A DNA stretch of 64,000 nt. Source: an uncultured SAR86 cluster bacterium. Lineage in GTDB: Bacteria > Pseudomonadota > Gammaproteobacteria > Magnimaribacterales > D2472. Below, one piece after another: positions 1 to 64,000 of the stretch. The position numbers and the translations under genes were made by a program. Each line of letters begins with the position of its first letter. The stretch's first letter is position 1. The stretch lies in contig CAXYBK010000003.1 of the NCBI GenBank assembly GCA_964275345.1, positions 569,636 through 633,635 of the forward strand, in the 5' to 3' direction. The notes under the pieces were generated by a model that was not told the origin of the DNA, made no database searches, and was given only the letters and a program-made list of their open reading frames with translations.

Positions 1-1273
1 TAGCAATATTTTCTAAAATTGATTCGTCTTGAATTTGCACTAAACCTTTTTCTTCAATAATTTCATCAATATCATTTCCTGAAATCCAAACTTCCTCAAG
101 AACAGATTTAGCAATTTTCCCTGAAATAGTTTTATCTGAAATTCTTTCAATTAGTTTTGCAAAATTAACTGAAGATAATTTTGACTCCTCAATGCTTATG
201 TTATCTTTATTTAATAGAGCGCTCACATCTCCCACAAGCCACTTAGCTATAAGACTAGAGTCTTTTGTCTTTTCAGAAGCATCTTCAAAGAGATTAGCCA
301 TCGCTTTAGAGGAAGCAAGAATCTTTGCCTCAGATTCCTCTAAATTATGCTCATTGATAAATCTTATCTCTTTTTGCTTGGGAAGTTCAGGTAGAGTGCT
401 TTTTATTTCCTCTAGCTCATTGTCTGAAATAACTACTGGGAGTAAATCTGGTTCAGGGAAATATCTATAATCATTTGCAGCTTCTTTTGAGCGCATAGAT
501 CTTGTTTCATTCTTAACGCTATCATACAGTCTGGTTTCCTGAACAATGCTTTCACCTTTTTCTAATAATTTAATCTGTCTTGCAACTTCAAAATGAATTG
601 CTCTTTCAATAAATTTAAATGAATTAATGTTTTTAATCTCAGCTCTGGTTCCAAGAACATCATTATCATGTTTTTTAACAGATACATTTACATCGCAACG
701 CATAGACCCTTGAGACATATTCCCATCACAAATATCTAAAAAGGTAACCAGCTGATGAATAGCTTTAAAGTATGCAACTGCCTCTTTAGCACTAGATATT
801 TCTGGTTCTGAAACTATTTCTAATAGGGGAGTTCCTGCTCGATTTAAGTCAATTCCAGTTTCTCCATCAAATAAATCATGTATAGATTTACCAGCATCTT
901 CTTCTAAATGTGCCCTAGTGATATTAATAAGCTTTTCATCACCATCAACATTTATAACAATCGAGCCTTTTCCAACAATAGGTTTCTCCATTTGAGTAAT
1001 TTGATAACCTTTAGGTAGATCTGGATAAAAATAATTTTTTCTATCAAACATAGACACTTGATTTATTTCAGCATTTGTAGCTAGGCCAAACCTTATAGCT
1101 TTATAAAAAGCCTCTTTGTTAGCAACTGGAAGAACTCCAGGTAGACCAAGATCAATTAAATCTACTTGTGTATTAGGTTCTGATCCAAAACTAGTAGAAG
1201 CTCCTGAAAAAAGCTTTGTTTTAGTCGATAACTGAACATGAACCTCTAATCCTATTACAGTTTCCCAAGTCAT
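1..1273 (-). CDS. gatB: Asp/Glu-tRNA amidotransferase subunit B (GatB); C-terminal end cut by window edge
   Basis: Absent from the ORF track because it runs off the window. Reverse-strand translation from ATG (1273..1271) reads [50 protein letters not shown]..., a canonical GatB N-terminus. The frame stays open to position 1. Its ATG overlaps the gatA stop (TAATG). Confidence 0.9.
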
Positions 1274-2721
1274 TATTTTGTCTCCAAAGGTGGAGTCTTA
1301 AGATGCCAGTCAGTCGTCATTTGAAAATTATGAGCAACATTAAAAAGCAGACTTTCTTGCAGTGAATTTGCAATTAATTGTAATCCTAAAGGCTTATTGT
1401 CCACATACCCATTTGGAATGGATATGCCAGGAAGTCCAGCCAAGTTTGCTGGAACAGTAAATAAATCTTCAAGATACATTTCTATAGGATCGCTCATAGA
1501 TCCTGCTTCAAAAGCAGCCCCTCTTGTAGTGGGAGACATAATTAAATCAACTTTCTTAAATGCATTATCAAAGTCGTTTTTAATTAACCTTCTTACCTGT
1601 TGTGCTTTTTTATAATAGGCATCATAGAACCCAGCAGAGAGAACATATGAGCCAATAAGAATTCTTCTTTTTACTTCATCACCAAACCCTTCAGATCTAC
1701 TTCTAATGTAAAGATCTTCTAAATCTTTTGGATTATCACATCTATTTCCATACCTTATCCCATCAAATCTTGATAGATTAGAGGAGCACTCTGCAGGCGC
1801 GACTACATAGTATGTTGGAACAGATAAATTGATATTAGGAAGTGAGACCTCAACAAACTCAACGCCAAGCGACTCGTAATGTTTTTTTGAATCTTCAAAA
1901 ATTTTAACAACATCATTATCGAGTTTAGATAGATCAAATTCTTTGACTATACCTATTTTTAGACCTTTGATGGGTTTATCGATGCCTTCTGTGAAATCAG
2001 GCACGTCCTCATCTAATGAAGTTGTATCTTTTTTATCATGAGAGCACATTTCATTCATAAGAATTGCACAATCCTCAGCTGTTCTTGCCATAGGACCGGC
2101 TTGATCTAGACTAGACGCAAATGCAATCATTCCCCATCTAGAAATTCTTCCATATGTTGGTTTTATGCCGGTTATTCCACACAAAGAAGCCGGCTGCCTT
2201 ATAGAGCCACCTGTATCAGTGCCTGTTGCAGCTGAAACAATTCCTGCAGCAACGGCAGCAGCGGAACCTCCAGAACTTCCTCCTGGAACCAAATTTTGCC
2301 CCCATGGATTAAGTACATTGCCATAAAAGCTTGTTTCATTAGATGATCCCATGGCAAATTCATCCATATTAGTTTTACCAATCGATATACATCCAGCTGC
2401 TTCAAGATTTTCTATAACAGTTGCAGAATATGGCGGAATGAAATTTGAAAGCATATTCGAGCCACAAGTTGTCCTTAAGTCCTTAGTAACAAAAAGATCT
2501 TTTTGGGCTACAGGTATTCCAGATAAACTTAATTCAGAAGGTTTTTTATCTAACTCACTCGCTTTGATTAAAGCCTTCTCTTTGTCTAATGTTATAAAAG
2601 CATTCAAATGCTTATTATTTTCAACAAGATTGAAAGTTTCTATAGTTAACTCATGATTAGAGATTTCTTTTGATCTAAGCATAAAAGATAACTCTTTAAT
2701 CGTTTTAAATTGGATACTCAT
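1273..2721 (-). CDS. gatA: Asp/Glu-tRNA amidotransferase subunit A (GatA)
   Basis: 482-aa ORF with amidase signature [14 protein letters not shown] and [12 protein letters not shown]. Flanked by gatC and gatB with overlapping stop/start codons. Confidence 0.95.
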
Positions 2722-2999
2722 TCGACAACTCTTGGAACTAAAAAGTAATCCTCATTTGCATCAGGAGCATTTTTAAGGAATTGTTCTTTTCTGTTTTTTG
2801 CAGTAATTTCATCTTCTCGCGTTTTAGCGGTTTTCTCAAGAGGGCTTTTAAGAGGCTCGATATCAGAAGTATCGACACCATCCAGTTGATCAACAAACTC
2901 AATTATATTTTCAAGATCTTTAGTAATTTTTTCTTCATTTTCTTTATCAAAAGCAAGTCTCGATAAGTAAGATATAGTTGCAACTGTTTCTTTGTCCAT
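2718..2999 (-). CDS. gatC: Asp/Glu-tRNA amidotransferase subunit C (GatC)
   Basis: 93-aa ORF directly upstream of gatA (4-nt overlap). GatC-like size and C-terminus (..YFLVPRVVE). Divergent from mreB as in Pseudomonas. Confidence 0.85.
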   Translation of the reverse strand: MDKETVATISYLSRLAFDKENEEKITKDLENIIEFVDQLDGVDTSDIEPLKSPLEKTAKTREDEITAKNRKEQFLKNAPDANEDYFLVPRVVE

Positions 3000-3080
3000 A
3001 TATAGGATATTATTATAAATAAGTTGAGAGATGTTAACTCAACTAATTTTTTTTTTACATTATTTTTTTGGAAAACTACA

Positions 3081-4130
3081 TTGGAATTTAATTTATTTAA
3101 AACGGTCAGGGGTTATTTCTCTAATGATCTTTCTATAGACCTTGGGACTGCAAACACTTTAATTTATACAAAAGATGTTGGAATAGTTCTAAATGAACCT
3201 TCTGTGGTTGCAATTAGAGAGTCCAGAGGACAAAAAACAGTTGTTGCTGTTGGAACAGAAGCTAAAAAGATGCTTGGAAGAACTCCTGGTAACATTAAGG
3301 CAATTCGCCCATTGCAAGACGGAGTTATTGCAGACTTTCAAGTTACAGAAAAAATGCTTCAGCATTTTATAGCAAAAGTTCATGAGCAAAGGTTTATTAA
3401 GCCGAGTCCAAGAGTCCTAGTTTGCGTCCCCTGTAGATCAACACAAGTTGAAAGAAGGGCTATTAGGGAATCTGTACTTGGAGCAGGAGCCAGAGACGTA
3501 AAGTTAATTGAAGAACCTATGGCGGCAGCAATTGGAGCAGGTTTACCTGTAGAGGAAGCTTCCGGCAATATGGTTGTGGATATAGGAGGAGGTACTTCTG
3601 AAATCGCTATATTATCTCTAAATGGTGTTGTTTATGCTGAATCTGTGAAGCTTGGTGGTGATAAAATGGATGAAGCCATTACTTCATGGATAAGAAGAAA
3701 TTTTGGGTGTGTTATTGGTGAATCAACAGCAGAAAAAATTAAACAAACTATAGGTTGCTGTACCGAAGAATCTGATAAATTAGAAATGCAAGTTACAGGG
3801 AGAAATCTAGCTGAGGGCATACCAGAGACATTTACTTTAAATAGTGATCAGGTTTTTGATGCAATGAAAGATCCTTTGCTTGGAATTGTTAGAGCTATAA
3901 GGAATGCACTAGAATTAGCACCACCTGAGTTAGCTGCAGATATTGCCGAAAGAGGCATTGTCTTAACTGGAGGAGGTGGTCTCATGAGAGATCTAGATAA
4001 GCTTATTTCAAATTCTACAGGTATTCCTGTAATAGTTGCTGAAGACCCTCTTACTTGTGTTGCTAGAGGTGGAGGTCAGGCTCTAGAAATAATAGATAAA
4101 TATGATATAGACCTACTTTCAACTGAGTAA
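3081..4130 (+). CDS. mreB: Rod-shape determining actin homologue MreB
   Basis: ORF 3024..4130. Similarity to MreB starts at [24 protein letters not shown]. Actin-fold motifs [21 protein letters not shown]. In-frame TTG at 3081 gives an E. coli-like N-terminus; the start (3024 vs 3081) is uncertain. Confidence 0.93.
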
Positions 4131-4135
4131 TTTAG

Positions 4136-4975
4136 ATGGCGAGAATTGCGCCTGGCAATACACCTAAACTTGCATATACATTATTGCTTGTTCTATCGTC
4201 TTTATTTCTATATTTAGATTTACAATATAAAACTTTCACTCCAACAAAAAATTTTTTTAATTCAGCACTGCTTTCAAGCAATTTACTGATAAAAAATATT
4301 TTTTTTAAGCCAATTAGCAATTTATATAATTTAACAACTTCAAAAAACGATTTAATTAAATTAAATCAATCTTTAGAAGATGCTCTTGAAACCACCAGAA
4401 TAGAAAATTTTCTTGTTTTAAATAAAGCAAAATTATTTAAAAATAATAAAGGCTTAATAAATTATATTGAAAGCTCAACTATTAATTCTTTATATGAAAT
4501 AGCAGCAGTTTCATCATTTGATACTAATCAATATAAATGCTGTGATAGTCATAGACTTTTTCTTTTTAATAATTCAACCCCATTTAAAGAGGGAGGAACT
4601 GTTATCAATTCCAAAGGCATATTAGGTCAAATTACAGACTCAAATAATCGTGTAAGTGAAGTTATATTAATAAGTGATATTAATCATTCAATGCCCGTCA
4701 AATTAAATAATTTTTTTTGTAATGCTAGTGGGACAGGAAGACCACGTATTTTAGAATGTAAATATGATTCCTCTTTGTGGCCAGAGTCCTTTTCTATAGG
4801 TGAAAATTTTTATTCATCTGGATTAGGTGGAGTATTCCCAGAGGGTTTATTAATAGGAGACATTACATCAATTAGAATTGATGATGATAATCAAACTATT
4901 ATTGAAATTGAGTCTACAGCTAATCCATTAATCCAAAACCATGTAATGGTTATATACCCTAATGACTTTAAATAA
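4136..4975 (+). CDS. mreC: Rod-shape determining protein MreC
   Basis: 279 aa directly after mreB. N-terminal TM segment (LAYTLLLVLSSLFLYL), then a C-terminal beta-domain with SSGLGGVFPEGLLIGDITSI, matching the conserved MreC GLGGxFPxGLxIG motif. Confidence 0.85.
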   Translation: MARIAPGNTPKLAYTLLLVLSSLFLYLDLQYKTFTPTKNFFNSALLSSNLLIKNIFFKPISNLYNLTTSKNDLIKLNQSLEDALETTRIENFLVLNKAKLFKNNKGLINYIESSTINSLYEIAAVSSFDTNQYKCCDSHRLFLFNNSTPFKEGGTVINSKGILGQITDSNNRVSEVILISDINHSMPVKLNNFFCNASGTGRPRILECKYDSSLWPESFSIGENFYSSGLGGVFPEGLLIGDITSIRIDDDNQTIIEIESTANPLIQNHVMVIYPNDFK

Positions 4976-5435
4976 CTTATTTAAAATTTTTGTTACTATT
5001 ATTTTTGCAAATTATTTAGATTCAAGAATAAATATATTTATGATTGATTATTATCTGAGCTTTTCACTTGGCTTTTTAGTTTTTTGTTTTTGGGTTTTTA
5101 GTCTGCCTAATAATATATATGCACTAACAAGTTTTATAATTGGTTTATCAATTGATCTAATTTTAGGCAGTCCATTTGGATTAAATGCTCTTTTATTTAC
5201 AATATCTTCTTTTTTAATCCATTCATATAGATATTCATTTAGAATATTTTCTTTTCTCCAGATAACGATTTTTTTTGCGCTCTTATCAACATTTTATTTA
5301 GGGTTTATAAATATATTTATGAATACTGCAAATTTCTCTTATCTATTAATATTCTTAAGTTTCTTTTTAAATGGTCTAGCGTGGATATTAATATATATAC
5401 TTATGAATAAATTTAAGAAGAGATTTTATAGATAA
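4962..5435 (+). CDS. mreD: Rod-shape determining protein MreD (polytopic membrane protein)
   Basis: 157 aa, almost entirely hydrophobic helices. Overlaps the mreC 3' end. Call rests on the conserved mreBCD position; sequence conservation is weak. Confidence 0.7.
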   Translation: MTLNNLFKIFVTIIFANYLDSRINIFMIDYYLSFSLGFLVFCFWVFSLPNNIYALTSFIIGLSIDLILGSPFGLNALLFTISSFLIHSYRYSFRIFSFLQITIFFALLSTFYLGFINIFMNTANFSYLLIFLSFFLNGLAWILIYILMNKFKKRFYR

Positions 5436-5439
5436 TAAA

Positions 5440-8400
5440 ATGATGGTATTTAGAAATTTCTTTTTCAATCGAAAATTTCTTTTTTTATTAATAAATATAA
5501 CCTCAATATTACTAATACTAGTTTTAGCATTTAGCATACTTCTGTCAATTAACCCGAATTATGCAACTCGATTTTTAGATAGGTTTTTTATTACAGACTT
5601 TAAAATAGAATATGCAGGCATTACTTCAAATGGACCAATCCTCCATCCAAATATTAAATTTAAAGATTTCAAGTTGCTTAAAGAGAATGAGCTAATAGGT
5701 AAAACTGATAATCTAGAAGTTTCTATTAGCATCATAGAATCCCTTTTATTCAGAAAACCTATTATTCATAATATCGTTATTGATAATGGAATAATTTATC
5801 CTCTTGAAGTAGAAGATGCTTCATTAGAATTTTTAAAAATAAATTCTAATATAAGTTTTAATAAAGATAATTTAATAAATGGCCATATTCATTTTATTCA
5901 AAATAATATTACTGGTGCTTTGTTCTTATCTGCAGATAAAGAGGTGCAAAAATATTTTATAAATCTTCCTGACAATGACTGGCTCTCTTTCTTACCACTT
6001 GGGCTAGATAATAATTTCAAAAAAATTAAATTTTCTATAAAAATGATTGGAGATGATAGAAATAAGTCTTTTAATTCAAATGGATATTTCAGACTAAGTG
6101 GAGAAGAAACTGATTTATTAAAATTTTCTACAATCAAAGGTCAATTTATTCAATCTTACAAAGATGGAACCTCTTTAATATCATTTAGTAATTTAAATGA
6201 ATCATTATTTGCAGAAGAAAATTTACTTTCCATAGATCTATCAAAAAAGATAATTAGACTATCAGATCTAAATTTAGATAAAAATAATATTCAACTTAAC
6301 GCTCTTAAAAATATTAATAAAATCCATCTAACAAATATAACTTATGTATTTGATAAAGATAAAACATTTTTTTCAACGATATTCAAATCTCTTAATTTAA
6401 ATAATATTTACTTAGATTCCATCGAGAATCTCTCCGGGATCATCCTTGCAAATAATGATCTATTGCAACTAAAGACTAAACCTAGCCAGGTAACCTTAAT
6501 AACAAATGATGGATCATCCTCAAGCTTTATACCTTATGGAAGTTCAAGTTTTAATTTTAATAATTCAATCTTAGATACCAAGTTACTCCTAAAAAATAGC
6601 GAAACAAATTTGGAATTTGAGATGTTGAATTATTCAAATGGAGCATACGACTTAAAAGTTTTAGCTAAAGAAATTAGTACAAAATTATTTTTATCATTAT
6701 TTCCTAAGAATCTAATAGAAATTAAAAATAATTTAGCAAATTCTCTCAAATTAGATTCACTCGATCATGTGAAGCTTTCTATTAAAAATGGTTTTTTAGA
6801 TGAATCACTGAATGATTTAAATGGTTCAATTAGTTCTGTAAATTTTGATTATCAAATTAGTCCTACGCAAGTTATTAATTCAGACTTAATCGATTTAAGA
6901 CTTAAAAATAGCAATATTACTATTGCTTTAGGCGAAGGTTCCTATAACTCAATTCCTTTTAAAAATGCAAAAATTCTAATAGATACCTCAGCACAAACTC
7001 TTAATTATTTTTCTGAACATTTATTATCAAATAATAATATTGAATTTGAAGGATTAGATATTACAAACTATCTTGTAGAACAGAATATTAATTTGCCCTT
7101 AAGATCAATTGGGAAGGTGAGTCTTCGTAACCAAGATAATATTAACTTTACTAAGGTATTATTTAATAATCTTGGCCTGAAAATTTTTGAGGAATCTCAG
7201 ATAAAAAATCTTGTTGGAGAAATATTTATAAAAAACTTCAATTCTGCATTTGGTTCAATTGAGGGCAATGGATTTGAACAAAATTTTGAAGCCACTTTAA
7301 TTGGTAAAGACTTATCTGCAAATCCTATATTATCTTTAAATACCCAGTTAGAAATAGATATGGAAGAAATTTTCCCTGGAACTGATTTTTTGCGAATAAA
7401 AGGAAAAGAATTATCAAAGATTCAACTATCTTATAACTCAAGTGAAGGACTAGAAATTAATATATTCACCAATTTATCTAATACAGACATTACCTCAGAT
7501 ATAAATTATTTTAATAAGCCCGTTGGTAATTCTTTAGATACCAAGGTTAATATTTCTAACATAAAAAAACCAAATATCCTGATAAAAAATAATCTATTTG
7601 AAACCTTATTAATCTTAGAAAAAAATAAAATTGATGGCTATTTTAAATCTGGAGATTATTTTAATGAGATTGTTAACTCAACAAAAAACTTTAATAAATT
7701 TAAAATTTATCTAGATATTCCAGAGTTGAACTTTGAAGATCTTAATTTTAATTCATTTGATGGAAATACTTCTAATTCAATGCAAATTGAATATCTTGAA
7801 TTTCATTTTGATAAATTGAAATTACTTGGAAATAATTTTAATGCTCAAACAGGAAAAATTAATATTCTTGGAGATGCCACAAAGCTTACTTTAAAAGGTA
7901 ATGATTTAAACGGAGAAATCTCAATTGGCAGCGACGGCTTTACTAAGATAAATCTAAAGAACTCCAAGATAAAATCATTATCTTTCCCAAAAGAATCAAG
8001 ATCTGAGCAATTTACTAATATTAGATTGATAGGAGAAAATATAAATATTGAAGGAATCAAAATAGATTTATTTGATTTCTATATTTTAGAGAATTCAGAA
8101 GTTATAACAATTGATAACATAAAAGTTCAAAGCAAAATTATCAATATCGAGAAATTAGCACAAGAAGAAAAGGCATATATTAGTTACAACAAGAAAACTG
8201 ATTTATATAAAGTAAAAGGCTCTTATGAGCTTAATAAGATTCCCAAAAATATTAAAAAATATCTAGGATATGATTTTGAATACCTTCAATCTAATATGAA
8301 TGTTGAATGGATAAGTGCTAAGAAGCTTAATAATCTTCAGGGTAAACTGTCTTTTCTTGTTAAAGATCTAAGACTCGAACAAGAAATGCCTAATTCTGTT

Positions 8401-8829
8401 TTAATAACCGCACTTGGAATTTTTAATTTAAAGAGTTTTTTCTCAACAATTTCTGATATAGATCTATCAGATGAGAATCAAAGTAACTTAAATATAAATA
8501 GGGGAGCAGGAAGCTTTATATTTATGAAAGATAGAGCTAGGATCTCAGATCCATTATTCATAGAAACTAATTTTGCAAAGATGAAGTGGATTGGTGACAT
8601 ACAAAAAGATAGGAAAAAAAATCTCTCTGATTTAGATTTATTTCTTGAAATGAGGCTCACTATTTCTGACAACCTCCCTTGGTATGCAGCGTTTCTGGGT
8701 GGCTTTCCAGCCGTTGCTGGCGGAATGGTTATTGGAAGCATCTTTGAAGAAGGAATTAATGATATTTCAACTATTAATTATCAAGTCAAAGGTGACATTA
8801 ATGATCCTAAATTATTAAGACTAGAGTAG
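5440..8829 (+). CDS. AsmA-like / YhdP-family giant envelope protein (putative inter-membrane lipid transport)
   Basis: Uninterrupted 1129-codon ORF in stop-rich AT-rich DNA. N-terminal TM anchor (FLFLLINITSILLILVLAFSILL). Conserved C-terminal module ...NLPWYAAFLGGFPAVAGGMVIGSIFEEGINDISTINYQVKGDINDPKLLRLE resembles the YhdP/AsmA C-terminus. Located downstream of mreBCD, as yhdP is in E. coli and Pseudomonas. Confidence 0.6.
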   Translation: MMVFRNFFFNRKFLFLLINITSILLILVLAFSILLSINPNYATRFLDRFFITDFKIEYAGITSNGPILHPNIKFKDFKLLKENELIGKTDNLEVSISIIESLLFRKPIIHNIVIDNGIIYPLEVEDASLEFLKINSNISFNKDNLINGHIHFIQNNITGALFLSADKEVQKYFINLPDNDWLSFLPLGLDNNFKKIKFSIKMIGDDRNKSFNSNGYFRLSGEETDLLKFSTIKGQFIQSYKDGTSLISFSNLNESLFAEENLLSIDLSKKIIRLSDLNLDKNNIQLNALKNINKIHLTNITYVFDKDKTFFSTIFKSLNLNNIYLDSIENLSGIILANNDLLQLKTKPSQVTLITNDGSSSSFIPYGSSSFNFNNSILDTKLLLKNSETNLEFEMLNYSNGAYDLKVLAKEISTKLFLSLFPKNLIEIKNNLANSLKLDSLDHVKLSIKNGFLDESLNDLNGSISSVNFDYQISPTQVINSDLIDLRLKNSNITIALGEGSYNSIPFKNAKILIDTSAQTLNYFSEHLLSNNNIEFEGLDITNYLVEQNINLPLRSIGKVSLRNQDNINFTKVLFNNLGLKIFEESQIKNLVGEIFIKNFNSAFGSIEGNGFEQNFEATLIGKDLSANPILSLNTQLEIDMEEIFPGTDFLRIKGKELSKIQLSYNSSEGLEINIFTNLSNTDITSDINYFNKPVGNSLDTKVNISNIKKPNILIKNNLFETLLILEKNKIDGYFKSGDYFNEIVNSTKNFNKFKIYLDIPELNFEDLNFNSFDGNTSNSMQIEYLEFHFDKLKLLGNNFNAQTGKINILGDATKLTLKGNDLNGEISIGSDGFTKINLKNSKIKSLSFPKESRSEQFTNIRLIGENINIEGIKIDLFDFYILENSEVITIDNIKVQSKIINIEKLAQEEKAYISYNKKTDLYKVKGSYELNKIPKNIKKYLGYDFEYLQSNMNVEWISAKKLNNLQGKLSFLVKDLRLEQEMPNSVLITALGIFNLKSFFSTISDIDLSDENQSNLNINRGAGSFIFMKDRARISDPLFIETNFAKMKWIGDIQKDRKKNLSDLDLFLEMRLTISDNLPWYAAFLGGFPAVAGGMVIGSIFEEGINDISTINYQVKGDINDPKLLRLE

Positions 8830-10161
8830 AAATATAGTTGCTAATCCTAAAAATGATACAAATCCAACAACATCGGTAACTGTTGTAACAACGACACTTC
8901 CAGCAATGGCTGGATCTTGTTCAAATTTTCTCAGTATCAATGGAACAAAAATACCAGCGACTACTGAACTTATAAGATTGATTATAAGTGCTGCAGCTAT
9001 AAGAAGAGCCAGAGTAGAGTCGCCAAACCAGAAGAATGTACTAAATCCTATTAATATCGCCAACACAAAACCATTTAAAATTGCTACTGCTAACTCTCTT
9101 TTAAATAGCCAAGAAAGGTTTGAAGAATTTATTTGCTCTAAAGTTAAACCTCGCAAAACAATTGTTAAAGTTTGAGTAGCTGCAACGCCACCCATGCTTG
9201 CTACTATTGGCATTAAAACTGCTACAAATACAATTTTATCAATAACATCCTGAAAGATATTAATAGTCATAGCTGCAAGAAATGCAGTAAGTAAATTCAT
9301 ACTTAACCAAAAGACTCTACTTTTTGCAGCTCTTCCTGGAGGCTGAAAGGTATCTTCAGCAATACCTGCCATTCCTAAAAAGTTTTGATCTGCATCTTCT
9401 CTAATAACATCAACAACATCATCAATAGTTATTCGTCCGATTAATTTATTTTTATGATCTACAACTGCAGAAGAAATTAAATCGTTTCTTTCAAATAATG
9501 TAGCAACTTCTTTATCATCCTCGGAAGCATCTATTGGAATAATACTTGTATCCATAACTTCTCTAACTGTAAGACTTGGGTCTGAGGTAATTATAGTTGT
9601 AATTAATAATTCACCAACATAGAGATCATCTGAGGACACTACAAATATCTTGTCTGTATTTTCTGGAAGCTCTTTCTGAGCTCGTAAATAATTCATTACA
9701 ACTTCTATAGTATGCCTTGGCCTTACGCTTATAACGTCAGTATTTAGGAGACCGCCTGCCGAATCCTCTGGGTAGATAAGAGCTTCTTCAATCCTTTGCC
9801 TGTCCCTTGAAGACATTTTACTCAGAATCATATTCATCCTATTTTCAGGAAGATGCTGAAGAATATCTACAATTTCATCAAGCTCTAAGTCAACTACAAC
9901 CTCTGAAAGCTCTTCATTTGAAATCTCTAATAGAAGTTCTTGTTGAATCTCATCTCCCAAGTCAGCTAAGACATCTCCCTCATCTTCATAATCAATTAAT
10001 GACCATAATAATTTTCTTTGCTTGGGAGGAGAGGACTCAAGGCAATGGGCAAGTTCTGCCGAATTCATTTTATTAAGCAATCTTTTGATTTGATTGATTG
10101 ATAAGTTAGAGGACTCATCTAGAAGCCTTGTTAAGCTTTTTTCGTTTAAAGATCTATCCAT
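8821..10161 (-). CDS. mgtE: Magnesium transporter MgtE
   Basis: 446 aa with an N-terminal MgtE_N-like acidic helical region, tandem CBS-like segments (..LIGRITIDDVVDVIRED..) and five C-terminal TM helices (..TDVVGFVSFLGLATIFL). Confidence 0.9.
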   Translation of the reverse strand: MDRSLNEKSLTRLLDESSNLSINQIKRLLNKMNSAELAHCLESSPPKQRKLLWSLIDYEDEGDVLADLGDEIQQELLLEISNEELSEVVVDLELDEIVDILQHLPENRMNMILSKMSSRDRQRIEEALIYPEDSAGGLLNTDVISVRPRHTIEVVMNYLRAQKELPENTDKIFVVSSDDLYVGELLITTIITSDPSLTVREVMDTSIIPIDASEDDKEVATLFERNDLISSAVVDHKNKLIGRITIDDVVDVIREDADQNFLGMAGIAEDTFQPPGRAAKSRVFWLSMNLLTAFLAAMTINIFQDVIDKIVFVAVLMPIVASMGGVAATQTLTIVLRGLTLEQINSSNLSWLFKRELAVAILNGFVLAILIGFSTFFWFGDSTLALLIAAALIINLISSVVAGIFVPLILRKFEQDPAIAGSVVVTTVTDVVGFVSFLGLATIFLL

Positions 10162-10189
10162 TCATTGATTCTACATCAAGAAAATGGTT

Positions 10190-11467
10190 TTATCTTTTTC
10201 TAGAAGAAGGTATGTTTAATTTAAGACGGTATTTAGAAATTGTCCTTCTAGCAAGACTGTACCCTCTTTTATTAAGTAATAACGCTATATCTTGATCACT
10301 AAGTTTAGACTTCTCATCGTCAATAATTTTTTTTATTATCTCCATAAGCTGAATCGGGGTCACATTTCTAGTTTTAGATACTGAGCTAATTAATAAAGAT
10401 TTTAAGGGAACAACGCCCCTTGGAGTCTGAATAAATTTAGCCCGCAAAATTCGAGATATAGTTGATGGATGTAAGCCTAATTCATCAGAAATCTCTTTAT
10501 TTGTTAAAGGCTTTATTTCTAATGGCTCATTTTCAAAAAAAGCATTTTGTTTTTTACAAATTATTTCTCCAACTTTTAAAACAGTCTCATTTCTCTTTTT
10601 GACTGCTCTTAAAAGCCATTTAGCATTTTGTATTTTCTCTAAGATGCTTTCGTTAGGATCTTTTTTTAATTCATGCTGGACTGAATTAATTAATTCTTGA
10701 TCAATATTTATTATTGGAAATTGATCATTAATAAAGTTAACTGAATTATTAGTATTATTTTGTGTAATGATTAGATCTGGAACTACATACTGATCATGGC
10801 TATAGCTAAGGCCCGGCGCTAAATCACATCCTTTAATAAGTTTTATTGAGTTCTCTATTAATTCTTCATCAAATTCACCCAATAATTTATTTTTTACATT
10901 AAGAATATCTAAACCAGAGCTTTCAAAAAGAATAATATTAGAGATTTGAAGCAATTGAAGATCAATTTTTTTTCTTTTAAGTTGAATATAAATAGTTTCT
11001 TTTATATCTCTAAATCCAACTCCTGCTGGATCAAGTAAATGTATAACATCTGTTAAAACCTTTTCAATTTTTTTGAATGAAAACTTAAAATCTAAAAGAT
11101 TCTCAATTTCATCTATTCCCTCAATCAATTCTCCTGAATCATCTAATGAATTGATAATAGATTCGGCAATTAGATAGTCATCCTTACTGAGGCTTAAATC
11201 ATTTAATTGCTCTAACAAATTTTCTCTTAAAGATTGTTGAGCAACCACATCTTTTTCATATTCACTAGAAAAAAAATCATCATTTAGTTCACCCTCTGAT
11301 GAATCTAACTCAATTTTTTCAAGAAAAGGGTTAATATCTATCTCTTCGTTAATCTTCTGAATTATTTCATATCTAGATAGCTGTAAAAGGTCTATTGATT
11401 TCTTAAGTTGGGGAGTGAGAGTAATTTTTTGCTTTTGAGATAATTCTCTTATCAAAGAAATGGCCAT
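10190..11467 (-). CDS. rpoN: RNA polymerase sigma-54 factor RpoN
   Basis: Region I LTPQLKKSIDLLQLS. C-terminal HTH and RpoN box (..GLHPSTISRIL.., ARRTISKYRLKLNIPSSRKR). Directly downstream of lptB as in E. coli. Confidence 0.93.
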   Translation of the reverse strand: MAISLIRELSQKQKITLTPQLKKSIDLLQLSRYEIIQKINEEIDINPFLEKIELDSSEGELNDDFFSSEYEKDVVAQQSLRENLLEQLNDLSLSKDDYLIAESIINSLDDSGELIEGIDEIENLLDFKFSFKKIEKVLTDVIHLLDPAGVGFRDIKETIYIQLKRKKIDLQLLQISNIILFESSGLDILNVKNKLLGEFDEELIENSIKLIKGCDLAPGLSYSHDQYVVPDLIITQNNTNNSVNFINDQFPIINIDQELINSVQHELKKDPNESILEKIQNAKWLLRAVKKRNETVLKVGEIICKKQNAFFENEPLEIKPLTNKEISDELGLHPSTISRILRAKFIQTPRGVVPLKSLLISSVSKTRNVTPIQLMEIIKKIIDDEKSKLSDQDIALLLNKRGYSLARRTISKYRLKLNIPSSRKR

Positions 11468-11470
11468 TAG

Positions 11471-12190
11471 CTATGAATACATTTCTCCAAGATAAACTTC
11501 ACGAACTTTAGTATTTTTTATTAACTCATCGGTAGATCCCTCTGCAAGAATCTTGCCCTCACTAAGAATTAACCCTCTACTACATATTTCAAGAGCAGCA
11601 CTTACATTGTGATCAGTAATAAGAATACTAATTCCTTGAGATACTAATTTATTAAGAATCTTTTTAATATCTTCAACTGCAATTGGATCTATTCCAGCAA
11701 ATGGTTCATCCATCAGAATAATTTTGGGCATTGTAACTAGACACCTTGCTATTTCAACCCGTCTTCTTTGACCGCCAGAAAGCTCTCTACCTTTTTGTGT
11801 AAGGATGTTACTTAAATTGAAGTCCTCTACAATTTTATTATATTTATCTTTTAATCCTTCGTCATGCTTCATAGATAACTGAGCTAATCCAAGAATATTA
11901 TCCTCTACAGATAAGTTTTGAAAAATTGATGCCTCTTGAGGCAGGTAAGAGATTCCATGTCTTGATCTTAAATGCATTGGCATATTAGTTATATTCACAT
12001 CATTTAAAAATATTTCACCATCCGAAGGTTGAATTAATCCAGCTATAGAATAAAAGGTTGTTGTTTTACCGGCTCCATTAGGACCAAGCAGACCAACTAT
12101 TTCTGCAGAATTAATACTAAAATTAATATCTTTGATAATATTTCTATTTTTTATATTCTTAGATAATTTTTTAACACTTAAAAGGCTCAT
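11471..12190 (-). CDS. lptB: LPS export ABC transporter ATPase LptB
   Basis: Walker A GPNGAGKTT, signature LSGGQRRRVEIAR, Walker B ILMDEPFAGIDP. Sits between lptA and rpoN. Confidence 0.93.
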   Translation of the reverse strand: MSLLSVKKLSKNIKNRNIIKDINFSINSAEIVGLLGPNGAGKTTTFYSIAGLIQPSDGEIFLNDVNITNMPMHLRSRHGISYLPQEASIFQNLSVEDNILGLAQLSMKHDEGLKDKYNKIVEDFNLSNILTQKGRELSGGQRRRVEIARCLVTMPKIILMDEPFAGIDPIAVEDIKKILNKLVSQGISILITDHNVSAALEICSRGLILSEGKILAEGSTDELIKNTKVREVYLGEMYS

Positions 12191-12192
12191 AT

Positions 12193-12606
12193 TTAATTCA
12201 AGACTTTACCATTCTGTTGATTAAATTTAATAGAAGAAGATTTAAACTTTATTCCATCATTTTCAAAATAAGCATCACCTGATAACTCAATACTATTGTC
12301 ATTAAATAAATAAATATTTTTTGCTTTGCCAGCAAATGGAGAATTAGAAGAGCTAGATGTTATTTCAGCTAAATTACCAGAGATATTTAGAACCTTGTCA
12401 TTGTTATTATAAATAGCACTGTCTGCTGAAATAACAATATAGTCATTTTTAATTTTCAATTTTTTCATGAAATGAATTTCATTTTTCTCTTTTAATATTT
12501 CTATTTTTTCTGATTGAATAAAAATGTCATTGTTGCTTAAATTAATTGCTAAATTAGCAGAAGCATTAAATGTAAAAATAAAAGTTAGAAATATGAGATT
12601 TTTCAA
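12193..12606 (-). CDS. lptA: Periplasmic LPS transport protein LptA (short OstA_N beta-jellyroll)
   Basis: 137 aa with a cleavable-looking signal peptide (MKNLIFLTFIFTFNASA), then beta-rich repeats (IQSEKIEI.., VISADSAIY.., ELSGDAYF..). Immediately upstream of lptB. Shorter than E. coli LptA (185 aa). Confidence 0.7.
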   Translation of the reverse strand: MKNLIFLTFIFTFNASANLAINLSNNDIFIQSEKIEILKEKNEIHFMKKLKIKNDYIVISADSAIYNNNDKVLNISGNLAEITSSSSNSPFAGKAKNIYLFNDNSIELSGDAYFENDGIKFKSSSIKFNQQNGKVLN

Positions 12607-13572
12607 TTAAACAATTCCTGATTGAAGTAAATCATGCATTGAAATTACGCCAATTGCTTGATCGGATTTAAAAACAACCAGTGTAAAAATTTTGTTATCC
12701 TCCATTGCTTTTGCAGCATCTATGGCAAGATCTTTTGATTCAATTGATTTGAAGTTCGGCGTCATAACATCTTTAATAACAGTTTGATTTATATCTACCT
12801 TATTGCCAATACATCTTCTTAGATCCCCATCTGTAAATATCCCAACTATTTTATTGTTTTCTTCAACTAAAGTCATACCAAGATTCTTGTTAGTAATTTC
12901 TAAAAGAGCATTGCTTAATAAGTCCTGAGAGCTAACTTTGGGCATATCTACCCCAGAGTGCATTACATCAGAAACTAATAAAGTAAGAGCTTTACCAAGC
13001 TTTCCAGCAGGATGTGATTTTGCAAAATCATCCTTAGTAAATCCCTTTGCTTGAAGTAGAGTGACAGCCAGAGCATCGCCAAAAGCCATAGCAGATGTAG
13101 TCGATGAAGTTGGGGCTAGATCTAAAGTGCAAGCTTCTTCGGAGGTTTTAATTTCTATATGGTTATCTGAGGCCTGTGCAATTGAAGACAAAGCATTACC
13201 TGTAACAGAAACTAATTTTTTTGAAGCTCTTTTTAAAGCAGGCAGTATAGATATAATCTCTTGAGTTTCTCCTGAATTTGAGAAGAGCAAAACCATATCA
13301 TCTTTTCCAATCATGCCCATATCGCCATGAGCAGCCTCAGTTGGATGAATAAAGAAAGAAGCAGTTCCCGTGCTTGATAATGTAGCAGCAATTTTTTGCG
13401 AAACATGTCCTGATTTCCCAACGCCCATTAAAATAAGCTTGCCATTCATGCTAAGGATGTCTTCACATAATAGATTAAAGCTATCATCTAATTGATCAGA
13501 TAGCTCAGAAACAACCCTTGACTCTATTTCAAAGATTTTTTTTGCAGCTTCGATATAATCAAATTTTTTCAT
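12607..13572 (-). CDS. kdsD: Arabinose-5-phosphate isomerase KdsD (SIS + tandem CBS)
   Basis: 321 aa. SIS motifs LMGVGKSGHV, SNSGET. C-terminal CBS pair (..IVGIFTDGDLRR.., ..AIGVISMHDLL). Conserved position upstream of the lpt genes. Confidence 0.92.
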   Translation of the reverse strand: MKKFDYIEAAKKIFEIESRVVSELSDQLDDSFNLLCEDILSMNGKLILMGVGKSGHVSQKIAATLSSTGTASFFIHPTEAAHGDMGMIGKDDMVLLFSNSGETQEIISILPALKRASKKLVSVTGNALSSIAQASDNHIEIKTSEEACTLDLAPTSSTTSAMAFGDALAVTLLQAKGFTKDDFAKSHPAGKLGKALTLLVSDVMHSGVDMPKVSSQDLLSNALLEITNKNLGMTLVEENNKIVGIFTDGDLRRCIGNKVDINQTVIKDVMTPNFKSIESKDLAIDAAKAMEDNKIFTLVVFKSDQAIGVISMHDLLQSGIV

Positions 13573-13617
13573 AATTTCATATAATTTTTCTTATCTTTCA
13601 AATGATATAATAGAGCA

Positions 13618-14232
13618 ATGTTATCCATACTGAAAAATTATTTTTTATTTATATTTATTCTTTCTTTATCTTTAGATGGTAAAGCAGAAATTAATCCTCA
13701 TGAGTTTATAGACAGCAAAGCTCAAGAGATGGTTCAGGTTTTAAAAGAAAATAGTGAGCTTTTTTATACAGATAGAGACGCCTATGAAGATAAAATTAAA
13801 GTTATATTTGAACCTATTATAGATTTTAGAAGAGTTTCAGCTCTTGTAATGGGTAAAAAATATTATGTTGCTGCAACTAAAGAGCAGAGAGCTCAATTTA
13901 TTGAAGTATTTAAAAATTCTCTTTTAGATACATATTCTGAAACTCTAGCTCAATGGCAAGATCAGAAAATAGTTACAGATTTTCCTGAATCTCTTGAATT
14001 TAAAAAGCAATTAAATGTTAAACAAAATCTATTTACTTCTAGCACGTTCTATCCAATTAAATATACTGTTAGAAGGGATGGCGATGAATGGAAAATAATT
14101 AATATCGTTGTTAATGGAGTTAATCTCGGACTAACATTTCGTAATCAATTCAGGGCGCTTGCAGATAGTCATGATGGAGATATGAATCAAACAATAGCAT
14201 CTTGGGTCTCAGATGCCGGATTTGATGAATAA
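13618..14232 (+). CDS. mlaC: Periplasmic phospholipid-binding protein MlaC (Ttg2D family)
   Basis: 204 aa. Signal peptide, then INPHEFID..., ..RVSALVMGKKYYVAATKEQRAQFIEVFKNSLLDTYSE.., ..WKIINIVVNGVNLGLTFRNQF.. These align by eye with E. coli MlaC blocks. Followed by ibaG-murA as in E. coli. Confidence 0.8.
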   Translation: MLSILKNYFLFIFILSLSLDGKAEINPHEFIDSKAQEMVQVLKENSELFYTDRDAYEDKIKVIFEPIIDFRRVSALVMGKKYYVAATKEQRAQFIEVFKNSLLDTYSETLAQWQDQKIVTDFPESLEFKKQLNVKQNLFTSSTFYPIKYTVRRDGDEWKIINIVVNGVNLGLTFRNQFRALADSHDGDMNQTIASWVSDAGFDE

Positions 14233-14452
14233 AGATATTATAAAATCAACTATTCAAGATGCTCTTCCAGAAGCAAGCCTTGAATTTATTGGTGATGATT
14301 GTAATCTTCAGCTTTTAGTAATTTCTGATGCTTTCGAGGGTATGCCTATGATTAAAAGACATAGAACTATTTTAGATTTACTAAGTGATTCATTTAAATC
14401 AGGTGAACTGCATGCTCTGAGCTTAAAAACAAAAACAAAAATGGAAAGCTGA
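14213..14452 (+). CDS. ibaG: BolA-family protein IbaG (YrbA)
   Basis: 79 aa. BolA-like ..FEGMPMIKRHRTILDLL...GELHALSLKTKT. Conserved position just upstream of murA. Start may be ATG 14213 or ATG 14225. Confidence 0.8.
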   Translation: MPDLMNKDIIKSTIQDALPEASLEFIGDDCNLQLLVISDAFEGMPMIKRHRTILDLLSDSFKSGELHALSLKTKTKMES

Positions 14453-15711
14453 TGGAAAAACTTTTAATTAAAGGTGGAAATATTCTAAATGGAGAGATCT
14501 CTTGTTCTGGTGCAAAAAATGCAGCTTTACCAATGATAGCTGCAACCATTCTTAATGATGAAAAGGTAATATTTAAGAATCTGCCATATCTTCAAGATAT
14601 AACTACTATGTTTGAGTTACTTGGTTCAATGGGCGCAGATATATCCTTAGATGAAAGTATGGATTTTTCTATTGCTTCTAATAAATTAGATGATTTAGAA
14701 GCAAGGTATGAGCTTGTAAAAACTATGCGAGCTTCAATTCTTGTTCTAGGCCCAATGGTTGCTAAGTATGGCTATGCAAAAATTGCTTTACCCGGAGGGT
14801 GTGCAATTGGCTCGCGGCCTGTAAATTTTCATTTGGATGCTTTGAAAGAGCTAGGCGCATCTATTAGTCTTGAAAATGGTTACATAGAAGCAAAAGCTAA
14901 AAAATTGATTGGTACAGATATAGTTTTTGAAGGCGTTACTGTTACAGGAACGGAAAATATAATGATGGCGGCATGCTTGGCAGAAGGCAGAACCACATTA
15001 AAAAACGTAGCAATGGAGCCTGAAATATCGGATTTAGCAGACTTGTTAAATAAAATGGGAGCCAAAGTTCATGGCGCTGGAACTGATGTTATAACAATTG
15101 ATGGAGTTGATTCACTTTACTCAACAACCTACACAATTCCTGCAGATAGGATTGAGGCTGGAACATATTTAGTGGCTGCTGCAATTACTGGCGGTAAAAT
15201 TAAAATTAATTCTATTCAGCCTGAAAGGCTTAATAATGTAATCGAAAGATTAAAAATGTCTGGAGCCATTATTGAGGTCGAAGCTAACAGCATAAGTCTT
15301 GACATGCAAAAGAGAAGACCTTTACCTGTAGATATTTCAACATCGCCATTCCCAGGATTTCCTACAGATATGCAAGCTCAATTTTCAGTTCTAAATGCAT
15401 TAGCTGATGGAAATTCAATCGTCCAAGAAAATGTTTTTGAAAATAGATTCATGCATGTTCAAGAATTGAATAGGATGGGATGTAATATTTCCACACAAGG
15501 CAATACCGCAACCATCACTGGCGTTAATGAAATATCTGGTGCCCAAGTTATGGCTACTGATTTAAGAGCCTCAGCGAGCCTTATTCTTGCAGGGCTGGTT
15601 GCTGAAGGAGAAACAGTAGTAGATAGAATTTATCACATAGATAGGGGATACGAGAGAATAGAAGAAAAGTTATCCTACCTTGGGGCAGATATCACCAGAC
15701 TTCCTAGTTAA
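14452..15711 (+). CDS. murA: UDP-N-acetylglucosamine 1-carboxyvinyltransferase MurA
   Basis: 419 aa. MEKLLIKGG..L.GEISCSGAKNAALP; active-site loop LPGGCAIGSRPVNFH; C-terminal IYHIDRGYERIEEKL. Confidence 0.96.
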   Translation: MEKLLIKGGNILNGEISCSGAKNAALPMIAATILNDEKVIFKNLPYLQDITTMFELLGSMGADISLDESMDFSIASNKLDDLEARYELVKTMRASILVLGPMVAKYGYAKIALPGGCAIGSRPVNFHLDALKELGASISLENGYIEAKAKKLIGTDIVFEGVTVTGTENIMMAACLAEGRTTLKNVAMEPEISDLADLLNKMGAKVHGAGTDVITIDGVDSLYSTTYTIPADRIEAGTYLVAAAITGGKIKINSIQPERLNNVIERLKMSGAIIEVEANSISLDMQKRRPLPVDISTSPFPGFPTDMQAQFSVLNALADGNSIVQENVFENRFMHVQELNRMGCNISTQGNTATITGVNEISGAQVMATDLRASASLILAGLVAEGETVVDRIYHIDRGYERIEEKLSYLGADITRLPS

Positions 15712-16708
15712 TTGGCTGAGTTTTAATTGATAATAGTAATTTATTTGAATTATCTGTATTTAAAACTTCTAAATCTATATTATCTCCAGGGAATGCAAGC
15801 TTTAATGCCTGAGTTAAGTTATTCCAAGACCCCGCTCCATTATTTATGCTTGTTATAAGGTCGCCCTTAACAACACCAGCTTCAATTAATGGCCCAGTAT
15901 CACCTATCTCAATGATTTCAAGAGCAAGTGATTGATTGTTACTAGAAAGTCTAATGGGTCTTACTCTAAAATTACCAATCCAAGCATTCCTTACTTTTCC
16001 ATATTTAATTAACTCCGAGGCAGCTTGAAAAACTTTTTCTGAAGGGATTGCAAAACCTAAACCTTCATATGATCCGGATTGCGAATATATCTTTGTATTA
16101 ATTCCTACTAAGTAACCTTCTTCGTTTACAAGAGCTCCACCAGAATTACCTGGATTAATAGCAGCATCAGTTTGAATTAATTCAAGATAGGGATTTCCAT
16201 AATCTCTTCCAGTCGCACTTATAATTCCGCTAGTTACAGAAAGCCCAATATTATAAGGATTTCCGATAGCAAGGACCTTATCTCCAATTCTAACATCAGC
16301 ACTGTTACCAACTTCTATTGGCAACATTTCAAATGCAACATCTGTTTTAATGACTGCAATATCTGAATCAATATCCTTACCAACTAAAACTCCTTCGCTC
16401 ATCTCACCATTTGTATGACCTATTATTATTTTTCCATTTGGAATTAGTAAGTGGCTGTTGGTAACAATATGACCTTCTTCTGAAATTACAACACCTGAAC
16501 CAATATTTTTTGTGTTTGCATATCTACTTCTTTGATATGAATTTCTTAAAGCATTTGTGTTATTTGAGGTGTATATAGTAACCACAGAAGAGATTGCCTT
16601 CTCTGATGCCAAAACAAATTTATTATCATTCTGATTGGAAAATTGTAATAATACCAACCCAGCAATCACTAATAACAATAAAACATAAATAATTTTTTCT
16701 TTTTGCAT
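15704..16708 (-). CDS. DegS/AlgW-type periplasmic serine endoprotease (trypsin domain + one PDZ)
   Basis: 334 aa. N-terminal TM anchor. Catalytic triad context TNSHL / DSDIAVIK / GNSGGALV. Single C-terminal PDZ-like region. Neighbour of zapE-rplM-rpsI as degS is in E. coli. Confidence 0.85.
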   Translation of the reverse strand: MQKEKIIYVLLLLVIAGLVLLQFSNQNDNKFVLASEKAISSVVTIYTSNNTNALRNSYQRSRYANTKNIGSGVVISEEGHIVTNSHLLIPNGKIIIGHTNGEMSEGVLVGKDIDSDIAVIKTDVAFEMLPIEVGNSADVRIGDKVLAIGNPYNIGLSVTSGIISATGRDYGNPYLELIQTDAAINPGNSGGALVNEEGYLVGINTKIYSQSGSYEGLGFAIPSEKVFQAASELIKYGKVRNAWIGNFRVRPIRLSSNNQSLALEIIEIGDTGPLIEAGVVKGDLITSINNGAGSWNNLTQALKLAFPGDNIDLEVLNTDNSNKLLLSIKTQPIN

Positions 16709-16709
16709 A

Positions 16710-17759
16710 ATGCCTATTTACGATAATATTCTAAAAAAACTTACTTCTAAAGATATCACTTTAGATAGATCTCAGCTTGATTTTATTGATATTTTTAATA
16801 AGCACAAGCCAAAGAAGTCCAGACTATTTTTTACTTTATCAAAAAATATCATTAAAGGTTTCTACTTATGGGGTGAAGTTGGAAGAGGGAAGACCCTTTT
16901 ACTTAATTCTATTTATGATGAATTAGAATTTAAAAAAGCAAAATTTCATTACATTGATTTTATGCAATCAATTCATAAAAATTTAAAAGAACTTTCAGGC
17001 AAAAAAAATCCACTAGATTTAATTGCTGACTCTTTAGCCGCTGATTATGAAGTAGTTTTTATAGATGAGTTTCAAGTAGAAGATGTTGCAGACGCAATGC
17101 TTATTACGAATTTATTCAAAAAACTCTTTGAAAAAGATATTTATTTTCTTTTATCTTCAAATGCTCATCCAACAAACTTATATCTTGATGGTCTGCAAAG
17201 ACAAAAATTTATTTCAGCTATAAATTTAATGGAGAAGCATCTTAATATTCATAAACTTGATGGTGATAAGGATTATAGAATTTCACTAATCTCACAATTT
17301 GAAAAAAATAATGATTCAGGCCTGTTTGATAAAAAGAAAATAAAAGATTTCATATCATCAACATTTGATTGCGATGAGTTTTCAGATCAAATTGAGATAA
17401 ATAATAGAAATTTTAGTTGTAACGGTTTTAATAATTCATTTTTATGGATTAGCTTTAATAAATTTTTCCACGAACCATCAAGTGCAAAGGATTATATTGA
17501 AATATGCAAAAAATATGACTGGATTCTAATTAATGAATTTAGCGCATGTGGTGATGATGAGGCTGATAGAGTCAGAAGGTTTATTAGCTTTATAGACGTT
17601 GCATATAAAGAAAATACTAAGGTAAAGTTTTTTAATGAAGGCATAAATCCAGAAAATTTATATATTGGAAAGAAATTTCAATACCTCTGGGAGAGATCAC
17701 AAAGCAGAATCAATGAAATGAAAAGTAAAAAATATTTACTAAATTCAGGGAAAAATTAA
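16710..17759 (+). CDS. zapE: Cell division-associated AFG1-like ATPase ZapE
   Basis: 349 aa. Walker A GEVGRGKT, Walker B VVFIDEFQVEDVADA. Conserved position upstream of rplM. Confidence 0.85.
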   Translation: MPIYDNILKKLTSKDITLDRSQLDFIDIFNKHKPKKSRLFFTLSKNIIKGFYLWGEVGRGKTLLLNSIYDELEFKKAKFHYIDFMQSIHKNLKELSGKKNPLDLIADSLAADYEVVFIDEFQVEDVADAMLITNLFKKLFEKDIYFLLSSNAHPTNLYLDGLQRQKFISAINLMEKHLNIHKLDGDKDYRISLISQFEKNNDSGLFDKKKIKDFISSTFDCDEFSDQIEINNRNFSCNGFNNSFLWISFNKFFHEPSSAKDYIEICKKYDWILINEFSACGDDEADRVRRFISFIDVAYKENTKVKFFNEGINPENLYIGKKFQYLWERSQSRINEMKSKKYLLNSGKN

Positions 17760-17829
17760 TTTAAATATATTAAAATATTGCTAATTATTTCCGTAAACAT
17801 TAATATTGCCGTCTTATAACTTGGGTCAC

Positions 17830-18264
17830 ATGAAAACATTTGCATTAAAAAAGGAAGAAGTACAAAGAGAATGGTTTGTTATTGACGTAACAGACAAAGT
17901 TCTTGGAAGAGTTGCAACAAAGATTGCAGATAGAATTCGTGGCAAAGATAAGCCAACATTCACACCTCATACCGATGGTGGAGACTATGTTGTAGTTATT
18001 AATGCAGAAAAAATTAAAGTTACAGGCTCTAAATTTGAAGATAAAAAATACTATACCCATTCTTTATATCCTGGCGGATTAAAAACAAGAACTTTTAGAG
18101 AACTTAACGAAACAAGACCAGAAAAGATTATTGAAGAGGCAGTTAAAGGCATGCTTCCAAAAAATAAACTAGGAAAACAGATGTTCAAAAAATTAAAAGT
18201 TTTTAGTGGGTCAGAGCACGAACACGAATCACAACAGCCTCAGGTTTGGGAACCAAAAATATGA
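17830..18264 (+). CDS. rplM: 50S ribosomal protein L13
   Basis: ORF 17806..18264. ATG at 17830 gives [20 protein letters not shown]..., matching the E. coli L13 N-terminus and length. Confidence 0.96.
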
Positions 18265-18653
18265 AATCAGAAATGCATTATGCAACTGGAAGAAGAAAAA
18301 CTTCTTCTGCAAGAATATATTTAACAAAAGGCAAAGGTGCTATTACCGTTAATGATCGCGCCCTAGATGTTTACTTTGGAAGAAAGGTAGCACAAATGCT
18401 AGTTATGCAACCCCTAGAGCTAACTGAGTCAGTAGAAAAATTTGACATTAAAGTAATGGTTAAAGGTGGTGGTAGTTTTGGACAGGCTGGAGCAATTAGA
18501 CATGGTATTTCAAGAGCTTTAATTTCTTATGATGAAGAATTAAGACCTCAACTTAAATCTGCTGGACTTTTAACTAGAGATCCTAGAAAAGTTGAAAGAA
18601 AGAAACCAGGTTTAGTAAAAGCAAGGAAAAGCAAACAGTTTTCAAAACGTTAA
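18261..18653 (+). CDS. rpsI: 30S ribosomal protein S9
   Basis: ATG at 18261 overlaps the rplM TGA (ATGA). ..[15 protein letters not shown].. and C-terminal [17 protein letters not shown] are typical of S9. Confidence 0.96.
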
Positions 18654-18697
18654 TAATTTTTCAAAAGTTATTCACTTTTTAACTTTAGGAGAAGACA

Positions 18698-19270
18698 ATA
18701 AACTCACGAAGAAAAGTATTGATTGGTCTTACCTCAGCATTTGGTGCTGCAGGTGTTCCTTTCGCTGCTACACCATTTATCGCATCATGGAATCCTAGTG
18801 CAAAAGCTAAAGCTGTTGGAGCCCCTGTTAAAGTAGATGTAACTAAAATTGATCCAGGCCAACAAATACAAATTGGATGGAGAAAACAACCAGTCTTTGT
18901 TATTAGACACTCTCAAGAGGCTATCAAGAATTTAGAATCTAGCCTCTCGAAACTTGCTGACCCTAATTCCGAGGCAATAGAAGAGCCATATAGAAATATG
19001 AATCCTACTAGATCTAAAAGTCCAGAATATACTGTTCTAGTTGGTGTCTGTACCCACTTAGGATGTTCACCAAAATTTTTTCCTGAAGTTGAACCTAAAT
19101 CTTGGGATGCTTCATGGACTGGCGGATATTTCTGCCCATGTCATGGGTCAATGTTTGATTTGGTTGGTAGAGTTTTTAAGGGAGTTCCAGCTCCTACAAA
19201 CCTTAAAGTTCCGCCTCATAATTTTAAAGGAAATATACTTACCATTGGTGAAGATGAGGAGATGTCTTAA
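18698..19270 (+). CDS. petA: Ubiquinol-cytochrome c reductase Rieske iron-sulfur subunit
   Basis: Rieske motifs CTHLGCSP and CPCHGSMFD. The track ORF starts at TTG 18719, but the twin-arginine signal (N-S-R-R-K-V-L) is encoded upstream of it. The only SD-spaced candidate start is ATA 18698 (AGGAG at 18687..18691). The 5' end is uncertain. Confidence 0.9.
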   Translation: MNSRRKVLIGLTSAFGAAGVPFAATPFIASWNPSAKAKAVGAPVKVDVTKIDPGQQIQIGWRKQPVFVIRHSQEAIKNLESSLSKLADPNSEAIEEPYRNMNPTRSKSPEYTVLVGVCTHLGCSPKFFPEVEPKSWDASWTGGYFCPCHGSMFDLVGRVFKGVPAPTNLKVPPHNFKGNILTIGEDEEMS

Positions 19271-20484
19271 TGGCAGACAATATAACAAAAGTATTTAATT
19301 GGGTTAATCATAGGCTGCCGATTCAAAATACCTATGAAAGACATTTATCTAAGCATCCTGTTCCTAAAAAAGTTAATTTTTGGTATCTTTTTGGTGCATT
19401 AGCAGCTGTTGTTTTAATAATACAAATAGTTTCAGGTATATGGCTAATCATGCTTTATACGCCAGGAGAGGCAGCATTTTCTTCCATAGAATATATGATG
19501 AGAGATGTAGATTATGGCTGGGCTATTAGATATATGCATACTACTGGTGCATCTATGTTCTTTGCTGTTGTTTATCTTCATATGTTTAGAGGATTGCTAT
19601 ACGGCTCTTACCAGAAGCCAAAAGAGCTTGTTTGGATTTTTGGTTGCACTATTTATCTTGCCATGATGGCTGAAGGGTTTTTAGGCTATGTATTACCTTA
19701 TGGTCAAATGTCTTACTGGGGTGCTCAAGTTATTATTTCTCTATTTGGTGCATTGCCATATATCGGAGAATCTTTAGAATTATGGATTCGTGGTGATTAT
19801 TATATTTCTGGCATAACTGTTAATAGATTCTTTGCTCTTCATGTAGTTGCACTTCCCTTAGTTTTAATTGCTCTTGTATTTCTTCACTTAATTGCACTTC
19901 ATGAAGTGGGCGCTGGTAATCCAGAAGGTGTTGATATTGAGGCTCATACTGACGAAGATGGAGTTCCTTTAGATAGTGTTCCTTTTTTCCCATATAAAGT
20001 TCTTAATGCTCTTGTTGGAATTGGTGTCTTCATGACCGTATTTGCAATTATTATGTTCTTCTTTCCAGAAGGCGGTGGATATTTCATTGAATATGCAAAT
20101 TATGAAGAAGCAAACCCACTAGTTACCCCAGATCATATTGCTCCTGTTTGGTACTATTCTCCTTACTATTCTATTTTAAGAGCCGTTCCAGACAAACTTG
20201 GAGGCTTTGCTGCTATGGGAGCTGCAGTGGCAATATTCTTTGTCGTGCCATGGCTAGATAGAAGTAAGGTTGCATCTATTAGATATAAAGGAATTCTTAG
20301 TAAGATCGCTTTAGTCTTATTTGGGATAAGCTTTCTAACTTTAGGTTACCTTGGAACAGTAAGTGTTACTGAGCATAGAAAAACAATGGGTGTGATTTGT
20401 ACCTTTATCTATTTCAGTTATTTCTTATTAATGCCAATCTATACAAGCATTGAGAAAACAAAGCCTGTACCAGATAGACTATGA
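19270..20484 (+). CDS. petB: Cytochrome b (bc1 complex)
   Basis: 404 aa polytopic protein. ..IRYMHTTGASMFF.., ..FFALHVVALP.., ..PEWYF-like PVWYYSPYYSILR. Start overlaps the petA stop. Confidence 0.96.
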   Translation: MADNITKVFNWVNHRLPIQNTYERHLSKHPVPKKVNFWYLFGALAAVVLIIQIVSGIWLIMLYTPGEAAFSSIEYMMRDVDYGWAIRYMHTTGASMFFAVVYLHMFRGLLYGSYQKPKELVWIFGCTIYLAMMAEGFLGYVLPYGQMSYWGAQVIISLFGALPYIGESLELWIRGDYYISGITVNRFFALHVVALPLVLIALVFLHLIALHEVGAGNPEGVDIEAHTDEDGVPLDSVPFFPYKVLNALVGIGVFMTVFAIIMFFFPEGGGYFIEYANYEEANPLVTPDHIAPVWYYSPYYSILRAVPDKLGGFAAMGAAVAIFFVVPWLDRSKVASIRYKGILSKIALVLFGISFLTLGYLGTVSVTEHRKTMGVICTFIYFSYFLLMPIYTSIEKTKPVPDRL

Positions 20485-21314
20485 TCAGCATAAGAAAACT
20501 ACCTAGTAAACAAGTATCGATGCAAGGATTTCTTTTACTATTTATCTTTTTCATATACTTTAATTTAGAAGCTGCAGAAGGGGCGCCATGCAAAGATTAC
20601 GGTGAATGTGATGAATTTAAGCATTCCCTAAAAGATATGTCTTCTCTTCAAAGCGGAGCCTCAACTTTCTTAACTTATTGTTACGGTTGTCATTCTCTAG
20701 AATATTCTAGATGGAATAGAGTTGCTAAAGATTTACAAATACCCGAAGAGATTTTTTTTGATAATTTAATCTTTGATCCTTCTATTAAGCCAGGAGATTT
20801 AATGGCTGGTTCTATGTCAAAGGAAGAGTCCGCAGAATGGTTTGGAGTTGCACCACCTGATCTAACGCTTGTTACTAGATTGCATGGCTCAGACTGGGTT
20901 TATACGTATTTAAGAACATTCTATGAAGACTCTTCAAAGCAATATGGAGTAAATAATTTAGTTTATCCAGGAGCCGCAATGCCTAACGTGCTAGCAGCAC
21001 TTCAAGGTAATCAACAACTAACTTGCAAACAAGTTCCAATTATTGCTAATAATGGTGGTGAGAAAAGAGACAATTCTGGCAATCCAGTAACTAAAGAAAA
21101 GTGTGGGTTTTTGAATGTAGAAGAAGGAACAGGATCTCTAAATCAAGAGGAGTTCGACCTTCTTATATATGACCTAACTAATTTTTTAACTTATGTGGGA
21201 GATCCTGATAAGGTTGAGCGTGAAAGAATAGGCTGGTATGTGGTATTCTTCTTCATTATTTTTACAACTCTTTCATCTCTTTTATACAGAGAATACCAAA
21301 AAGACTATCATTAG
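20481..21314 (+). CDS. petC: Cytochrome c1 (bc1 complex)
   Basis: 277 aa. Signal sequence, heme-binding CYGCHS, C-terminal TM anchor (WYVVFFFIIFTTLSSLL). Follows petAB. Confidence 0.9.
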   Translation: MISIRKLPSKQVSMQGFLLLFIFFIYFNLEAAEGAPCKDYGECDEFKHSLKDMSSLQSGASTFLTYCYGCHSLEYSRWNRVAKDLQIPEEIFFDNLIFDPSIKPGDLMAGSMSKEESAEWFGVAPPDLTLVTRLHGSDWVYTYLRTFYEDSSKQYGVNNLVYPGAAMPNVLAALQGNQQLTCKQVPIIANNGGEKRDNSGNPVTKEKCGFLNVEEGTGSLNQEEFDLLIYDLTNFLTYVGDPDKVERERIGWYVVFFFIIFTTLSSLLYREYQKDYH

Positions 21315-21326
21315 GAAAAATACAAT

Positions 21327-21938
21327 ATGATTTTATATTCAGACAGAGACGACCATTACAGCCAAAGAGTAAGAATAGTTCTTGCTGAAAAAGATATAAC
21401 TTGCGAAATCAGAGAATCCTCTTTGGAGGAAACATCTGAAGAAATTCTATCAATCAACCCATATCACAAACTTCCTATATTAGTTGATAGAGAGCTTGGG
21501 CTTTATGATACCGGTGTAATGATGGAGTATTTAGATGAAAGGTTTCCTCATCCACCTTTGCTTCCTGTATACCCAGTTGCTCGAGCGAACTGCAGAACAT
21601 TGATGTTAAGAATTGATAAAGAGTGGTGTCCGATGGTAGATACATTAATTGAAAAGAAATTATCTGATAAAGAGTTAATTAAAGTCAGAGAAGAATTACT
21701 TCATGAGATAGCTTCCATAGCATCAACTTTTAAAGAATTTCAATTTTTTATGAGTGATGAGTTTTCTCTAGTTGATTGTTGTTTTGGGCCTATTCTTTGG
21801 AGACTTCCATCTATTGGAATTAATCTTCCTGTAAATAGACATCTAAAACCCTTACTCGATTATCAAAAAAGAATTTTTGAAAGACCTGGATTTCTTGACA
21901 GCTTATCTCCATTAGAAAGAGATCTTAGGGAAGAGTAA
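21327..21938 (+). CDS. sspA: Stringent starvation protein A (GST-like)
   Basis: 203 aa GST fold (..YSQRVRIVLAEK.., ..INPYHKLPILVDRE..LYDTGVMMEYLDERFPHPPLLP..). Conserved position after rplM-rpsI-petABC. Confidence 0.9.
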   Translation: MILYSDRDDHYSQRVRIVLAEKDITCEIRESSLEETSEEILSINPYHKLPILVDRELGLYDTGVMMEYLDERFPHPPLLPVYPVARANCRTLMLRIDKEWCPMVDTLIEKKLSDKELIKVREELLHEIASIASTFKEFQFFMSDEFSLVDCCFGPILWRLPSIGINLPVNRHLKPLLDYQKRIFERPGFLDSLSPLERDLREE

Positions 21939-23124
21939 AAATACCCTCAGAATTTATTCTCTTAAGAGGCAGTTTTCTTGAAATACATTTGCCTTCCCTT
22001 AAATGTAAAATTCCACTTCTTCCATTTACAACGGCTTCTTTAATTCCACTTTGTGACAGGTAAGAAGTTAAAAGTAAATCATAAAGATTATCAAAAATTA
22101 ACCTATCTTTTATAGAAGCATTTTTTTTAAATTGATCTAAAAAAATATCATCACCAAAATGATTTGGAGCAGGCATTATTAATGATTCAAAATCAACAAT
22201 CCCATTTATGTTATTAACGCTCTCAATCAAGTTGCTTGAAGCATAAGAATTAATACCAATTGAGTAGTTATACCTAAATGCTGGCACAAGCCCCTTTGCA
22301 TTTTTATAAGACATTAAAAAATAAATATTTTTAATATCCTCACGAACTCTTGGAATATTATTAATTTTTACATTTGGAAGTAAAGCATTAATTCTTTTAT
22401 ATCTTTCCGAGCTGTCTGATACCCCTAAGACATTAGAAGCAAATTGCTCATATCCTTCATCAGAAAATAATACAGATCTAAGATTGCTAAAATTACTGTT
22501 TAATCTTCTTTCCTGGCCTTTAAAAGTATTTTCGTAAATAACAAGAGTTTCCTTTCCATCAAATACACTGTCACTAAAAATAACTGCCTCAATAGAACTT
22601 AATTGATCATCCTGAAATGAATTACAGAATCCTGGCAATGCTTCATTTAAAATATTTTTGCTTATAATATTTTTAGCACTATTTACAAAAATTAAATTAA
22701 ATTCTGTATCTATATTGATAGATGCTTGTATTAAAATCTTTTTATACTTCTCATCTATCTTAATTGTAAGATTTGTAGCCTGCCTGCCTTGCAATTTTTT
22801 AGTGTTTCTTAATATGCCTTCAATAATGTTCTTTCCATAGGGAGATAAATTATCTGAGACATCTTCTATTACCTTATAAGTCTTATTAACATCAAGCGAT
22901 TCATATTTCAGCAATTCAAGAATTAAGTCTCTATCAATTCTAGATTTTTCTTTATTAAGCTCATTTTCAAAAAAGAGATCATCCGCAGCAAGAAGCTCAG
23001 TAAAATCATTTTGTTTTTGATCTTCATTTAATTTAAAACCATTATTTGAGGATGTAGCGCAACTATTTAGTAGCATTATTGCTAAAATAAAAGAGAATTT
23101 TGTATGCAGTGAGTTTTTTTTCAA
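21925..23124 (-). CDS. lpoA: LpoA-like lipoprotein (penicillin-binding protein 1A activator family)
   Basis: 399 aa, TTG start, lipoprotein-like signal (..ILAIMLLNSC). C-terminal blocks ..PRVREDIKNIYFLMSYKNAKGLVPAFRYNY..INSYASS.. and ..VNGRSGILHLREGKCISRKL.. resemble the LpoA C-domain. Divergent from rsmI, as lpoA (yraM) is in E. coli. Confidence 0.65.
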   Translation of the reverse strand: MKKNSLHTKFSFILAIMLLNSCATSSNNGFKLNEDQKQNDFTELLAADDLFFENELNKEKSRIDRDLILELLKYESLDVNKTYKVIEDVSDNLSPYGKNIIEGILRNTKKLQGRQATNLTIKIDEKYKKILIQASINIDTEFNLIFVNSAKNIISKNILNEALPGFCNSFQDDQLSSIEAVIFSDSVFDGKETLVIYENTFKGQERRLNSNFSNLRSVLFSDEGYEQFASNVLGVSDSSERYKRINALLPNVKINNIPRVREDIKNIYFLMSYKNAKGLVPAFRYNYSIGINSYASSNLIESVNNINGIVDFESLIMPAPNHFGDDIFLDQFKKNASIKDRLIFDNLYDLLLTSYLSQSGIKEAVVNGRSGILHLREGKCISRKLPLKRINSEGIFTLP

Positions 23125-23134
23125 AAGAGAGTTT

Positions 23135-23950
23135 ATGTTAAATTTTATATGTAGTCCTATTGGTAATTTAAATGATATCTCTATGAGGTCAATAAGTCTC
23201 CTAGAGGTAGCAGATTTTATTTATGCTGAAGATACTAGAAACACAAATAAATTGCTAACCAAATTTAACATTAATAAAAAATCTAAATCGTTTCATGAAC
23301 ATAATGAAATAAAAATTACTCCAGCGATTATTGAACAACTTAATGCTGGCTTTGAAATAGCTATAATTTCTGATGCTGGAGCTCCATGCATTTCTGATCC
23401 TGGATATTTCTTATCTCAAGAATGCATTAAAAATAATATAGAATTTACTGTATTGCCAGGCCCATCATCTGTAATTAATGCATTAATCTTATCTGGACTT
23501 CCTTCAAATGCATTTAGTTTTAAAGGATTTTTTCCAAGAAAAAGAAATGCACAAATAGAAATGATGCAGTATTTATCAAGAGTGAACGAAACAGTGGTTT
23601 TTTTTGAATCGGCAAAAAGAATAAAATCCACAGTATCTATTTTTGCTGAATATTTATCCTTAAATAGAAAAGTCATTTTATGTAGAGAAATGACAAAAAA
23701 ATATGAAGAAACTATCAGAGGTTCTTTGCAAGATTTACAAGCTAAAATTGAAAATGATGAAATTACTTTAAAAGGAGAGTTTGTAATTGTTATCGAGGGT
23801 ACTGAAGAAAATACTTTCGATTTAAATTTCAGTAATAAAATTAAAGAATTATATTTAGAGCATTTACCTGCCAAAGATGCAGCTAAATTAATTTCAGCTT
23901 TATCAAATCAAAGTAAAAGAGAAGTTTATAAGTGGCTGATAGATAAATAA
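23135..23950 (+). CDS. rsmI: 16S rRNA (cytidine1402-2'-O)-methyltransferase RsmI
   Basis: 271 aa. ..IYAEDTRNTNKLL.., ..ISDAGAPCISDPG.., tetrapyrrole-methylase-like fold pattern. Conserved lpoA/rsmI divergent pair. Confidence 0.9.
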   Translation: MLNFICSPIGNLNDISMRSISLLEVADFIYAEDTRNTNKLLTKFNINKKSKSFHEHNEIKITPAIIEQLNAGFEIAIISDAGAPCISDPGYFLSQECIKNNIEFTVLPGPSSVINALILSGLPSNAFSFKGFFPRKRNAQIEMMQYLSRVNETVVFFESAKRIKSTVSIFAEYLSLNRKVILCREMTKKYEETIRGSLQDLQAKIENDEITLKGEFVIVIEGTEENTFDLNFSNKIKELYLEHLPAKDAAKLISALSNQSKREVYKWLIDK

Positions 23951-23964
23951 ATGACTATAATCTC

Positions 23965-24300
23965 AGCCGAGTTGGTCAGATGATCGCTAAAATTTATTTT
24001 AGAGGAAAGTCCGGACTTCATAGAGCAGGGCGCCAGGTAACTCCTGGGAGGCGTAAGCCTACGGATAGTGCAGCAGAAAATATACCGCCAATTTTATTGG
24101 TAAGGGTGAAAAGGTGCGGTAAGAGCGCACCGCTTAAATGGTAACATTTGAGGCATTGTAAACCCCAGCCCGAAGCAAGACCAAATAGAAATCCTTAGGC
24201 TGCTCGTTTAGGATTTGGGTAGGTTGCTAGAGCATTGTGGTGACACATTGCCAAGATAGATGATCATCTTTTACAGAATCCGGCTTACAGACCAACTCAT
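23965..24300 (+). ncRNA. rnpB: RNase P RNA, bacterial type A
   Basis: Universal CR elements read directly: GAGGAAAGTCCGGAC.. near the 5' end, ..GGTAAGGGTGAAAAGGTGCGGTAAGAGCGCACCG.., ..ACAGAATCCGGCTTACAG.. near the 3' end. The P1 helix forms between GAGTTGGTC (23969..23977) and GACCAACTC (24290..24298). TATAAT at about 23956..23961 is positioned as a -10. Sits between rsmI and mraZ, as in Pseudomonas. Confidence 0.93.
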
Positions 24301-24319
24301 TTTTTTAAATATATTAAAA

Positions 24320-24359
24320 AAAGTGTGTGAAAGTGTGTAAAAAATGTTATAAAGTGTGT
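24320..24359 (+). promoter_or_regulatory. Putative MraZ operator: phased AAAGTGT direct repeats in the mraZ (dcw) promoter region
   Basis: AAAGTGTgtg AAAGTGTgta AAAaaTGTtat AAAGTGTgtt. Three exact copies and one degenerate copy start at about 24320, 24330, 24341 and 24351 (10-11 bp phasing), 30-65 bp upstream of the mraZ ATG. Confidence 0.55.
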
Positions 24360-24386
24360 TAATTAATTAAATAGTTAACAACTTTT

Positions 24387-24854
24387 ATGTTTGGATACAA
24401 TACGATATCTATAGATCAAAAGAACAGGTTCTCAATACCTGCTAAATATCGTGCTGATTTCTTAGAAACTAACGAATCAGAAGTTATAGTCACTAAAGAT
24501 CCTCAATATCCCTCTTTAAAATTATACAAAGGTTCTGAGTGGCAGATAATTTCAACTAAACTTCAATCATTACAGGGATTAGATCCGATTGTAAGGAATT
24601 TACAATGGACTATATTAGGTAATGCAAGTGTTACAGATTTTGATCCAAGTGGCAGAATGCTAATTCTTCTTCCCGAAGACCTCAGAAATTATGCCCAGTT
24701 AGATAATAATAATAAGATTTCATTTATCGGTATGGGTAATAAATTTGAAATTTGGAATACAGAGAATTGGAATTTACGACAAACTGGAGGAACTTTAGCT
24801 ACAGAAATTTTAGATGTTGTTCTTCCTACAAGCATAAAAGAAATGTCTTTTTAA
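24387..24854 (+). CDS. mraZ: Transcriptional regulator MraZ
   Basis: 155 aa. Two SpoVT/AbrB-like halves (..DQKNRFSIPAKYR.. and ..DPSGRMLILLPEDLRNYA..). First gene of the dcw cluster. Confidence 0.92.
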   Translation: MFGYNTISIDQKNRFSIPAKYRADFLETNESEVIVTKDPQYPSLKLYKGSEWQIISTKLQSLQGLDPIVRNLQWTILGNASVTDFDPSGRMLILLPEDLRNYAQLDNNNKISFIGMGNKFEIWNTENWNLRQTGGTLATEILDVVLPTSIKEMSF

Positions 24855-24867
24855 AAAGGGGATAGGT

Positions 24868-25992
24868 ATGAACTGGGAAGTAGTAGATCAACATAATCAA
24901 CAAGCCAGAATAAAAGTAATTGGAGTTGGAGGAGCTGGCGGAAACGCAGTCATCCATATGATTAACCATGATATTCAAGGTGTTGATTTTATATGTGCTA
25001 ATACCGATACACAGGCTCTTGCAAGAGCAGATGGAGCTATATCACTAAAATTAGGTAGTAACCTTACAAAAGGCTTAGGTGCTGGAGCAAATCCTGAAGT
25101 TGGCCGCCAAGCTGCAGAGGGAGACAGAGAAGCAATTCAGGAACTCCTAGGTGATGCTGATATGATTTTTATAACGGCTGGCATGGGAGGAGGTACTGGA
25201 ACTGGTGCTGCTCCTGTAGTCGCGTCAATTGCAAAAGAAATGGGTGCATTAACTGTAGCCGTTGTAACAAAACCTTTTAAGTTTGAAGGTAAAAGAAGAA
25301 TGAGTTCCGCTGAACAGGGCTTAGCTGCATTAGTTGAAGAAGTTGACAGCCTCATAACAATCCCAAATCAAAGACTTATTGAAGTCCTTGGAGGCAATAC
25401 AACAATGACTGATGCATTTGCTAAAGCAGATGACGTTTTAAAGGGAGCAGTTCAAGGAATATCAGACATCATCATGAAAGATGGTCTCATAAATGTTGAT
25501 TTCAATGATGTAAGAACAGTTATGTCTGAAAAAGGAATAGCAATGATGGGCACTGGAAGATCTAGTGGTAAAGATAGAGCTTCTGAAGCAGCATCTCAAG
25601 CTGTAGGAAGTGAATTACTTGAAGATATCGATTTAAAAGATGCTAGAGGAGTTCTAGTTAATATCACTGGGAAAGAGCCAACTTTAAATGATTACGAAGA
25701 AGTAAGTAATATTGTTGAAGAGTTTACAGCTGAAGATGCTTATGTAATTTACGGAACAGTAATTGATAAGGATATTGATGATGACTTGTTGGTAACTATT
25801 GTTGCCACTGGTGTTAATCAAAAAGCTCCAACATTAGCAGTGGATAATAAAAGAAGCGCTTCTATAAAACTAAATCCAGTAGGATTAGGAAGAGAAGTTC
25901 AAGTTAATACAAGTCAAGAAGTTGGCACATCGTCTGCAGAGGCATTAGATTTCCTTGATGTGCCGACTTTTATGCGAAAACAAGTAGACTAA
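24868..25992 (+). CDS. ftsZ: Cell division GTPase FtsZ (in a non-canonical position within the dcw cluster)
   Basis: 374 aa. IKVIGVGGAGGNAV, tubulin signature GGGTGTGAAPV, T7 loop NVDFNDV, conserved C-terminal peptide DFLDVPTFMRKQVD. Good SD (AGGGGA) 13 nt after the mraZ stop. rsmH ATG lies 1 nt after its stop. Confidence 0.97.
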   Translation: MNWEVVDQHNQQARIKVIGVGGAGGNAVIHMINHDIQGVDFICANTDTQALARADGAISLKLGSNLTKGLGAGANPEVGRQAAEGDREAIQELLGDADMIFITAGMGGGTGTGAAPVVASIAKEMGALTVAVVTKPFKFEGKRRMSSAEQGLAALVEEVDSLITIPNQRLIEVLGGNTTMTDAFAKADDVLKGAVQGISDIIMKDGLINVDFNDVRTVMSEKGIAMMGTGRSSGKDRASEAASQAVGSELLEDIDLKDARGVLVNITGKEPTLNDYEEVSNIVEEFTAEDAYVIYGTVIDKDIDDDLLVTIVATGVNQKAPTLAVDNKRSASIKLNPVGLGREVQVNTSQEVGTSSAEALDFLDVPTFMRKQVD

Positions 25993-25993
25993 A

Positions 25994-26893
25994 ATGCTCC
26001 ATTTTCCAGTATTGCTGGAAGAATCTATTGGTTTTCTAGTTGATAATAAAAGTGGCTCATTCCTAGATTGCACATTTGGGAGAGGTGGCCATTCTAAATC
26101 TATTTTAAACACAATCACTGATCAAGGTGAACTCACGGCTTTTGACAAAGATCCCGATGCTGTTGAATATGCAGATAATTCAATTAAAGACCCTAGATTT
26201 AAAATTATTCATAAATCATTTAATGAAATAGATTCAATCTTTAAAGCTAGATCTCTTGATGGGATATTGTTTGATCTAGGAACTTGCTCAACTCATTTCG
26301 ACGATAAGTCCAGAGGGTTTAGTTTTCAAGATACCGGTCCATTGGATATGAGATTTAATTTTAATACCGGTTATCCTGTTTCTGAATGGATAAATACAAC
26401 AAATGAAAAAGATTTAGTGGATGTTTTATTTAAATATGGTCAAGAAAAAAATGCTCGATCTATAGCAAAAGCAATTTGTATATCAAGAAAAGAATCATCC
26501 ATAGAGACAACGTCTCAACTAGCAGACATTATCGTATCTGTTTCTTCAAAGAAATATACAAAGATTCATCCGGCTACAAAGTCCTTTCAAGCATTTAGAA
26601 TTTTTATAAATAATGAGTTAGAGGAATTAGAGCAAGCTCTTGAAAAATCTAAGCAACTAATCAAGATAGGTGGAAAAATTGTTGTTATTTCATTTCACTC
26701 TCTTGAAGATTCAATTGTTAAAAATTCTTTTAAAACTAAGATCCAAGCATTTCCAAAAGAAATACCTATTAATCCAATTATTACGAAAGAATTTGACTGC
26801 ATTGCAAGAAAAATAAGACCATCATCAGATGAGATTAGTAAAAATAAGCGCTCTAGAAGTGCAATTATGAGGGTTTTTAAGAAACTTCCATGA
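25994..26893 (+). CDS. rsmH: 16S rRNA (cytosine1402-N4)-methyltransferase RsmH (MraW)
   Basis: 299 aa. HFPVLLEE.., DCTFGRGGHS, ..ILFDLG.., ..VISFHSLEDSIVK... Confidence 0.95.
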   Translation: MLHFPVLLEESIGFLVDNKSGSFLDCTFGRGGHSKSILNTITDQGELTAFDKDPDAVEYADNSIKDPRFKIIHKSFNEIDSIFKARSLDGILFDLGTCSTHFDDKSRGFSFQDTGPLDMRFNFNTGYPVSEWINTTNEKDLVDVLFKYGQEKNARSIAKAICISRKESSIETTSQLADIIVSVSSKKYTKIHPATKSFQAFRIFINNELEELEQALEKSKQLIKIGGKIVVISFHSLEDSIVKNSFKTKIQAFPKEIPINPIITKEFDCIARKIRPSSDEISKNKRSRSAIMRVFKKLP

Positions 26894-27159
26894 AATTGAG
26901 CAATATTCTAATTTTTTCTATTCAAATATCCTTAATATTGTTTTTATCATTTGAGCAAATAAAAGTTAGGTGGGAGATAAGTATTTTATACGGCAACCAA
27001 GACAAAATTAATCTTGAGTATCAAAATCTTAAAGAAGAAGAATATAAACTTAAAACAGAAGTTTACTTTTTAAATTCTCCAGCAAGAGTTGAAAAATATG
27101 CCAAAGAAAAACTTTTTATGCAAAAAGTAAAACCTAAAATTATAAAGATAGAAAAATGA
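26890..27159 (+). CDS. ftsL: Cell division protein FtsL
   Basis: 89 aa. Single TM plus a coiled-coil-like stretch. Conserved slot between rsmH and ftsI, with both junctions overlapping. Confidence 0.75.
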   Translation: MKLSNILIFSIQISLILFLSFEQIKVRWEISILYGNQDKINLEYQNLKEEEYKLKTEVYFLNSPARVEKYAKEKLFMQKVKPKIIKIEK

Positions 27160-28784
27160 AGAAATTAAACTATTTTAATTGGAGATTTTTTCTTATTATG
27201 ATTTTTTTAATTGCTTCTGTAATAGCGATTTTTATTAGAGTTATTTACCTTCAAATTGATAAAGAAAACTTTTTAAAAAATTGGGGACAAAATCAACATA
27301 TTGCATACAGAGAAGTTCCTTCAATAAGAGGAACTATTTACGATCGAAATAATATACCTCTTGCCATTTCATTAACTCATTATGATTTATATGCTTTAAG
27401 AAATTTTAGTAAAGATGATTATGTAAAGTTACAAAATATAATTAACATCGATACTTCTTTTGAAAAGATAGCTGCAAAGAATAAGAAAATCTTGATTCAA
27501 AAAAGTCTATCTCCCGATGTAATCAATTTAATTAAAAACTCTTCCTTACATCATTATGAGATAGAAATAAGATTTTCAAGACATTATCCTCTTGCAGATC
27601 AAATTGCACCTTTAGTAGGCTTTTCAGGAAAGGATAATTATGGTCTTGAGGGCATCGAAAAGAGTTATAACTCATTACTATCAGGACAAGATGGTAGAGA
27701 AAAGTACTATAAAAATAGAAAAGGCGATATTATTTCAAAAGCTATTAGTACTAAAATTCAAGAACCAGGCCATGATCTTCATCTTACTATTGATAGCAAT
27801 ATCCAATTTTTTACTTATAAAAAGTTAGCAGAAGCAATCGAGGAAACTAAAGCTAAAAGTGGGACCGCAATTGTTTTGGATAATACAAGTGGTGAAATTT
27901 TAGCAATGGCTAGCTATCCTTCATACAATCCTAATAACCCCAACAGAAAGCCTCAAAAAAATGGCGCACTTCTTGATAAATATGAACCAGGATCTGTTTT
28001 AAAACCAATTGCTATGGCTAAGGCCCTTGATATGGAGCTAATTAATATAGATGACCCTTTTGATACCTCACCTGGATATATTTCTTTAAATAATTATTCT
28101 ATTAGTGATTATAAAAATCATGGAGTTTTGAAAGCATATGAAATTATTACTTATTCAAGTCAGGTTGGAGCATCTAAGGTCGCCTTAATGCTTGGTGCTG
28201 ATAATATTATTTCAACATACAAAAAATTTGGTTTCAGTAAACCAATTAATGTTAATTTTCCATCTGCAACATTTGGTCAAATTAATAATAGAGAAAATAT
28301 GTCAGATATAGAAATTGCTAATCTTGGGTTTGGCTATGGTCTTGATGCTAGTCCATTTCAAATTGCATCGGCTTTTTCAGTCTTTGCAAATGAAGGTGTT
28401 TATAAAGAATTTACATTAATCATGAATGATGAATATAAATATGAAGAAAGAGTTATCTCCAAAGAAACAGCAAATAAAATATTATTTTCTTTAAAAGATG
28501 TTGTTGAGAACGGATCAGGCCGAAAAGCAAAAGTACCAGGATTTAATATAGGTGGTAAGACAGGAACATCTCATAAGAGTGAAAAGGGAGGCGGATATGC
28601 AAAAAGTATCTATACAGCATCATTTGCTGGCATAGCGCCACTAGATAGTAAAGATCTTACTATTTTTGTTTCTATTTATCAGCCTGGCTTGAATGCATAC
28701 ACAGGTGGGGACATAGCAGCACCTTTGTTCTCAGAAATTGCTTCTGATACCCTTAATTATTTAGGATATTTTGAGAGTGAATGA
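27156..28784 (+). CDS. ftsI: Peptidoglycan D,D-transpeptidase FtsI (PBP3)
   Basis: 542 aa. N-terminal TM. Penicillin-binding motifs S-V-L-K (PGSVLKP), SSQ (YSSQVG), KTGT (GGKTGTS). Confidence 0.93.
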   Translation: MKKLNYFNWRFFLIMIFLIASVIAIFIRVIYLQIDKENFLKNWGQNQHIAYREVPSIRGTIYDRNNIPLAISLTHYDLYALRNFSKDDYVKLQNIINIDTSFEKIAAKNKKILIQKSLSPDVINLIKNSSLHHYEIEIRFSRHYPLADQIAPLVGFSGKDNYGLEGIEKSYNSLLSGQDGREKYYKNRKGDIISKAISTKIQEPGHDLHLTIDSNIQFFTYKKLAEAIEETKAKSGTAIVLDNTSGEILAMASYPSYNPNNPNRKPQKNGALLDKYEPGSVLKPIAMAKALDMELINIDDPFDTSPGYISLNNYSISDYKNHGVLKAYEIITYSSQVGASKVALMLGADNIISTYKKFGFSKPINVNFPSATFGQINNRENMSDIEIANLGFGYGLDASPFQIASAFSVFANEGVYKEFTLIMNDEYKYEERVISKETANKILFSLKDVVENGSGRKAKVPGFNIGGKTGTSHKSEKGGGYAKSIYTASFAGIAPLDSKDLTIFVSIYQPGLNAYTGGDIAAPLFSEIASDTLNYLGYFESE

Positions 28785-30267
28785 ATTAGAGAAAATATTA
28801 GGTGTAACTTTTCCAAAAAATACAGTTATTATCAATGCAACCAATTCAACAAAAAAAGTTATAAAGAATTCAATTTTTTTTGGTCTGCAAGGTACTAAAG
28901 TTCATGGTAGTAAATATATAGAAGAGGCCATGAGTCTTGGGGCCTCAATCTCTATTCATAATGATCCAGAGTATAAATCTAATAAAGATAATGTTTTTTA
29001 TATAAAAGATTTAGTAAAAAGAATAGATATGTTCACTAATAACGAATTTGAACAAAAAACTAGAATTTATTACTTCTTAGAGCATTTCTATGAAATGCAA
29101 AATACAAATAATCATAGTATTAGAGCTTTCACTGGAACAAATGGTAAAACTTCTTCAGCCTATTTATGTCATCAACTCTTATTAAGCAGAGGAATAGATT
29201 CCATTTATATTGGAACTATAGGTGTTCAGTTAAATAATAAAGAGATAAATAATTCAATTTTTAAAAAAACTACACCTGATATTTTTGAGTTTTTTGAAAT
29301 ATTAAATACGCTTAAAGTAAGAAATAATATAAATATATGTATTGAAATTTCATCTCATGCTCTTGATCAGGGAAGGCTAAATGATTTAAGTTTTCTTACC
29401 TCATGTGTATTAAATATAGGCAAGGATCATTTGGATTATCATAAAAATATTGAAGATTATACGAAAACTAAATTATCTATTTTTAATTCAATTTCTCTTC
29501 TAAAACTTATTAATGCAGATTTAAACCCAATAGTTATGCATAAAGAAAAAGACTTAACATCGATAAGTAATTCAAATGAATTAGCGAATGTATATTATAA
29601 AATAATTGAATCTGGGGTTGATGGAACTTTATTCGAAGTTAAAACAAGTTCTGAAATATCCTCATCACATGATTCTGTTAGAAGAACGTATAGGTTTTGT
29701 TGCAAATTATTTTTGGATTTTAATATCAATAATCTTATTTTTGCTATTGAATCTGCTGGATATGAAACATTTTCAGAAGAGAATATTAATAATTTAAATT
29801 TTTTAACTCTTCCAAAAGGTAGAACAGAACTTATACCTAACATATCTGCAAATGTAATTATTGATTATGCGCATAATGTAGAGGGTTTTAAGTTTTTTTT
29901 AACATCTATAAAAAATTACTTTACAAGTATAGTAATAGTCTTTGGTTGCGGAGGAGATAGGGATAAACAGAAGAGACCAGAGATGCTTAATATTGCTATC
30001 AAAAATGCTAGAGAAGTGATATTTACATCAGATAATTCAAGAAGTGAAGATTTTAAAGCAATTTCTGCAGATTCATTAAAAGGAAATGACGAAAAAAAAG
30101 TTAAAGTTATAGAAGATAGAAAAGAAGCAATAATACATGGGAGTAGTTTAATCCGTGATGATGATTGTTTGGTTATCCTTGGAAAAGGCCATGAGCAAAC
30201 GCAAGAAATTAACGGTAAAACATTTCATTTCAGTGATCACGAGGTAGTTAATGAAATTTATAAGTAA
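28771..30267 (+). CDS. murE: UDP-MurNAc-L-Ala-D-Glu:meso-DAP ligase MurE
   Basis: 498 aa. P-loop TGTNGKTS, ..DYAHN.., ..FGCGGDRD..KRP.. . TTG/GTG start overlaps the ftsI 3' end. Confidence 0.92.
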   Translation: MRVNELEKILGVTFPKNTVIINATNSTKKVIKNSIFFGLQGTKVHGSKYIEEAMSLGASISIHNDPEYKSNKDNVFYIKDLVKRIDMFTNNEFEQKTRIYYFLEHFYEMQNTNNHSIRAFTGTNGKTSSAYLCHQLLLSRGIDSIYIGTIGVQLNNKEINNSIFKKTTPDIFEFFEILNTLKVRNNINICIEISSHALDQGRLNDLSFLTSCVLNIGKDHLDYHKNIEDYTKTKLSIFNSISLLKLINADLNPIVMHKEKDLTSISNSNELANVYYKIIESGVDGTLFEVKTSSEISSSHDSVRRTYRFCCKLFLDFNINNLIFAIESAGYETFSEENINNLNFLTLPKGRTELIPNISANVIIDYAHNVEGFKFFLTSIKNYFTSIVIVFGCGGDRDKQKRPEMLNIAIKNAREVIFTSDNSRSEDFKAISADSLKGNDEKKVKVIEDRKEAIIHGSSLIRDDDCLVILGKGHEQTQEINGKTFHFSDHEVVNEIYK

Positions 30268-31609
30268 TTCTAATGACTTATCAAAATTTCTTGAAAAGTC
30301 TATAAAAAAGAATATAAAAATAAAATCAATTTCTACTGATACACGGACTTTAAAAAAAGATTCTTTATTTGTAGCTATAAGAGGCAACATCTTTGATGGA
30401 AATGACTATGTTGAAGACGCTCTTAAGAAAGGATCATGCCTTGTAATAACTGACAACAAAAAATTTAAAGACTCAAAGAATAAAAAAGTTATTTACGTAA
30501 ATAGTTCACTTCTAGCTTTAAAAAAAATAACAAAAAATATTATTAAGCACTATGAAGGTAATATTATTGGAATTACTGGAAGCAATGGAAAGACGACTAC
30601 TACAAAAATAATTGCTAACTCACTAAAGAGCTGTTCAAGCACTCTAAAGAATTTTAATAATGAGATTGGAATGCCATTAAGCATATTAAATGCTAATCCT
30701 AAATCAAAAAATCTTGTTATTGAAATGGGCGCAGCAAAGCCAAAAGACATTCATTATTTAAGCTCAATTCTAAACCCTAATGTTGGACTTATTACTAATA
30801 TTGGTAACTCCCATTTAGAAAATTTAATAAATACTCAAGGAGTGTTAAATGTTAAATCAGAATTAGTACCAAATATTAAACATAACGGTTTTCTAGTAGT
30901 GCCAAACGAGAATCTTAAACATTTAAAATTTTGGCGTAACATAAGAAGTGACATTCATATTAGAACATTTGGACTTAAATCAAATGCAGATTTTTACCCA
31001 AGAAATATTGTCATGGATTCAAATAAAACAGAATTTAAAATTTGTTCTAAAAAATACAATTTAACAATTCCAATTTCAACAACTTTACTAGGTGATCATA
31101 ATATAAAAAATATTTTAGCTGCCTTTGCTGTTAGCTATTGTATTAATAATACTGAAGAAGCTTTTCTCAATGGAATTAAGAAATTATTAGTTAACGACAT
31201 GAGACAAAAAAAATCTAAATGGATAAGAGGTTCTCTCCTAATTGATGATACTTATAATGCAAATCCTGAATCTGTTAAAAAATCTATAGATCTAACTAAA
31301 AACTTCAACAGTCAAAGAACTGTTTTTATCTTAGGTGATATGAAAGAACTTGGCAGATATAGAAAGAAGCTTCATAAGGAAGTTGGTGCTTATGCAAAGA
31401 AACAAAAAGTAGATTTATTTATAGGTTTTGGTGATTTAACGCGCTTTTCTGTAGATGCTTTTGGTAAAAATGGCTTTTTCTTTAGTGATAAAGAACAAAT
31501 GCACGAATTTTTAGTTAATAATATTGAAAGAAAAGATTTAGTAATTTTAAAAGGCTCAAGGGGAATGCAAATGGAACAATTCATTAATACTCAAAGAGGA
31601 GATTCCTAG
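30251..31609 (+). CDS. murF: UDP-MurNAc-tripeptide:D-Ala-D-Ala ligase MurF
   Basis: 452 aa. ..ISTDTRTLKKDSLFVAIRG..FDGNDY.., P-loop TGSNGKTTT, ..DDTYNANPES... Confidence 0.93.
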   Translation: MKFISNSNDLSKFLEKSIKKNIKIKSISTDTRTLKKDSLFVAIRGNIFDGNDYVEDALKKGSCLVITDNKKFKDSKNKKVIYVNSSLLALKKITKNIIKHYEGNIIGITGSNGKTTTTKIIANSLKSCSSTLKNFNNEIGMPLSILNANPKSKNLVIEMGAAKPKDIHYLSSILNPNVGLITNIGNSHLENLINTQGVLNVKSELVPNIKHNGFLVVPNENLKHLKFWRNIRSDIHIRTFGLKSNADFYPRNIVMDSNKTEFKICSKKYNLTIPISTTLLGDHNIKNILAAFAVSYCINNTEEAFLNGIKKLLVNDMRQKKSKWIRGSLLIDDTYNANPESVKKSIDLTKNFNSQRTVFILGDMKELGRYRKKLHKEVGAYAKKQKVDLFIGFGDLTRFSVDAFGKNGFFFSDKEQMHEFLVNNIERKDLVILKGSRGMQMEQFINTQRGDS

Positions 31610-32695
31610 ATGTTTGAGTATTTAGGAACAGTTTTAGTAGATTTTGATCCAGGCTTTGATATTTTAAGATATCTTACTGTTAGAACAATTGGCGGCACCG
31701 TTACCGCACTTCTTATATCTATTTTATTGGGTCCTTTAGTTATAAATCTTTTAAAGAGATTTCAGTTTGAACAACATGTCAGAGTTGATGGACCTAAAAG
31801 TCACTATAAAAAAACTGGTACTCCCACCATGGGGGGATTGCTTATTCTAATGTCACTCGTAATATCAACATTACTTTGGGCTGATTTAAGTAATCGTTAC
31901 ATATGGGTAGTTCTTTTTGTGACTATCTCATTTGGTGTTGTTGGATTTTTAGATGACTTCATTAAAATTAAATCAAAGAGCTCTGATGGATTATCAAGTA
32001 AACAAAAAATCATCCTTCAAAGTTTATTTGCATTTATTGCAACTACGTTTCTGTATTTCTCTGCTGAGACGTCACCTGAAACTGCTTTTATTGTTCCTTT
32101 TTATAAAGATCTCTTGATAAGCATGAGTCCATTTTTATTTATATTTTTAGGTTCTTTTGTTGTTGTTGGATCATCCAACGCAGTTAATCTAACAGATGGC
32201 TTAGATGGGTTGGCAATATTACCGACAATACTTATAGCAGGGGCTTTAGGGTTAATTGCTTATGGGATGGGAAATATCTTAATCGCAGATTATCTTTACT
32301 TGCCTCATTTAGAAATATCTGGGGAATTAGTTGTGTTCTGTGGTGCCTTGATAGGCTCTGGTATAGGATTTTTATGGTACAACACTTATCCAGCGCAGAT
32401 TTTTATGGGAGATGTAGGCTCGCTTACTTTAGGAGCCATTCTTGGAACAATTGCAGTAATATTAAGACATGAATTAGTCTTTGCAATAATGGCTGGAGTC
32501 TTTGTTATGGAAACCTTAAGTGTTGCCATTCAAGTTATATCTTTTAAATTAAGAGGAAAAAGAGTTTTTTTAATGGCGCCAATTCACCACCACTTTGAAT
32601 TGAAAGGCTGGGAAGAGCCTAAAATAATTGTTAGGTTCTGGATCATAACTATTATTTTAATTTTAGTTGCTTTAGCAACATTAAAAATTAGGTAA
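31610..32695 (+). CDS. mraY: Phospho-N-acetylmuramoyl-pentapeptide transferase MraY
   Basis: 361 aa polytopic protein. ..[10 protein letters not shown].., ..[13 protein letters not shown].., ..MGDVGSL.., ..[12 protein letters not shown]... Confidence 0.96.
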
Positions 32696-32707
32696 ATACC
32701 AAGCTTT

Positions 32708-33757
32708 GTGAAGTCTTTAATATATGGCTACGGGATTACTGGAAAATCAATAGAAAGATATCTCATAAAAAATAATATTGATTATAAAATATATGATGAT
32801 AATAAGGATCTTTATACATCAGATCAATTTACCAATAATCTCAAAGACAATTGGGATGTCATATACTGCAGCCCTGGTATTAATAAAGCAGATTTTACAA
32901 AACTAAAATTCATTGCTAAAGAAGATGTTTTAACCGATTTAGATGTATTTATGGCGGAAGATACTTCTATAAAAATTGGCATAACTGGCACTAATAGAAA
33001 AAGTACAACTTGTTTTCATCTTCATCAACTTTTAAGTAAAGATTATGCTGTAAATTTAATAGGTAATATTGGAGAGCCTGTTCTAGATTACTTAAACTCA
33101 GGGGCCGAGTTTTCAATAATTGAATTTTCAAGTCAGCAGTTAGATAAATTAAAAGAAAACAAACTAGATTATGGCGTCTTATTAAATATCGCTCCAGATC
33201 ATATTGACTACCACGGAAGCTTTGAAGAATATAAATCTTCTAAGAATCGCATCCTTGAAGCCAAAGAAAAATCTTACGAAAATAATCCATATAAGTTATT
33301 TCATTGGATTACAGGAAAGAAAGCAGAAGCAATTAATTTCAATAATCTACCTTTTAGATTTGAAATCATTACAAAATCAATTATTAATGATTCCAAATCA
33401 ACTAATATGCATTCATTAGATTACGCTATTAAACATGCAAATCAGCATTTTAATGATGATAAATACGATCTAATTATTTGTGGAAATCCAGCAAAAGAAG
33501 GCTTCAGAACGTTTAATCCTAAAGGTCCAGAGCATACTCTTATCTTTGGATTACACGCCAATGAAATCAACAAATGTATTAATCATCCAGAAAAAAAACT
33601 CTATAAAAATTTATCTGATGTCTTAATTGAAATCTCAAATAATAAAAATCAGAATATTTTATTTTCACCTGGTTATCCAAGTGGAGATGATTTTAAAAAT
33701 TTTGAAGAAAGAGGAGAGTATTTTAATAAATTGGTTCATGAAATTTTACTTAAATGA
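32708..33757 (+). CDS. murD: UDP-MurNAc-L-Ala:D-Glu ligase MurD (unusually short)
   Basis: 349 aa, GTG start. GYGITGKS, P-loop ITGTNRKSTT, NIAPDHIDYH, INDSKSTN, LFSPGYPSGDDFKNFEERG. Correct slot between mraY and ftsW. Confidence 0.85.
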   Translation: MKSLIYGYGITGKSIERYLIKNNIDYKIYDDNKDLYTSDQFTNNLKDNWDVIYCSPGINKADFTKLKFIAKEDVLTDLDVFMAEDTSIKIGITGTNRKSTTCFHLHQLLSKDYAVNLIGNIGEPVLDYLNSGAEFSIIEFSSQQLDKLKENKLDYGVLLNIAPDHIDYHGSFEEYKSSKNRILEAKEKSYENNPYKLFHWITGKKAEAINFNNLPFRFEIITKSIINDSKSTNMHSLDYAIKHANQHFNDDKYDLIICGNPAKEGFRTFNPKGPEHTLIFGLHANEINKCINHPEKKLYKNLSDVLIEISNNKNQNILFSPGYPSGDDFKNFEERGEYFNKLVHEILLK

Positions 33758-34854
33758 TTTATAGAAATAATATTTTCCTTTCAGTTTCTTTTATTGGATT
33801 AATTAGTCTTGGGCTAGTAATGGTCACCTCTTCAAGTATTTATATTGCAGATAATTTAACTGGAAACCCTTTCCATTTTGCAACCAGACAAGCTTTTTTC
33901 ATTGGAGTTGGTATTTTAGTATTTACTATTTTTATATCTATACCATCTTCATTTTTAGAAAAAATAGATTGGCTTTTTTTACTCATTAGCATTGTCCTAC
34001 TTATTGCTCTGTTTGTTCCTGGAATTGGAACTGAGGTTAATGGAAGTATTAGATGGATTAGACTTGGCCCTATTAATGTTCAGCCTGGTGAAGTTTGTAA
34101 ATTTAGTATGATTTTATATACCTCTGGATATTGTGTTAGAAGAATGGGTGAGATAAGTACTCTTAGAGGTTTTCTTAAACCTTTATTGTTGCTAGGATTA
34201 GTCTCTTTTCTAATATTATCTCAACCAGATCTTGGAACTACAGCAATAATATGTGCAGTAGTAGTAGCTATTTTATTCTTTGCTGGAATATCTTTTTTTC
34301 AATTTGTATTGCTTCTTCTTTTAATGGGAACTTTAGGATTTATTGCAATCTATTTCACACCATTTAGATTAACGAGAGTTATGTCATTTATGGATCCATT
34401 TTTAGTACAACAAGGTGCAGGATGGCAACTAAGCAATTCATTAATTGGAATAGGTCAGGCAAATTGGATAGGATTAGGGCTTGGTAATAGTTTTCAAAAA
34501 AACCTATTTCTTCCAGAAGCACATACAGATTTTATTTTTGCTATTCTTGTTGAGGAGCTAGGAATATTTGGAGTTATTTTTTTAATTTCACTTTACTCAT
34601 TTATGATTTTTGCAATTTTTTCAATAGCTATGGAGTCTTTAGCACTAAAGAGGTTTTTTCAGGGTTTTGTTTCTTTTGGCATTGGTTTTTTAATATCAAT
34701 ACAAGCGCTTTTTAATTTAGCAGTTAATATAGGCCTTCTTCCTACAAAAGGTTTAACATTACCCTTTATAAGCTATGGGGGAACTAGCATCATAATAATG
34801 ATGGCTTTTATTGGTATAGTTTTAAGAATCAATAATGAAAATAGATTTTATTAA
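33754..34854 (+). CDS. ftsW: Peptidoglycan glycosyltransferase / lipid II flippase-family protein FtsW (SEDS)
   Basis: 366 aa, about 10 TM segments. SEDS blocks ..RWIRLGPINVQPGEVCKF.., ..QPDLGT.., ..LPEAHTDFIFA.., ..GLTLPFISYGGTS... Confidence 0.93.
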   Translation: MIYRNNIFLSVSFIGLISLGLVMVTSSSIYIADNLTGNPFHFATRQAFFIGVGILVFTIFISIPSSFLEKIDWLFLLISIVLLIALFVPGIGTEVNGSIRWIRLGPINVQPGEVCKFSMILYTSGYCVRRMGEISTLRGFLKPLLLLGLVSFLILSQPDLGTTAIICAVVVAILFFAGISFFQFVLLLLLMGTLGFIAIYFTPFRLTRVMSFMDPFLVQQGAGWQLSNSLIGIGQANWIGLGLGNSFQKNLFLPEAHTDFIFAILVEELGIFGVIFLISLYSFMIFAIFSIAMESLALKRFFQGFVSFGIGFLISIQALFNLAVNIGLLPTKGLTLPFISYGGTSIIIMMAFIGIVLRINNENRFY

Positions 34855-34857
34855 TAT

Positions 34858-35905
34858 ATGAATATTTTAATTGCCGCAGCAAAGACAGGCGGGCATATAT
34901 ATCCAGCAGTATCTGTTGGAAGTGAATTCATTCACAACAATCATAATGTAATCTTTTTAGGGTCAAATAATACTTTAGAAAAAAATGCCCTTAAAAACCA
35001 ACCTGATATTCAATATGAATCAATTCCAATGAAAGGCTTTAGAGGTAATGGATTGGTAAGCAAGTTATTAGTTTTATTCAACCTACCTCTAAATATTTAT
35101 AGCTTAATAAAGCTAATCAAAAAAAATAATGTAGATATTGTGATTGTTTTTGGTGGATTTATTACAATTCCAGCATCTTTTGCTGCATTAATTCTTAGAA
35201 AACCAATATACGTCCATGAGCAAAATACAATTTTAGGTTCAGCTAATAAAATATCCTCATTTTTTTCAAAGAAAAACTTTCTTGGCATGCCTCTTCATAA
35301 TAATAATCTTAAAAAATCAGAGATTGTTGGTAATCCAATTCGAAACTCATTTATACCTTTAATGCAAAAAACATATGATGAAAATGTTCATATATATATA
35401 ACTGGGGGGAGTCAGGGAGCAAAATATCTAAACGATAATCTTCCTGAAATATTAAAAGATATTAAGCACCCTGTATTCATTAAACATCAATGCGGTTCAG
35501 GAAAAAAAGAAGAAGTAGTTAAGTTATATGAGGGTTTTGAGAATGTTGAAGTAGAAGAGTTTTTTGATAACCCTAATTTATTAATTGATTGGTCTGATTT
35601 TGTAATATCTAGATCAGGTGCATTAAGCTTGTCAGAAACAATGTCAATGAATAAAGGGTCACTTATGATACCTCTTGCCCAACGCCATAGATAATCATCA
35701 GTTTTTCAATGCAAAATATATCGAAGAAAAAGGAATGGGAATAATTCATGAACAAAAAAATGGTATTGAGAATTTAAAGGCAGTAATTAATCTTATCTTG
35801 AATGAAAAAAAATATTTAGTTTGGCAAAAAATAAATTTTGAAATTAATCACACTGATGCAGCAAAAAATATTGTTTCATCAATCCTAAATCAGAGTACTG
35901 AATGA
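34858..35905 (+). pseudogene. murG: murG (lipid II-forming GlcNAc transferase), interrupted by a 1-nt frameshift as assembled
   Basis: Two abutting ORFs, 34858..35694 (278 aa; AAKTGGHIYPA.., ..ITGGSQGA..) and 35675..35905 (76 aa; PNAIDNHQFFNAKYIEEKG..). Together they make one normal MurG. The frame switches within ATACCTCTTGCCCAAC (about 35668..35683). Confidence 0.85.
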
Positions 35906-37293
35906 ATCCCTTAAAAAAAATTAAACATATTCACTTTGTCGGTATTGGTGGAGCAGGAATGATTGGCATAGCATATTTACTTTTAAGAAAAGGCTACAAA
36001 GTTAGCGGATCAGATATAAATAAATCAAAATCTTTAAGTAATTTAAAGAAAATAGGAGCAAAGGTTTTTTATACGCATAATGAAGGAAATGTTGGCAAAG
36101 CAGACTTGCTGGTAATGTCTTCAGCAATAAAACCCTCTAATCCAGAATATAGAATTGCAAAAAGAAAAGGTATTACAATTATTCCAAGAGCGCAGATGTT
36201 AGGAAGTTTAATGCGAGGCTATGAAAGTATAGCTGTTGCTGGAAGTCATGGTAAGACAACTACAACGAGCATGATTGCAAATATATTTAGTGAAGCTCTT
36301 TTGAGCCCAACATATATCGTGGGTGGAAAAGTTTTAGGTATTGGAAAAAATTCAGAACTTGGAAGCGGCAATCATCTAATTGCTGAGGCTGATGAGAGCG
36401 ATGGCTCTTTTCTTCACTTACAACCTGATGTTGGAGTTTTTACAAATATTGATAATGATCACTTAAGTTATTATGACAATGATATAGAGAAATTATTAAA
36501 TTCATTTCAAATGTTTGCAGAAAATATACCTTTTTATGGCGCACTTATAATTAATAATGATGATAAAAATGTAAGAGAAGTAGCAAAAAATATTTCAAGA
36601 AGACAAATCTCTTTTGGATTTTCTACAAAAAGTGATTATCAAATTACCAATGCCATTTACAAGAATAATTATCAAAGTTTTAGTCTAGTAAATAATGTTC
36701 TGCAAAAGAAATATTTATTTAGTTTACCAATGCCTGGAAGACATAACTTATACAATGCTGCGGCTGCCATAGCTGCAAGTCTTGAAGAGGGCATACCAAT
36801 AAAATCAATTCAAAAAGGGCTTAAGAACTTTCAAGGTGTTTCAAGAAGATTTGAAAAGCATGAATTAATAATAAAGAAAAAAAATCTAATCCTAATAGAT
36901 GATTACGGACATCATCCTGAAGAAATAAGATCAACAATTAATGCAATCCATCAAGCATTTCCTAAGAAAAAGATTTGTATGATTTTCCAACCCCACAGAT
37001 ACACTAGAACAGCTCAACTTTATGATGATTTCAAGGATGTTTTATCTATGCCAGATTCACTTTTATTATTTGATATTTATCCGGCTAGCGAAGCTCCTAT
37101 AAAAGGCATCTCTTCAAAAAAGCTTTTAGAAAGCATAAAGCAAGATGGCAAGCTTAATGCGAAACTCACGTCTAATAAATCCATACTAGATGACATTAAA
37201 AATTCATACATGGACTTTGATATTTTAGTAACGCAAGGGGCAGGAAGTATTTCATCAGTCTGCGAAGCTATAAAAAAGAAATGGCAGAAATAA
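35902..37293 (+). CDS. murC: UDP-N-acetylmuramate:L-alanine ligase MurC
   Basis: 463 aa. HFVGIGGAGM, P-loop AGSHGKTTTT, ..DDYGHHPEE.., ..FQPHRYTRT... Confidence 0.95.
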   Translation: MNPLKKIKHIHFVGIGGAGMIGIAYLLLRKGYKVSGSDINKSKSLSNLKKIGAKVFYTHNEGNVGKADLLVMSSAIKPSNPEYRIAKRKGITIIPRAQMLGSLMRGYESIAVAGSHGKTTTTSMIANIFSEALLSPTYIVGGKVLGIGKNSELGSGNHLIAEADESDGSFLHLQPDVGVFTNIDNDHLSYYDNDIEKLLNSFQMFAENIPFYGALIINNDDKNVREVAKNISRRQISFGFSTKSDYQITNAIYKNNYQSFSLVNNVLQKKYLFSLPMPGRHNLYNAAAAIAASLEEGIPIKSIQKGLKNFQGVSRRFEKHELIIKKKNLILIDDYGHHPEEIRSTINAIHQAFPKKKICMIFQPHRYTRTAQLYDDFKDVLSMPDSLLLFDIYPASEAPIKGISSKKLLESIKQDGKLNAKLTSNKSILDDIKNSYMDFDILVTQGAGSISSVCEAIKKKWQK

Positions 37294-38207
37294 AAAATAT
37301 TATAGTGCTCTATGGTGGCGCATCCTCTGAGCGAGATATTTCCCTTGAAAGTGGAAAAGGTATTTATGAAGCCTTAGAACAGCTTGGATATCTCGTAACA
37401 CTAAAGGATTATAATGATTTAGGAGAATTAGAAAACTTAAAAGAATATGACCTAGTTTTTATAGCCTTACATGGATTTGAAGGAGAATCAGGTATCTTAC
37501 AAAAAAATTTAGATAACCTCGGTATTCTTTATACGGGTTCAAAATATCTATCCTGTAAAAATACATGGAATAAAACTAGATTTAAAGATATTTTAGAATC
37601 TGCACTTATACCGACACCAAGAGGTTTTTCAGTAGAGAGAATTCATTCAGACATGCAATCCCCATTCAATAACTTTCATAAAAAATATAGTGAAGATATT
37701 CAAAATTTATTTCTAAAACCTGAAGAGGATGGTTCTAGTGTAGATATTTTTGAGGTCAATTGTGAAGGCGACCTTGAGCATGCAATAAGAGATGCACAAA
37801 ATCCAAATAGAGCATTTATATTTGAAGAATCAATTAAATTTAAAGAATTTACAGTTTCTATTCTTGATAACAAATGCTTGCCAGTAATTGAAATCAAGAC
37901 CACTAATAGTTTTTATGACTATGATGCAAAATATATTTCAGAGACTACTCAATTAATAGAGGCTGATCTAGATGAAAAAAATAAAAATAAGATTCATGAT
38001 ATGGCTTTAAAAGCCTTTAAAGAACTAGGTTGCTTAAAATGGGGAAGAGTGGATATCCTTCAAGATAAGAATGAACAATTCTATATCTTAGAAATTAATA
38101 CAGTGCCTGGAATGACTTCACATAGTTGCCTTCCAAAGGCAGCGGAGATATTAGGGGTTTCATATAAAGAGCTTGTTCAAAGAATCATTCAAGATGCTCA
38201 CTTATAA
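37281..38207 (+). CDS. ddl: D-alanine:D-alanine ligase
   Basis: 308 aa. ..VLYGGASSERDISL.SG.., ..ALHG..GE.G.LQ.., ATP-grasp C-terminus ..EINTVPGMTSHS..P. Confidence 0.93.
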   Translation: MAEIKNIIVLYGGASSERDISLESGKGIYEALEQLGYLVTLKDYNDLGELENLKEYDLVFIALHGFEGESGILQKNLDNLGILYTGSKYLSCKNTWNKTRFKDILESALIPTPRGFSVERIHSDMQSPFNNFHKKYSEDIQNLFLKPEEDGSSVDIFEVNCEGDLEHAIRDAQNPNRAFIFEESIKFKEFTVSILDNKCLPVIEIKTTNSFYDYDAKYISETTQLIEADLDEKNKNKIHDMALKAFKELGCLKWGRVDILQDKNEQFYILEINTVPGMTSHSCLPKAAEILGVSYKELVQRIIQDAHL

Positions 38208-38820
38208 ATACTTTTTCCCAGTTGTTTTATTAATAATATTATCTTCATGCAGTAACTTTAAGAACATTGAAGTATTTTTTGAAGATGGTTTTTTGTATGC
38301 AGCTCAAAAGGATTTGATATCTGAATTAAAACTTGTCACAACTAGAAAAGAAATAAAAACAACGTTATCAAAGCAAGAATGGATTGAGGACTTTAAGATA
38401 AAATTTAGGATTAATGGCAATATAAAAGTAATTATTAAAACCAAGATTCCTATTTTTATTTGGAATGAGAAATATTATGTTGATACTAATATGAAAACAT
38501 TTGGTTTTGATAAATCTAACCATCGTTTAATCAATGTATTTTGTCCTAGCAATCAGCTAAATCAAGCAAGAGATTTGATAGATTTTATAAATACCTCATT
38601 AATATCAGATCAAATTAGCTTTAAGAAACTTGATTTTAAATATTCCTCAGGATGGATATTACTTTCTAATACTACTGAGATAAAGTTTGGAAAAAATATC
38701 ACAACAGCTAGATTAAATTCTTTTAGACAAAGCTTGAATTATGTATACGAAAGTAAGTCTATACCTAGTATGATAGATTTAAGATATAAAGATGGAGTAG
38801 CATTCGATTATGGCAAGTAA
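38194..38820 (+). CDS. ftsQ: Cell division protein FtsQ (short; no cytoplasmic tail)
   Basis: ORF 38173..38820. ATG at 38194 gives MLTYKYFFPVVLLIILSSCSNF.. followed by POTRA/FtsQ-like beta-rich domains. Conserved slot between ddl and ftsA. Start is TTG 38173 or ATG 38194. Confidence 0.75.
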   Translation: MLTYKYFFPVVLLIILSSCSNFKNIEVFFEDGFLYAAQKDLISELKLVTTRKEIKTTLSKQEWIEDFKIKFRINGNIKVIIKTKIPIFIWNEKYYVDTNMKTFGFDKSNHRLINVFCPSNQLNQARDLIDFINTSLISDQISFKKLDFKYSSGWILLSNTTEIKFGKNITTARLNSFRQSLNYVYESKSIPSMIDLRYKDGVAFDYGK

Positions 38821-40039
38821 TTCTTCAAAAGAATCAAATATTGTAGTTGGCCTAGATATTGGGACTTCTAAGATTGTTTGTATTGTAGGTCAGTATGATT
38901 CACAGGATAATCTAGAAATTATTGCATTAGGGTCATATCCCTCCAGCGGCTTAAAAAAGGGCGTAGTTGTGAATATAGATGTCACAACTGATGCAATTCA
39001 AAAAGCAGTTGAGCAAGCTCAATCTATGATTGAAGAAAAAATTAAATCAGTCTTTGTTGGAATTGCAGGAAATCATATTAGAAGCTTCAATTCCCAAGGG
39101 ATAGAAGCTATTAAAGATAAAGAAGTCTCATCATCTGACATAGAAAGAGTAATTGAATCTGCTCAGGCCATTGCTATACCTTCAGATCAAAAAGTATTAC
39201 ATGTAATACCTCAAGAGTTTGTAATAGATGATCAGGATTGCATAAAGGATCCCCTAGGAATGTCTGGAGTAAGATTGGAAGCAAGGGTTCATTTGGTAAC
39301 ATGTTCGAACAATGCAGTTATGAATATTGAAAAATGTGTAAAAAATTGTGATCTTAAAGTTGAAGGTTATGTACTTGAACAATTAGCAAGTTCTCACTCA
39401 ATACTATCTGATGACGAAAAAGACCTTGGAGTTTGTTTAGTAGATATTGGAGGAGGAACCACTGACATAGCAATTTTTCAAGCTGGCTCAATTGGTTTTA
39501 CAGGAAATATTCCAATTGCTGGAGATATGGTAACTAATGACATTGCAGTTGCTTTAAGGACCCCAACACCAGAAGCTGAAGATATTAAACAAAGACAAGG
39601 TTGTGCAGTCCCAGAATTTACTAATGATGAAGAGGTTATAGAAGTGAGAGGAGTTGGTGGAAGACCTCCAACTGAGCTTGCAAGAAGAACCTTAGCAGGC
39701 TTTATAGAGCCTAGATATATTGAGTTATGTCAATTAGTTAAAGCTGAAATAAGCAGAAATGGATTTGAAGATAAAATCCCAGCTGGAATTGTATTAACTG
39801 GTGGTACATCAAAGATGGAGGGCGTTGTTGAATTGGCTGAGTCAATATTCCAAACAAGTGTAAGACTAGGAGTTCCTTCTAAATTTCAAGGTATGGAAAA
39901 TATTCTTCAAAATCCAATATATGCAACGTCAATTGGTTTAGTGTCGCATGGACATATTCAGAAGAAGGATAACTATATCCTAGAAAATAACCAAAGCCTT
40001 ATTTCAAAGTTTTTAAATTGGGCTAAAGGTGAGTATTGA
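38810..40039 (+). CDS. ftsA: Cell division protein FtsA
   Basis: 409 aa. Actin-fold motifs VGLDIGTSKI, DIGGGTTDIA, LTGGTS. Confidence 0.95.
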   Translation: MASNSSKESNIVVGLDIGTSKIVCIVGQYDSQDNLEIIALGSYPSSGLKKGVVVNIDVTTDAIQKAVEQAQSMIEEKIKSVFVGIAGNHIRSFNSQGIEAIKDKEVSSSDIERVIESAQAIAIPSDQKVLHVIPQEFVIDDQDCIKDPLGMSGVRLEARVHLVTCSNNAVMNIEKCVKNCDLKVEGYVLEQLASSHSILSDDEKDLGVCLVDIGGGTTDIAIFQAGSIGFTGNIPIAGDMVTNDIAVALRTPTPEAEDIKQRQGCAVPEFTNDEEVIEVRGVGGRPPTELARRTLAGFIEPRYIELCQLVKAEISRNGFEDKIPAGIVLTGGTSKMEGVVELAESIFQTSVRLGVPSKFQGMENILQNPIYATSIGLVSHGHIQKKDNYILENNQSLISKFLNWAKGEY

Positions 40040-40064
40040 TTGTAAAAAACAATTACATTAGAAT
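40036..40064 (+). promoter_or_regulatory. Candidate sigma-70 promoter of the rpsF-rpsR-rplI operon
   Basis: TTGATT (about 40036..40041, overlapping the ftsA stop), 17 nt, then TAGAAT (about 40059..40064). This leaves a leader of about 50 nt before the rpsF ATG. Confidence 0.4.
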
Positions 40065-40118
40065 GCACCCTCCTTGGTTTTCTTAAGTAAAAGGAAATCT
40101 TTAACCAAAAGGTAAAAT

Positions 40119-40571
40119 ATGAACAATTACGAAACAATATTAATAATTAATCCCAACCTTTCTTCTAAGGTAGGCGATTTTCAGAAGAAATTCGAAAAGC
40201 TACTTTCAGACAATTCATTTGAAGTTAAGAAAGTTGAAGATATTGGAAGAAGGCAATTAGCTTATTCTATTAACAACCACCATAAAGGCCATTACTTGTT
40301 ATATCGCATGCAAGGTGATCCTCAGAATATTGCTGAAATAGAAACAAAAATTAAATATGATGAAGCTATCATCAGACATCTTATTTTAGCCGTAAAAGAT
40401 TTATCGGGAGAGGATTCTGTTTTACTTACAGAAGCTCTAGAAAATAAGAATAAAAGAACAGAAATAGCTGATGAGGCACCAAAAAAAGAAGTAAAAAAAG
40501 AAGCTCCTAAAGAAGAAGCATCTAAAGAAGAATCTTCAAGTGCAGACAATAATGAAGAGGAGGTCTCTTAA
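40119..40571 (+). CDS. rpsF: 30S ribosomal protein S6 (with K/E-rich C-terminal extension)
   Basis: MNNYETILIINPNLS.., ..GRRQLAYSINNHHKGHYLLY... About 45-aa acidic/lysine-rich tail. Confidence 0.95.
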   Translation: MNNYETILIINPNLSSKVGDFQKKFEKLLSDNSFEVKKVEDIGRRQLAYSINNHHKGHYLLYRMQGDPQNIAEIETKIKYDEAIIRHLILAVKDLSGEDSVLLTEALENKNKRTEIADEAPKKEVKKEAPKEEASKEESSSADNNEEEVS

Positions 40572-40766
40572 ATGAAGAAGTTTCAATTACCAAATAATTT
40601 TGATTATAAAAATACAGATGTTTTAAGACAGTTTATTACTGAAACAGGAAAAATTGTACCAGCTCGAGTTACTGGTATATCCGCTTCAAATCAAAGAAAA
40701 GTTACTAAATCCATTAAGATTGCAAGGTTTTTAGCCTTACTTCCTTACACAGACATGCATCAATAA
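40572..40766 (+). CDS. rpsR: 30S ribosomal protein S18
   Basis: 64 aa. ..[46 protein letters not shown]. Confidence 0.95.
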
Positions 40767-40768
40767 AA

Positions 40769-41215
40769 ATGAAGATTATATTACTAGACAGAATTCAAAG
40801 ACTTGGCGAAATTGGTGACGTGGTGGACGTTAAATCTGGCTATGCAAGGAATTTTCTTATTCCACAGAAAAAAGCTGCATTTGCTAGTGAAAAAAATATT
40901 GCAGAAGTTGAATCAAGAAAGGGTGAATTGGCAGCAGCATCAGCAGATGCCTTGGCACAGGCTCAAGGAAGAGCTGAAGCAATGGAAGGAGCTTCTTGTG
41001 AGATTAAGGTACCTGTAACTGAAGAGGGCGCATTATATGGTTCAGTAGGCACTAGAGAAATTGCTGACGCTTTCGTAGCTTCAGAAATAAATGTTGATAA
41101 AAGCGAAGTTCAATTACCTGATGGCCCTATTAAAGAACAAGGCGATCATAATGTATTTATAGCACTTCATCCTGAAGTTTCTGTTGAAGTTTTAGTTAAA
41201 GTATTGCCTGAGTAG
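40769..41215 (+). CDS. rplI: 50S ribosomal protein L9
   Basis: 148 aa. MKIILLDRIQRLGEIGDVVDVKSGYARNFLIPQKKA. Confidence 0.95.
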   Translation: MKIILLDRIQRLGEIGDVVDVKSGYARNFLIPQKKAAFASEKNIAEVESRKGELAAASADALAQAQGRAEAMEGASCEIKVPVTEEGALYGSVGTREIADAFVASEINVDKSEVQLPDGPIKEQGDHNVFIALHPEVSVEVLVKVLPE

Positions 41216-41252
41216 TTGTGTATTTTAAAATATGATGTAAAAATCATGTTGC

Positions 41253-42626
41253 ATGTCTGAATTAATACTAAACATAAACGAACAAGTCAGAGAGGCAGAA
41301 AGAGCTGTCTTGGGCGGCTTAATGCTAGAAACAGAAAGGTTTGATACCGTCACTCCCATTATTAATCACGAAGACTTTCAAGGAAAAGATCACCAGCTTA
41401 TCTATGAATCAATGTTTGAATTGATTGAAGAAAATAAACCTCTTGATCCAATAACCGTTTCAGAAAAACTAGATAACAAAAATTTACTTAACAAAATTGG
41501 CGGAAAGAACTATCTTATTGAATTAGCAACTAGTACGCCTACAGCAGCAAATATTGAGGCGTATGCAGAAATAGTTAGACAAAGATCAATTACTCGACAG
41601 TTAATGAAAACTAACTCTGAGATAGCCGAACTAATAAATAATCCTCAAGGTCAAGATGGAGCTAGCTTACTAAATGAAGCTGAAAGAAAGATTTTTGCTC
41701 TTAATGAACAAGCAAGTTTATCTGATAGTGCGATGCAGTCCATGCATGAACTTATACCTGCAACAATGGATAGACTTCATCAGTTATCTAAAATGGGGAA
41801 AGGAAATATTATTGGAAACTCTACAGGTTTTAAAGATTTAGATACAAAACTTCAAGGCGTTCAAAATGGTGATCTAATAGTAGTCGCCGGAAGACCAAGT
41901 ATGGGTAAAACCGCCTTTGCTATGAATTTAGCTGAGAATGTTCTTTTAAATGATGATAATGATGGAGCTGTTTTAATATTTAGTTTAGAAATGCCTGGAG
42001 AATCTTTAACTACAAGGTTACTTTCAGGAATGTGCAAGATTGACCAGCAAAAAGTTAGATCAGGCATGCTAAAAGATAATGAGTTAAAGCAGATATTTCA
42101 AGAAGGTGAAAAGCTTAAAGATAAACCTTTATACATTGACGACAGTTCAGTTTTATCACCAATGGAACTTCTAGCTAAGTCTAGAAGATTGCATAGATCT
42201 GAAGAAAACGGACTATCACTTATTGTTGTTGACTACCTTCAGCTTATGCAGGTTCCAGGATCAACTGAGAATAGGGTTAATCAAATTTCCGAAATTTCAC
42301 GATCTCTAAAGTCACTTGCAAGGGAACTTAATGTTCCTGTAATAGCACTATCTCAGCTTAATAGGGGTGTTGATTCTAGACCAAATAGAAGACCTATTAT
42401 GTCTGACCTAAGAGATTCAGGTGCTATTGAGCAGGATGCTGATGTAATTTTATTTCTTTATAGGGATGAGGTTTATAACGAAGATTCTGACCAGGGAAAC
42501 AAAGCTGAAGTTATTATTGGTAAGCAAAGGAATGGACCTATTGGAACTTGCTATCTAACTTTCTTGAAGGAATATACACGATTCGAAAACTTTTCAAATG
42601 ATGGATTTTACGATTCATTTGAATGA
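41253..42626 (+). CDS. dnaB: Replicative DNA helicase DnaB
   Basis: 457 aa. ..EAERAVLGGLM.., Walker A AGRPSMGKTAF, ..LIVVDYLQLM.., ..LSQLNR.., ..LRDSGAIEQDADV... Confidence 0.96.
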   Translation: MSELILNINEQVREAERAVLGGLMLETERFDTVTPIINHEDFQGKDHQLIYESMFELIEENKPLDPITVSEKLDNKNLLNKIGGKNYLIELATSTPTAANIEAYAEIVRQRSITRQLMKTNSEIAELINNPQGQDGASLLNEAERKIFALNEQASLSDSAMQSMHELIPATMDRLHQLSKMGKGNIIGNSTGFKDLDTKLQGVQNGDLIVVAGRPSMGKTAFAMNLAENVLLNDDNDGAVLIFSLEMPGESLTTRLLSGMCKIDQQKVRSGMLKDNELKQIFQEGEKLKDKPLYIDDSSVLSPMELLAKSRRLHRSEENGLSLIVVDYLQLMQVPGSTENRVNQISEISRSLKSLARELNVPVIALSQLNRGVDSRPNRRPIMSDLRDSGAIEQDADVILFLYRDEVYNEDSDQGNKAEVIIGKQRNGPIGTCYLTFLKEYTRFENFSNDGFYDSFE

Positions 42627-43675
42627 AGGAACCATCTGCAGAACTCACAATTGATATAAATATTATTCGAAATAATATTGTCTATTTAAAATCATTTCTT
42701 AATCCAAGTACTAAATTTATGGCTGTATTAAAAGCCAATGCCTATGGACATGGTCTAGAAAAAATTGCTGAAGGTATAAATGATATTGTAGATGGTTATG
42801 GACTGGTTCGAATTGAAGAAGCCCTTAATGTAAGGAAATTTTCAAATAAAAAAATACTTTTGATGCAGGGGTTATATAACAAAGATGACTTAGATCTGGC
42901 TACTGAAAATAATTTTGATACAGTTGTTCACAATCAAGATCAATTATTTATTTTAGATAATGAGATTATTCATTCATGGGTGAAAGTTAATACTGGAATG
43001 AATCGATTAGGGTTTTCACCCAAAGAATTTTTTAAAATTTACGAAAGTAGATTGATTAATAGAGAATTTACATTAATGTCTCATCTGGCTTGTTCAGATA
43101 ATCCTTCCGATGAATTAAATTTAAAACAATTTAGTTCATTTGACGATATTTCAAAATCACTAAAAAAAATCATTCCAAAAAGTATTGCCAATACAGGCTG
43201 CATATTAAATTTTCCTCAAAAAAATTTTGATTGGGTTAGATCAGGCATTGGTTTATATGGTGGATTTATCGGGAATGATATTCTGGAATCAGCTATGACA
43301 TTTAGATCACAGATTATTGAAATAAAAAATATAAGAAAAGGCGACAGGGTTGGCTATAACGGAAGAGCAACAGCGCCACATGATATGAATATAGCAATTG
43401 TTTATGCAGGTTATGCAGATGGCCTCCCTCAAGCGACATTTGATAATACAAAGGTTTTGATAAATAACATTTCAGCAAATATTTTTGGTCAGGTAAGCAT
43501 GGATTTACTCTCTATAGACATTACAAATATTCCAAACTCCAAGATTGGTGATTGGTGTATTTTTTGGGATAAAAATAATTCTATTAAAAACTTAGCAACG
43601 AGAAATAATTTGATTTCATATGAACTTATGACTAGGATAAGTCCAAGAGTAAAAGTTATTTATAAAAATTCATGA
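42623..43675 (+). CDS. alr: Alanine racemase
   Basis: 350 aa. PLP-lysine motif AVLKANAYGHG. ..VKVNTGMNRLGF... Conserved dnaB-alr adjacency. Confidence 0.9.
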   Translation: MKEPSAELTIDINIIRNNIVYLKSFLNPSTKFMAVLKANAYGHGLEKIAEGINDIVDGYGLVRIEEALNVRKFSNKKILLMQGLYNKDDLDLATENNFDTVVHNQDQLFILDNEIIHSWVKVNTGMNRLGFSPKEFFKIYESRLINREFTLMSHLACSDNPSDELNLKQFSSFDDISKSLKKIIPKSIANTGCILNFPQKNFDWVRSGIGLYGGFIGNDILESAMTFRSQIIEIKNIRKGDRVGYNGRATAPHDMNIAIVYAGYADGLPQATFDNTKVLINNISANIFGQVSMDLLSIDITNIPNSKIGDWCIFWDKNNSIKNLATRNNLISYELMTRISPRVKVIYKNS

Positions 43676-44751
43676 AAATTAATTACATACAAGAAAATTT
43701 ACGAAAGATTACCTATGAGGAAGATCTTCCTGAGTACATGACTGAAAAGCATGCTGAAGACATAGCTGAGGTATTTCATACACCACTCCAGGGAACCTAT
43801 AACTGGGATTATAGAATCCAAGATAATAGGATTAAAAGATTATATGAATTAGGTAAAGAATTAAATTGGAATGTTGAAATGGACATTGATTGGAATAGAC
43901 CATATGAAGAACTTAAGGAGCCATATCCTATCTTTTGGGACGACTACCCGCCTTACCAAAAAATGACTGACAAAAAGAAAGTTGAATTTTTAAGGCATAG
44001 ACAAGCATGGAGCATGAGCCAATTTTTACACGGAGAACAAGGTGCTGTTTTAGTTGCCTCGCAGCTAACGAGTTGCGCCCCTACTTTTAATGCAAAACTA
44101 TATGCTGCATCACAAACTTTTGATGAGGCTAGACATGTCGAAGCATTTAATAAATATATTCAAACTAGAACAAAGTTAATGTATCCAGTTGGCAATGAGC
44201 TTAAATCAATTCTTGACAAAATTCTTACAGATGAAAGATGGGATCTTAAATTTATTGGTATGCAAATTATTATTGAAGGTTTAGCATTAGCAGCATTTCA
44301 ATCCTCTCGAGACTTAACTCCGGATCCAGTGTTAAAAGATATGCTTGGATTAATAATAAGAGACGAAGCAAGACATGTAACTTTTGGTGTTAACTACCTA
44401 GAAGATTTTATATCAACTTTATCTGAAGATCAGATAGAGGAGAGGGCTCAGTTTGCATATGAGGCCTGTTTGTTAAGCCGTGAGAGACTTGTATCAAATG
44501 ATGTTTTTGATCATTTTGGATGGGATAAAGAAGAATCACGAATATTTCAACAATCTTCAGATATTACTAAAATGTTTCAAAAATTACTCTTCCAAAGAAT
44601 TGTACCTAATCTATCTAGAATTGGTCTTTTAACTGATTCTGTAAGAGGAAAGTTCGATAAACTTGGATTACTTGAGTATGAAGATGCTCAGAGTGATATC
44701 GATGTAGATTGGGCTGATTTATCTAGACCTTTATTTGAAGATTCTGCTTAA
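43672..44751 (+). CDS. Ferritin-like di-iron carboxylate protein (AurF / R2-like oxidase superfamily), function unknown
   Basis: 359 aa with the duplicated di-iron signature E...ExxH: ..LHGEQGAV..(about 40 aa)..FDEARHVEAF.. and ..IIIEGLALAAF..(about 30 aa)..IRDEARHVTFG... No signal peptide. Confidence 0.55.
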   Translation: MKINYIQENLRKITYEEDLPEYMTEKHAEDIAEVFHTPLQGTYNWDYRIQDNRIKRLYELGKELNWNVEMDIDWNRPYEELKEPYPIFWDDYPPYQKMTDKKKVEFLRHRQAWSMSQFLHGEQGAVLVASQLTSCAPTFNAKLYAASQTFDEARHVEAFNKYIQTRTKLMYPVGNELKSILDKILTDERWDLKFIGMQIIIEGLALAAFQSSRDLTPDPVLKDMLGLIIRDEARHVTFGVNYLEDFISTLSEDQIEERAQFAYEACLLSRERLVSNDVFDHFGWDKEESRIFQQSSDITKMFQKLLFQRIVPNLSRIGLLTDSVRGKFDKLGLLEYEDAQSDIDVDWADLSRPLFEDSA

Positions 44752-44800
44752 TTATATTTATCAATCAGTAATTATCTGATATTCTGTTATCCCATCATAA

Positions 44801-47280
<2,480 letters not shown>

Positions 47281-47285
47281 AGTTA

Positions 47286-48560
47286 ATGTCAAAAATATCA
47301 TCAATAAAAGCGATTCAGGTATTAGATTCAAGAGGCCTCCCTACTGTTGCATGCAGAATAACACTAGATAACTCATTAACTGCCGGAGTGATGGTTCCAA
47401 GTGGAGCTTCAACAGGAGCTAAAGAGGCAATTGAGTTGAGAGATGGTTTGGATGCATATATGGGTAAGGGCGTTCTTAAAGCAGTAAGCAACATCAATGA
47501 AATTATAAGTCCTGTTCTTATTGGTCTAAATCCATTAGATCAAGAAAGAATTGATTATCAATTAATTAAATTGGATGGAACAGAAGATAAATCAAACTTA
47601 GGTGCGAATGCAATCTTAGCTGTTTCCCTGGCTATTTGCAGAGTTGCCGCAAAGGATGTAGATAAAAGTCTACATAAATATTTTGCTGATATTTTTAAAG
47701 ATATTACAGGGAATTCAGTAGAGCCCAGCCTACCCATGCCAATGCTAAATATCCTTAATGGCGGAGAGCATGCTGATAATAATATTGATATTCAAGAATT
47801 TATGGTTATTCCTAAAGGAGCAAAAGATTTTAAACAAGCAATGAGATGGTCTTCAGAAGTATATTGGAATCTTAAAAAAATATTAAAAGAAAAATCTTTA
47901 TCTACAGCCGTTGGAGATGAAGGAGGCTTTGCTCCTAACCTTAAGTCAAATGAAGAAGCAATTAAATTAATTCTTGAATCTATAGAAAGATCTAATCTTG
48001 AGCCTGGCAAAGATATTTTTTTAGCTTTAGATTGCGCTGCTAGTGAGTTTTATAAAGATGGCGTCTACCAGCTAGCTGGAGAAGGAAGAAGCTTGGATTC
48101 TAAATCATTTGCTAACTATCTTGAAGATTTAGTCGATAATTATCCAATTATTTCTATAGAAGATGGAATGGATGAAAATGATTTTGAGGGTTGGAGAGTT
48201 CTCACTGAAAAGATAGGATCAAAATGTCAGCTTGTAGGAGATGACTTATTTGTTACCAATAAAAAAATATTTCAACAAGGCATTGATCAAGGGTTAGGTA
48301 ACTCTATTCTAATTAAGTTTAATCAAATTGGATCAATTACAGAGACTATTGAAACTATTAATCTTGCTAATAAAAATAATTATAAATCGATAATATCTCA
48401 TCGATCAGGTGAAACTGAAGATACTACAATTTCGGATCTCGCTGTTGGTTTAGGAGCTGGACAAATTAAGACAGGCGCTCCATGCCGTTCAGATAGAGTT
48501 GCAAAATATAATCGTCTGCTATGGATAGAAGATGAATGCTCTGATTTAAAGATCGGCTAA
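47286..48560 (+). CDS. eno: Enolase
   Basis: 424 aa. ..VLDSRG.PTV.., ..SGASTG..EA.ELRD.., ..[17 protein letters not shown]... Confidence 0.97.
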
Positions 48561-48862
48561 TGAAAAGGCTATCTCTTTTTATTTTATTATCAATAATAAT
48601 TTTAATCCTTTTATATAATTTATTAATTAGCTCAAGTGGTTATAAGGAAAGAGAGAATTTAATGAATGAAAATGATGAGCTTTCTATAAAAAATAAACAC
48701 CTAATAGATAGCAATGAGGAATTAAGATTCGAAATTATAAATGCTCAAGATAGTGAAGAGCATATTGAAAACTATGCTAGAGAAAATCTAAATCTTTCTA
48801 TGCCAGATGAAAAATTTATAAAATTTAACGAAAAAGATACAAATGAAGAAAATGAAGAATAA
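48560..48862 (+). CDS. ftsB: Cell division protein FtsB
   Basis: 100 aa. N-terminal TM plus a coiled coil (..NENDELSIKNKHLIDSNEELRFEI..) and ..IENYARENLNL... Conserved eno-ftsB-ispD order. Confidence 0.8.
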   Translation: MKRLSLFILLSIIILILLYNLLISSSGYKERENLMNENDELSIKNKHLIDSNEELRFEIINAQDSEEHIENYARENLNLSMPDEKFIKFNEKDTNEENEE

Positions 48863-50000
48863 AATTTTAGCTATTATTCCAGCTGCAGGAATAGGAGAGA
48901 GATTCTTATCAAATGAACCTAAGCAATATTTTAAAGTTGATGATTCTACTCTAATCGAAAAAACAATATCAATTTTTAGCTCCTGTGAATTAATTTCTAA
49001 AATTATTATTCCCATTCACCAAGATGATAAAAATATTCAAGACCAAGATTTTTATAATAACTCAAATATAAAATATGTTGATGGCGGTGAGACCAGAGCT
49101 AAATCTGTTTTAAATGCTCTTGAAAGCGAAGATTTGACACATTATGACTTTATATTAACGCATGATGTGGCTAGACCTAATATCTCTGAGGAGGATATTA
49201 GAACTCTTATAGAAGAAATTCAAAATAAAGGTGCAGACTGCTCATTTTTCTATACTCCTATTAGTGAATCAATTAAAAAGATTTCTAGCAAAGAAGATAT
49301 AACATTAAATAAGGAGGACTATTATCTAGTCCAAACTCCTCAAATTTGTAATACCGAAAAACTCTATACAGCTTTAAAGACCTGCGTAAAAGATGGAATT
49401 AATATTCCTGATGAATCTTTTGTAATGGAAAAGATGAACTATGTATTAACAAGAATTAAAGGAAGCTCGGCAAATATCAAGGTTACATATCCTGAAGATA
49501 TTGATTTATTGAAGAAATTTAATACTAGGGTAGGGACAGGATTTGATTTACATACCTATTTACCTGGAAATGGATTTTTATTAGGCGGATATTTTATTGA
49601 ATGCGATCATTCAATAAATGCCCACTCAGATGGTGATGTTTTATTACATTCAATTGCTGATGCTATTTTAGGAGCAAGCGCACTAGGAGACATTGGAATT
49701 TTCTTTACAGATACTGATGCTGCAAATAAAAATTTAGATAGTAAAACCATTATTGATTTTTGTTTAGAGGAAATATCTAAATTAGATTTAGAGATATTTA
49801 ATATTGATGTCACTATAATTTGTGAAACACCCAAAATATCTCCATCTAGACAAGCCATCCTTTCTTCACTTTCTAAAATTTTAAAAATTGATCAATCTAA
49901 TATTGGACTAAAAGCCACAACCTCAGAAAAGATTGGTATTATTGGCGAAAATAAAGCAATAGCTGTTCAAACTGCTCTAAACCTGATTACAAAAAAATGA
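48843..50000 (+). CDS. ispDF: Bifunctional IspD/IspF (MEP cytidylyltransferase fused to MEcPP synthase)
   Basis: Single 385-aa ORF. N-terminal half ILAIIPAAGIGERF.., ..THDVARP... C-terminal half RVGTGFDLHTY.., ..HSDGDVLLHSIADAILGA..LGDIG..F.DTD.., ..ATTSEKIG. No stop or frame change between the halves. Confidence 0.9.
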   Translation: MKKMKNKILAIIPAAGIGERFLSNEPKQYFKVDDSTLIEKTISIFSSCELISKIIIPIHQDDKNIQDQDFYNNSNIKYVDGGETRAKSVLNALESEDLTHYDFILTHDVARPNISEEDIRTLIEEIQNKGADCSFFYTPISESIKKISSKEDITLNKEDYYLVQTPQICNTEKLYTALKTCVKDGINIPDESFVMEKMNYVLTRIKGSSANIKVTYPEDIDLLKKFNTRVGTGFDLHTYLPGNGFLLGGYFIECDHSINAHSDGDVLLHSIADAILGASALGDIGIFFTDTDAANKNLDSKTIIDFCLEEISKLDLEIFNIDVTIICETPKISPSRQAILSSLSKILKIDQSNIGLKATTSEKIGIIGENKAIAVQTALNLITKK

Positions 50001-50743
50001 AAATATTACTGACAAATGATGATGGATATGATGCCCCGAATATAAAAAATTTATTTAAAGCATTATCAAAAAATCATGAGGTATGGATAGTTGCCCCAGC
50101 AAATAATTGCAGCGGGATGAGCGCAGCCATTTCTTTTTTAAAAGATACTGAAATAAAGAAGATTAATGATTACACTTTTGCAGTAGATGGAACCCCAGCA
50201 GATTGCACTTATTTTGGTTTATTAAGCGTCTTAGGCTTTGAGCCTGATATGGTTGTAGCAGGAATCAATCATGGCGCTAATCTTGGAAATGATGTTCTTT
50301 ATTCTGGAACTGTAGGCGCTGCAGTTGGCGGAAGAGCTTTAAAATTCCCACCAGTTGCTATATCAGTAGCGTCCTATAATGCAATTGATCCAGATTATAT
50401 TTCAAATAAATCTGCAGAAATTATAAATACAATTTTTGAAAATCCTGTCGATTTAGAAAATAAAGTTATAAATATCAATTTTCCTGATTTAATTAAATCT
50501 GAAGTTAAAGGGGTAAAGTTTACGAGACTTTCAAAAAGAGGCACTCCTGCTCAACCAGTTGAGATATCTTCCTCCAATGACTCAAAGACCTACAGATATA
50601 ATTTACAAGGAGAGGCAATAAAAGAATCTTATCTTTCTGATGTTGAAGCAGTTCAAGCTGGATACATTTCACTATCGATCTTAGACTATAACTTGACCAA
50701 AGCAGAAGAGAATAATGATCTTATTAATATACTTTGCCAATGA
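49997..50743 (+). CDS. surE: 5'/3'-nucleotidase SurE
   Basis: 248 aa. MKILLTNDDGYDAPNI.., ..GINHGANLGNDVLYSGTVGAA... Confidence 0.93.
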   Translation: MKILLTNDDGYDAPNIKNLFKALSKNHEVWIVAPANNCSGMSAAISFLKDTEIKKINDYTFAVDGTPADCTYFGLLSVLGFEPDMVVAGINHGANLGNDVLYSGTVGAAVGGRALKFPPVAISVASYNAIDPDYISNKSAEIINTIFENPVDLENKVININFPDLIKSEVKGVKFTRLSKRGTPAQPVEISSSNDSKTYRYNLQGEAIKESYLSDVEAVQAGYISLSILDYNLTKAEENNDLINILCQ

Positions 50744-51417
50744 GTAATTCCGGATTTACTTTTAGGCGAGTTCGCGAAGAGATGATAGAAAACTTGCTTG
50801 AAATGGGCATAAAAGATTTTAGAGTTCTCGATGCTATGGCTCAGATCCCAAGGCATATTTTTATAGACGAAGCTCTCAGATCACGAGCTTACGAGAATAG
50901 ATCATTAACTATTGGTTATCAGCAAACAATATCTCAACCATATATTGTCGCTAAAATGACTGAGCTATTGATAGCTCATACTAGCGGAAGAGGACATATA
51001 TTTAAAAATATCCTTGAATTAGGTTCTGGATGTGGATATCAATCAGCTGTTTTGTCTTATTTCTCAGAAGAGGTTAATGCAATAGAAAGAATCAAGCCTT
51101 TGGTAAGTAAGTCTAGAGAAAATCTAAGCGAGCTTAAAATATTTAATGTTGTAGTGAAGCATGGAGATGGATATCAAGACTGGGATAATAAAAAACAATA
51201 TGAAGGCATAATTTGTGCTGCTGCGCCTCGAGCATTTCCAGAAGAATTGCTTAATTGCTCCTTAGAAAACTCTAAAATAGTCATGCCTATTGGAGACTCT
51301 AAAGAGCAAAAGCTGCTTGTAGTAACTAAAACAAATACTGGATTTGTCCAAGAGTTTCATGATGAGGTTGCATTTGTGCCTATGCTTCCAGGAAAATCTA
51401 ATGATGGGAATAATTAA
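50740..51417 (+). CDS. pcm: Protein-L-isoaspartate O-methyltransferase
   Basis: ..IPRHIFIDE.., ..TISQPYIVA.., SAM motif ILELGSGCGYQSAVL. ATG 50740 overlaps the surE TGA (ATGA). Confidence 0.93.
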   Translation: MSNSGFTFRRVREEMIENLLEMGIKDFRVLDAMAQIPRHIFIDEALRSRAYENRSLTIGYQQTISQPYIVAKMTELLIAHTSGRGHIFKNILELGSGCGYQSAVLSYFSEEVNAIERIKPLVSKSRENLSELKIFNVVVKHGDGYQDWDNKKQYEGIICAAAPRAFPEELLNCSLENSKIVMPIGDSKEQKLLVVTKTNTGFVQEFHDEVAFVPMLPGKSNDGNN

Positions 51418-52139
51418 TGAATGAAAGAATAAAGTTTGTATTAGCAGGCTTTTGTGTTGGTTTTGCAGAGCTTCTTCCTGGAATCTCAGGCTCTACTGTA
51501 GCAATATTTTTTGGTATTTATGAAAAAATTATCAAATCCTTAAGTTCAATAAGGCTTAAGAATATAAGTTTTAATGTAAGTAAATTAAATCAAATATTTG
51601 CTCTTGATCTAATGATCCCATTTATTATTTCTATGATTATAAGCGTATTAGTTTTTTCTAAATTTATCTTATTTTTACATAATGAATTTACATCAATTTT
51701 TAATGTCTTTCTTGGAATTATAATGATTGTTGGCGGTTATTTATTGGCTCATAAAGAAATTATTAAATTTAAACTGAAAACAACTTCACTATACATAATA
51801 GGTTTTATTGCAAGCTTTATACTTTCAACTCTAGCCATTGATTCTATTGATATAAGCTTTATTAATCTAATATTTGCTGGCTTTGTAGCTTTTTCCTTTT
51901 TTCTTATTCCGGGGATTTCAGGAAGTGCCATTCTTCTAGTATTTGGACTTTATTCAACAATAATAGAATCTATAGCCAATTTTAATTTTACTGTTCTAGT
52001 CCCTTTTGCAATTGGTGCGTCAATTGCACTTTTAACTATGCCTAAATTAATTTTTTACCTCTTTGAGAATAATAGAGAATCTATAATTGTTCTTTTTGGT
52101 GGTTTAATTATTGGAACAGGTATTATTCTTATTTTTTAA
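51417..52139 (+). CDS. DUF368-family polytopic membrane protein (PopT-like candidate polyprenyl-phosphate translocase)
   Basis: 240 aa, 7-8 TM segments. The DUF368 hallmark P-G-I-S-G-S occurs twice (ELLPGISGSTVAIFFGIYE; FLIPGISGSAILLVFGLYS). Confidence 0.75.
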   Translation: MNERIKFVLAGFCVGFAELLPGISGSTVAIFFGIYEKIIKSLSSIRLKNISFNVSKLNQIFALDLMIPFIISMIISVLVFSKFILFLHNEFTSIFNVFLGIIMIVGGYLLAHKEIIKFKLKTTSLYIIGFIASFILSTLAIDSIDISFINLIFAGFVAFSFFLIPGISGSAILLVFGLYSTIIESIANFNFTVLVPFAIGASIALLTMPKLIFYLFENNRESIIVLFGGLIIGTGIILIF

Positions 52140-52768
52140 TGAACAAAATTAGTTTAATAGCTTTAATCAGCATAATAGTTTCATCATGTTCATCTTTAGA
52201 ACAGTCTATAGATCAGCTTTATAAAGAAGTTAGATCAACCTCAGAATATACAGTAAAAAAAAATGAAACCTTGTGGTCTATAGCTTTAAAAAATAATACA
52301 AGTCCAACAAAGATAGCTATAAAAAATAATTTAGAAAAACCTTACGTGATATACCCAGGTCAAAAACTTAACCTTTCTAATCTTGAATCAAGTAATCTTA
52401 AAAAAACCTCTTTACCAAAATGGAAATTGCCAACAATTCCAAGCATCAAGCAAAATAGAGAAGGTGATTTTTGGTATATCTTTAATGGAAAAATTGGTGA
52501 TCCTATCTTTGCTTCACAAAATGCCCAAGTTGTATTATCTGGTCCAGTTCTTCCTGGATACGGTAACTTTATTATGCTTGATCATGGCGATAATTATTTA
52601 AGCCTCTATGCACACTGTGACGATATTTTTGTAACAAAGGGAGAAGAAGTTATTTCAGGACAACAGATAGCTACCATTGGATCATCTGAAATAAATAAAC
52701 CAACCTTAAAGTTTCAAATTAGAAAATCAGGCACCCCAATAAATATTTCAGAAATAAAATTTAATTAA
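52139..52768 (+). CDS. nlpD: NlpD-like lipoprotein (LysM + degenerate M23 peptidase domain)
   Basis: 209 aa. Lipobox IVSSC. LysM ([34 protein letters not shown]). M23-like ..[39 protein letters not shown], in which the second metal His is replaced (LKFQIR vs LHFEIR). Confidence 0.85.
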
Positions 52769-53087
52769 GGTTTAAAAATATTTTTTTATTTTTAATATCT
52801 TTATATTTTTCTGATTCAGGAAGAGGTTCACGAGCTTCTGTTATATTCTCATAAACTTCAGCTAGTTTTGCATTAATTTCTATAAATTCAATTTGGTCAT
52901 CAGGCAGTTCATCATCAGAAAAAATTGCATCTATTGGGCATTCAGGAACGCAAAGACCACAATCAATACATTCATCTGGATGTATAACTAAGAACTCTGG
53001 ACCTTCGTAAAAACAATCTACTGGACATACTTCTACACAGTCAGTAAGTTTGCACTTTATGCAGGTCTCTGTAACAACGAATGCCAT
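52761..53087 (-). CDS. fdxA: 7Fe ferredoxin (Azotobacter FdxA type, [3Fe-4S][4Fe-4S])
   Basis: 108 aa. [53 protein letters not shown]. Confidence 0.93.
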
Positions 53088-53173
53088 AAATAAATTTTCA
53101 AAGAAAAAATGATTTTAACGTACATAAAAACAAAATTATAGAATAGTATTTGATTTATAGAGTTTTTCTATTA

Positions 53174-53193
53174 TACTGTATAAACATACAGTA
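53174..53193. promoter_or_regulatory. LexA (SOS) box upstream of recA
   Basis: TACTGTATAAACATACAGTA, i.e. CTGT-N8-ACAG with the flanks of the E. coli consensus TACTGTATATATATACAGTA. Ends 10 nt before the recA ATG. Overlaps a candidate promoter TTGATT-N16-TATACT (about 53150..53177). Confidence 0.85.
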
Positions 53194-53203
53194 AGGAGTT
53201 ATT

Positions 53204-54214
53204 ATGGCTACAGACAAAACTAAAGATCTTAAAGAGACCCTAAGTCAAATTGAAAAACAGTTTGGCAAAGGAACAGTAATGAGAATGGGCGACAAAGAAA
53301 TTTTAGATATACCTTCTATTTCAACAGGTTCAGTTGGCTTAGATATAGCACTTGGTATAGGCGGCATTCCGCAAGGAAGAGTAACAGAGATATATGGCCC
53401 GGAATCATCAGGTAAGACTACATTAACACTTCAGATTATTGCTGAATGTCAAAAAAAGGGCGGAACAGCTGCTTTCATTGATGCTGAGCATGCATTAGAT
53501 CCTCAATATGCAGGAAAACTTGGAGTAAATGTAGATGATCTACTTTTATCTCAGCCAGATACTGGTGAGCAAGCATTAGAAGTAGCTGATATGTTAGTAA
53601 AATCTAATAGTGTAGATTTGGTTGTTGTTGACTCAGTTGCAGCCCTTGTTCCAAGAGCAGAAATTGAAGGTGAGATGGGAGATCATCATGTTGGCCTTCA
53701 GGCAAGGTTAATGTCACAGGCTTTAAGAAAGATCACTGGTAATATTCAGCGCTCAGGAGCAACTGTGATTTTTATAAATCAAATTCGAATGAAAATAGGA
53801 GTTATGTTTGGAAGTCCTGAGACAACAACTGGTGGAAATGCTCTTAAATTTTATTCATCTGTAAGACTCGACATCCGTAGAATTGGTGCAGTCAAAGAGG
53901 GTGACGAAGTGATAGGAAATGAAACAAGAGTTAAAGTTGTTAAAAATAAAGTTTCACCTCCTTTTAGACAGGCAGAATTTCAAATTATGTATGGTCAAGG
54001 AATTAATTCAGAAGGTGAGATTTTAGACTTCGGTCAAAAATTAGGCGTTATTGAAAAAGCTGGATCTTGGTATAGTCATAATGGAGAAAAAATTGGGCAA
54101 GGAAAAGTTAATGCAAGTACTTTTCTAAAAGAAAATACTGCAATAAGAGATGCTTTATTAAAAGATATTAGAGCTGAATATATTGTTTCAAACGCAAAAC
54201 CTTCCAAGAAATAG
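53204..54214 (+). CDS. recA: Recombinase RecA
   Basis: 336 aa. ..[16 protein letters not shown].., Walker [10 protein letters not shown], ..[11 protein letters not shown].., ..VVVDSVAAL... Confidence 0.98.
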
Positions 54215-54236
54215 AAATTTAACATTGGCATTTATT

Positions 54237-54284
54237 CCTACTTTAGATTAGCATTATTACTAATTTAAAGTAGGGGATTTTGTT
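54237..54284 (+). terminator. Candidate intrinsic terminator after recA
   Basis: CCTACTTTAGATTA (54237..54250), 10-nt loop, then TAATTTAAAGTAGG (54261..54274). This is a 14-bp stem with one mismatch, followed by GGATTTTGTT. The stem is AT-rich and the U-tract is short. Confidence 0.4.
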
Positions 54285-54286
54285 AC

Positions 54287-55468
54287 ATGACATCAAATAA
54301 TGCATATATCGTGAGCGCTGTTAGAACAGCCGGCGGAAAAAAGAACGGAAAACTAAGTGGTTGGCATCCAGCGGATTTAGGTGCAAAAGTTTTAGATGAG
54401 CTTGTTCATCAAACAGGAATAGATCCGAATAATATTGATGATGTTATTTTTGGCTGTGTGGACCAAGTAGGAGCTCAATCCGGTAATCTTGCAAGGAATT
54501 CAGTTTTGGCATCCAGCCTTCCGGAATCTGTTCCTGGAACAACTGTAGATAGACAATGTGGTTCATCTCAACAAGCAATACATTTTGCGGCTCAGGCAGT
54601 TATGTCTGGAACACAAGACGTTGTTATTGCTGGAGGGGTAGAGGCTATGTCCATGGTGCCAATTGGTGCTAGTGTAAAAGATGGTTTTGATGCAGGTCAT
54701 GGATTTCCTTTTAACGCAGATGGAATAGCTGCAAGGTATCCTGGAGTATTTTTCTCTCAATTTACAGGTGCAGAATTAGTTGCAGATAAATGGAAGCTAT
54801 CTAGAGAAGATTTAGATATTTTTGCTCTTGAAAGTCATCAGAAAGCTAAATATGCCACTGAAATGAAATATTTTGACTTAGAAATATTACCTTTAGCTGG
54901 CAAGAATGAACATAACGACACCGATATGGTACTTGCTGATGAAGGCATTAGATTTGATGCATCAATAGAAGCTCTTGCAGGTCTTAAGACAGTTGTTGAG
55001 GGTGGCGTAATTACCCCTGGAAATGCTAGCCAGATTACAGATGGCGCAGCTGCTATTATGATTTGTAATGATGAAGGTCTTAAAAAGATTAAGTGTGATC
55101 CTAGAGCTAAGATTACAGCATTGTCTGTTGTAGGCGATGATCCTGTTTTCATGCTAACAGGGCCAATACCTGCATCACATAAAGTATTAGCTAGAGCAAA
55201 TCTAAATATAGATGATATGGATCTTTATGAAGTGAATGAAGCATTTGCTCCAGTGCCGTTAGCTTGGGCTAAAGAGCTTAATGCAGACATGTCTAAGCTC
55301 AATGTTAATGGTGGCGCTATGGCGCTTGGACATCCATTAGGAGCAACAGGAGCTAAATTAATGACTACTATGCTGCATGAGTTAGAGAGAAGGGAGGGTA
55401 AATATGCTCTGCAAGCTATATGCGAAGGCGGCGGAACAGCAAATGCAACTATAATCGAAAGAATCTAA
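54287..55468 (+). CDS. Thiolase-family acetyl-CoA C-acyl/acetyltransferase
   Basis: 393 aa. Active-site Cys context VDRQCGSSQQAI. ..NEAFA.., ..GGAMALGHPLGATGA.., ..CEGGGTANA... Confidence 0.9.
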   Translation: MTSNNAYIVSAVRTAGGKKNGKLSGWHPADLGAKVLDELVHQTGIDPNNIDDVIFGCVDQVGAQSGNLARNSVLASSLPESVPGTTVDRQCGSSQQAIHFAAQAVMSGTQDVVIAGGVEAMSMVPIGASVKDGFDAGHGFPFNADGIAARYPGVFFSQFTGAELVADKWKLSREDLDIFALESHQKAKYATEMKYFDLEILPLAGKNEHNDTDMVLADEGIRFDASIEALAGLKTVVEGGVITPGNASQITDGAAAIMICNDEGLKKIKCDPRAKITALSVVGDDPVFMLTGPIPASHKVLARANLNIDDMDLYEVNEAFAPVPLAWAKELNADMSKLNVNGGAMALGHPLGATGAKLMTTMLHELERREGKYALQAICEGGGTANATIIERI

Positions 55469-55567
55469 TTATTTCTATTATAAATAGATATATCTAATCT
55501 TTGATCAATTTTTTATATATTGGCATGACTTGTGTCAATATTTATTACGTATACAATTAATATTGCT

Positions 55568-57574
55568 ATGAGGATTTTAAGGGGTATTTTTCTATTGCTA
55601 TTTTTGATGGCAATTCTTATTTTTTTTCATTTCTTAAAAACATCTACTGGAACTAATCAACAGGTTCAATTTTCTCTTGATGAATCCTATTACTTAGAAG
55701 ACATCGTTTCTAAAAACAAAACACAATCAGATCCTAATCCAAATAAAAATGCATATTTTGGAGACTTGCATATTCATACATCTAATTCTTTTGACGCATA
55801 TACATTTGGGACTTTGAGTACACCAAAAATAGCCTATAAATATGCTCAAGGTGAATCAATTCCTCACCCAACAGGATACGATATTCAGCTTAGAAGACCC
55901 CTTGATTTTTATGCTGTTACTGATCATGGTTTTTTCTTAGGACTATTACCAAGTGCAGCAGATACAAGCTCGCTATTTTCTAAATATGAATATACTAAAT
56001 CTCTTCATAATTTGAACGATTCAGTCTCTAATAATCTTTTTGACCTTTTTAAGAGAAGTACCCTTTTTAGAAATTTTGCTAGAGACACAATTGATGGGCT
56101 TAGTGATGGAACTATTGACAGAAATCTTATAGATGATATTCAAGAGAGCGTTTGGAAGGAAACAATCAAAGCAGCAGATGATGCCTATAAGCCTGGAGTT
56201 TTTACAACCTTTGCTGGCTATGAATTCACTTCTGCTGAGGATTTGTATGATAACTATCTTCATCGTAATGTTATATTTGAAAATACAGAAAATTTGCCAA
56301 ATAAAATTTTTTCAAGACTAGACAGCATGAATCCAGAGCCACTATGGGAATGGATGAATAATCTCAGAGATAATGGAGTTGATAGTTTAGCCATTCCACA
56401 TAATTCAAATATCTCAGGCGGGACAGCCTTTCCAATGAATTATTTCAATGGGGATCTCATTGATGACGCATACGCAACAATGAGATCATTAAATGAACCT
56501 CTTGTAGAAATTACTCAGGTTAAAGGAACTTCAGAAACACACCCATTACTTTCAAAAAATGATGAGTGGGCTTCATTTGAAACTGAATCGCCATCTGAAG
56601 AATCAAATGATATGAAAAATATAAAAGGTGCATATGTTAGAAATGCTTATTTAAGAGGAATGGCTATTGAAGAAAAAGGAATTGCAAACCCTTATAAGTT
56701 TGGCTTGATTGGTTCTAGCGATAGTCATGTAGGAGGTGCTTCATATAATGAAGAAACCTTTATTTCTAAAGTAGGTGTCTTGGATGGCACCCCTAGATTA
56801 AGGGGCTCAGTGCCATTTAACAAATTTTATGGTTTTACAATTAGCAAACTTCGTCCTAATTCAATGTCTAATATTGATGATAAATATTACTTAAAGGTAG
56901 GTGATAGACTTATATATTTTGGTGCATCTGGTCTAGCTGGAGTATGGGCAGAAGAAAATACAAGAGAATCTATATTTAGAGCTTTACGAAATAAAGAAAC
57001 ATTTGCAACATCTGGTCCTAGAATTAAAGTGAGGTTCTTTGGAGGCTATGATTTAGAAAATCATGATCTCAATGACGATAACCTTATTAAAAAAGCATAT
57101 GCCATGAACACACCAATGGGTGGAAATATTTATTCCAACGAATTAAGTAGTCCAACGTTCTTAATATGGGCAATCTCAGATCCTTTAGGAGGTTTATTGC
57201 AAAGATCTCAAATAGTTAAAGGATGGATAGAAAATGGAGAGCATAATGAAAAGGTCTATGATGCAGTTTGCTCAGATGGCTTAGAAATTGATCCAGAAAC
57301 TCATCGTTGCGCAAGTAATGAGGCCAAAGTAAATCTTAGTGATTGTTCTACTAGTAATGTTGGTAATTCAGAATTAAAAACTTTATGGAAAGATCCAGAT
57401 TTTAAAAAGAATCAAAATGCTTTTTATTATGTTCGCGTTATAGAGAATCCTGCATGTAGATGGTCTACGTGGGACTCAATTAGAGCTGGAGAAAAACCAA
57501 GATCTGATATAGATGCAACCATTCAAGAAAGAGCTTGGTCATCACCTATTTGGCTTAAAACAACAGTTGATTAA
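55568..57574 (+). CDS. DUF3604-family protein (PHP-like metal-dependent hydrolase fold), secreted or membrane-anchored, function unknown
   Basis: ORF 55532..57574. ATG 55568 gives MRILRGIFLLLFLMAILIFF (signal/anchor). ..AYFGDLHIHTSNSFDAY.., ..FYAVTDHG.., ..GYEFTS.., ..IPHNSNISGG.., ..GSSDSHV.., ..ERAWSSPIW. These match my recollection of DUF3604 conserved blocks. Confidence 0.7.
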   Translation: MRILRGIFLLLFLMAILIFFHFLKTSTGTNQQVQFSLDESYYLEDIVSKNKTQSDPNPNKNAYFGDLHIHTSNSFDAYTFGTLSTPKIAYKYAQGESIPHPTGYDIQLRRPLDFYAVTDHGFFLGLLPSAADTSSLFSKYEYTKSLHNLNDSVSNNLFDLFKRSTLFRNFARDTIDGLSDGTIDRNLIDDIQESVWKETIKAADDAYKPGVFTTFAGYEFTSAEDLYDNYLHRNVIFENTENLPNKIFSRLDSMNPEPLWEWMNNLRDNGVDSLAIPHNSNISGGTAFPMNYFNGDLIDDAYATMRSLNEPLVEITQVKGTSETHPLLSKNDEWASFETESPSEESNDMKNIKGAYVRNAYLRGMAIEEKGIANPYKFGLIGSSDSHVGGASYNEETFISKVGVLDGTPRLRGSVPFNKFYGFTISKLRPNSMSNIDDKYYLKVGDRLIYFGASGLAGVWAEENTRESIFRALRNKETFATSGPRIKVRFFGGYDLENHDLNDDNLIKKAYAMNTPMGGNIYSNELSSPTFLIWAISDPLGGLLQRSQIVKGWIENGEHNEKVYDAVCSDGLEIDPETHRCASNEAKVNLSDCSTSNVGNSELKTLWKDPDFKKNQNAFYYVRVIENPACRWSTWDSIRAGEKPRSDIDATIQERAWSSPIWLKTTVD

Positions 57575-57581
57575 TAGGTTT

Positions 57582-57607
57582 TATATGTAAAGTCTACTTT
57601 ACATATA
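57582..57607 (+). terminator. Perfect 12-bp inverted repeat after the DUF3604 gene (hairpin, possible terminator or operator)
   Basis: TATATGTAAAGT ct ACTTTACATATA, 8 nt after the stop codon. All-AT-rich stem with no following U-tract. Confidence 0.3.
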
Positions 57608-57656
57608 TAAGCTAAAGTTATATAATATATTTATTAATCAAACCCTATTTTTTACT

Positions 57657-58568
57657 ATGCTTTTTAATATATTTCTTTCCTTTGCTGCCTTATTAATAAT
57701 ACTTGCCCTTTACCTAGGTATAAATGTTGTTCCTCAATCAAAGGTATATGTAATTGAGAGATTTGGTAAATATACTAAAAACCTAGACTCTGGTCTCTCC
57801 ATAATAATTCCATTTGTTGATAGAGTGGCCCATAAAGTTGATATTCTAGAAAGACAACTTCCTAAATTCCAAATATCAGTAATAACTAAAGATAATGTTG
57901 AAGTTGGATTAGTATCTACTGTATTTTTTAGAGTATTAGATGCTTCAAAGTCAGTTTATAGAATTAAAAACATTGACTTAGCTGTTGAAAATACAGCCAT
58001 ATCAGTAATCAGATCAGCTGCTGGAAAACTAGAACTTGATGATTTACAAAGCTCAAGAGAATCAATGAATAATGAAATTAGAGATAGGCTTAGTAAGGCT
58101 GCTGAAATTTGGGGTGTTGAGGTTACACGAACTGAGATATTAGATGTTTTAGTTGATGAACAAACAAAAGACTCTCAAAGGCAACAGTTAAATGCAGAAA
58201 GAGAAAGAAGAGCCACCATTGCAACCGCCGAAGGTTTAAAAAGAAGTACAGAATTAAATGCAGATGCTCAATTATATGAAGCTGAAAAAATTGCAGATGC
58301 TGTTAAAATAACTGCTGATGCAGATGCTTATGCTATAAAAATTAAAGCTGAAGCAGATGCAGAACAAACTAGAGTCGTAGGTAAGGCAATCAAAGACGAT
58401 GGGCAACCAGCTGTAAATTTTGAGATTATGAAAAGACAAGTAGATGGTTTAACAACCTTAGCTTCATCGGGTCAATCCAAAACTCTTGTAATACCATCAG
58501 ATGTAACTAAAGCTTTAGGCAGCCTAGAATTGCTTCTAGGAAGCTTTTCAGATAACACTAAAGATTAA
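57657..58568 (+). CDS. SPFH/band-7 (stomatin/QmcA-like) membrane protein
   Basis: 303 aa. N-terminal TM, then ..VVPQSKVYVIERFGKY.., ..ITKDNVEVGL.., ..AAEIWGVEVTRTEI.. and an Ala/Asp/Lys-rich coiled C-terminus. Confidence 0.88.
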   Translation: MLFNIFLSFAALLIILALYLGINVVPQSKVYVIERFGKYTKNLDSGLSIIIPFVDRVAHKVDILERQLPKFQISVITKDNVEVGLVSTVFFRVLDASKSVYRIKNIDLAVENTAISVIRSAAGKLELDDLQSSRESMNNEIRDRLSKAAEIWGVEVTRTEILDVLVDEQTKDSQRQQLNAERERRATIATAEGLKRSTELNADAQLYEAEKIADAVKITADADAYAIKIKAEADAEQTRVVGKAIKDDGQPAVNFEIMKRQVDGLTTLASSGQSKTLVIPSDVTKALGSLELLLGSFSDNTKD

Positions 58569-58849
58569 TGGATATAGTTTTTTTAGAAAATCCTGACATT
58601 TGGCTAATCGCTGGAGTCGGTTTAATTATTTTAGAAATCTTTATTGGTTCGCTAGTTTTATTTCTTCCATTAGGCTTAGCAAGCTTATGCGTTGGATTAA
58701 TACTTAAATTACAAGTAAATTTTGATTTTATTTTAATTACAAATTGGGCATATGCGCTTGTAACATGGGCATTAATTTCTATAGCTTTTTCTTACCTAAT
58801 TCAGAAATTCTTTAAAAAGAAAGAGAAAAAAGATGTTAATTCTTATTAA
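58568..58849 (+). CDS. NfeD-like small membrane protein (TM part only)
   Basis: 93 aa, three hydrophobic helices (WLIAGVGLIILEIFIG.. etc.). Start overlaps the SPFH gene stop (TAATG), as in qmcA-ybbJ type operons. Lacks the C-terminal soluble beta-barrel expected of NfeD. Confidence 0.5.
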   Translation: MDIVFLENPDIWLIAGVGLIILEIFIGSLVLFLPLGLASLCVGLILKLQVNFDFILITNWAYALVTWALISIAFSYLIQKFFKKKEKKDVNSY

Positions 58850-58859
58850 ATAAATACAG

Positions 58860-60140
58860 TTACTTATCTTTAAAAAATTCTAATATAGTTTCTATATCAG
58901 AAATCGGATTAAGAGAGCTTTCGCCACTTCTAGATTTTAATTCAACCTCTTTATTTTCAGTAAATTGCTTACCAATGATAATATTTAATGGGATACCAAT
59001 TAATTCAGAATCTTTTATCTTTGTACCATAGCCATCTTTTCTGTCATCTAGTAAAACCTCATAACCCATTTCTTTAAGTTGCCCATATAGATCATTAGCA
59101 GCGGTAGCAATTTCTTGATTTTTATCATATCCAATAGCAATAATATTAATATCATATGGAGCAATACTATGAGGCCAAATAATCCCTTTATCATCATTAT
59201 TTTGTTCAATTGCTGCTGCAACTAATCTTGAAACTCCAATACCATAGCAACCCATAAACAAGGTAGATGCTTTGCCTTCTTTGTTGAGAACATTTGCCTT
59301 CATTGAGTCAGCATATATTTCGCCCAATTTAAATATATGGCCAACTTCAATACCTTTTTTAATTTGAATTGTTCCATTACCATCAGGTGAAGGCTTGCCT
59401 TCAAGTGTTTTAATGTCTTCACCATCTTTTAATAACAGCTCTGTATTTATTGCAAATTCAGAAGCATCACTCACAGCAATTGTATCTTCTCCATTGTCTG
59501 CCAATACATGAAACTCTTCAGAGCTATCTCCTCCTATCGCACCAGAGTCAGCTGCTGAAATTCTATATTCAAGATCCATCCTTTCAAGTACTTTTTTATA
59601 AGTATCTCTCATAGTTAAGTATGTTTCTTGCAGAGATTCTTCATCAATATTGAAGCTATACGAATCTTTCATGAGAAATTCTCTTCCTCGCATAATTCCA
59701 TATCGAGGCCTTACCTCATCTCTAAATTTTGTTTGTATTTGATAAATATTTAATGGAAGCTCCTTATAGCTTTTTACATTAGAGCGAATTACATCAGTTA
59801 TAACTTCCTCATGCGTTGGACCAAGACAAAAATCTCTATCATGCCGATCTTTAATTCTTAATAATTCAGGACCCATTTTGTCCCATCTCTTTGTTTCCTC
59901 CCAAAGCTCCCTTGGTTGAACCATTGGCATAAAAACCTCTTGGGCGCCTGATGCATCCATCTCTTCTCTAACAATATTCTCAATCTTTCTAAGAACCTTT
60001 AATCCAAGAGGAAGCCAGGTATATATACCAGATGCAACTTTTCTAATCATGCCTGCCCTTAACATAAGCTTATGGCTGATTACTTCTGCCTCTTGAGGAG
60101 CATCTTTTAAAGTTGGTAATAATAATTTTGAAAGCAGCAT
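58860..60140 (-). CDS. proS: Prolyl-tRNA synthetase, bacterial type but lacking the INS editing domain
   Basis: 426 aa. Motif 2 FRDEVRPRYGIMRGREFLMKDSYSF, motif 3 region FMGCYGIGVSRLVAAAIEQ, class II anticodon-binding C-terminus. Only about 27 residues lie between ..AINTEL.. and ..GIEVGHIF... Confidence 0.92.
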   Translation of the reverse strand: MLLSKLLLPTLKDAPQEAEVISHKLMLRAGMIRKVASGIYTWLPLGLKVLRKIENIVREEMDASGAQEVFMPMVQPRELWEETKRWDKMGPELLRIKDRHDRDFCLGPTHEEVITDVIRSNVKSYKELPLNIYQIQTKFRDEVRPRYGIMRGREFLMKDSYSFNIDEESLQETYLTMRDTYKKVLERMDLEYRISAADSGAIGGDSSEEFHVLADNGEDTIAVSDASEFAINTELLLKDGEDIKTLEGKPSPDGNGTIQIKKGIEVGHIFKLGEIYADSMKANVLNKEGKASTLFMGCYGIGVSRLVAAAIEQNNDDKGIIWPHSIAPYDINIIAIGYDKNQEIATAANDLYGQLKEMGYEVLLDDRKDGYGTKIKDSELIGIPLNIIIGKQFTENKEVELKSRSGESSLNPISDIETILEFFKDK

Positions 60141-60202
60141 TTTATTAATTTTGTATTATAAAAATTCTTATAGTTTATAATTTTATATTTTTTTAGAGAC
60201 TT

Positions 60203-60496
60203 ATGCCGATTTATGACTATAAATGTTCAAAATGTGACCATCAATTTGAAGTAATTCAGAAGTTTTCTGATAAACCTTTAAAAAAATGTCCAGAATGCAA
60301 CTTAAATACTGTTTCAAAAATGGTTTCTGCGCCGTCTTTCAGGCTTAAAGGTGGCGGATGGTATGAGACAGATTTCAAGACGGGAACAAAAAAAAATATA
60401 GCCTCAGACGACAAAAAAACTGAATCTAGTTCGAAGAAACCCAATAAACAAGATAAAATTACTAAAAAGAACTCTAAAGATAAAAAGGCAGGATAA
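60203..60496 (+). CDS. FmdB-family zinc-ribbon protein
   Basis: 97 aa. MPIYDYKCSKCDHQFEV....KCPECN (CxxC...CxxC), ..KGGGWYETD.., then a Lys/Ser-rich tail. Confidence 0.85.
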   Translation: MPIYDYKCSKCDHQFEVIQKFSDKPLKKCPECNLNTVSKMVSAPSFRLKGGGWYETDFKTGTKKNIASDDKKTESSSKKPNKQDKITKKNSKDKKAG

Positions 60497-60498
60497 TT

Positions 60499-62268
60499 AT
60501 GCGATCTCATTATTGTGGTGAAGTTACATTAAAAGATCTCGATACTAATATTTCTATATGTGGCTGGGTCCACAGAAGAAGAGATCATGGCGGTATTATT
60601 TTCTTAGATATAAGAGATATAAGAGGAATATGTCAGGTTGTTGTGAATCCTGAAAATAACATAGCTTTTGAGATTGCAGATAATTGTAGAAATGAATTTG
60701 TAATTAAGGTGACCGGTAAAGTTTTAAAAAGACCTGATGGAACTATTAATACTAATATGGTTACAGGAGAAATTGAATTAGAGGCTGAAGATATTAAACT
60801 TTTTAATAAAGCTGTTACCCCTGCATTTCCGTTAGATGATTATCAGGATGTCAACGAAGACGTTAGATTAAAAAATAGAGTTTTAGATTTAAGAAGGCCT
60901 GAAATGAATAATAGGTTAGTAACTAGATCTAAAATTACCTCAGTTATAAGAAGCTTTCTAGAGGTAAATAATTTTCATGAAATTGAAACACCAATTTTAA
61001 CTAGAGCTACACCTGAAGGCGCACGAGACTATATTTTGCCAAGCAGGGTACATCCGGGGAGCTTCTTTGCATTACCGCAATCACCTCAATTATTTAAGCA
61101 GCTGTTAATGATGGGGGGATTTGATAAATATTATCAGATTGCGAGATGCTTTAGAGATGAAGATCTTCGAGCTGATCGACAGCCTGAATTTACTCAGATA
61201 GATATAGAAGCTTCTTTTGTTGAAACTCAAGATATTATCTCTACTGGAACAGAGATGATGAAACTTCTTTTAGATAAATTTGTTAATCATAGTATTAAAG
61301 AAATTCCTTCATTGTCTTGGCACCAATCCATGGAGGATTATGGCTGCGATAAGCCTGATTTAAGAATTCCATTAAAGCTTGTAGAAATTTCTGAATTAGT
61401 TGCGGATGAAGAGTTTAAAGTTTTCTCAGGACCCGCTAATGATAAAGATTCAAGGGTTGTTGCTCTCAAAATTCCTAATGGAAACTCTCTATCAAGAGGT
61501 CAGATTGATGAATATACTAAATTTGTAGGGAAACTTGGAGCTAAGGGACTTGCTTATATTAAAGTAAATGATGTAAATGATCTTGAGAGTGGTCTGCAGT
61601 CGCCTATTTTAAAATTTTTAAATCAAGATACTGTAAAAAGTTTAATAGATAATCTTCAACTTAAAACTGATGATCTTCTATTTTTTGGCGCTGGTTCTAA
61701 TAATATTGTTAATCTTAGTATGAGTAGCTTGATTAAAAAGATTGGTAAAGATCTTGATCTCTATTCTTGTAAATGGGCGCCATGTTGGATAATTGATTTT
61801 CCAATGTTTGAAAAAAATAAAGATGGTAATTTAACTTCATTACATCACCCATTTACTATGCCTAAATCATCGCTAGATGAGTTAGTTAATTCCCCAGAAG
61901 ATGTTATTGCTGAAGCCTATGATATTGTTTTGAATGGTTATGAGGTTGGTGGGGGATCTTTAAGGGTCCATAACCCAAGTATGCAAGAAGCAATTTTTAA
62001 AGCTTTAAATATTTCTGATGAGGAAGCTCAAAATAAATTTGGTTTTTTACTAAAGGCCTTATCTTCGGGTTGTCCGCCTCATGGTGGAATAGCATTTGGA
62101 TTAGATCGTCTTGTTATGCTTTTAACTGATACAACGAATATAAGGGACGTTATAGCATTCCCTAAGACTCAAAGCGCTTCATGCTTATTAACAGATGCTC
62201 CAAATTCTGTTGATGAAGATCAATTAGAAGAATTATTTATTGAGTCTACCTATAAAGAGGAAGATTAA
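60499..62268 (+). CDS. aspS: Aspartyl-tRNA synthetase
   Basis: 589 aa. MRSHYCGE.., ..GWVHRRRDHGG.IFLD.RD.., ..FRDEDLRADRQPEFTQID.., ..GGIAFGLDRLVMLL... Confidence 0.97.
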   Translation: MRSHYCGEVTLKDLDTNISICGWVHRRRDHGGIIFLDIRDIRGICQVVVNPENNIAFEIADNCRNEFVIKVTGKVLKRPDGTINTNMVTGEIELEAEDIKLFNKAVTPAFPLDDYQDVNEDVRLKNRVLDLRRPEMNNRLVTRSKITSVIRSFLEVNNFHEIETPILTRATPEGARDYILPSRVHPGSFFALPQSPQLFKQLLMMGGFDKYYQIARCFRDEDLRADRQPEFTQIDIEASFVETQDIISTGTEMMKLLLDKFVNHSIKEIPSLSWHQSMEDYGCDKPDLRIPLKLVEISELVADEEFKVFSGPANDKDSRVVALKIPNGNSLSRGQIDEYTKFVGKLGAKGLAYIKVNDVNDLESGLQSPILKFLNQDTVKSLIDNLQLKTDDLLFFGAGSNNIVNLSMSSLIKKIGKDLDLYSCKWAPCWIIDFPMFEKNKDGNLTSLHHPFTMPKSSLDELVNSPEDVIAEAYDIVLNGYEVGGGSLRVHNPSMQEAIFKALNISDEEAQNKFGFLLKALSSGCPPHGGIAFGLDRLVMLLTDTTNIRDVIAFPKTQSASCLLTDAPNSVDEDQLEELFIESTYKEED

Positions 62269-63005
62269 TGGCCGGACATTCCAAGTGGGCAAATATAAAG
62301 CATAGAAAAGCTAGGCAGGATGCTTCTAGAGGTAAAGTTTGGACTAAAGTAATTAGAGAAATTACAGTTGCTGCTAAAGCTGGTCCTGACCCTGCTGATA
62401 ATCCCAGGCTAAGACTGGCGCTAGATAAAGCTAATGCTTCTAATATGCCAAAAGATACTATTAAAAGAGCAATTCAGAAGGGCTCTGGAACTGGTGAGAT
62501 GGGAGCAATTGAAGAAATTACATTTGAAGGATATGGACCAAATGGAGTTGCTATATTAGTTGAAACAATGACTGATAATAGAAATAGAACAGTTGCTGAT
62601 GTTAGACATGCTTTTTCTAAATTTGGTGGAAACTTGGGAACAGATGGCTCAGTTGCTTATTTGTTTAATAAAATTGGTGTGATTAATATTGCAAGCTCTT
62701 ATGATGAGGACGTTGTTATGGAGATTGCGCTTGATGCAGGTGCTGATGATATGACATCATCTGAAGATGGGTATGAAGTTATTACTAGTTCAGTAAATTT
62801 GAGTAAAGTTTTAGAAGCTTTAACAGCCAATAATATAGAAACAATTGAAGCTGAAGTTGCAACAAGAGCAGATGTTTTAGTAGATCTAGATGCTGAAGCA
62901 TCAGAAAAGGTTTTAAAGATTATGAATTTTATGGATGATCTTGATGATGTTCAAGAAGTTCATACTAACGGAGAATTTGCAGATGATTTTGAGATTGAGG
63001 AATAA
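62268..63005 (+). CDS. yebC: YebC/PmpR-family DNA-binding regulator / translation factor
   Basis: 245 aa. MAGHSKWANIKHRKARQDASRGKVWTK.. . Start overlaps the aspS stop (TAATG). Confidence 0.95.
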   Translation: MAGHSKWANIKHRKARQDASRGKVWTKVIREITVAAKAGPDPADNPRLRLALDKANASNMPKDTIKRAIQKGSGTGEMGAIEEITFEGYGPNGVAILVETMTDNRNRTVADVRHAFSKFGGNLGTDGSVAYLFNKIGVINIASSYDEDVVMEIALDAGADDMTSSEDGYEVITSSVNLSKVLEALTANNIETIEAEVATRADVLVDLDAEASEKVLKIMNFMDDLDDVQEVHTNGEFADDFEIEE

Positions 63006-63007
63006 TT

Positions 63008-63433
63008 TTGCCAGTTAATTCAAGAGCTAAAGGTGCAAATTTTGAAAGAGAAATTGGGAACTTATTAGTGCAAGATCTAAATTTAACTAATCCAGTTAAA
63101 AGGATTCTTGAGCAAACTAGAACAAAAGAATTACCAGATTTAAGGCTTGGAAGATGGTGTATTGAATGTAAAAGATATGGAGACGGTGGCGAGCCCCCAA
63201 AAGATTGGTGGGAGCAGGTTTTAAGATCTTGTTCTGAAGAATCGCTGATGCCAGCTCTTATTTATAAATTTAATAGAAGACCTATTAAGGTTAGATTATT
63301 AGCGTCTTCGATTAATCCATTAATACAAAATAAACTTATAACTGTAGATCTCTTATGGGATGATTTCATAGAAATTATTCTTGAGCTATTTCAAAAAGAT
63401 ATTCAACTTCATGAAGAAAGATTTCAAGTGTAA
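63008..63433 (+). CDS. Small PD-(D/E)XK (restriction-endonuclease-fold) nuclease, Hjc/RecU/VRR-NUC-like; candidate Holliday-junction resolvase
   Basis: 141 aa. TTG start 2 nt after the yebC stop. N-terminal helix RAKGANFEREIGNLL (E13), ..LPDLRL.. (D44), ..CIECKRY.. (E53-x-K55). Occupies the position of ruvC-ruvA-ruvB between yebC and ybgC. Confidence 0.5.
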   Translation: MPVNSRAKGANFEREIGNLLVQDLNLTNPVKRILEQTRTKELPDLRLGRWCIECKRYGDGGEPPKDWWEQVLRSCSEESLMPALIYKFNRRPIKVRLLASSINPLIQNKLITVDLLWDDFIEIILELFQKDIQLHEERFQV

Positions 63434-63818
63434 TGATTTTCCTTTAACAGTATTTTGTGAAGATACTGATTTTCAAGGAATTGTCTACCATGCTAATTAT
63501 TTAAAGTATTTTGAAAGAGCAAGAACTCAATTTTTAATTGATCAAAATATATCCCAAATTTCGTTAGCATCTTCAAGTTTAGCCTTTGTAATTAGAGATA
63601 TAAATTTAAGATATCTCACTCCAGCAAAGCTTGAAGATAAGCTTGTAGTTTCTAGTAGCGTGCAATGCATTTCAAGAGCAAGATTGCTATTTTCCCAACA
63701 AATAATTAATCCAAAAAATGATACTATTATATGTCGTGGTGAGATTGAGGTATGTTTCTTAGATTTATCTAAAAATAAACCTAAATCTTTCCCTGAAAAT
63801 TTATTAAAAATTTTTTAA
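63411..63818 (+). CDS. ybgC: Tol-Pal-associated acyl-CoA thioesterase YbgC (4HBT hot-dog fold)
   Basis: ATG 63411 gives MKKDFKCNDFPLTVFCEDTDFQGIVYHANYLKYFERART.. (the track ORF starts 30 nt earlier at a non-ATG codon). Directly upstream of tolQ. Confidence 0.88.
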   Translation: MKKDFKCNDFPLTVFCEDTDFQGIVYHANYLKYFERARTQFLIDQNISQISLASSSLAFVIRDINLRYLTPAKLEDKLVVSSSVQCISRARLLFSQQIINPKNDTIICRGEIEVCFLDLSKNKPKSFPENLLKIF

Positions 63819-63830
63819 TGGTCAACTTAT

Positions 63831-64000
63831 ATGAATGATATATCTACAATCAACTTATTTCTTGAAGCTGGATTAGTTGTTAAAAGTGTTATGGCAATAT
63901 TGTTATTAATTTCTTTATTTTCTTGGATAATAATTTTTGAAAGATACTTTCTTTATAGAAAAATAAAAAGTTTAAATATTGAGTTTGAAAATAAATTTTG
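63831..64000 (+). CDS. tolQ: TolQ, N-terminal part only (runs off the window)
   Basis: Absent from the track (open at the window end). Translation MNDISTINLFLEAGLVVKSVMAILLLISLFSWIIIFERYFLYRKIKSLNIEFENKF resembles the E. coli TolQ N-terminus (..ILDLFLKASLLVK..SWAIII.R...). Confidence 0.85.
   Translation, partial: MNDISTINLFLEAGLVVKSVMAILLLISLFSWIIIFERYFLYRKIKSLNIEFENKF

Follow-up and report, generated by a model that had tools for sequence, protein, structure and literature searches.

Organization of the dcw locus

The window (the whole 64-kb stretch of DNA that was analysed) is from a SAR86 (Magnimaribacterales) gammaproteobacterium, SAR86 being abundant marine bacteria, and its + strand carries all 15 core dcw genes, as assigned with NCBIfam, contiguously and in the same direction. 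In proteobacteria the order of this cluster, mraZ-rsmH-ftsL-ftsI-mur...-ftsQ-ftsA-ftsZ(-lpxC), is among the most conserved gene orders known and is the textbook example of extreme gene-order conservation, although the reasons for the order, for the last place of ftsZ and for the internal promoters are debated. The features of the region are listed below.

23968..24303, + strand: rnpB (RNase P RNA, bacterial class A), full-length, Rfam RF00010 at 322.7 bits against a gathering score of 100
24320..24359, + strand: putative MraZ operator array of four 10-bp-spaced boxes, AAAGTGTG / AAAGTGTG / AAAAATGT (degenerate) / AAAGTGTG
24387..24854, + strand: mraZ, 155 aa, TIGR00242 at 96.9 bits against a cut-off of 98.35, without a Shine–Dalgarno sequence
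24855..24867, + strand: mraZ-ftsZ spacer with the ftsZ Shine–Dalgarno sequence (AAAGGGGATAGGT), pairing −7.8 kcal/mol
24868..25992, + strand: ftsZ, 374 aa, full length, TIGR00065 at 403.5 bits (cut-off 295.2) over residues 8-326
25917..25971, + strand: SAR86-specific conserved RNA hairpin in ftsZ codons ~350-368, from synonymous constraint, covariation and fold
25994..26893, + strand: rsmH, TIGR00006 at 312 bits, with a weak Shine–Dalgarno sequence (anti-SD pairing −1.6 kcal/mol)
26890..38820, + strand: ftsL, ftsI, murE, murF, mraY, murD, ftsW, murG, murC, ddl and ftsQ, NCBIfam, in canonical order
38810..40039, + strand: ftsA, the final dcw gene, TIGR01174 at 470.8 bits
40040..40118, + strand: ftsA-rpsF spacer, without a convincing terminator
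40119..42626, + strand: rpsF, rpsR, rplI and dnaB, NCBIfam, replacing ftsZ-lpxC behind ftsA

By ORF coordinates mraZ (24387-24854) is separated by 13 nt from ftsZ (24868-25992) and ftsZ by 1 nt from rsmH (25994-26893), after which come ftsL, ftsI, murE, murF, mraY, murD, ftsW, murG, murC, ddl, ftsQ and ftsA. The canonical mraZ–rsmH adjacency is broken, with ftsZ between the two, and the canonical ftsA-ftsZ-lpxC end is absent, as ftsA ends at 40039 and is followed after 79 nt by the start of rpsF at 40119 (S6 profile match of 84 bits with NCBIfam). A sequence-only reading of this DNA had placed ftsZ as the second gene, 13 nt past the mraZ stop and 1 nt ahead of rsmH, and had described ftsA as followed after 79 nt by the rpsF operon with neither ftsZ nor lpxC; the coordinates and spacings agree exactly and no dcw gene lies behind ftsA. 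From mraZ to ftsA all 14 junctions are 13 nt or shorter: neighbouring genes overlap by up to 35 nt or lie at most 13 nt apart (at most 12 nt apart, with the same largest overlap, in the ftsL-to-ftsQ stretch). The second copy of ftsZ that the same reading had proposed looking for was not found by tblastn in the 64-kb window, and lpxC was found neither in the window by tblastn, nor in the 9-kb ftsZ loci, nor within 6 kb downstream of ftsA. Scanning for terminators behind ftsA gave no + strand terminator-like site, and the fold z-score of the spacer was −0.46. In this window only, murG is split by a 1-nt frameshift, probably a sequence error. The window also contains kdsA and mlaC, which suggests that LPS production is retained in SAR86.

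Membership of the FtsZ family was judged from TIGR00065 or PF00091 plus PF12327 and from the T7 synergy loop pattern NxDxxD. The translation has the GTP-binding signature GGGTGTG (GMGGGTGTGAAP), the T7 loop NVDFNDV and the C-terminal peptide DFLDVPTFMRKQVD, so that profile score and motifs bear out the earlier description of a full-length canonical FtsZ, and to judge from its sequence the protein looks catalytically intact.

Conservation of the order across SAR86

The order was compared among loci of SAR86 species representatives (a sample of 53 species from a pattern-limited search), which come from different projects and technologies and include single-cell genomes, short-read MAGs and the closed chromosome CP097973.1. 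mraZ adjoins ftsZ in 53 of 53 loci and ftsZ adjoins rsmH in all 52 that are long enough to show rsmH, over a range of FtsZ identity of 69-97%; the mraZ-ftsZ gap varies from 8 to 18 nt, and ftsZ and rsmH overlap by 1 nt at one extreme and are 4 nt apart at the other. At the other end of the cluster the series ftsA-rpsF-rpsR-rplI-dnaB-alr recurs in three other SAR86 subclades (L084, L085 and L086; FtsA identity 70-77%). Among 27 outgroup loci mraZ is never beside ftsZ, ftsA-ftsZ is present in 24, and lpxC lies downstream of ftsZ in the eight that are gammaproteobacterial.

Throughout the sampled SAR86 lineages the mraZ-ftsZ-rsmH...ftsA order is both ancestral and fixed and, as it is universal in the lineage, it is not peculiar to this one genome; we regard the arrangement together with its clade-wide fixation as practically certain. 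The comparison with related genomes that had been suggested thus returned the same order in every species locus. It had also been anticipated that the order might prove to be both common and documented in the lineage: it is universal, but no paper describing it was found in a search of the literature on SAR86 ftsZ and mraZ, on dcw order or relocation and on the SAR86 isolate, the survey of Megrian et al. (2022) being outside the coverage of that search.

MraZ and the upstream operator array

Only 83 nt separate the end of rnpB from the start of mraZ, which is all the room there is for an mraZ promoter and operator, and rnpB is followed by just a T-run. Within this interval GTG(G/T) boxes are positioned at 24323, 24333, 24344 (degenerate) and 24354, an array that is unique in the window and for which none was expected by chance in 100 shuffles. 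Across SAR86 there are three to four AAAGTGTG boxes with a 10-bp period at about −60, −50, −40 and −30 from the mraZ ATG. The published MraZ operator consists of GTG(G/T) boxes with 6-nt spacers, in Mycoplasma genitalium AAAGTGT-N3 four times over (PMC12957436), and the SAR86 array fits this consensus, with at least three boxes directly upstream of mraZ. MraZ proteins are characterized by two UPF0040/SpoVT-AbrB-like repeats; the one encoded here, slightly below the TIGR00242 cut-off, matches PDB MraZ chains over residues 3-128 with E=6e-10 to 3e-7, and its orthologues in relatives carry PF02381. Its residues K12, R14 and R90 align with K13, R15 and R86 of M. genitalium MraZ, which contact DNA (PMC12957436). 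ftsZ is directly behind a conserved predicted MraZ operator array, in keeping with the earlier proposal that it sits behind an MraZ-type promoter region.

Promoter and translation signals

In this AT-rich DNA a sigma-70 scan was uninformative (65 sites compared with 86 in shuffled sequence) and the core mra promoter (Pmra) could not be placed with it; a terminator consensus scan was likewise uninformative, with hits at or below the shuffle expectation. In many SAR86 lineages a TTGCAA-N17-TATATT arrangement overlaps boxes 3-4 and ends ~6 nt before the mraZ ATG, which hints that mraZ may be near-leaderless in those lineages; the subclade to which the window belongs has not conserved this arrangement. 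When 50 species were compared, synonymous-site entropy gave no signal of a conserved ftsZ promoter within mraZ, a test that a lineage-variable promoter would escape: the lowest value for 10 codons in mraZ was 0.80, where the 5th percentile of ftsZ is 0.76, and after normalisation by amino acid the residual was only −0.07.

The pairing of the ftsZ Shine–Dalgarno sequence ranks 4th of the 59 genes in the window, and its GGGG(A/T) core is kept before ftsZ in nearly all SAR86 loci. For mraZ the anti-SD pairing is +1.0 kcal/mol.

A conserved RNA hairpin in the 3′ end of ftsZ

A new, SAR86-specific, covarying RNA element, which the sequence-only reading had missed, is present within the last ~20 codons of ftsZ; it ends ~21 nt ahead of the ftsZ stop codon, just before rsmH. 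The consensus stem of 10 bp is formed by pairing of 25923-25932 with 25956-25965, and encloses an invariant 7-nt GUCUGCA bulge and a weak inner GAGG/CCUY stem. Three of the ten pairs show compensatory changes, 97.9% of the cells of the alignment are paired (a value reached by none of 500 shuffles) and the fold z-score of the hairpin window is −3.0. Synonymous constraint in the region is ~5 SD below background, with G/C-ending codons fixed.

The hairpin was absent from the 13 outgroup ftsZ 3′ ends inspected. It corresponds to no family in Rfam 15, the only match in the window at the gathering threshold being RNase P, and a local E-value search of Rfam with the hairpin returned two matches at chance level (17-18 bits against gathering scores of 49-60). 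A dispersed repeat or a phage-borne element was considered and rejected, as the window has a single copy of the hairpin and the viral contigs have none. As for its specific role, we suggest tentatively that it could act after transcription to partition the mRNA, for instance by obstructing scanning or processing by RNases.

Alternative explanations

Two explanations would deny that ftsZ is a native gene in a genuine new position. If the locus were an assembly or binning artefact, a chimeric join would have wedged a piece of ftsZ between mraZ and rsmH and cut the cluster behind ftsA; the probable sequence error in murG, and the frameshifts in which some related long-read contigs are rich (L083), speak for this, but the same junctions with the same geometry are found in 53 independent assemblies in which FtsZ has diverged to 69% identity, and the junctions carry conserved functional signals (the Shine–Dalgarno sequence and the hairpin). 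Because these independent assemblies share the order, misassembly is excluded and its probability is negligible; the chimeric join about which the sequence-only reading had cautioned was thus dismissed by comparison between assemblies. A foreign ftsZ might instead have been inserted behind mraZ, the native ftsZ (with lpxC) being lost afterwards, and several raw tblastn best-segment identities are indeed higher to Acidobacteria (55-58%) than to Gammaproteobacteria (53-54%). This excess is due to segment length. When the same core (residues 13-315) is compared, SAR86 FtsZ is 60-64% identical to that of Pseudomonadales/Marinobacterium as against 55-59% to that of Acidobacteria; in a neighbour-joining tree the SAR86 sequences are monophyletic, closest to Pseudomonadales and apart from the Acidobacteria clade, and the SAR86 C-terminal peptide LDVPTFMRKQVD is nearest to the gammaproteobacterial form LDIPAFLRRQAD. 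Core identities and tree together rule against horizontal replacement, which we consider very improbable, and ftsZ looks like a native, vertically inherited gene that was relocated from its usual site behind ftsA.

The other two accept the order and differ over what it does. It may be real but regulatorily neutral, a frozen accident of streamlining and rearrangement in which ftsZ is driven mainly by one or more promoters of its own within mraZ or by read-through from rnpB, and MraZ does not set FtsZ levels. Promoter-like hexamers do occur within mraZ (24463-24490, 24523-24550 and 24589-24616), rnpB lies just upstream on the same strand with nothing but the T-run behind it, and it is established that E. 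coli ftsZ is mostly transcribed from gene-internal promoters. Promoter-like sites are, however, rarer here than in shuffled sequence, mraZ lacks the synonymous-site conservation expected of an embedded promoter shared by the clade, and purifying selection has maintained junction geometry, Shine–Dalgarno sequence and hairpin throughout the order, which speaks for a functional integration of ftsZ at its new site; we judge neutrality to be rather unlikely. The hairpin, for its part, could be an intrinsic attenuator or terminator that halts most transcription before rsmH and so yields abundant short mraZ-ftsZ transcripts, a simple route to a high ratio of FtsZ to the downstream products. The stem is GC-rich (10-15 bp), with an A-run upstream and ACUUUU downstream in most lineages. 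As the hairpin is inside the ORF, a role as terminator or 3′-stabilizer would leave non-stop mRNA for an essential protein, the 3′ end falling 5-7 codons ahead of the ftsZ stop. Moreover, the stem encloses ~26 nt, including a bulge and a weak inner stem, where a loop of 3-8 nt would be expected, one subclade has only a degraded U-tract (CCUUC), the F368 codon is without synonymous constraint, and the hairpin was not flagged by the terminator scan. With loop size, U-tract and location all unlike those of an intrinsic terminator, this explanation is disfavoured and we think it improbable.

Proposed model and its significance

The explanation that we prefer as a whole, with a probability of roughly 0.6, is that a native ftsZ has been relocated into an MraZ-coupled operon with a hairpin at its boundary. 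The cluster would form one transcription unit, read from a promoter within the 83-nt rnpB–mraZ interval, where the predicted MraZ operator of three to four boxes overlaps it, and ftsZ would consequently be promoter-proximal and co-transcribed with the autoregulator mraZ. FtsZ synthesis would then be coupled to MraZ feedback and not to promoters internal to ddl-ftsQ-ftsA as in E. coli. The inverted FtsZ:FtsA polarity and the direct control of FtsZ by MraZ that the sequence-only reading had put forward are predictions of this kind, which the missing signal of a promoter embedded in mraZ and the strong, conserved Shine–Dalgarno sequence of ftsZ, next to an mraZ that has none, support indirectly. 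For the single-operon, MraZ-coupled part of this explanation, in which co-transcription and MraZ control are judged from spacing and motifs, the balance is somewhat in favour. The high demand for FtsZ would be met translationally, the ftsZ Shine–Dalgarno sequence being among the strongest of the region while mraZ has none and that of rsmH is weak, and the hairpin would mark the ftsZ/rsmH boundary, where its likeliest role would be to partition the transcript so that the ftsZ and rsmH-to-ftsA modules have different fates.

A bolder and more doubtful extension is that SAR86 has rewired the stoichiometry of its divisome, with a single MraZ-autoregulated dcw promoter, FtsZ level set by position and Shine–Dalgarno strength, and the in-ORF hairpin as an insulator or protein-binding site, so that insulation against mRNA decay or processing, or the binding of a protein, would leave the ftsZ module uncoupled from the 14 genes of low demand that follow it. 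If so, this would be a minimal, regulator-poor answer to the FtsZ-dosage problem in streamlined oligotrophs and a natural counter-example to a functional need for dcw gene order.

SAR86 appears to have held a different dcw order for its entire history, which makes it a natural experiment on hypotheses about dcw order and dosage and a case where the supply of FtsZ may be gated directly by MraZ. The hairpin is a candidate new cis-acting RNA element within an essential gene. The arrangement also matters in practice, as growth indices derived from metatranscriptomes set ftsZ against RNase P RNA in different taxa (PMC13349992): in SAR86 a distance of 564 nt separates rnpB from ftsZ on the same strand, and the transcriptional context of ftsZ differs from that in other taxa.

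Comparison with known systems

In E. coli and Pseudomonas, as representatives of the canonical dcw cluster, the same 15 genes are contiguous and co-directional, mraZ comes first behind an operator of MraZ boxes and the genes from rsmH to ftsA follow one another as in SAR86, which also has rsmI and rnpB upstream, as do many Gammaproteobacteria. ftsZ dosage is normally set by promoters within ddl-ftsQ-ftsA. SAR86 differs in that ftsZ is second and not last, splitting the near-universal mraZ–rsmH pair, and in that ftsA is terminal and abuts rpsF, with lpxC unlinked; the close outgroups, Pseudomonadales and BD1-7, unlike SAR86, retain ddl-ftsQ-ftsA-ftsZ-lpxC.

Partitioning of mRNA by structured elements is familiar from RNase E action on E. 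coli ftsA-ftsZ, from the REP hairpins of malE-malF and from 5′ stem-loops that block RNase E. The SAR86 stem-loop, a stable and conserved candidate for such an element, resembles these in lying at the boundary between the high-demand ftsZ and low-demand genes of a predicted single operon, but it is within coding sequence and not intercistronic, has an invariant 7-nt bulge and belongs to no Rfam family.

A parallel in promoter arrangement is the reduced Mollicutes operon, in M. genitalium mraZ-rsmH (mraW)-ftsA-like-ftsZ, in which ftsZ is near an MraZ-controlled promoter (PMC8475190), as is predicted for SAR86. There is no room there for the usual promoters internal to ddl, ftsQ and ftsA, as in SAR86, and the four-box AAAGTGT operator of M. 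genitalium with its 10-bp period is nearly identical to the SAR86 boxes (PMC12957436). The routes differ, however: in Mollicutes proximity arose by deletion of mur and fts genes with the mraZ-rsmH...ftsZ order kept, whereas SAR86 has the full cluster, with ftsZ transposed ahead of rsmH.

Position of ftsZ in the cluster

Every gene of the cluster was named from curated NCBIfam models, and the genes lie in the following order.

24387–24854, + strand: mraZ (ORF listing and sequence)
13-nt spacer between mraZ and ftsZ: AAAGGGGATAGGT (sequence)
24868–25992, + strand: ftsZ (ORF listing, NCBIfam)
1-nt spacer between ftsZ and rsmH
25994–26893, + strand: rsmH (ORF listing, NCBIfam)
Between rsmH and ftsA, in this order: ftsL, ftsI, murE, murF, mraY, murD, ftsW, murG, murC, ddl, ftsQ
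38810–40039, + strand: ftsA, followed by a 79-nt spacer
From 40119, + strand: rpsF, directly downstream of ftsA

The sequence-only reading had placed a full-length ftsZ between mraZ and rsmH; both spacers were reproduced to the base by ORF listing and sequence reading, and the product scores 403.5 bits (NCBIfam cut-off 295.2), with GGGTGTG, the NVDFNDV T7 loop and the C-terminal DFLDVPTFMRKQVD legible in the translation. That ftsA leads after 79 nt into rpsF also held, with neither a second ftsZ nor lpxC detected by tblastn in the 64-kb window. By content this is a division/cell-wall (dcw) cluster, and two features of dcw order, mraZ adjoining rsmH and ftsZ terminal after ftsA, are missing from the window. 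None of the 14 junctions between mraZ and ftsA exceeds 13 nt, and at most of them the genes overlap.

Distribution of the arrangement

The nearest FtsZ proteins are marine metagenome sequences. Scanning a single genome of each GTDB species, with a reach bounded by the search patterns, gave 80 loci; tblastn searches with the proteins of the window sorted them into 53 SAR86-cluster and 27 outgroup loci. The SAR86 set contains SAR86B, the original single-cell genomes AAA076-P13 and AAA168-P09, many GORG single-cell genomes, MAGs and the closed chromosome CP097973.1. The order rsmI-mraZ-ftsZ occurs in 53/53 SAR86 loci (FtsZ 69–97% identical to that of the window), with rsmH-ftsL-ftsI next wherever the locus is long enough to show it. 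The mraZ–ftsZ gap is 8–18 nt, except in two SAR86 loci with an apparent overlap (L049) or a truncated mraZ (L003), and ftsZ and rsmH overlap by 1 nt at one extreme and are 4 nt apart at the other. Among the outgroups (FtsZ at most 58% identical) mraZ never adjoins ftsZ (0/27), ftsA-ftsZ is found in 24 of the 27, and lpxC lies downstream in all eight that are gammaproteobacterial. In three SAR86 subclades, with FtsA only 70–77% identical, ftsA is followed by rpsF-rpsR-rplI-dnaB-alr, and the ftsA-rpsF junction is ancestral too. Misassembly is excluded by the recurrence of the same junctions and geometry in all 53 SAR86 loci and of ftsA-rpsF in three subclades; comparison of related dcw clusters thereby rules out the chimeric join against which the sequence-only reading had cautioned. 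In every SAR86 lineage sampled (53 species) the arrangement is fixed.

Origin of ftsZ

Over the globular core (residues 13–315) the window FtsZ is 60–64% identical to proteins of Pseudomonadales, BD1-7 and Marinobacterium, ~59% to Gallibacterium and 55–59% to acidobacterial matches. SAR86 FtsZ forms one clade separate from the Acidobacteria group, and the C-terminal peptide of the window protein is gamma-like. These three lines of evidence argue against replacement by a foreign ftsZ and for our reading that the native gene was relocated. The cluster is flanked by ordinary gammaproteobacterial synteny blocks:

Upstream: mlaC, murA, a trypsin-like protease gene, zapE, rplM-rpsI, petABC
Downstream: alr, pyrG-kdsA-eno-ftsB-ispDF-surE-pcm

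Both zapE (AFG1-type ATPase, 16710–17759, adjoining rplM-rpsI) and ftsB (DivIC family, 48560–48862, in eno-ftsB-ispDF) occupy their usual gammaproteobacterial neighbourhoods, which makes the rearrangement specific to ftsZ. The presence of kdsA and mlaC suggests that LPS is still made. An AurF-like di-iron oxygenase gene (PF11583, 43672–44751) between alr and pyrG is a variable insertion in this otherwise syntenic block, being present in L085 and L086 and absent from L084 (loci of other SAR86 subclades).

MraZ, its operator and expression of ftsZ

The region upstream of mraZ begins with an RNA gene:

23968–24303, same strand as ftsZ: rnpB, complete RNase P RNA gene

This leaves 83 nt ahead of mraZ, holding four boxes at 10-bp spacing (AAAGTGTG, AAAGTGTG, AAAAATGT, AAAGTGTG), an array unique in the window (chance expectation zero) and kept across SAR86 at about −60, −50, −40 and −30 from the mraZ ATG. 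It agrees with the published MraZ operator of GTG(G/T) boxes with 6-nt spacers (AAAGTGT-N3 ×4 in M. genitalium), and the box-contacting residues K13, R15 and R86 (PMC12957436) align with K12, R14 and R90 of the window MraZ, so that the MraZ–operator pair appears intact. At 96.9 bits the protein narrowly misses the curated cut-off of TIGR00242 (98.35), and an automated pipeline might therefore not name it; its identity is supported by the structure-based alignment and the operator.

No core promoter upstream of mraZ could be placed from sequence in the window or the SAR86 loci. A promoter-like TTGCAA-N17-TATATT arrangement overlaps boxes 3–4 in many SAR86 lineages and ends ~6 nt before the mraZ ATG, which hints that the mraZ mRNA may be leaderless or nearly so; the subclade of the window has not kept this arrangement (24360–24386). 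As all 14 junctions are so short, any ftsZ-specific promoter must lie inside mraZ. A clade-wide promoter there seems unlikely because 50 SAR86 mraZ genes contain no conserved synonymous-site run (lowest 10-codon third-position entropy 0.80, against an ftsZ 5th percentile of 0.76; amino-acid-normalised residual only −0.07), and a poorly conserved one is possible. The ftsZ Shine–Dalgarno sequence (SD), GGGG(A/T), is conserved in nearly all SAR86 loci and in the window pairs with the canonical anti-SD at −7.8 kcal/mol (rank 4 of 59 window genes), mraZ has no SD (+1.0 kcal/mol) and that of rsmH is weak (−1.6 kcal/mol). We infer that one transcript would yield little MraZ, much FtsZ and little downstream protein.

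On the same strand, 564 nt separate the rnpB gene from the ftsZ start, and only a T-run follows rnpB. A 2026 metatranscriptomic study relies on the ratio of ftsZ to RNase P transcripts, taking the two as independent markers of growth and baseline, SAR86 included (PMC13349992). Read-through or a shared local context may tie the two genes together here.

A conserved hairpin at the ftsZ–rsmH boundary

Codons 353–365 of ftsZ are ~5 SD (standard deviations) more constrained at synonymous sites than the remaining gene, with the G/C-ending codons GGC, TCG, GAG, TTC and GTG fixed despite the AT-rich genome. They fall within an RNA element:

25917–25971, + strand: hairpin inside ftsZ codons ~350–368, SAR86-specific and covarying

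RNAalifold on 38 species gave a 10-bp consensus stem (25923–25932 with 25956–25965), in which three of ten pairs show compensatory double changes (for example U-A in place of C-G in four species, G-C in place of A-U in one). Stem cells are paired in 97.9% of cases, against 21–46% with the partners slid, none of 500 shuffles reached the observed pairing or covariation, and the folding energy of the window hairpin is −25.2 kcal/mol (z = −3.0). Tolerance of G-U pairs assigns the structure to the sense RNA. Enclosed by the stem are a GUCUGCA bulge that never varies and a weak inner stem, GAGG/CCUY. No comparable helix was found in 13 outgroup ftsZ 3' ends, and the hairpin was found neither as a dispersed repeat nor in viral contigs and matched no Rfam family. 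A simple terminator is disfavoured by the end of the hairpin ~21 nt before the stop codon, by its long loop and by a U-tract that is not conserved, the F368 codon being unconstrained. We consider the hairpin a candidate boundary element no older than the new ftsZ–rsmH junction. Most plausibly it would partition the transcript post-transcriptionally, for example by blocking RNase scanning or processing, or by binding a protein, which is the least certain part of this account.

Other genes of the window and its relatives

A 1-nt frameshift near 35654–35694 splits murG (34858–35905) into ORFs of 278 and 76 aa; the gene is intact in relatives (~345 aa), and the split is due to an error in sequencing or assembly, or else marks a strain-specific pseudogene. 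MurD (32708–33757) has 349 aa in the window (181.8 bits, under the TIGR01087 cut-off of 211.95) and 343 aa in the related locus L081, against 415 aa in the subclades of L085 and L086, so it appears shortened in some SAR86 lineages; E. coli MurD has ~440 aa. Divergent from rsmI on the − strand lies a 399-aa ORF (21925–23124) with no Pfam or NCBIfam match, its position conserved in L081 and L082 (374 aa there, no Pfam match). As it holds the slot of lpoA, which adjoins rsmI in E. coli, it may encode a divergent LpoA-like lipoprotein. In the outgroup loci L056, L057 and L058 (Marinobacterium sp. xm-d-530 and relatives) only ~960 bp separate ddl and ftsZ (~3040–4000), with a single ftsQ-like ORF between them; FtsA had no match anywhere in these loci, and this lineage seems to lack ftsA at the canonical position.

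Comparison with known systems

We found no paper tying SAR86 to ftsZ position, mraZ or dcw order, in a search outside which the main survey of dcw evolution lay, and an isolate-anchored comparative genomics paper on SAR86 nowhere mentions ftsZ, dcw or cell division. The SAR86 genomes are public, so the gene order is visible to anyone looking, and we rate it a variation on the dcw cluster, not categorically new. E. coli sets its ftsZ dosage through promoters inside ddl-ftsQ-ftsA together with RNase E processing. Promoter-proximal ftsZ may be a streamlined alternative in SAR86, whose genomes measure 1.05–1.65 Mb (PMC11582366). Functionally, the reduced operon of Mollicutes (mraZ-rsmH-ftsA-like-ftsZ) comes closest, since its ftsZ too has an MraZ operator of four boxes a short way upstream (PMC12957436; PMC8475190). 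There, however, proximity came through gene loss with the order kept, whereas SAR86 retains all the genes and ftsZ has moved.

Follow-up and report, generated by a model that had tools for sequence, protein, structure and literature searches.

The window analysed here, a 64,000-nucleotide stretch of a SAR86 contig, ends in a compact run of forward-strand genes in which a 141-codon open reading frame with a TTG start (63008..63433) lies between yebC and ybgC. On its upstream side, the stop of aspS (60499..62268; aspartyl-tRNA synthetase, with Pfam domains tRNA-synt_2, GAD and tRNA_anti-codon) overlaps the start of yebC (62268..63005; TACO1/YebC family, Pfam TACO1_YebC_N and Transcrip_reg), whose own TAA stop occupies 63003-63005. 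Downstream follow ybgC (63411..63818), which encodes the 4HBT thioesterase of the Tol-Pal operon (Pfam 4HBT_2 and 4HBT) and whose start is called in public annotations as the ATG at 63411, and the 5' part of tolQ (63831..64000), which leaves the window and was identified from the gene tables of the identical contigs L005-L007. In these contigs the series continues with tolR, tolA, tolB, pal and ybgF, the Pfam domains of the whole tol segment being MotA_ExbB, ExbD, TonB_2, TolB_N, OmpA and TPR. A recA gene (53204..54214, forward strand; Pfam RecA_N and RecA_C) is kept nearby, recurs at 198-1208 of the identical contig L005, and is present in relatives as well. These coordinates agree with the placement given in the initial annotation, which had 2 nt separating the yebC stop from the ORF, a 23-nt overlap of the ORF with the ybgC ATG, and tolQ as the following gene.

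The tight spacing around the ORF, from which translational coupling to both neighbours had been proposed, is real and conserved: the gap between yebC and the ORF measures -1 to 4 nt in 86/87 loci, and the ORF runs 23 nt into ybgC in 85/86. In 18 of the 87 loci the codon equivalent to the TTG is an ATG, which backs this start position. Reading the sequence upstream of it, we found GAGGA within the 3' end of yebC (62997..63001, forward strand), 6 nt 5' of the TTG, which may act as a Shine-Dalgarno-like element; in a sample of orthologous loci, GAGG or GGAG motifs occupy the equivalent position in many cases. No forward-strand terminator was found inside the operon. The ORF would be expressed from an aspS-yebC-X-ybgC-tolQRAB operon, in which X is the ORF, in close and plausibly translational coupling with yebC and ybgC.

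Database searches returned 452 homologs of the ORF, and a relative is encoded in 231 GTDB species representatives. Gene order around the ORF is identical in all D2472-type loci (87/87), and aspS lies upstream in every locus with enough sequence to show it. The same slot is occupied in a second, deeply divergent SAR86 group whose AspS is ~55% identical (64/64 loci on the upstream side and 70/70 on the downstream side), with intact catalytic residues and a ybgC overlap of 15-21 nt; the related loci were searched for with A4 and A7, alignments narrower than the broad family alignment A2. In close, unsaturated pairs the dN/dS of the ORF is ~0.03-0.08, similar to that of aspS and yebC. Conservation and dN/dS together rule out a chance reading frame, and the ORF is a real gene. 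The D2472-type and divergent slot groups are moreover monophyletic together in a neighbour-joining tree (95% bootstrap), and this monophyly, combined with the conservation of the slot, points to vertical inheritance. Within the Pfam family PDDEXK_15, the SAR86 clade is best described as a branch that resides on the chromosome, in a core operon, and is passed on vertically.

Membership in that family (PF24608, described in Pfam as "Phage putative PDDEXK endonuclease") is clear: the 141-aa product matches it at 44.2 bits against a gathering cutoff of 27 (E=2.5e-11, residues 4-100), and all of 83 diverse relatives match it as well (83/83). A further match is to PHROG 244 (8e-14), a group of the DNA-metabolism category labelled as a resolvase with "RusA-like" wording. 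This wording is a functional label only, and in PHROGs and UniProt alike the "resolvase" labels come from automatic annotation and contradict one another. Pfam matches to Ribosomal_L25p and DUF2126 (E about 0.05-0.07) fall under the cutoffs and were regarded as noise.

An AlphaFold model of the protein (pLDDT 82, pTM 0.80) predicts helices at residues 5-23 and 65-74 and strands at 45-47, 50-57, 81-88 and 94-98, and the model and alignments together place an E...D...ExK constellation on the alpha-beta-beta-beta-alpha-beta core of PD-(D/E)XK nucleases. The structure search proposed earlier, Foldseek on a predicted structure, put archaeal Hjc on top: ranks 1-9, 11, 12, 14 and 16-19 among PDB matches are all Hjc, with probabilities of 0.60-1.0 (at least 0.90 except at rank 18, and 0.95-1.0 for the best-ranked chains), the similarity being remote (TM 0.38-0.55, E ~1e-3). 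Comparing the family profile with PDB sequences likewise gave the Hjc proteins of P. furiosus, S. solfataricus, A. fulgidus and S. tokodaii as the best matches (E 0.035), and hhalign against Hjc returned a probability of 96.5% over 93 columns. Full-length matches were obtained in BFVD (TM 0.73-0.78), those with names being Hjc proteins or resolvases of phages or archaeal viruses. The C-terminal ~40 residues of the ORF product have no Hjc counterpart.

The initial annotation had allowed for a junction nuclease of the Hjc, RecU or VRR-NUC type, and these results uphold the PD-(D/E)XK assignment while narrowing it to Hjc-like. RecU (PF03838) gave no Pfam match at E<=1 and no chain in the Foldseek PDB top 50, VRR-NUC (PF08774) gave no Pfam match at E<=1, and RusA (PF05866) gave no Pfam match. 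The absence of a RuvC pattern was borne out too, with no match to Pfam RuvC (PF02075) at E<=1 and a predicted fold of the PD-(D/E)XK and not the RNase H type. The Hjc sequence model itself (PF01870) is not matched by the ORF product at E<=1, and just 4/83 relatives match it weakly (best 2.4e-4). What the ORF product has in common with archaeal Hjc (PDB 1gef, 1hh1, 2wcw, 2eo0) is a small PD-(D/E)XK nuclease format (about 120-140 aa), the predicted fold, the same order and spacing of E...D...ExK with catalytic residues at equivalent positions (as judged from Foldseek, hhalign and alignments), and an N-terminal K-G-x-x-x-E-R signature. It differs in the missing PF01870 match, in an identity of ~20%, in an extra C-terminal helical segment of ~40 aa, and in occurring in bacteria and phages, whereas Hjc belongs to archaea, the likeness being one of predicted fold and sequence profile. 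True Hjc is on record in just a handful of bacteria (PMC3424549). The description of the ORF product as Hjc-like is therefore supported at the level of modelled fold and family profile, and its junction-resolvase activity is putative. We know of no biochemically characterised PDDEXK_15 member, and our literature search found none.

All four catalytic positions named at the outset were verified in the sequence. The codon of E13, the first acidic catalytic residue, lies at 63044..63046 within a KGxxFER motif and aligns with the catalytic glutamate of Hjc KGxxxER; that of D44, the D of PD, lies at 63137..63139 and aligns with the Hjc catalytic aspartate; and the ExK motif E53-C54-K55 (63164..63172, with E53 at 63164-63166 and K55 at 63170-63172, all on the forward strand) aligns with IEVK of Hjc. 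E13, D44, E53 and K55 are all invariant in 28 SAR86 orthologs. Across the 83 relatives, which span 26-62% identity, E13 and K55 remain invariant and D44 and E53 are at least 90% conserved; E13 is also invariant in each of the alignments A1, A2, A3 and A4.

Outside the SAR86 slot, the wider PDDEXK_15 relatives are overwhelmingly viral, with at least 477 IMG/VR contigs carrying one. They are located in phage replication and recombination modules, where their neighbours include DNA polymerase A, a primase/helicase, a RecE-like exonuclease, a Sak annealing protein and SSB. The nearest relative outside the slot (P0129) occurs on phage-like contigs directly 3' of a RecE-like exonuclease VIII gene, and a homolog of a T5-like phage (H4) adjoins a flap endonuclease gene. 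The slot nuclease of SAR86 is accordingly regarded as of phage ancestry, and we infer the direction and timing of its transfer; a phage origin had not been foreseen in the initial annotation. The phage members share their type of module, with DNA polymerase A, primase/helicase and exonuclease alongside, with phage junction-resolving and debranching endonucleases. T7 endonuclease I (PF05367) belongs to the same PD-(D/E)XK superfamily, but it differs from the ORF product in Pfam family and in its domain-swapped architecture, and gave no HMM match. Pfam presents PF24608 as a phage family whose function is putative, whereas its SAR86 members are chromosomal and lie in a core operon.

The canonical neighbourhood of ruvCAB is that of Pseudomonas PA0963-PA0972, with yebC upstream and ybgC-tolQRAB downstream. 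RuvABC are linked by STRING neighbourhood to YebC, YbgC and TolQRB, and yebC precedes ruvC in many bacteria (PMC3403352); fewer than 2% of bacteria are without RuvAB, most of them parasites (PMC3403352). In the closed genome of the SAR86 isolate HIMB1674, RuvA_C, RuvB_C, RuvC and RadA are among the markers given as absent in the text and Table S1 of Ramfelt et al. 2024 (PMC11582366). According to the same text, 27/28 of the markers that HIMB1674 lacks are systematically missing across 732 environmental SAR86 genomes too, and Table S1 adds MutS, MutL and Rep to the proteins absent from SAR86. A search of the published supplements for RecG and RecQ gave no mention of either. One genome of that table, SAR86A, carries the ORF (scaffold L070), and SAGs of the AAA076-P13 genus that contributed ORF loci (L066, L023) appear to be covered by it as well. 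For the genome-wide absence of RuvABC we rely on these published marker tables, which cover 732 MAGs and SAGs besides the closed genome, and not on a genome search of our own. Within the 3.09 Mb of fetched locus sequence, tblastn with validated Ruv probes gave no Ruv-like matches, the validated E. coli RuvC probe finding none in the window or the loci.

The ORF thus stands between the canonical flanks of ruvCAB (yebC on one side, ybgC-tolQRAB on the other) in a lineage for which the absence of RuvA, RuvB and RuvC is published. The aspS-yebC-X-ybgC-tolQR slot being fixed across SAR86, these two observations together support the earlier proposal that RuvABC was displaced in situ. As recA is retained, junctions should still form in SAR86, and since RadA is absent too, the question of how branches are migrated becomes sharper. 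A supplementary table already documents the loss of RuvABC in SAR86, and PDDEXK_15 is already in Pfam; our literature searches found no published description linking this loss with a PDDEXK_15 nuclease.

We propose, with a probability that we put at roughly 60%, that the ORF product is a small, phage-derived endonuclease of the Hjc-like PD-(D/E)XK kind that acts as a cellular junction resolvase in place of RuvCAB. A single capture, no later than the common ancestor of both sampled SAR86 (Magnimaribacterales) groups, would have placed its gene at the usual proteobacterial position of ruvC-ruvA-ruvB between yebC and ybgC-tolQRAB. The gene would then have been retained among the core housekeeping genes of genomes from which RuvA, RuvB, RuvC and RadA are missing. 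In vivo, the retained RecA would form four-way junctions, which the nuclease, presumably a homodimer like Hjc, would bind structure-specifically and convert into ligatable duplexes by paired nicks made at a metal site of E13, D44, E53 and K55. Hjc-type and phage resolvases are largely sequence-independent, while RuvC and RusA need moving to their cognate sequences. This sequence independence suggests that a dedicated RuvAB motor may be dispensable, and RecA itself, or RecG if the cells have it, could supply whatever branch migration is needed. A more far-reaching version, which we consider fairly unlikely, is that SAR86 resolves junctions with no dedicated branch-migration motor, lacking RuvAB, RadA and perhaps RecG as well, and leaves the junctions made by RecA to one Hjc-like resolvase domesticated from a phage; if true, bacteria would here have a minimal resolution system of archaeal or viral type that has been fixed throughout the history of the order.

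SAR86 makes up ~2-6% of surface-ocean cells and is among the ocean's most abundant bacteria. For this free-living, globally abundant group, which has kept RecA and lost RuvA, RuvB, RuvC and RadA, the ORF provides a specific candidate for resolving recombination intermediates. A resolvase role, if true, would give a function to the large phage family PDDEXK_15, show plainly how a phage gene can be domesticated while a genome is being streamlined, and bear on how SAR86 recombination rates and population genetics are interpreted. With HIMB1674 available as a cultured isolate, the hypothesis is directly testable.

The nuclease could also be an active structure- or damage-specific enzyme whose main job is other than Holliday junctions, for example at stalled or reversed forks, at flaps, or in an EndoMS/NucS-like or Vsr-like repair that offsets the loss of MutS and MutL, in which case its position in the ruvCAB slot would be a historical accident. 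We consider this unlikely. The additional absence of MutS, MutL, RadA and Rep in the published table (PMC11582366), the functional diversity of PD-(D/E)XK domains (PMC3424549), the remoteness of the Hjc similarity and the flap endonuclease gene beside the T5-like homolog all fit such a role. Hjc is, however, consistently the best structural and profile match, with NucS, Vsr and MutH not in the top 50, and the company kept by the phage relatives (RecE-like exonuclease, annealing protein, SSB) is that of recombination. The yebC-adjacent slot is itself neighbourhood-linked to RuvC across bacteria (PMC3403352), and the junctions formed by a retained RecA need a resolver.

It is very improbable that the ORF product is a phage nuclease, domesticated or selfish, that works outside repair, for instance in Mrr-type defence or as a toxin, and whose gene happened to insert into a permissive operon. 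The overwhelmingly viral family would suit this origin, as would the UniProt name of one ortholog, 'Restriction endonuclease type IV Mrr domain-containing protein', and the Pfam Mrr_cat matches of 2/83 relatives. The ORF product, in contrast, matches neither a PADLOC defence model nor Mrr_cat, and no methylase, antitoxin or mobility gene lies nearby. Patchy occurrence and rapid evolution are typical of defence genes, whereas this ORF holds one fixed position in every recovered locus, evolves at a dN/dS of 0.03-0.08 like its housekeeping flanks, and appears vertically inherited by its monophyly and slot conservation. On the grounds of the missing PADLOC match and this fixed core-gene behaviour, we rejected membership of an Mrr-type or other anti-phage defence system. 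We give still less credence to a non-catalytic DNA- or RNA-binding protein serving its neighbours, whether in YebC-linked translation or regulation or in Tol-Pal function and cell division. Tight linkage with yebC and ybgC-tolQRAB in one operon would be in keeping with it, and inactive PD-(D/E)XK homologs exist (PMC3424549), yet four catalytic residues that are invariant in SAR86 and nearly so family-wide are unexpected for an inactivated scaffold, and canonical ruvCAB shares the same operon context with no functional part in Tol-Pal (PMC3403352).

A resolvase that replaces RuvCAB in SAR86 would have a functional parallel in RusA, a phage-derived substitute for RuvABC in a gammaproteobacterium. 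RusA is encoded by the E. coli cryptic prophage DLP12, and rus suppressors rescue ruv mutants (RusA and RecG are summarised in PMC3403352); the SAR86 nuclease, if our reading is true, would be a natural and ancient counterpart of this laboratory suppression. Unlike the ORF product, RusA has an unrelated fold (PF05866), is sequence-selective and RecG-dependent, and serves as a laboratory suppressor and not as a fixed core gene. RecU of Firmicutes and Mollicutes is similar in being a PD-(D/E)XK resolvase that has non-orthologously displaced the RNase H-fold RuvC lineage-wide (PMC3403352). RecU lineages retain RuvAB, however, and carry recU outside the ruv locus (PMC3403352), whereas SAR86 is without RuvA and RuvB and has its putative replacement in the ruvCAB slot. 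The exchange in SAR86 would, if true, be more radical than the swap of RecU for RuvC, with the whole resolvasome replaced, and in the displaced locus itself.

The interval between yebC and ybgC is occupied by a single 141-codon ORF (63008-63433, + strand), whose TTG start lies 2 nt after the yebC stop codon (63003-63005) and is preceded, 6 nt upstream, by a GAGGA motif read directly from the sequence. The ORF overlaps ybgC by 23 nt, taking the ybgC ATG at 63411 used by public gene calls, and tolQ starts next at 63831 (both + strand). These boundaries, the TTG start and residues E13, D44, E53 and K55 are all as the initial annotation had placed them, and the identities of aspS, yebC and ybgC were confirmed by Pfam. 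A scan from aspS to tolQ found no + strand terminator and no promoter above chance level in that interval, consistent with a single operon; beyond the window, identical contigs run tolQ-tolR-tolA-tolB-pal-ybgF. The window, AT-rich with a GC content of ~32%, belongs to the core chromosome of a marine gammaproteobacterium of the SAR86 clade, and NCBI MAGs bearing the name SAR86 or Gammaproteobacteria encode proteins identical to its own.

In Pseudomonas aeruginosa the corresponding order is aspS-PA0964(yebC)-ruvC-ruvA-ruvB-ybgC-tolQRAB. Combined with STRING neighbourhood links of RuvA, RuvB and RuvC to YebC, YbgC, TolB, TolQ and TolR (PMC3403352), this order indicates that the SAR86 interval has canonical flanks, although three genes usually lie between them and SAR86 has one of 426 nt. 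The protein has 452 database homologs, and 231 relatives were recovered when each GTDB species was represented by one genome. The best 80 of them (67-96% identity) come almost exclusively from SAR86 records, among them a complete chromosome of 1.30 Mb as well as long contigs. Gene order aspS-yebC-ORF-ybgC-tolQ-tolR was found in 87/87 loci. In 69 of these the ORF begins with TTG and in the other 18 with ATG at that same codon, validating the TTG start; the gap to yebC is -1 to 4 nt in 86/87 loci (the sole exception being a yebC truncated by a contig end), and the 23-nt ybgC overlap recurs in 85/86. With dN/dS of ~0.03-0.08 in unsaturated comparisons, resembling aspS and yebC and well under ybgC, the ORF is a real, strongly constrained core gene.

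Among sequenced bacteria, fewer than 2% lack RuvAB, and these are mostly parasites (PMC3403352). Of 28 markers missing from the closed SAR86 isolate genome HIMB1674, Ramfelt et al. reported 27 to be systematically lacking across 732 environmental SAR86 genomes (PMC11582366). Absent markers in their Table S1 include PF07499 (RuvA_C), PF05491 (RuvB_C), PF02075 (RuvC), TIGR00416 (RadA), MutL, MutS and Rep, while YqgF/RuvX, RecO, RecR and RecF are present; in the genome columns covered, the lone MAG scoring 1 for RuvA and RuvC has 4.3% contamination. SAR86A (GCA_000252525.1), one of the Table S1 genomes, carries the ORF in the slot on scaffold L070, and two Table S1 accessions of genus SCGC-AAA076-P13 appear to match our fetched loci L066 and L023. 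Neither the window nor 3.09 Mb of fetched loci gave a match when we searched them by tblastn with Pfam-validated E. coli RuvA, RuvB and RuvC probes. The proposal in the initial annotation that RuvABC has been displaced at this position is thus supported by the published marker tables, in the genome columns covered, and by these searches. Elsewhere the window is unremarkable core genome and contains neither ruv nor recG genes; recA (53204-54214, + strand) lies ~9 kb upstream of the nuclease gene and is also present in the 73%-identity relatives, so the lineage keeps strand exchange though it lacks RuvABC and RadA. As listed in the same table, the loss of DNA-maintenance genes (RuvABC, RadA, MutS, MutL, Rep) is unusually broad for a free-living bacterium, and RF3, BioB, LolA/LolD and SRP/FtsY-type markers are also missing from SAR86 (PMC11582366).

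Pfam assigns the protein to PF24608 PDDEXK_15, 'Phage putative PDDEXK endonuclease' (44 bits against a cutoff of 27), with no match to RuvC, RecU, RusA, VRR-NUC, Hjc or Mrr; NCBIfam and a direct PDB-sequence search returned nothing meaningful. An AlphaFold model built from a 28-sequence alignment (pLDDT 82, pTM 0.80) placed archaeal Hjc chains (A. fulgidus, S. tokodaii, P. furiosus) at nearly all top Foldseek ranks against PDB, with probability 0.95-1.0 for the best-ranked chains, E-values of 1e-3 to 8e-2 and TM ~0.4-0.55, the best-aligned chains covering 93-98 residues at ~3.3-3.5 Å. With a profile built from 83 diverse relatives (26-62% identity), the best PDB sequence matches were the Hjc proteins of four species at weak E-values (0.035-0.8), K8-G9, E13, D44 and E53-x-K55 falling on the Hjc signature and catalytic residues, and hhalign aligned this profile to three Hjc sequences at 96.5% probability over 93 columns. 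G9, E13 and K55 are invariant across the family, and R6, K8, R32, Q36, D44, E53, W67, W68, Q70 and P82 are conserved at ≥90%. BFVD gave full-length matches to uncharacterised phage proteins (TM 0.73-0.78, E down to 5e-12), those bearing names being phage or archaeal-virus Hjc/resolvases.

These results support a PDDEXK_15 protein with a predicted Hjc-like fold. The initial reading of an E...D...ExK, Hjc-like nuclease without a RuvC pattern agrees with them; of the relatives it had anticipated, Hjc and phage or viral resolvases were recovered, and RecU and VRR-NUC gave no Pfam match. The protein shares fold and catalytic alignment with archaeal Hjc, yet falls outside the Hjc Pfam family and has ~40 C-terminal residues (helices 117-138) without an Hjc counterpart. 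In PHROGs it matched phrog_244 (8e-14), labelled 'RusA-like Holliday junction resolvase', a label that can only be functional because the fold is not that of RusA, and a misnomer for a PD-(D/E)XK fold. Automated names of orthologs (P0344, P0060, P0026) likewise conflict: 'Holliday junction resolvase' (UniRef A0A381TJZ6), 'Restriction endonuclease type IV Mrr domain-containing protein' (A0A520MCC6) and 'hypothetical/uncharacterized'.

Phages usually carry a junction-resolving or debranching enzyme in their replication/recombination module. An exhaustive search of 1.84 billion representatives yielded only 271 clusters at E ≤ 1e-3, and an IMG/VR scan found relatives at 36-50% identity on at least 477 viral contigs. 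The family gene lies near a Sak-type annealing protein, an SSB and a replication initiator in phage C72C1, and near a second PD-(D/E)XK nuclease, an SSB and a primase/helicase in Roseobacter phage CRP-701; the 66 viral-contig neighbours of a bulk scan include DNA polymerase A with 3'-5' exonuclease, primase/helicase, RecE-like exonuclease VIII (DUF3799), PDDEXK_14 and DUF932. Given this viral distribution and these neighbours, PDDEXK_15 is a nuclease of the phage replication/recombination module. Outside the SAR86 slot the closest relative is P0129, which is 47% identical and carries the SAR86-type RILxQxRxKxLPDL signature; its gene lies on phage-like metagenome contigs (L094-L096; L094:5718-6125), immediately preceded by one for a RecE-like exonuclease VIII (DUF3799) and with a Toprim/VapE primase gene nearby. 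Its lineage is a candidate donor, or possibly a phage infecting SAR86.

A second bacterial group from marine metagenomes contributed 252 relatives with an ORF 55-62% identical to that of the window and deeply diverged flanking genes (AspS 54-58%, YebC 52-57%, YbgC 34-41% identical). Wherever the contig leaves room, the ORF again lies between yebC (64/64 upstream) and ybgC-tolQ-tolR (70/70 downstream). It encodes 136-139 aa, mostly from ATG, with all catalytic residues kept (L179-L256), and starts ~17-22 nt after yebC, versus 2-3 nt for the window-type TTG, while its overlap with ybgC remains 15-21 nt; of the two junctions, that with ybgC is thus the better conserved. A bootstrapped NJ tree rooted on Hjc supported monophyly of the D2472-type group (97%), of the divergent group (100%) and of both together (95%), with the P0129 phage group as their weakly supported sister (57.5%). 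The simplest reading is a single phage capture before the split of these SAR86 lineages, followed by vertical inheritance, the direction being taken from the broad viral distribution as against one bacterial clade.

We consider it probable (roughly 60%) that the ORF encodes a domesticated phage resolvase of Hjc-like type by which the cell, in the absence of RuvAB, now resolves the junctions that RecA makes. Resolvases of the Hjc type and of phages recognise structure and depend little on sequence, unlike RuvC and RusA, which need junctions moved to cognate sites, so RuvAB-free resolution is plausible; any branch migration needed could come from RecG, if present, or from RecA itself. The absence of MutSL from SAR86 would also fit a nuclease that acts mainly on other substrates in repair or fork processing, an alternative we regard as rather unlikely. 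A defence or selfish nuclease is improbable, since the ORF has no PADLOC match and behaves as a fixed core gene under strong purifying selection, and a non-catalytic role tied to the neighbouring genes, contradicted by the invariant catalytic residues, is more improbable still.

Resolution by a domesticated phage enzyme would resemble RecU as non-orthologous displacement of a resolvase and RusA as phage-resolvase substitution. Firmicutes and Mollicutes, which have RecU in place of RuvC, keep RuvAB and carry recU elsewhere in the genome (PMC3403352). The Pfam family, one UniProt entry auto-named 'Holliday junction resolvase' and the RuvABC loss in a published supplementary table are already known. 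The connection between them, an Hjc-like nuclease of phage origin fixed at the ruvCAB position and linked to loss of the resolvasome and RadA, we did not find in the literature searched, which describes no replacement resolvase in SAR86 either, and 'Holliday', 'resolvase' and 'ruv' do not occur in the main text of PMC11582366. Such a nuclease in a free-living, globally abundant bacterium that lacks the whole resolvasome and RadA would surprise a recombination specialist, and the proposal is directly testable since an isolate exists.

Several other features of the window were observed. Pfam tables for identical contigs give the dcw cluster (24387-40039) as mraZ-ftsZ-rsmH-ftsL-ftsI-murE-murF-mraY-murD-ftsW-murG-murC-ddl-ftsQ-ftsA, followed directly by rpsF-rpsR-rplI and not by lpxC, such that ftsZ (24868-25992) lies just after mraZ rather than after ftsA. 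The prolyl-tRNA synthetase (58860-60140, - strand) has only 426 aa (tRNA-synt_2b and HGTP_anticodon), short for a gammaproteobacterial ProRS, which suggests loss of the INS editing domain. An AurF-like (PF11583) di-iron oxygenase-family gene (43672-44751, + strand) lies between alr and pyrG. Finally, a DUF3604 gene (55532-57574, + strand) lies between thiolase and Band_7 genes; the 73%-identity relatives (L001-L004) have neither the DUF3604 nor the Band_7 gene there, which marks a small variable island near recA.
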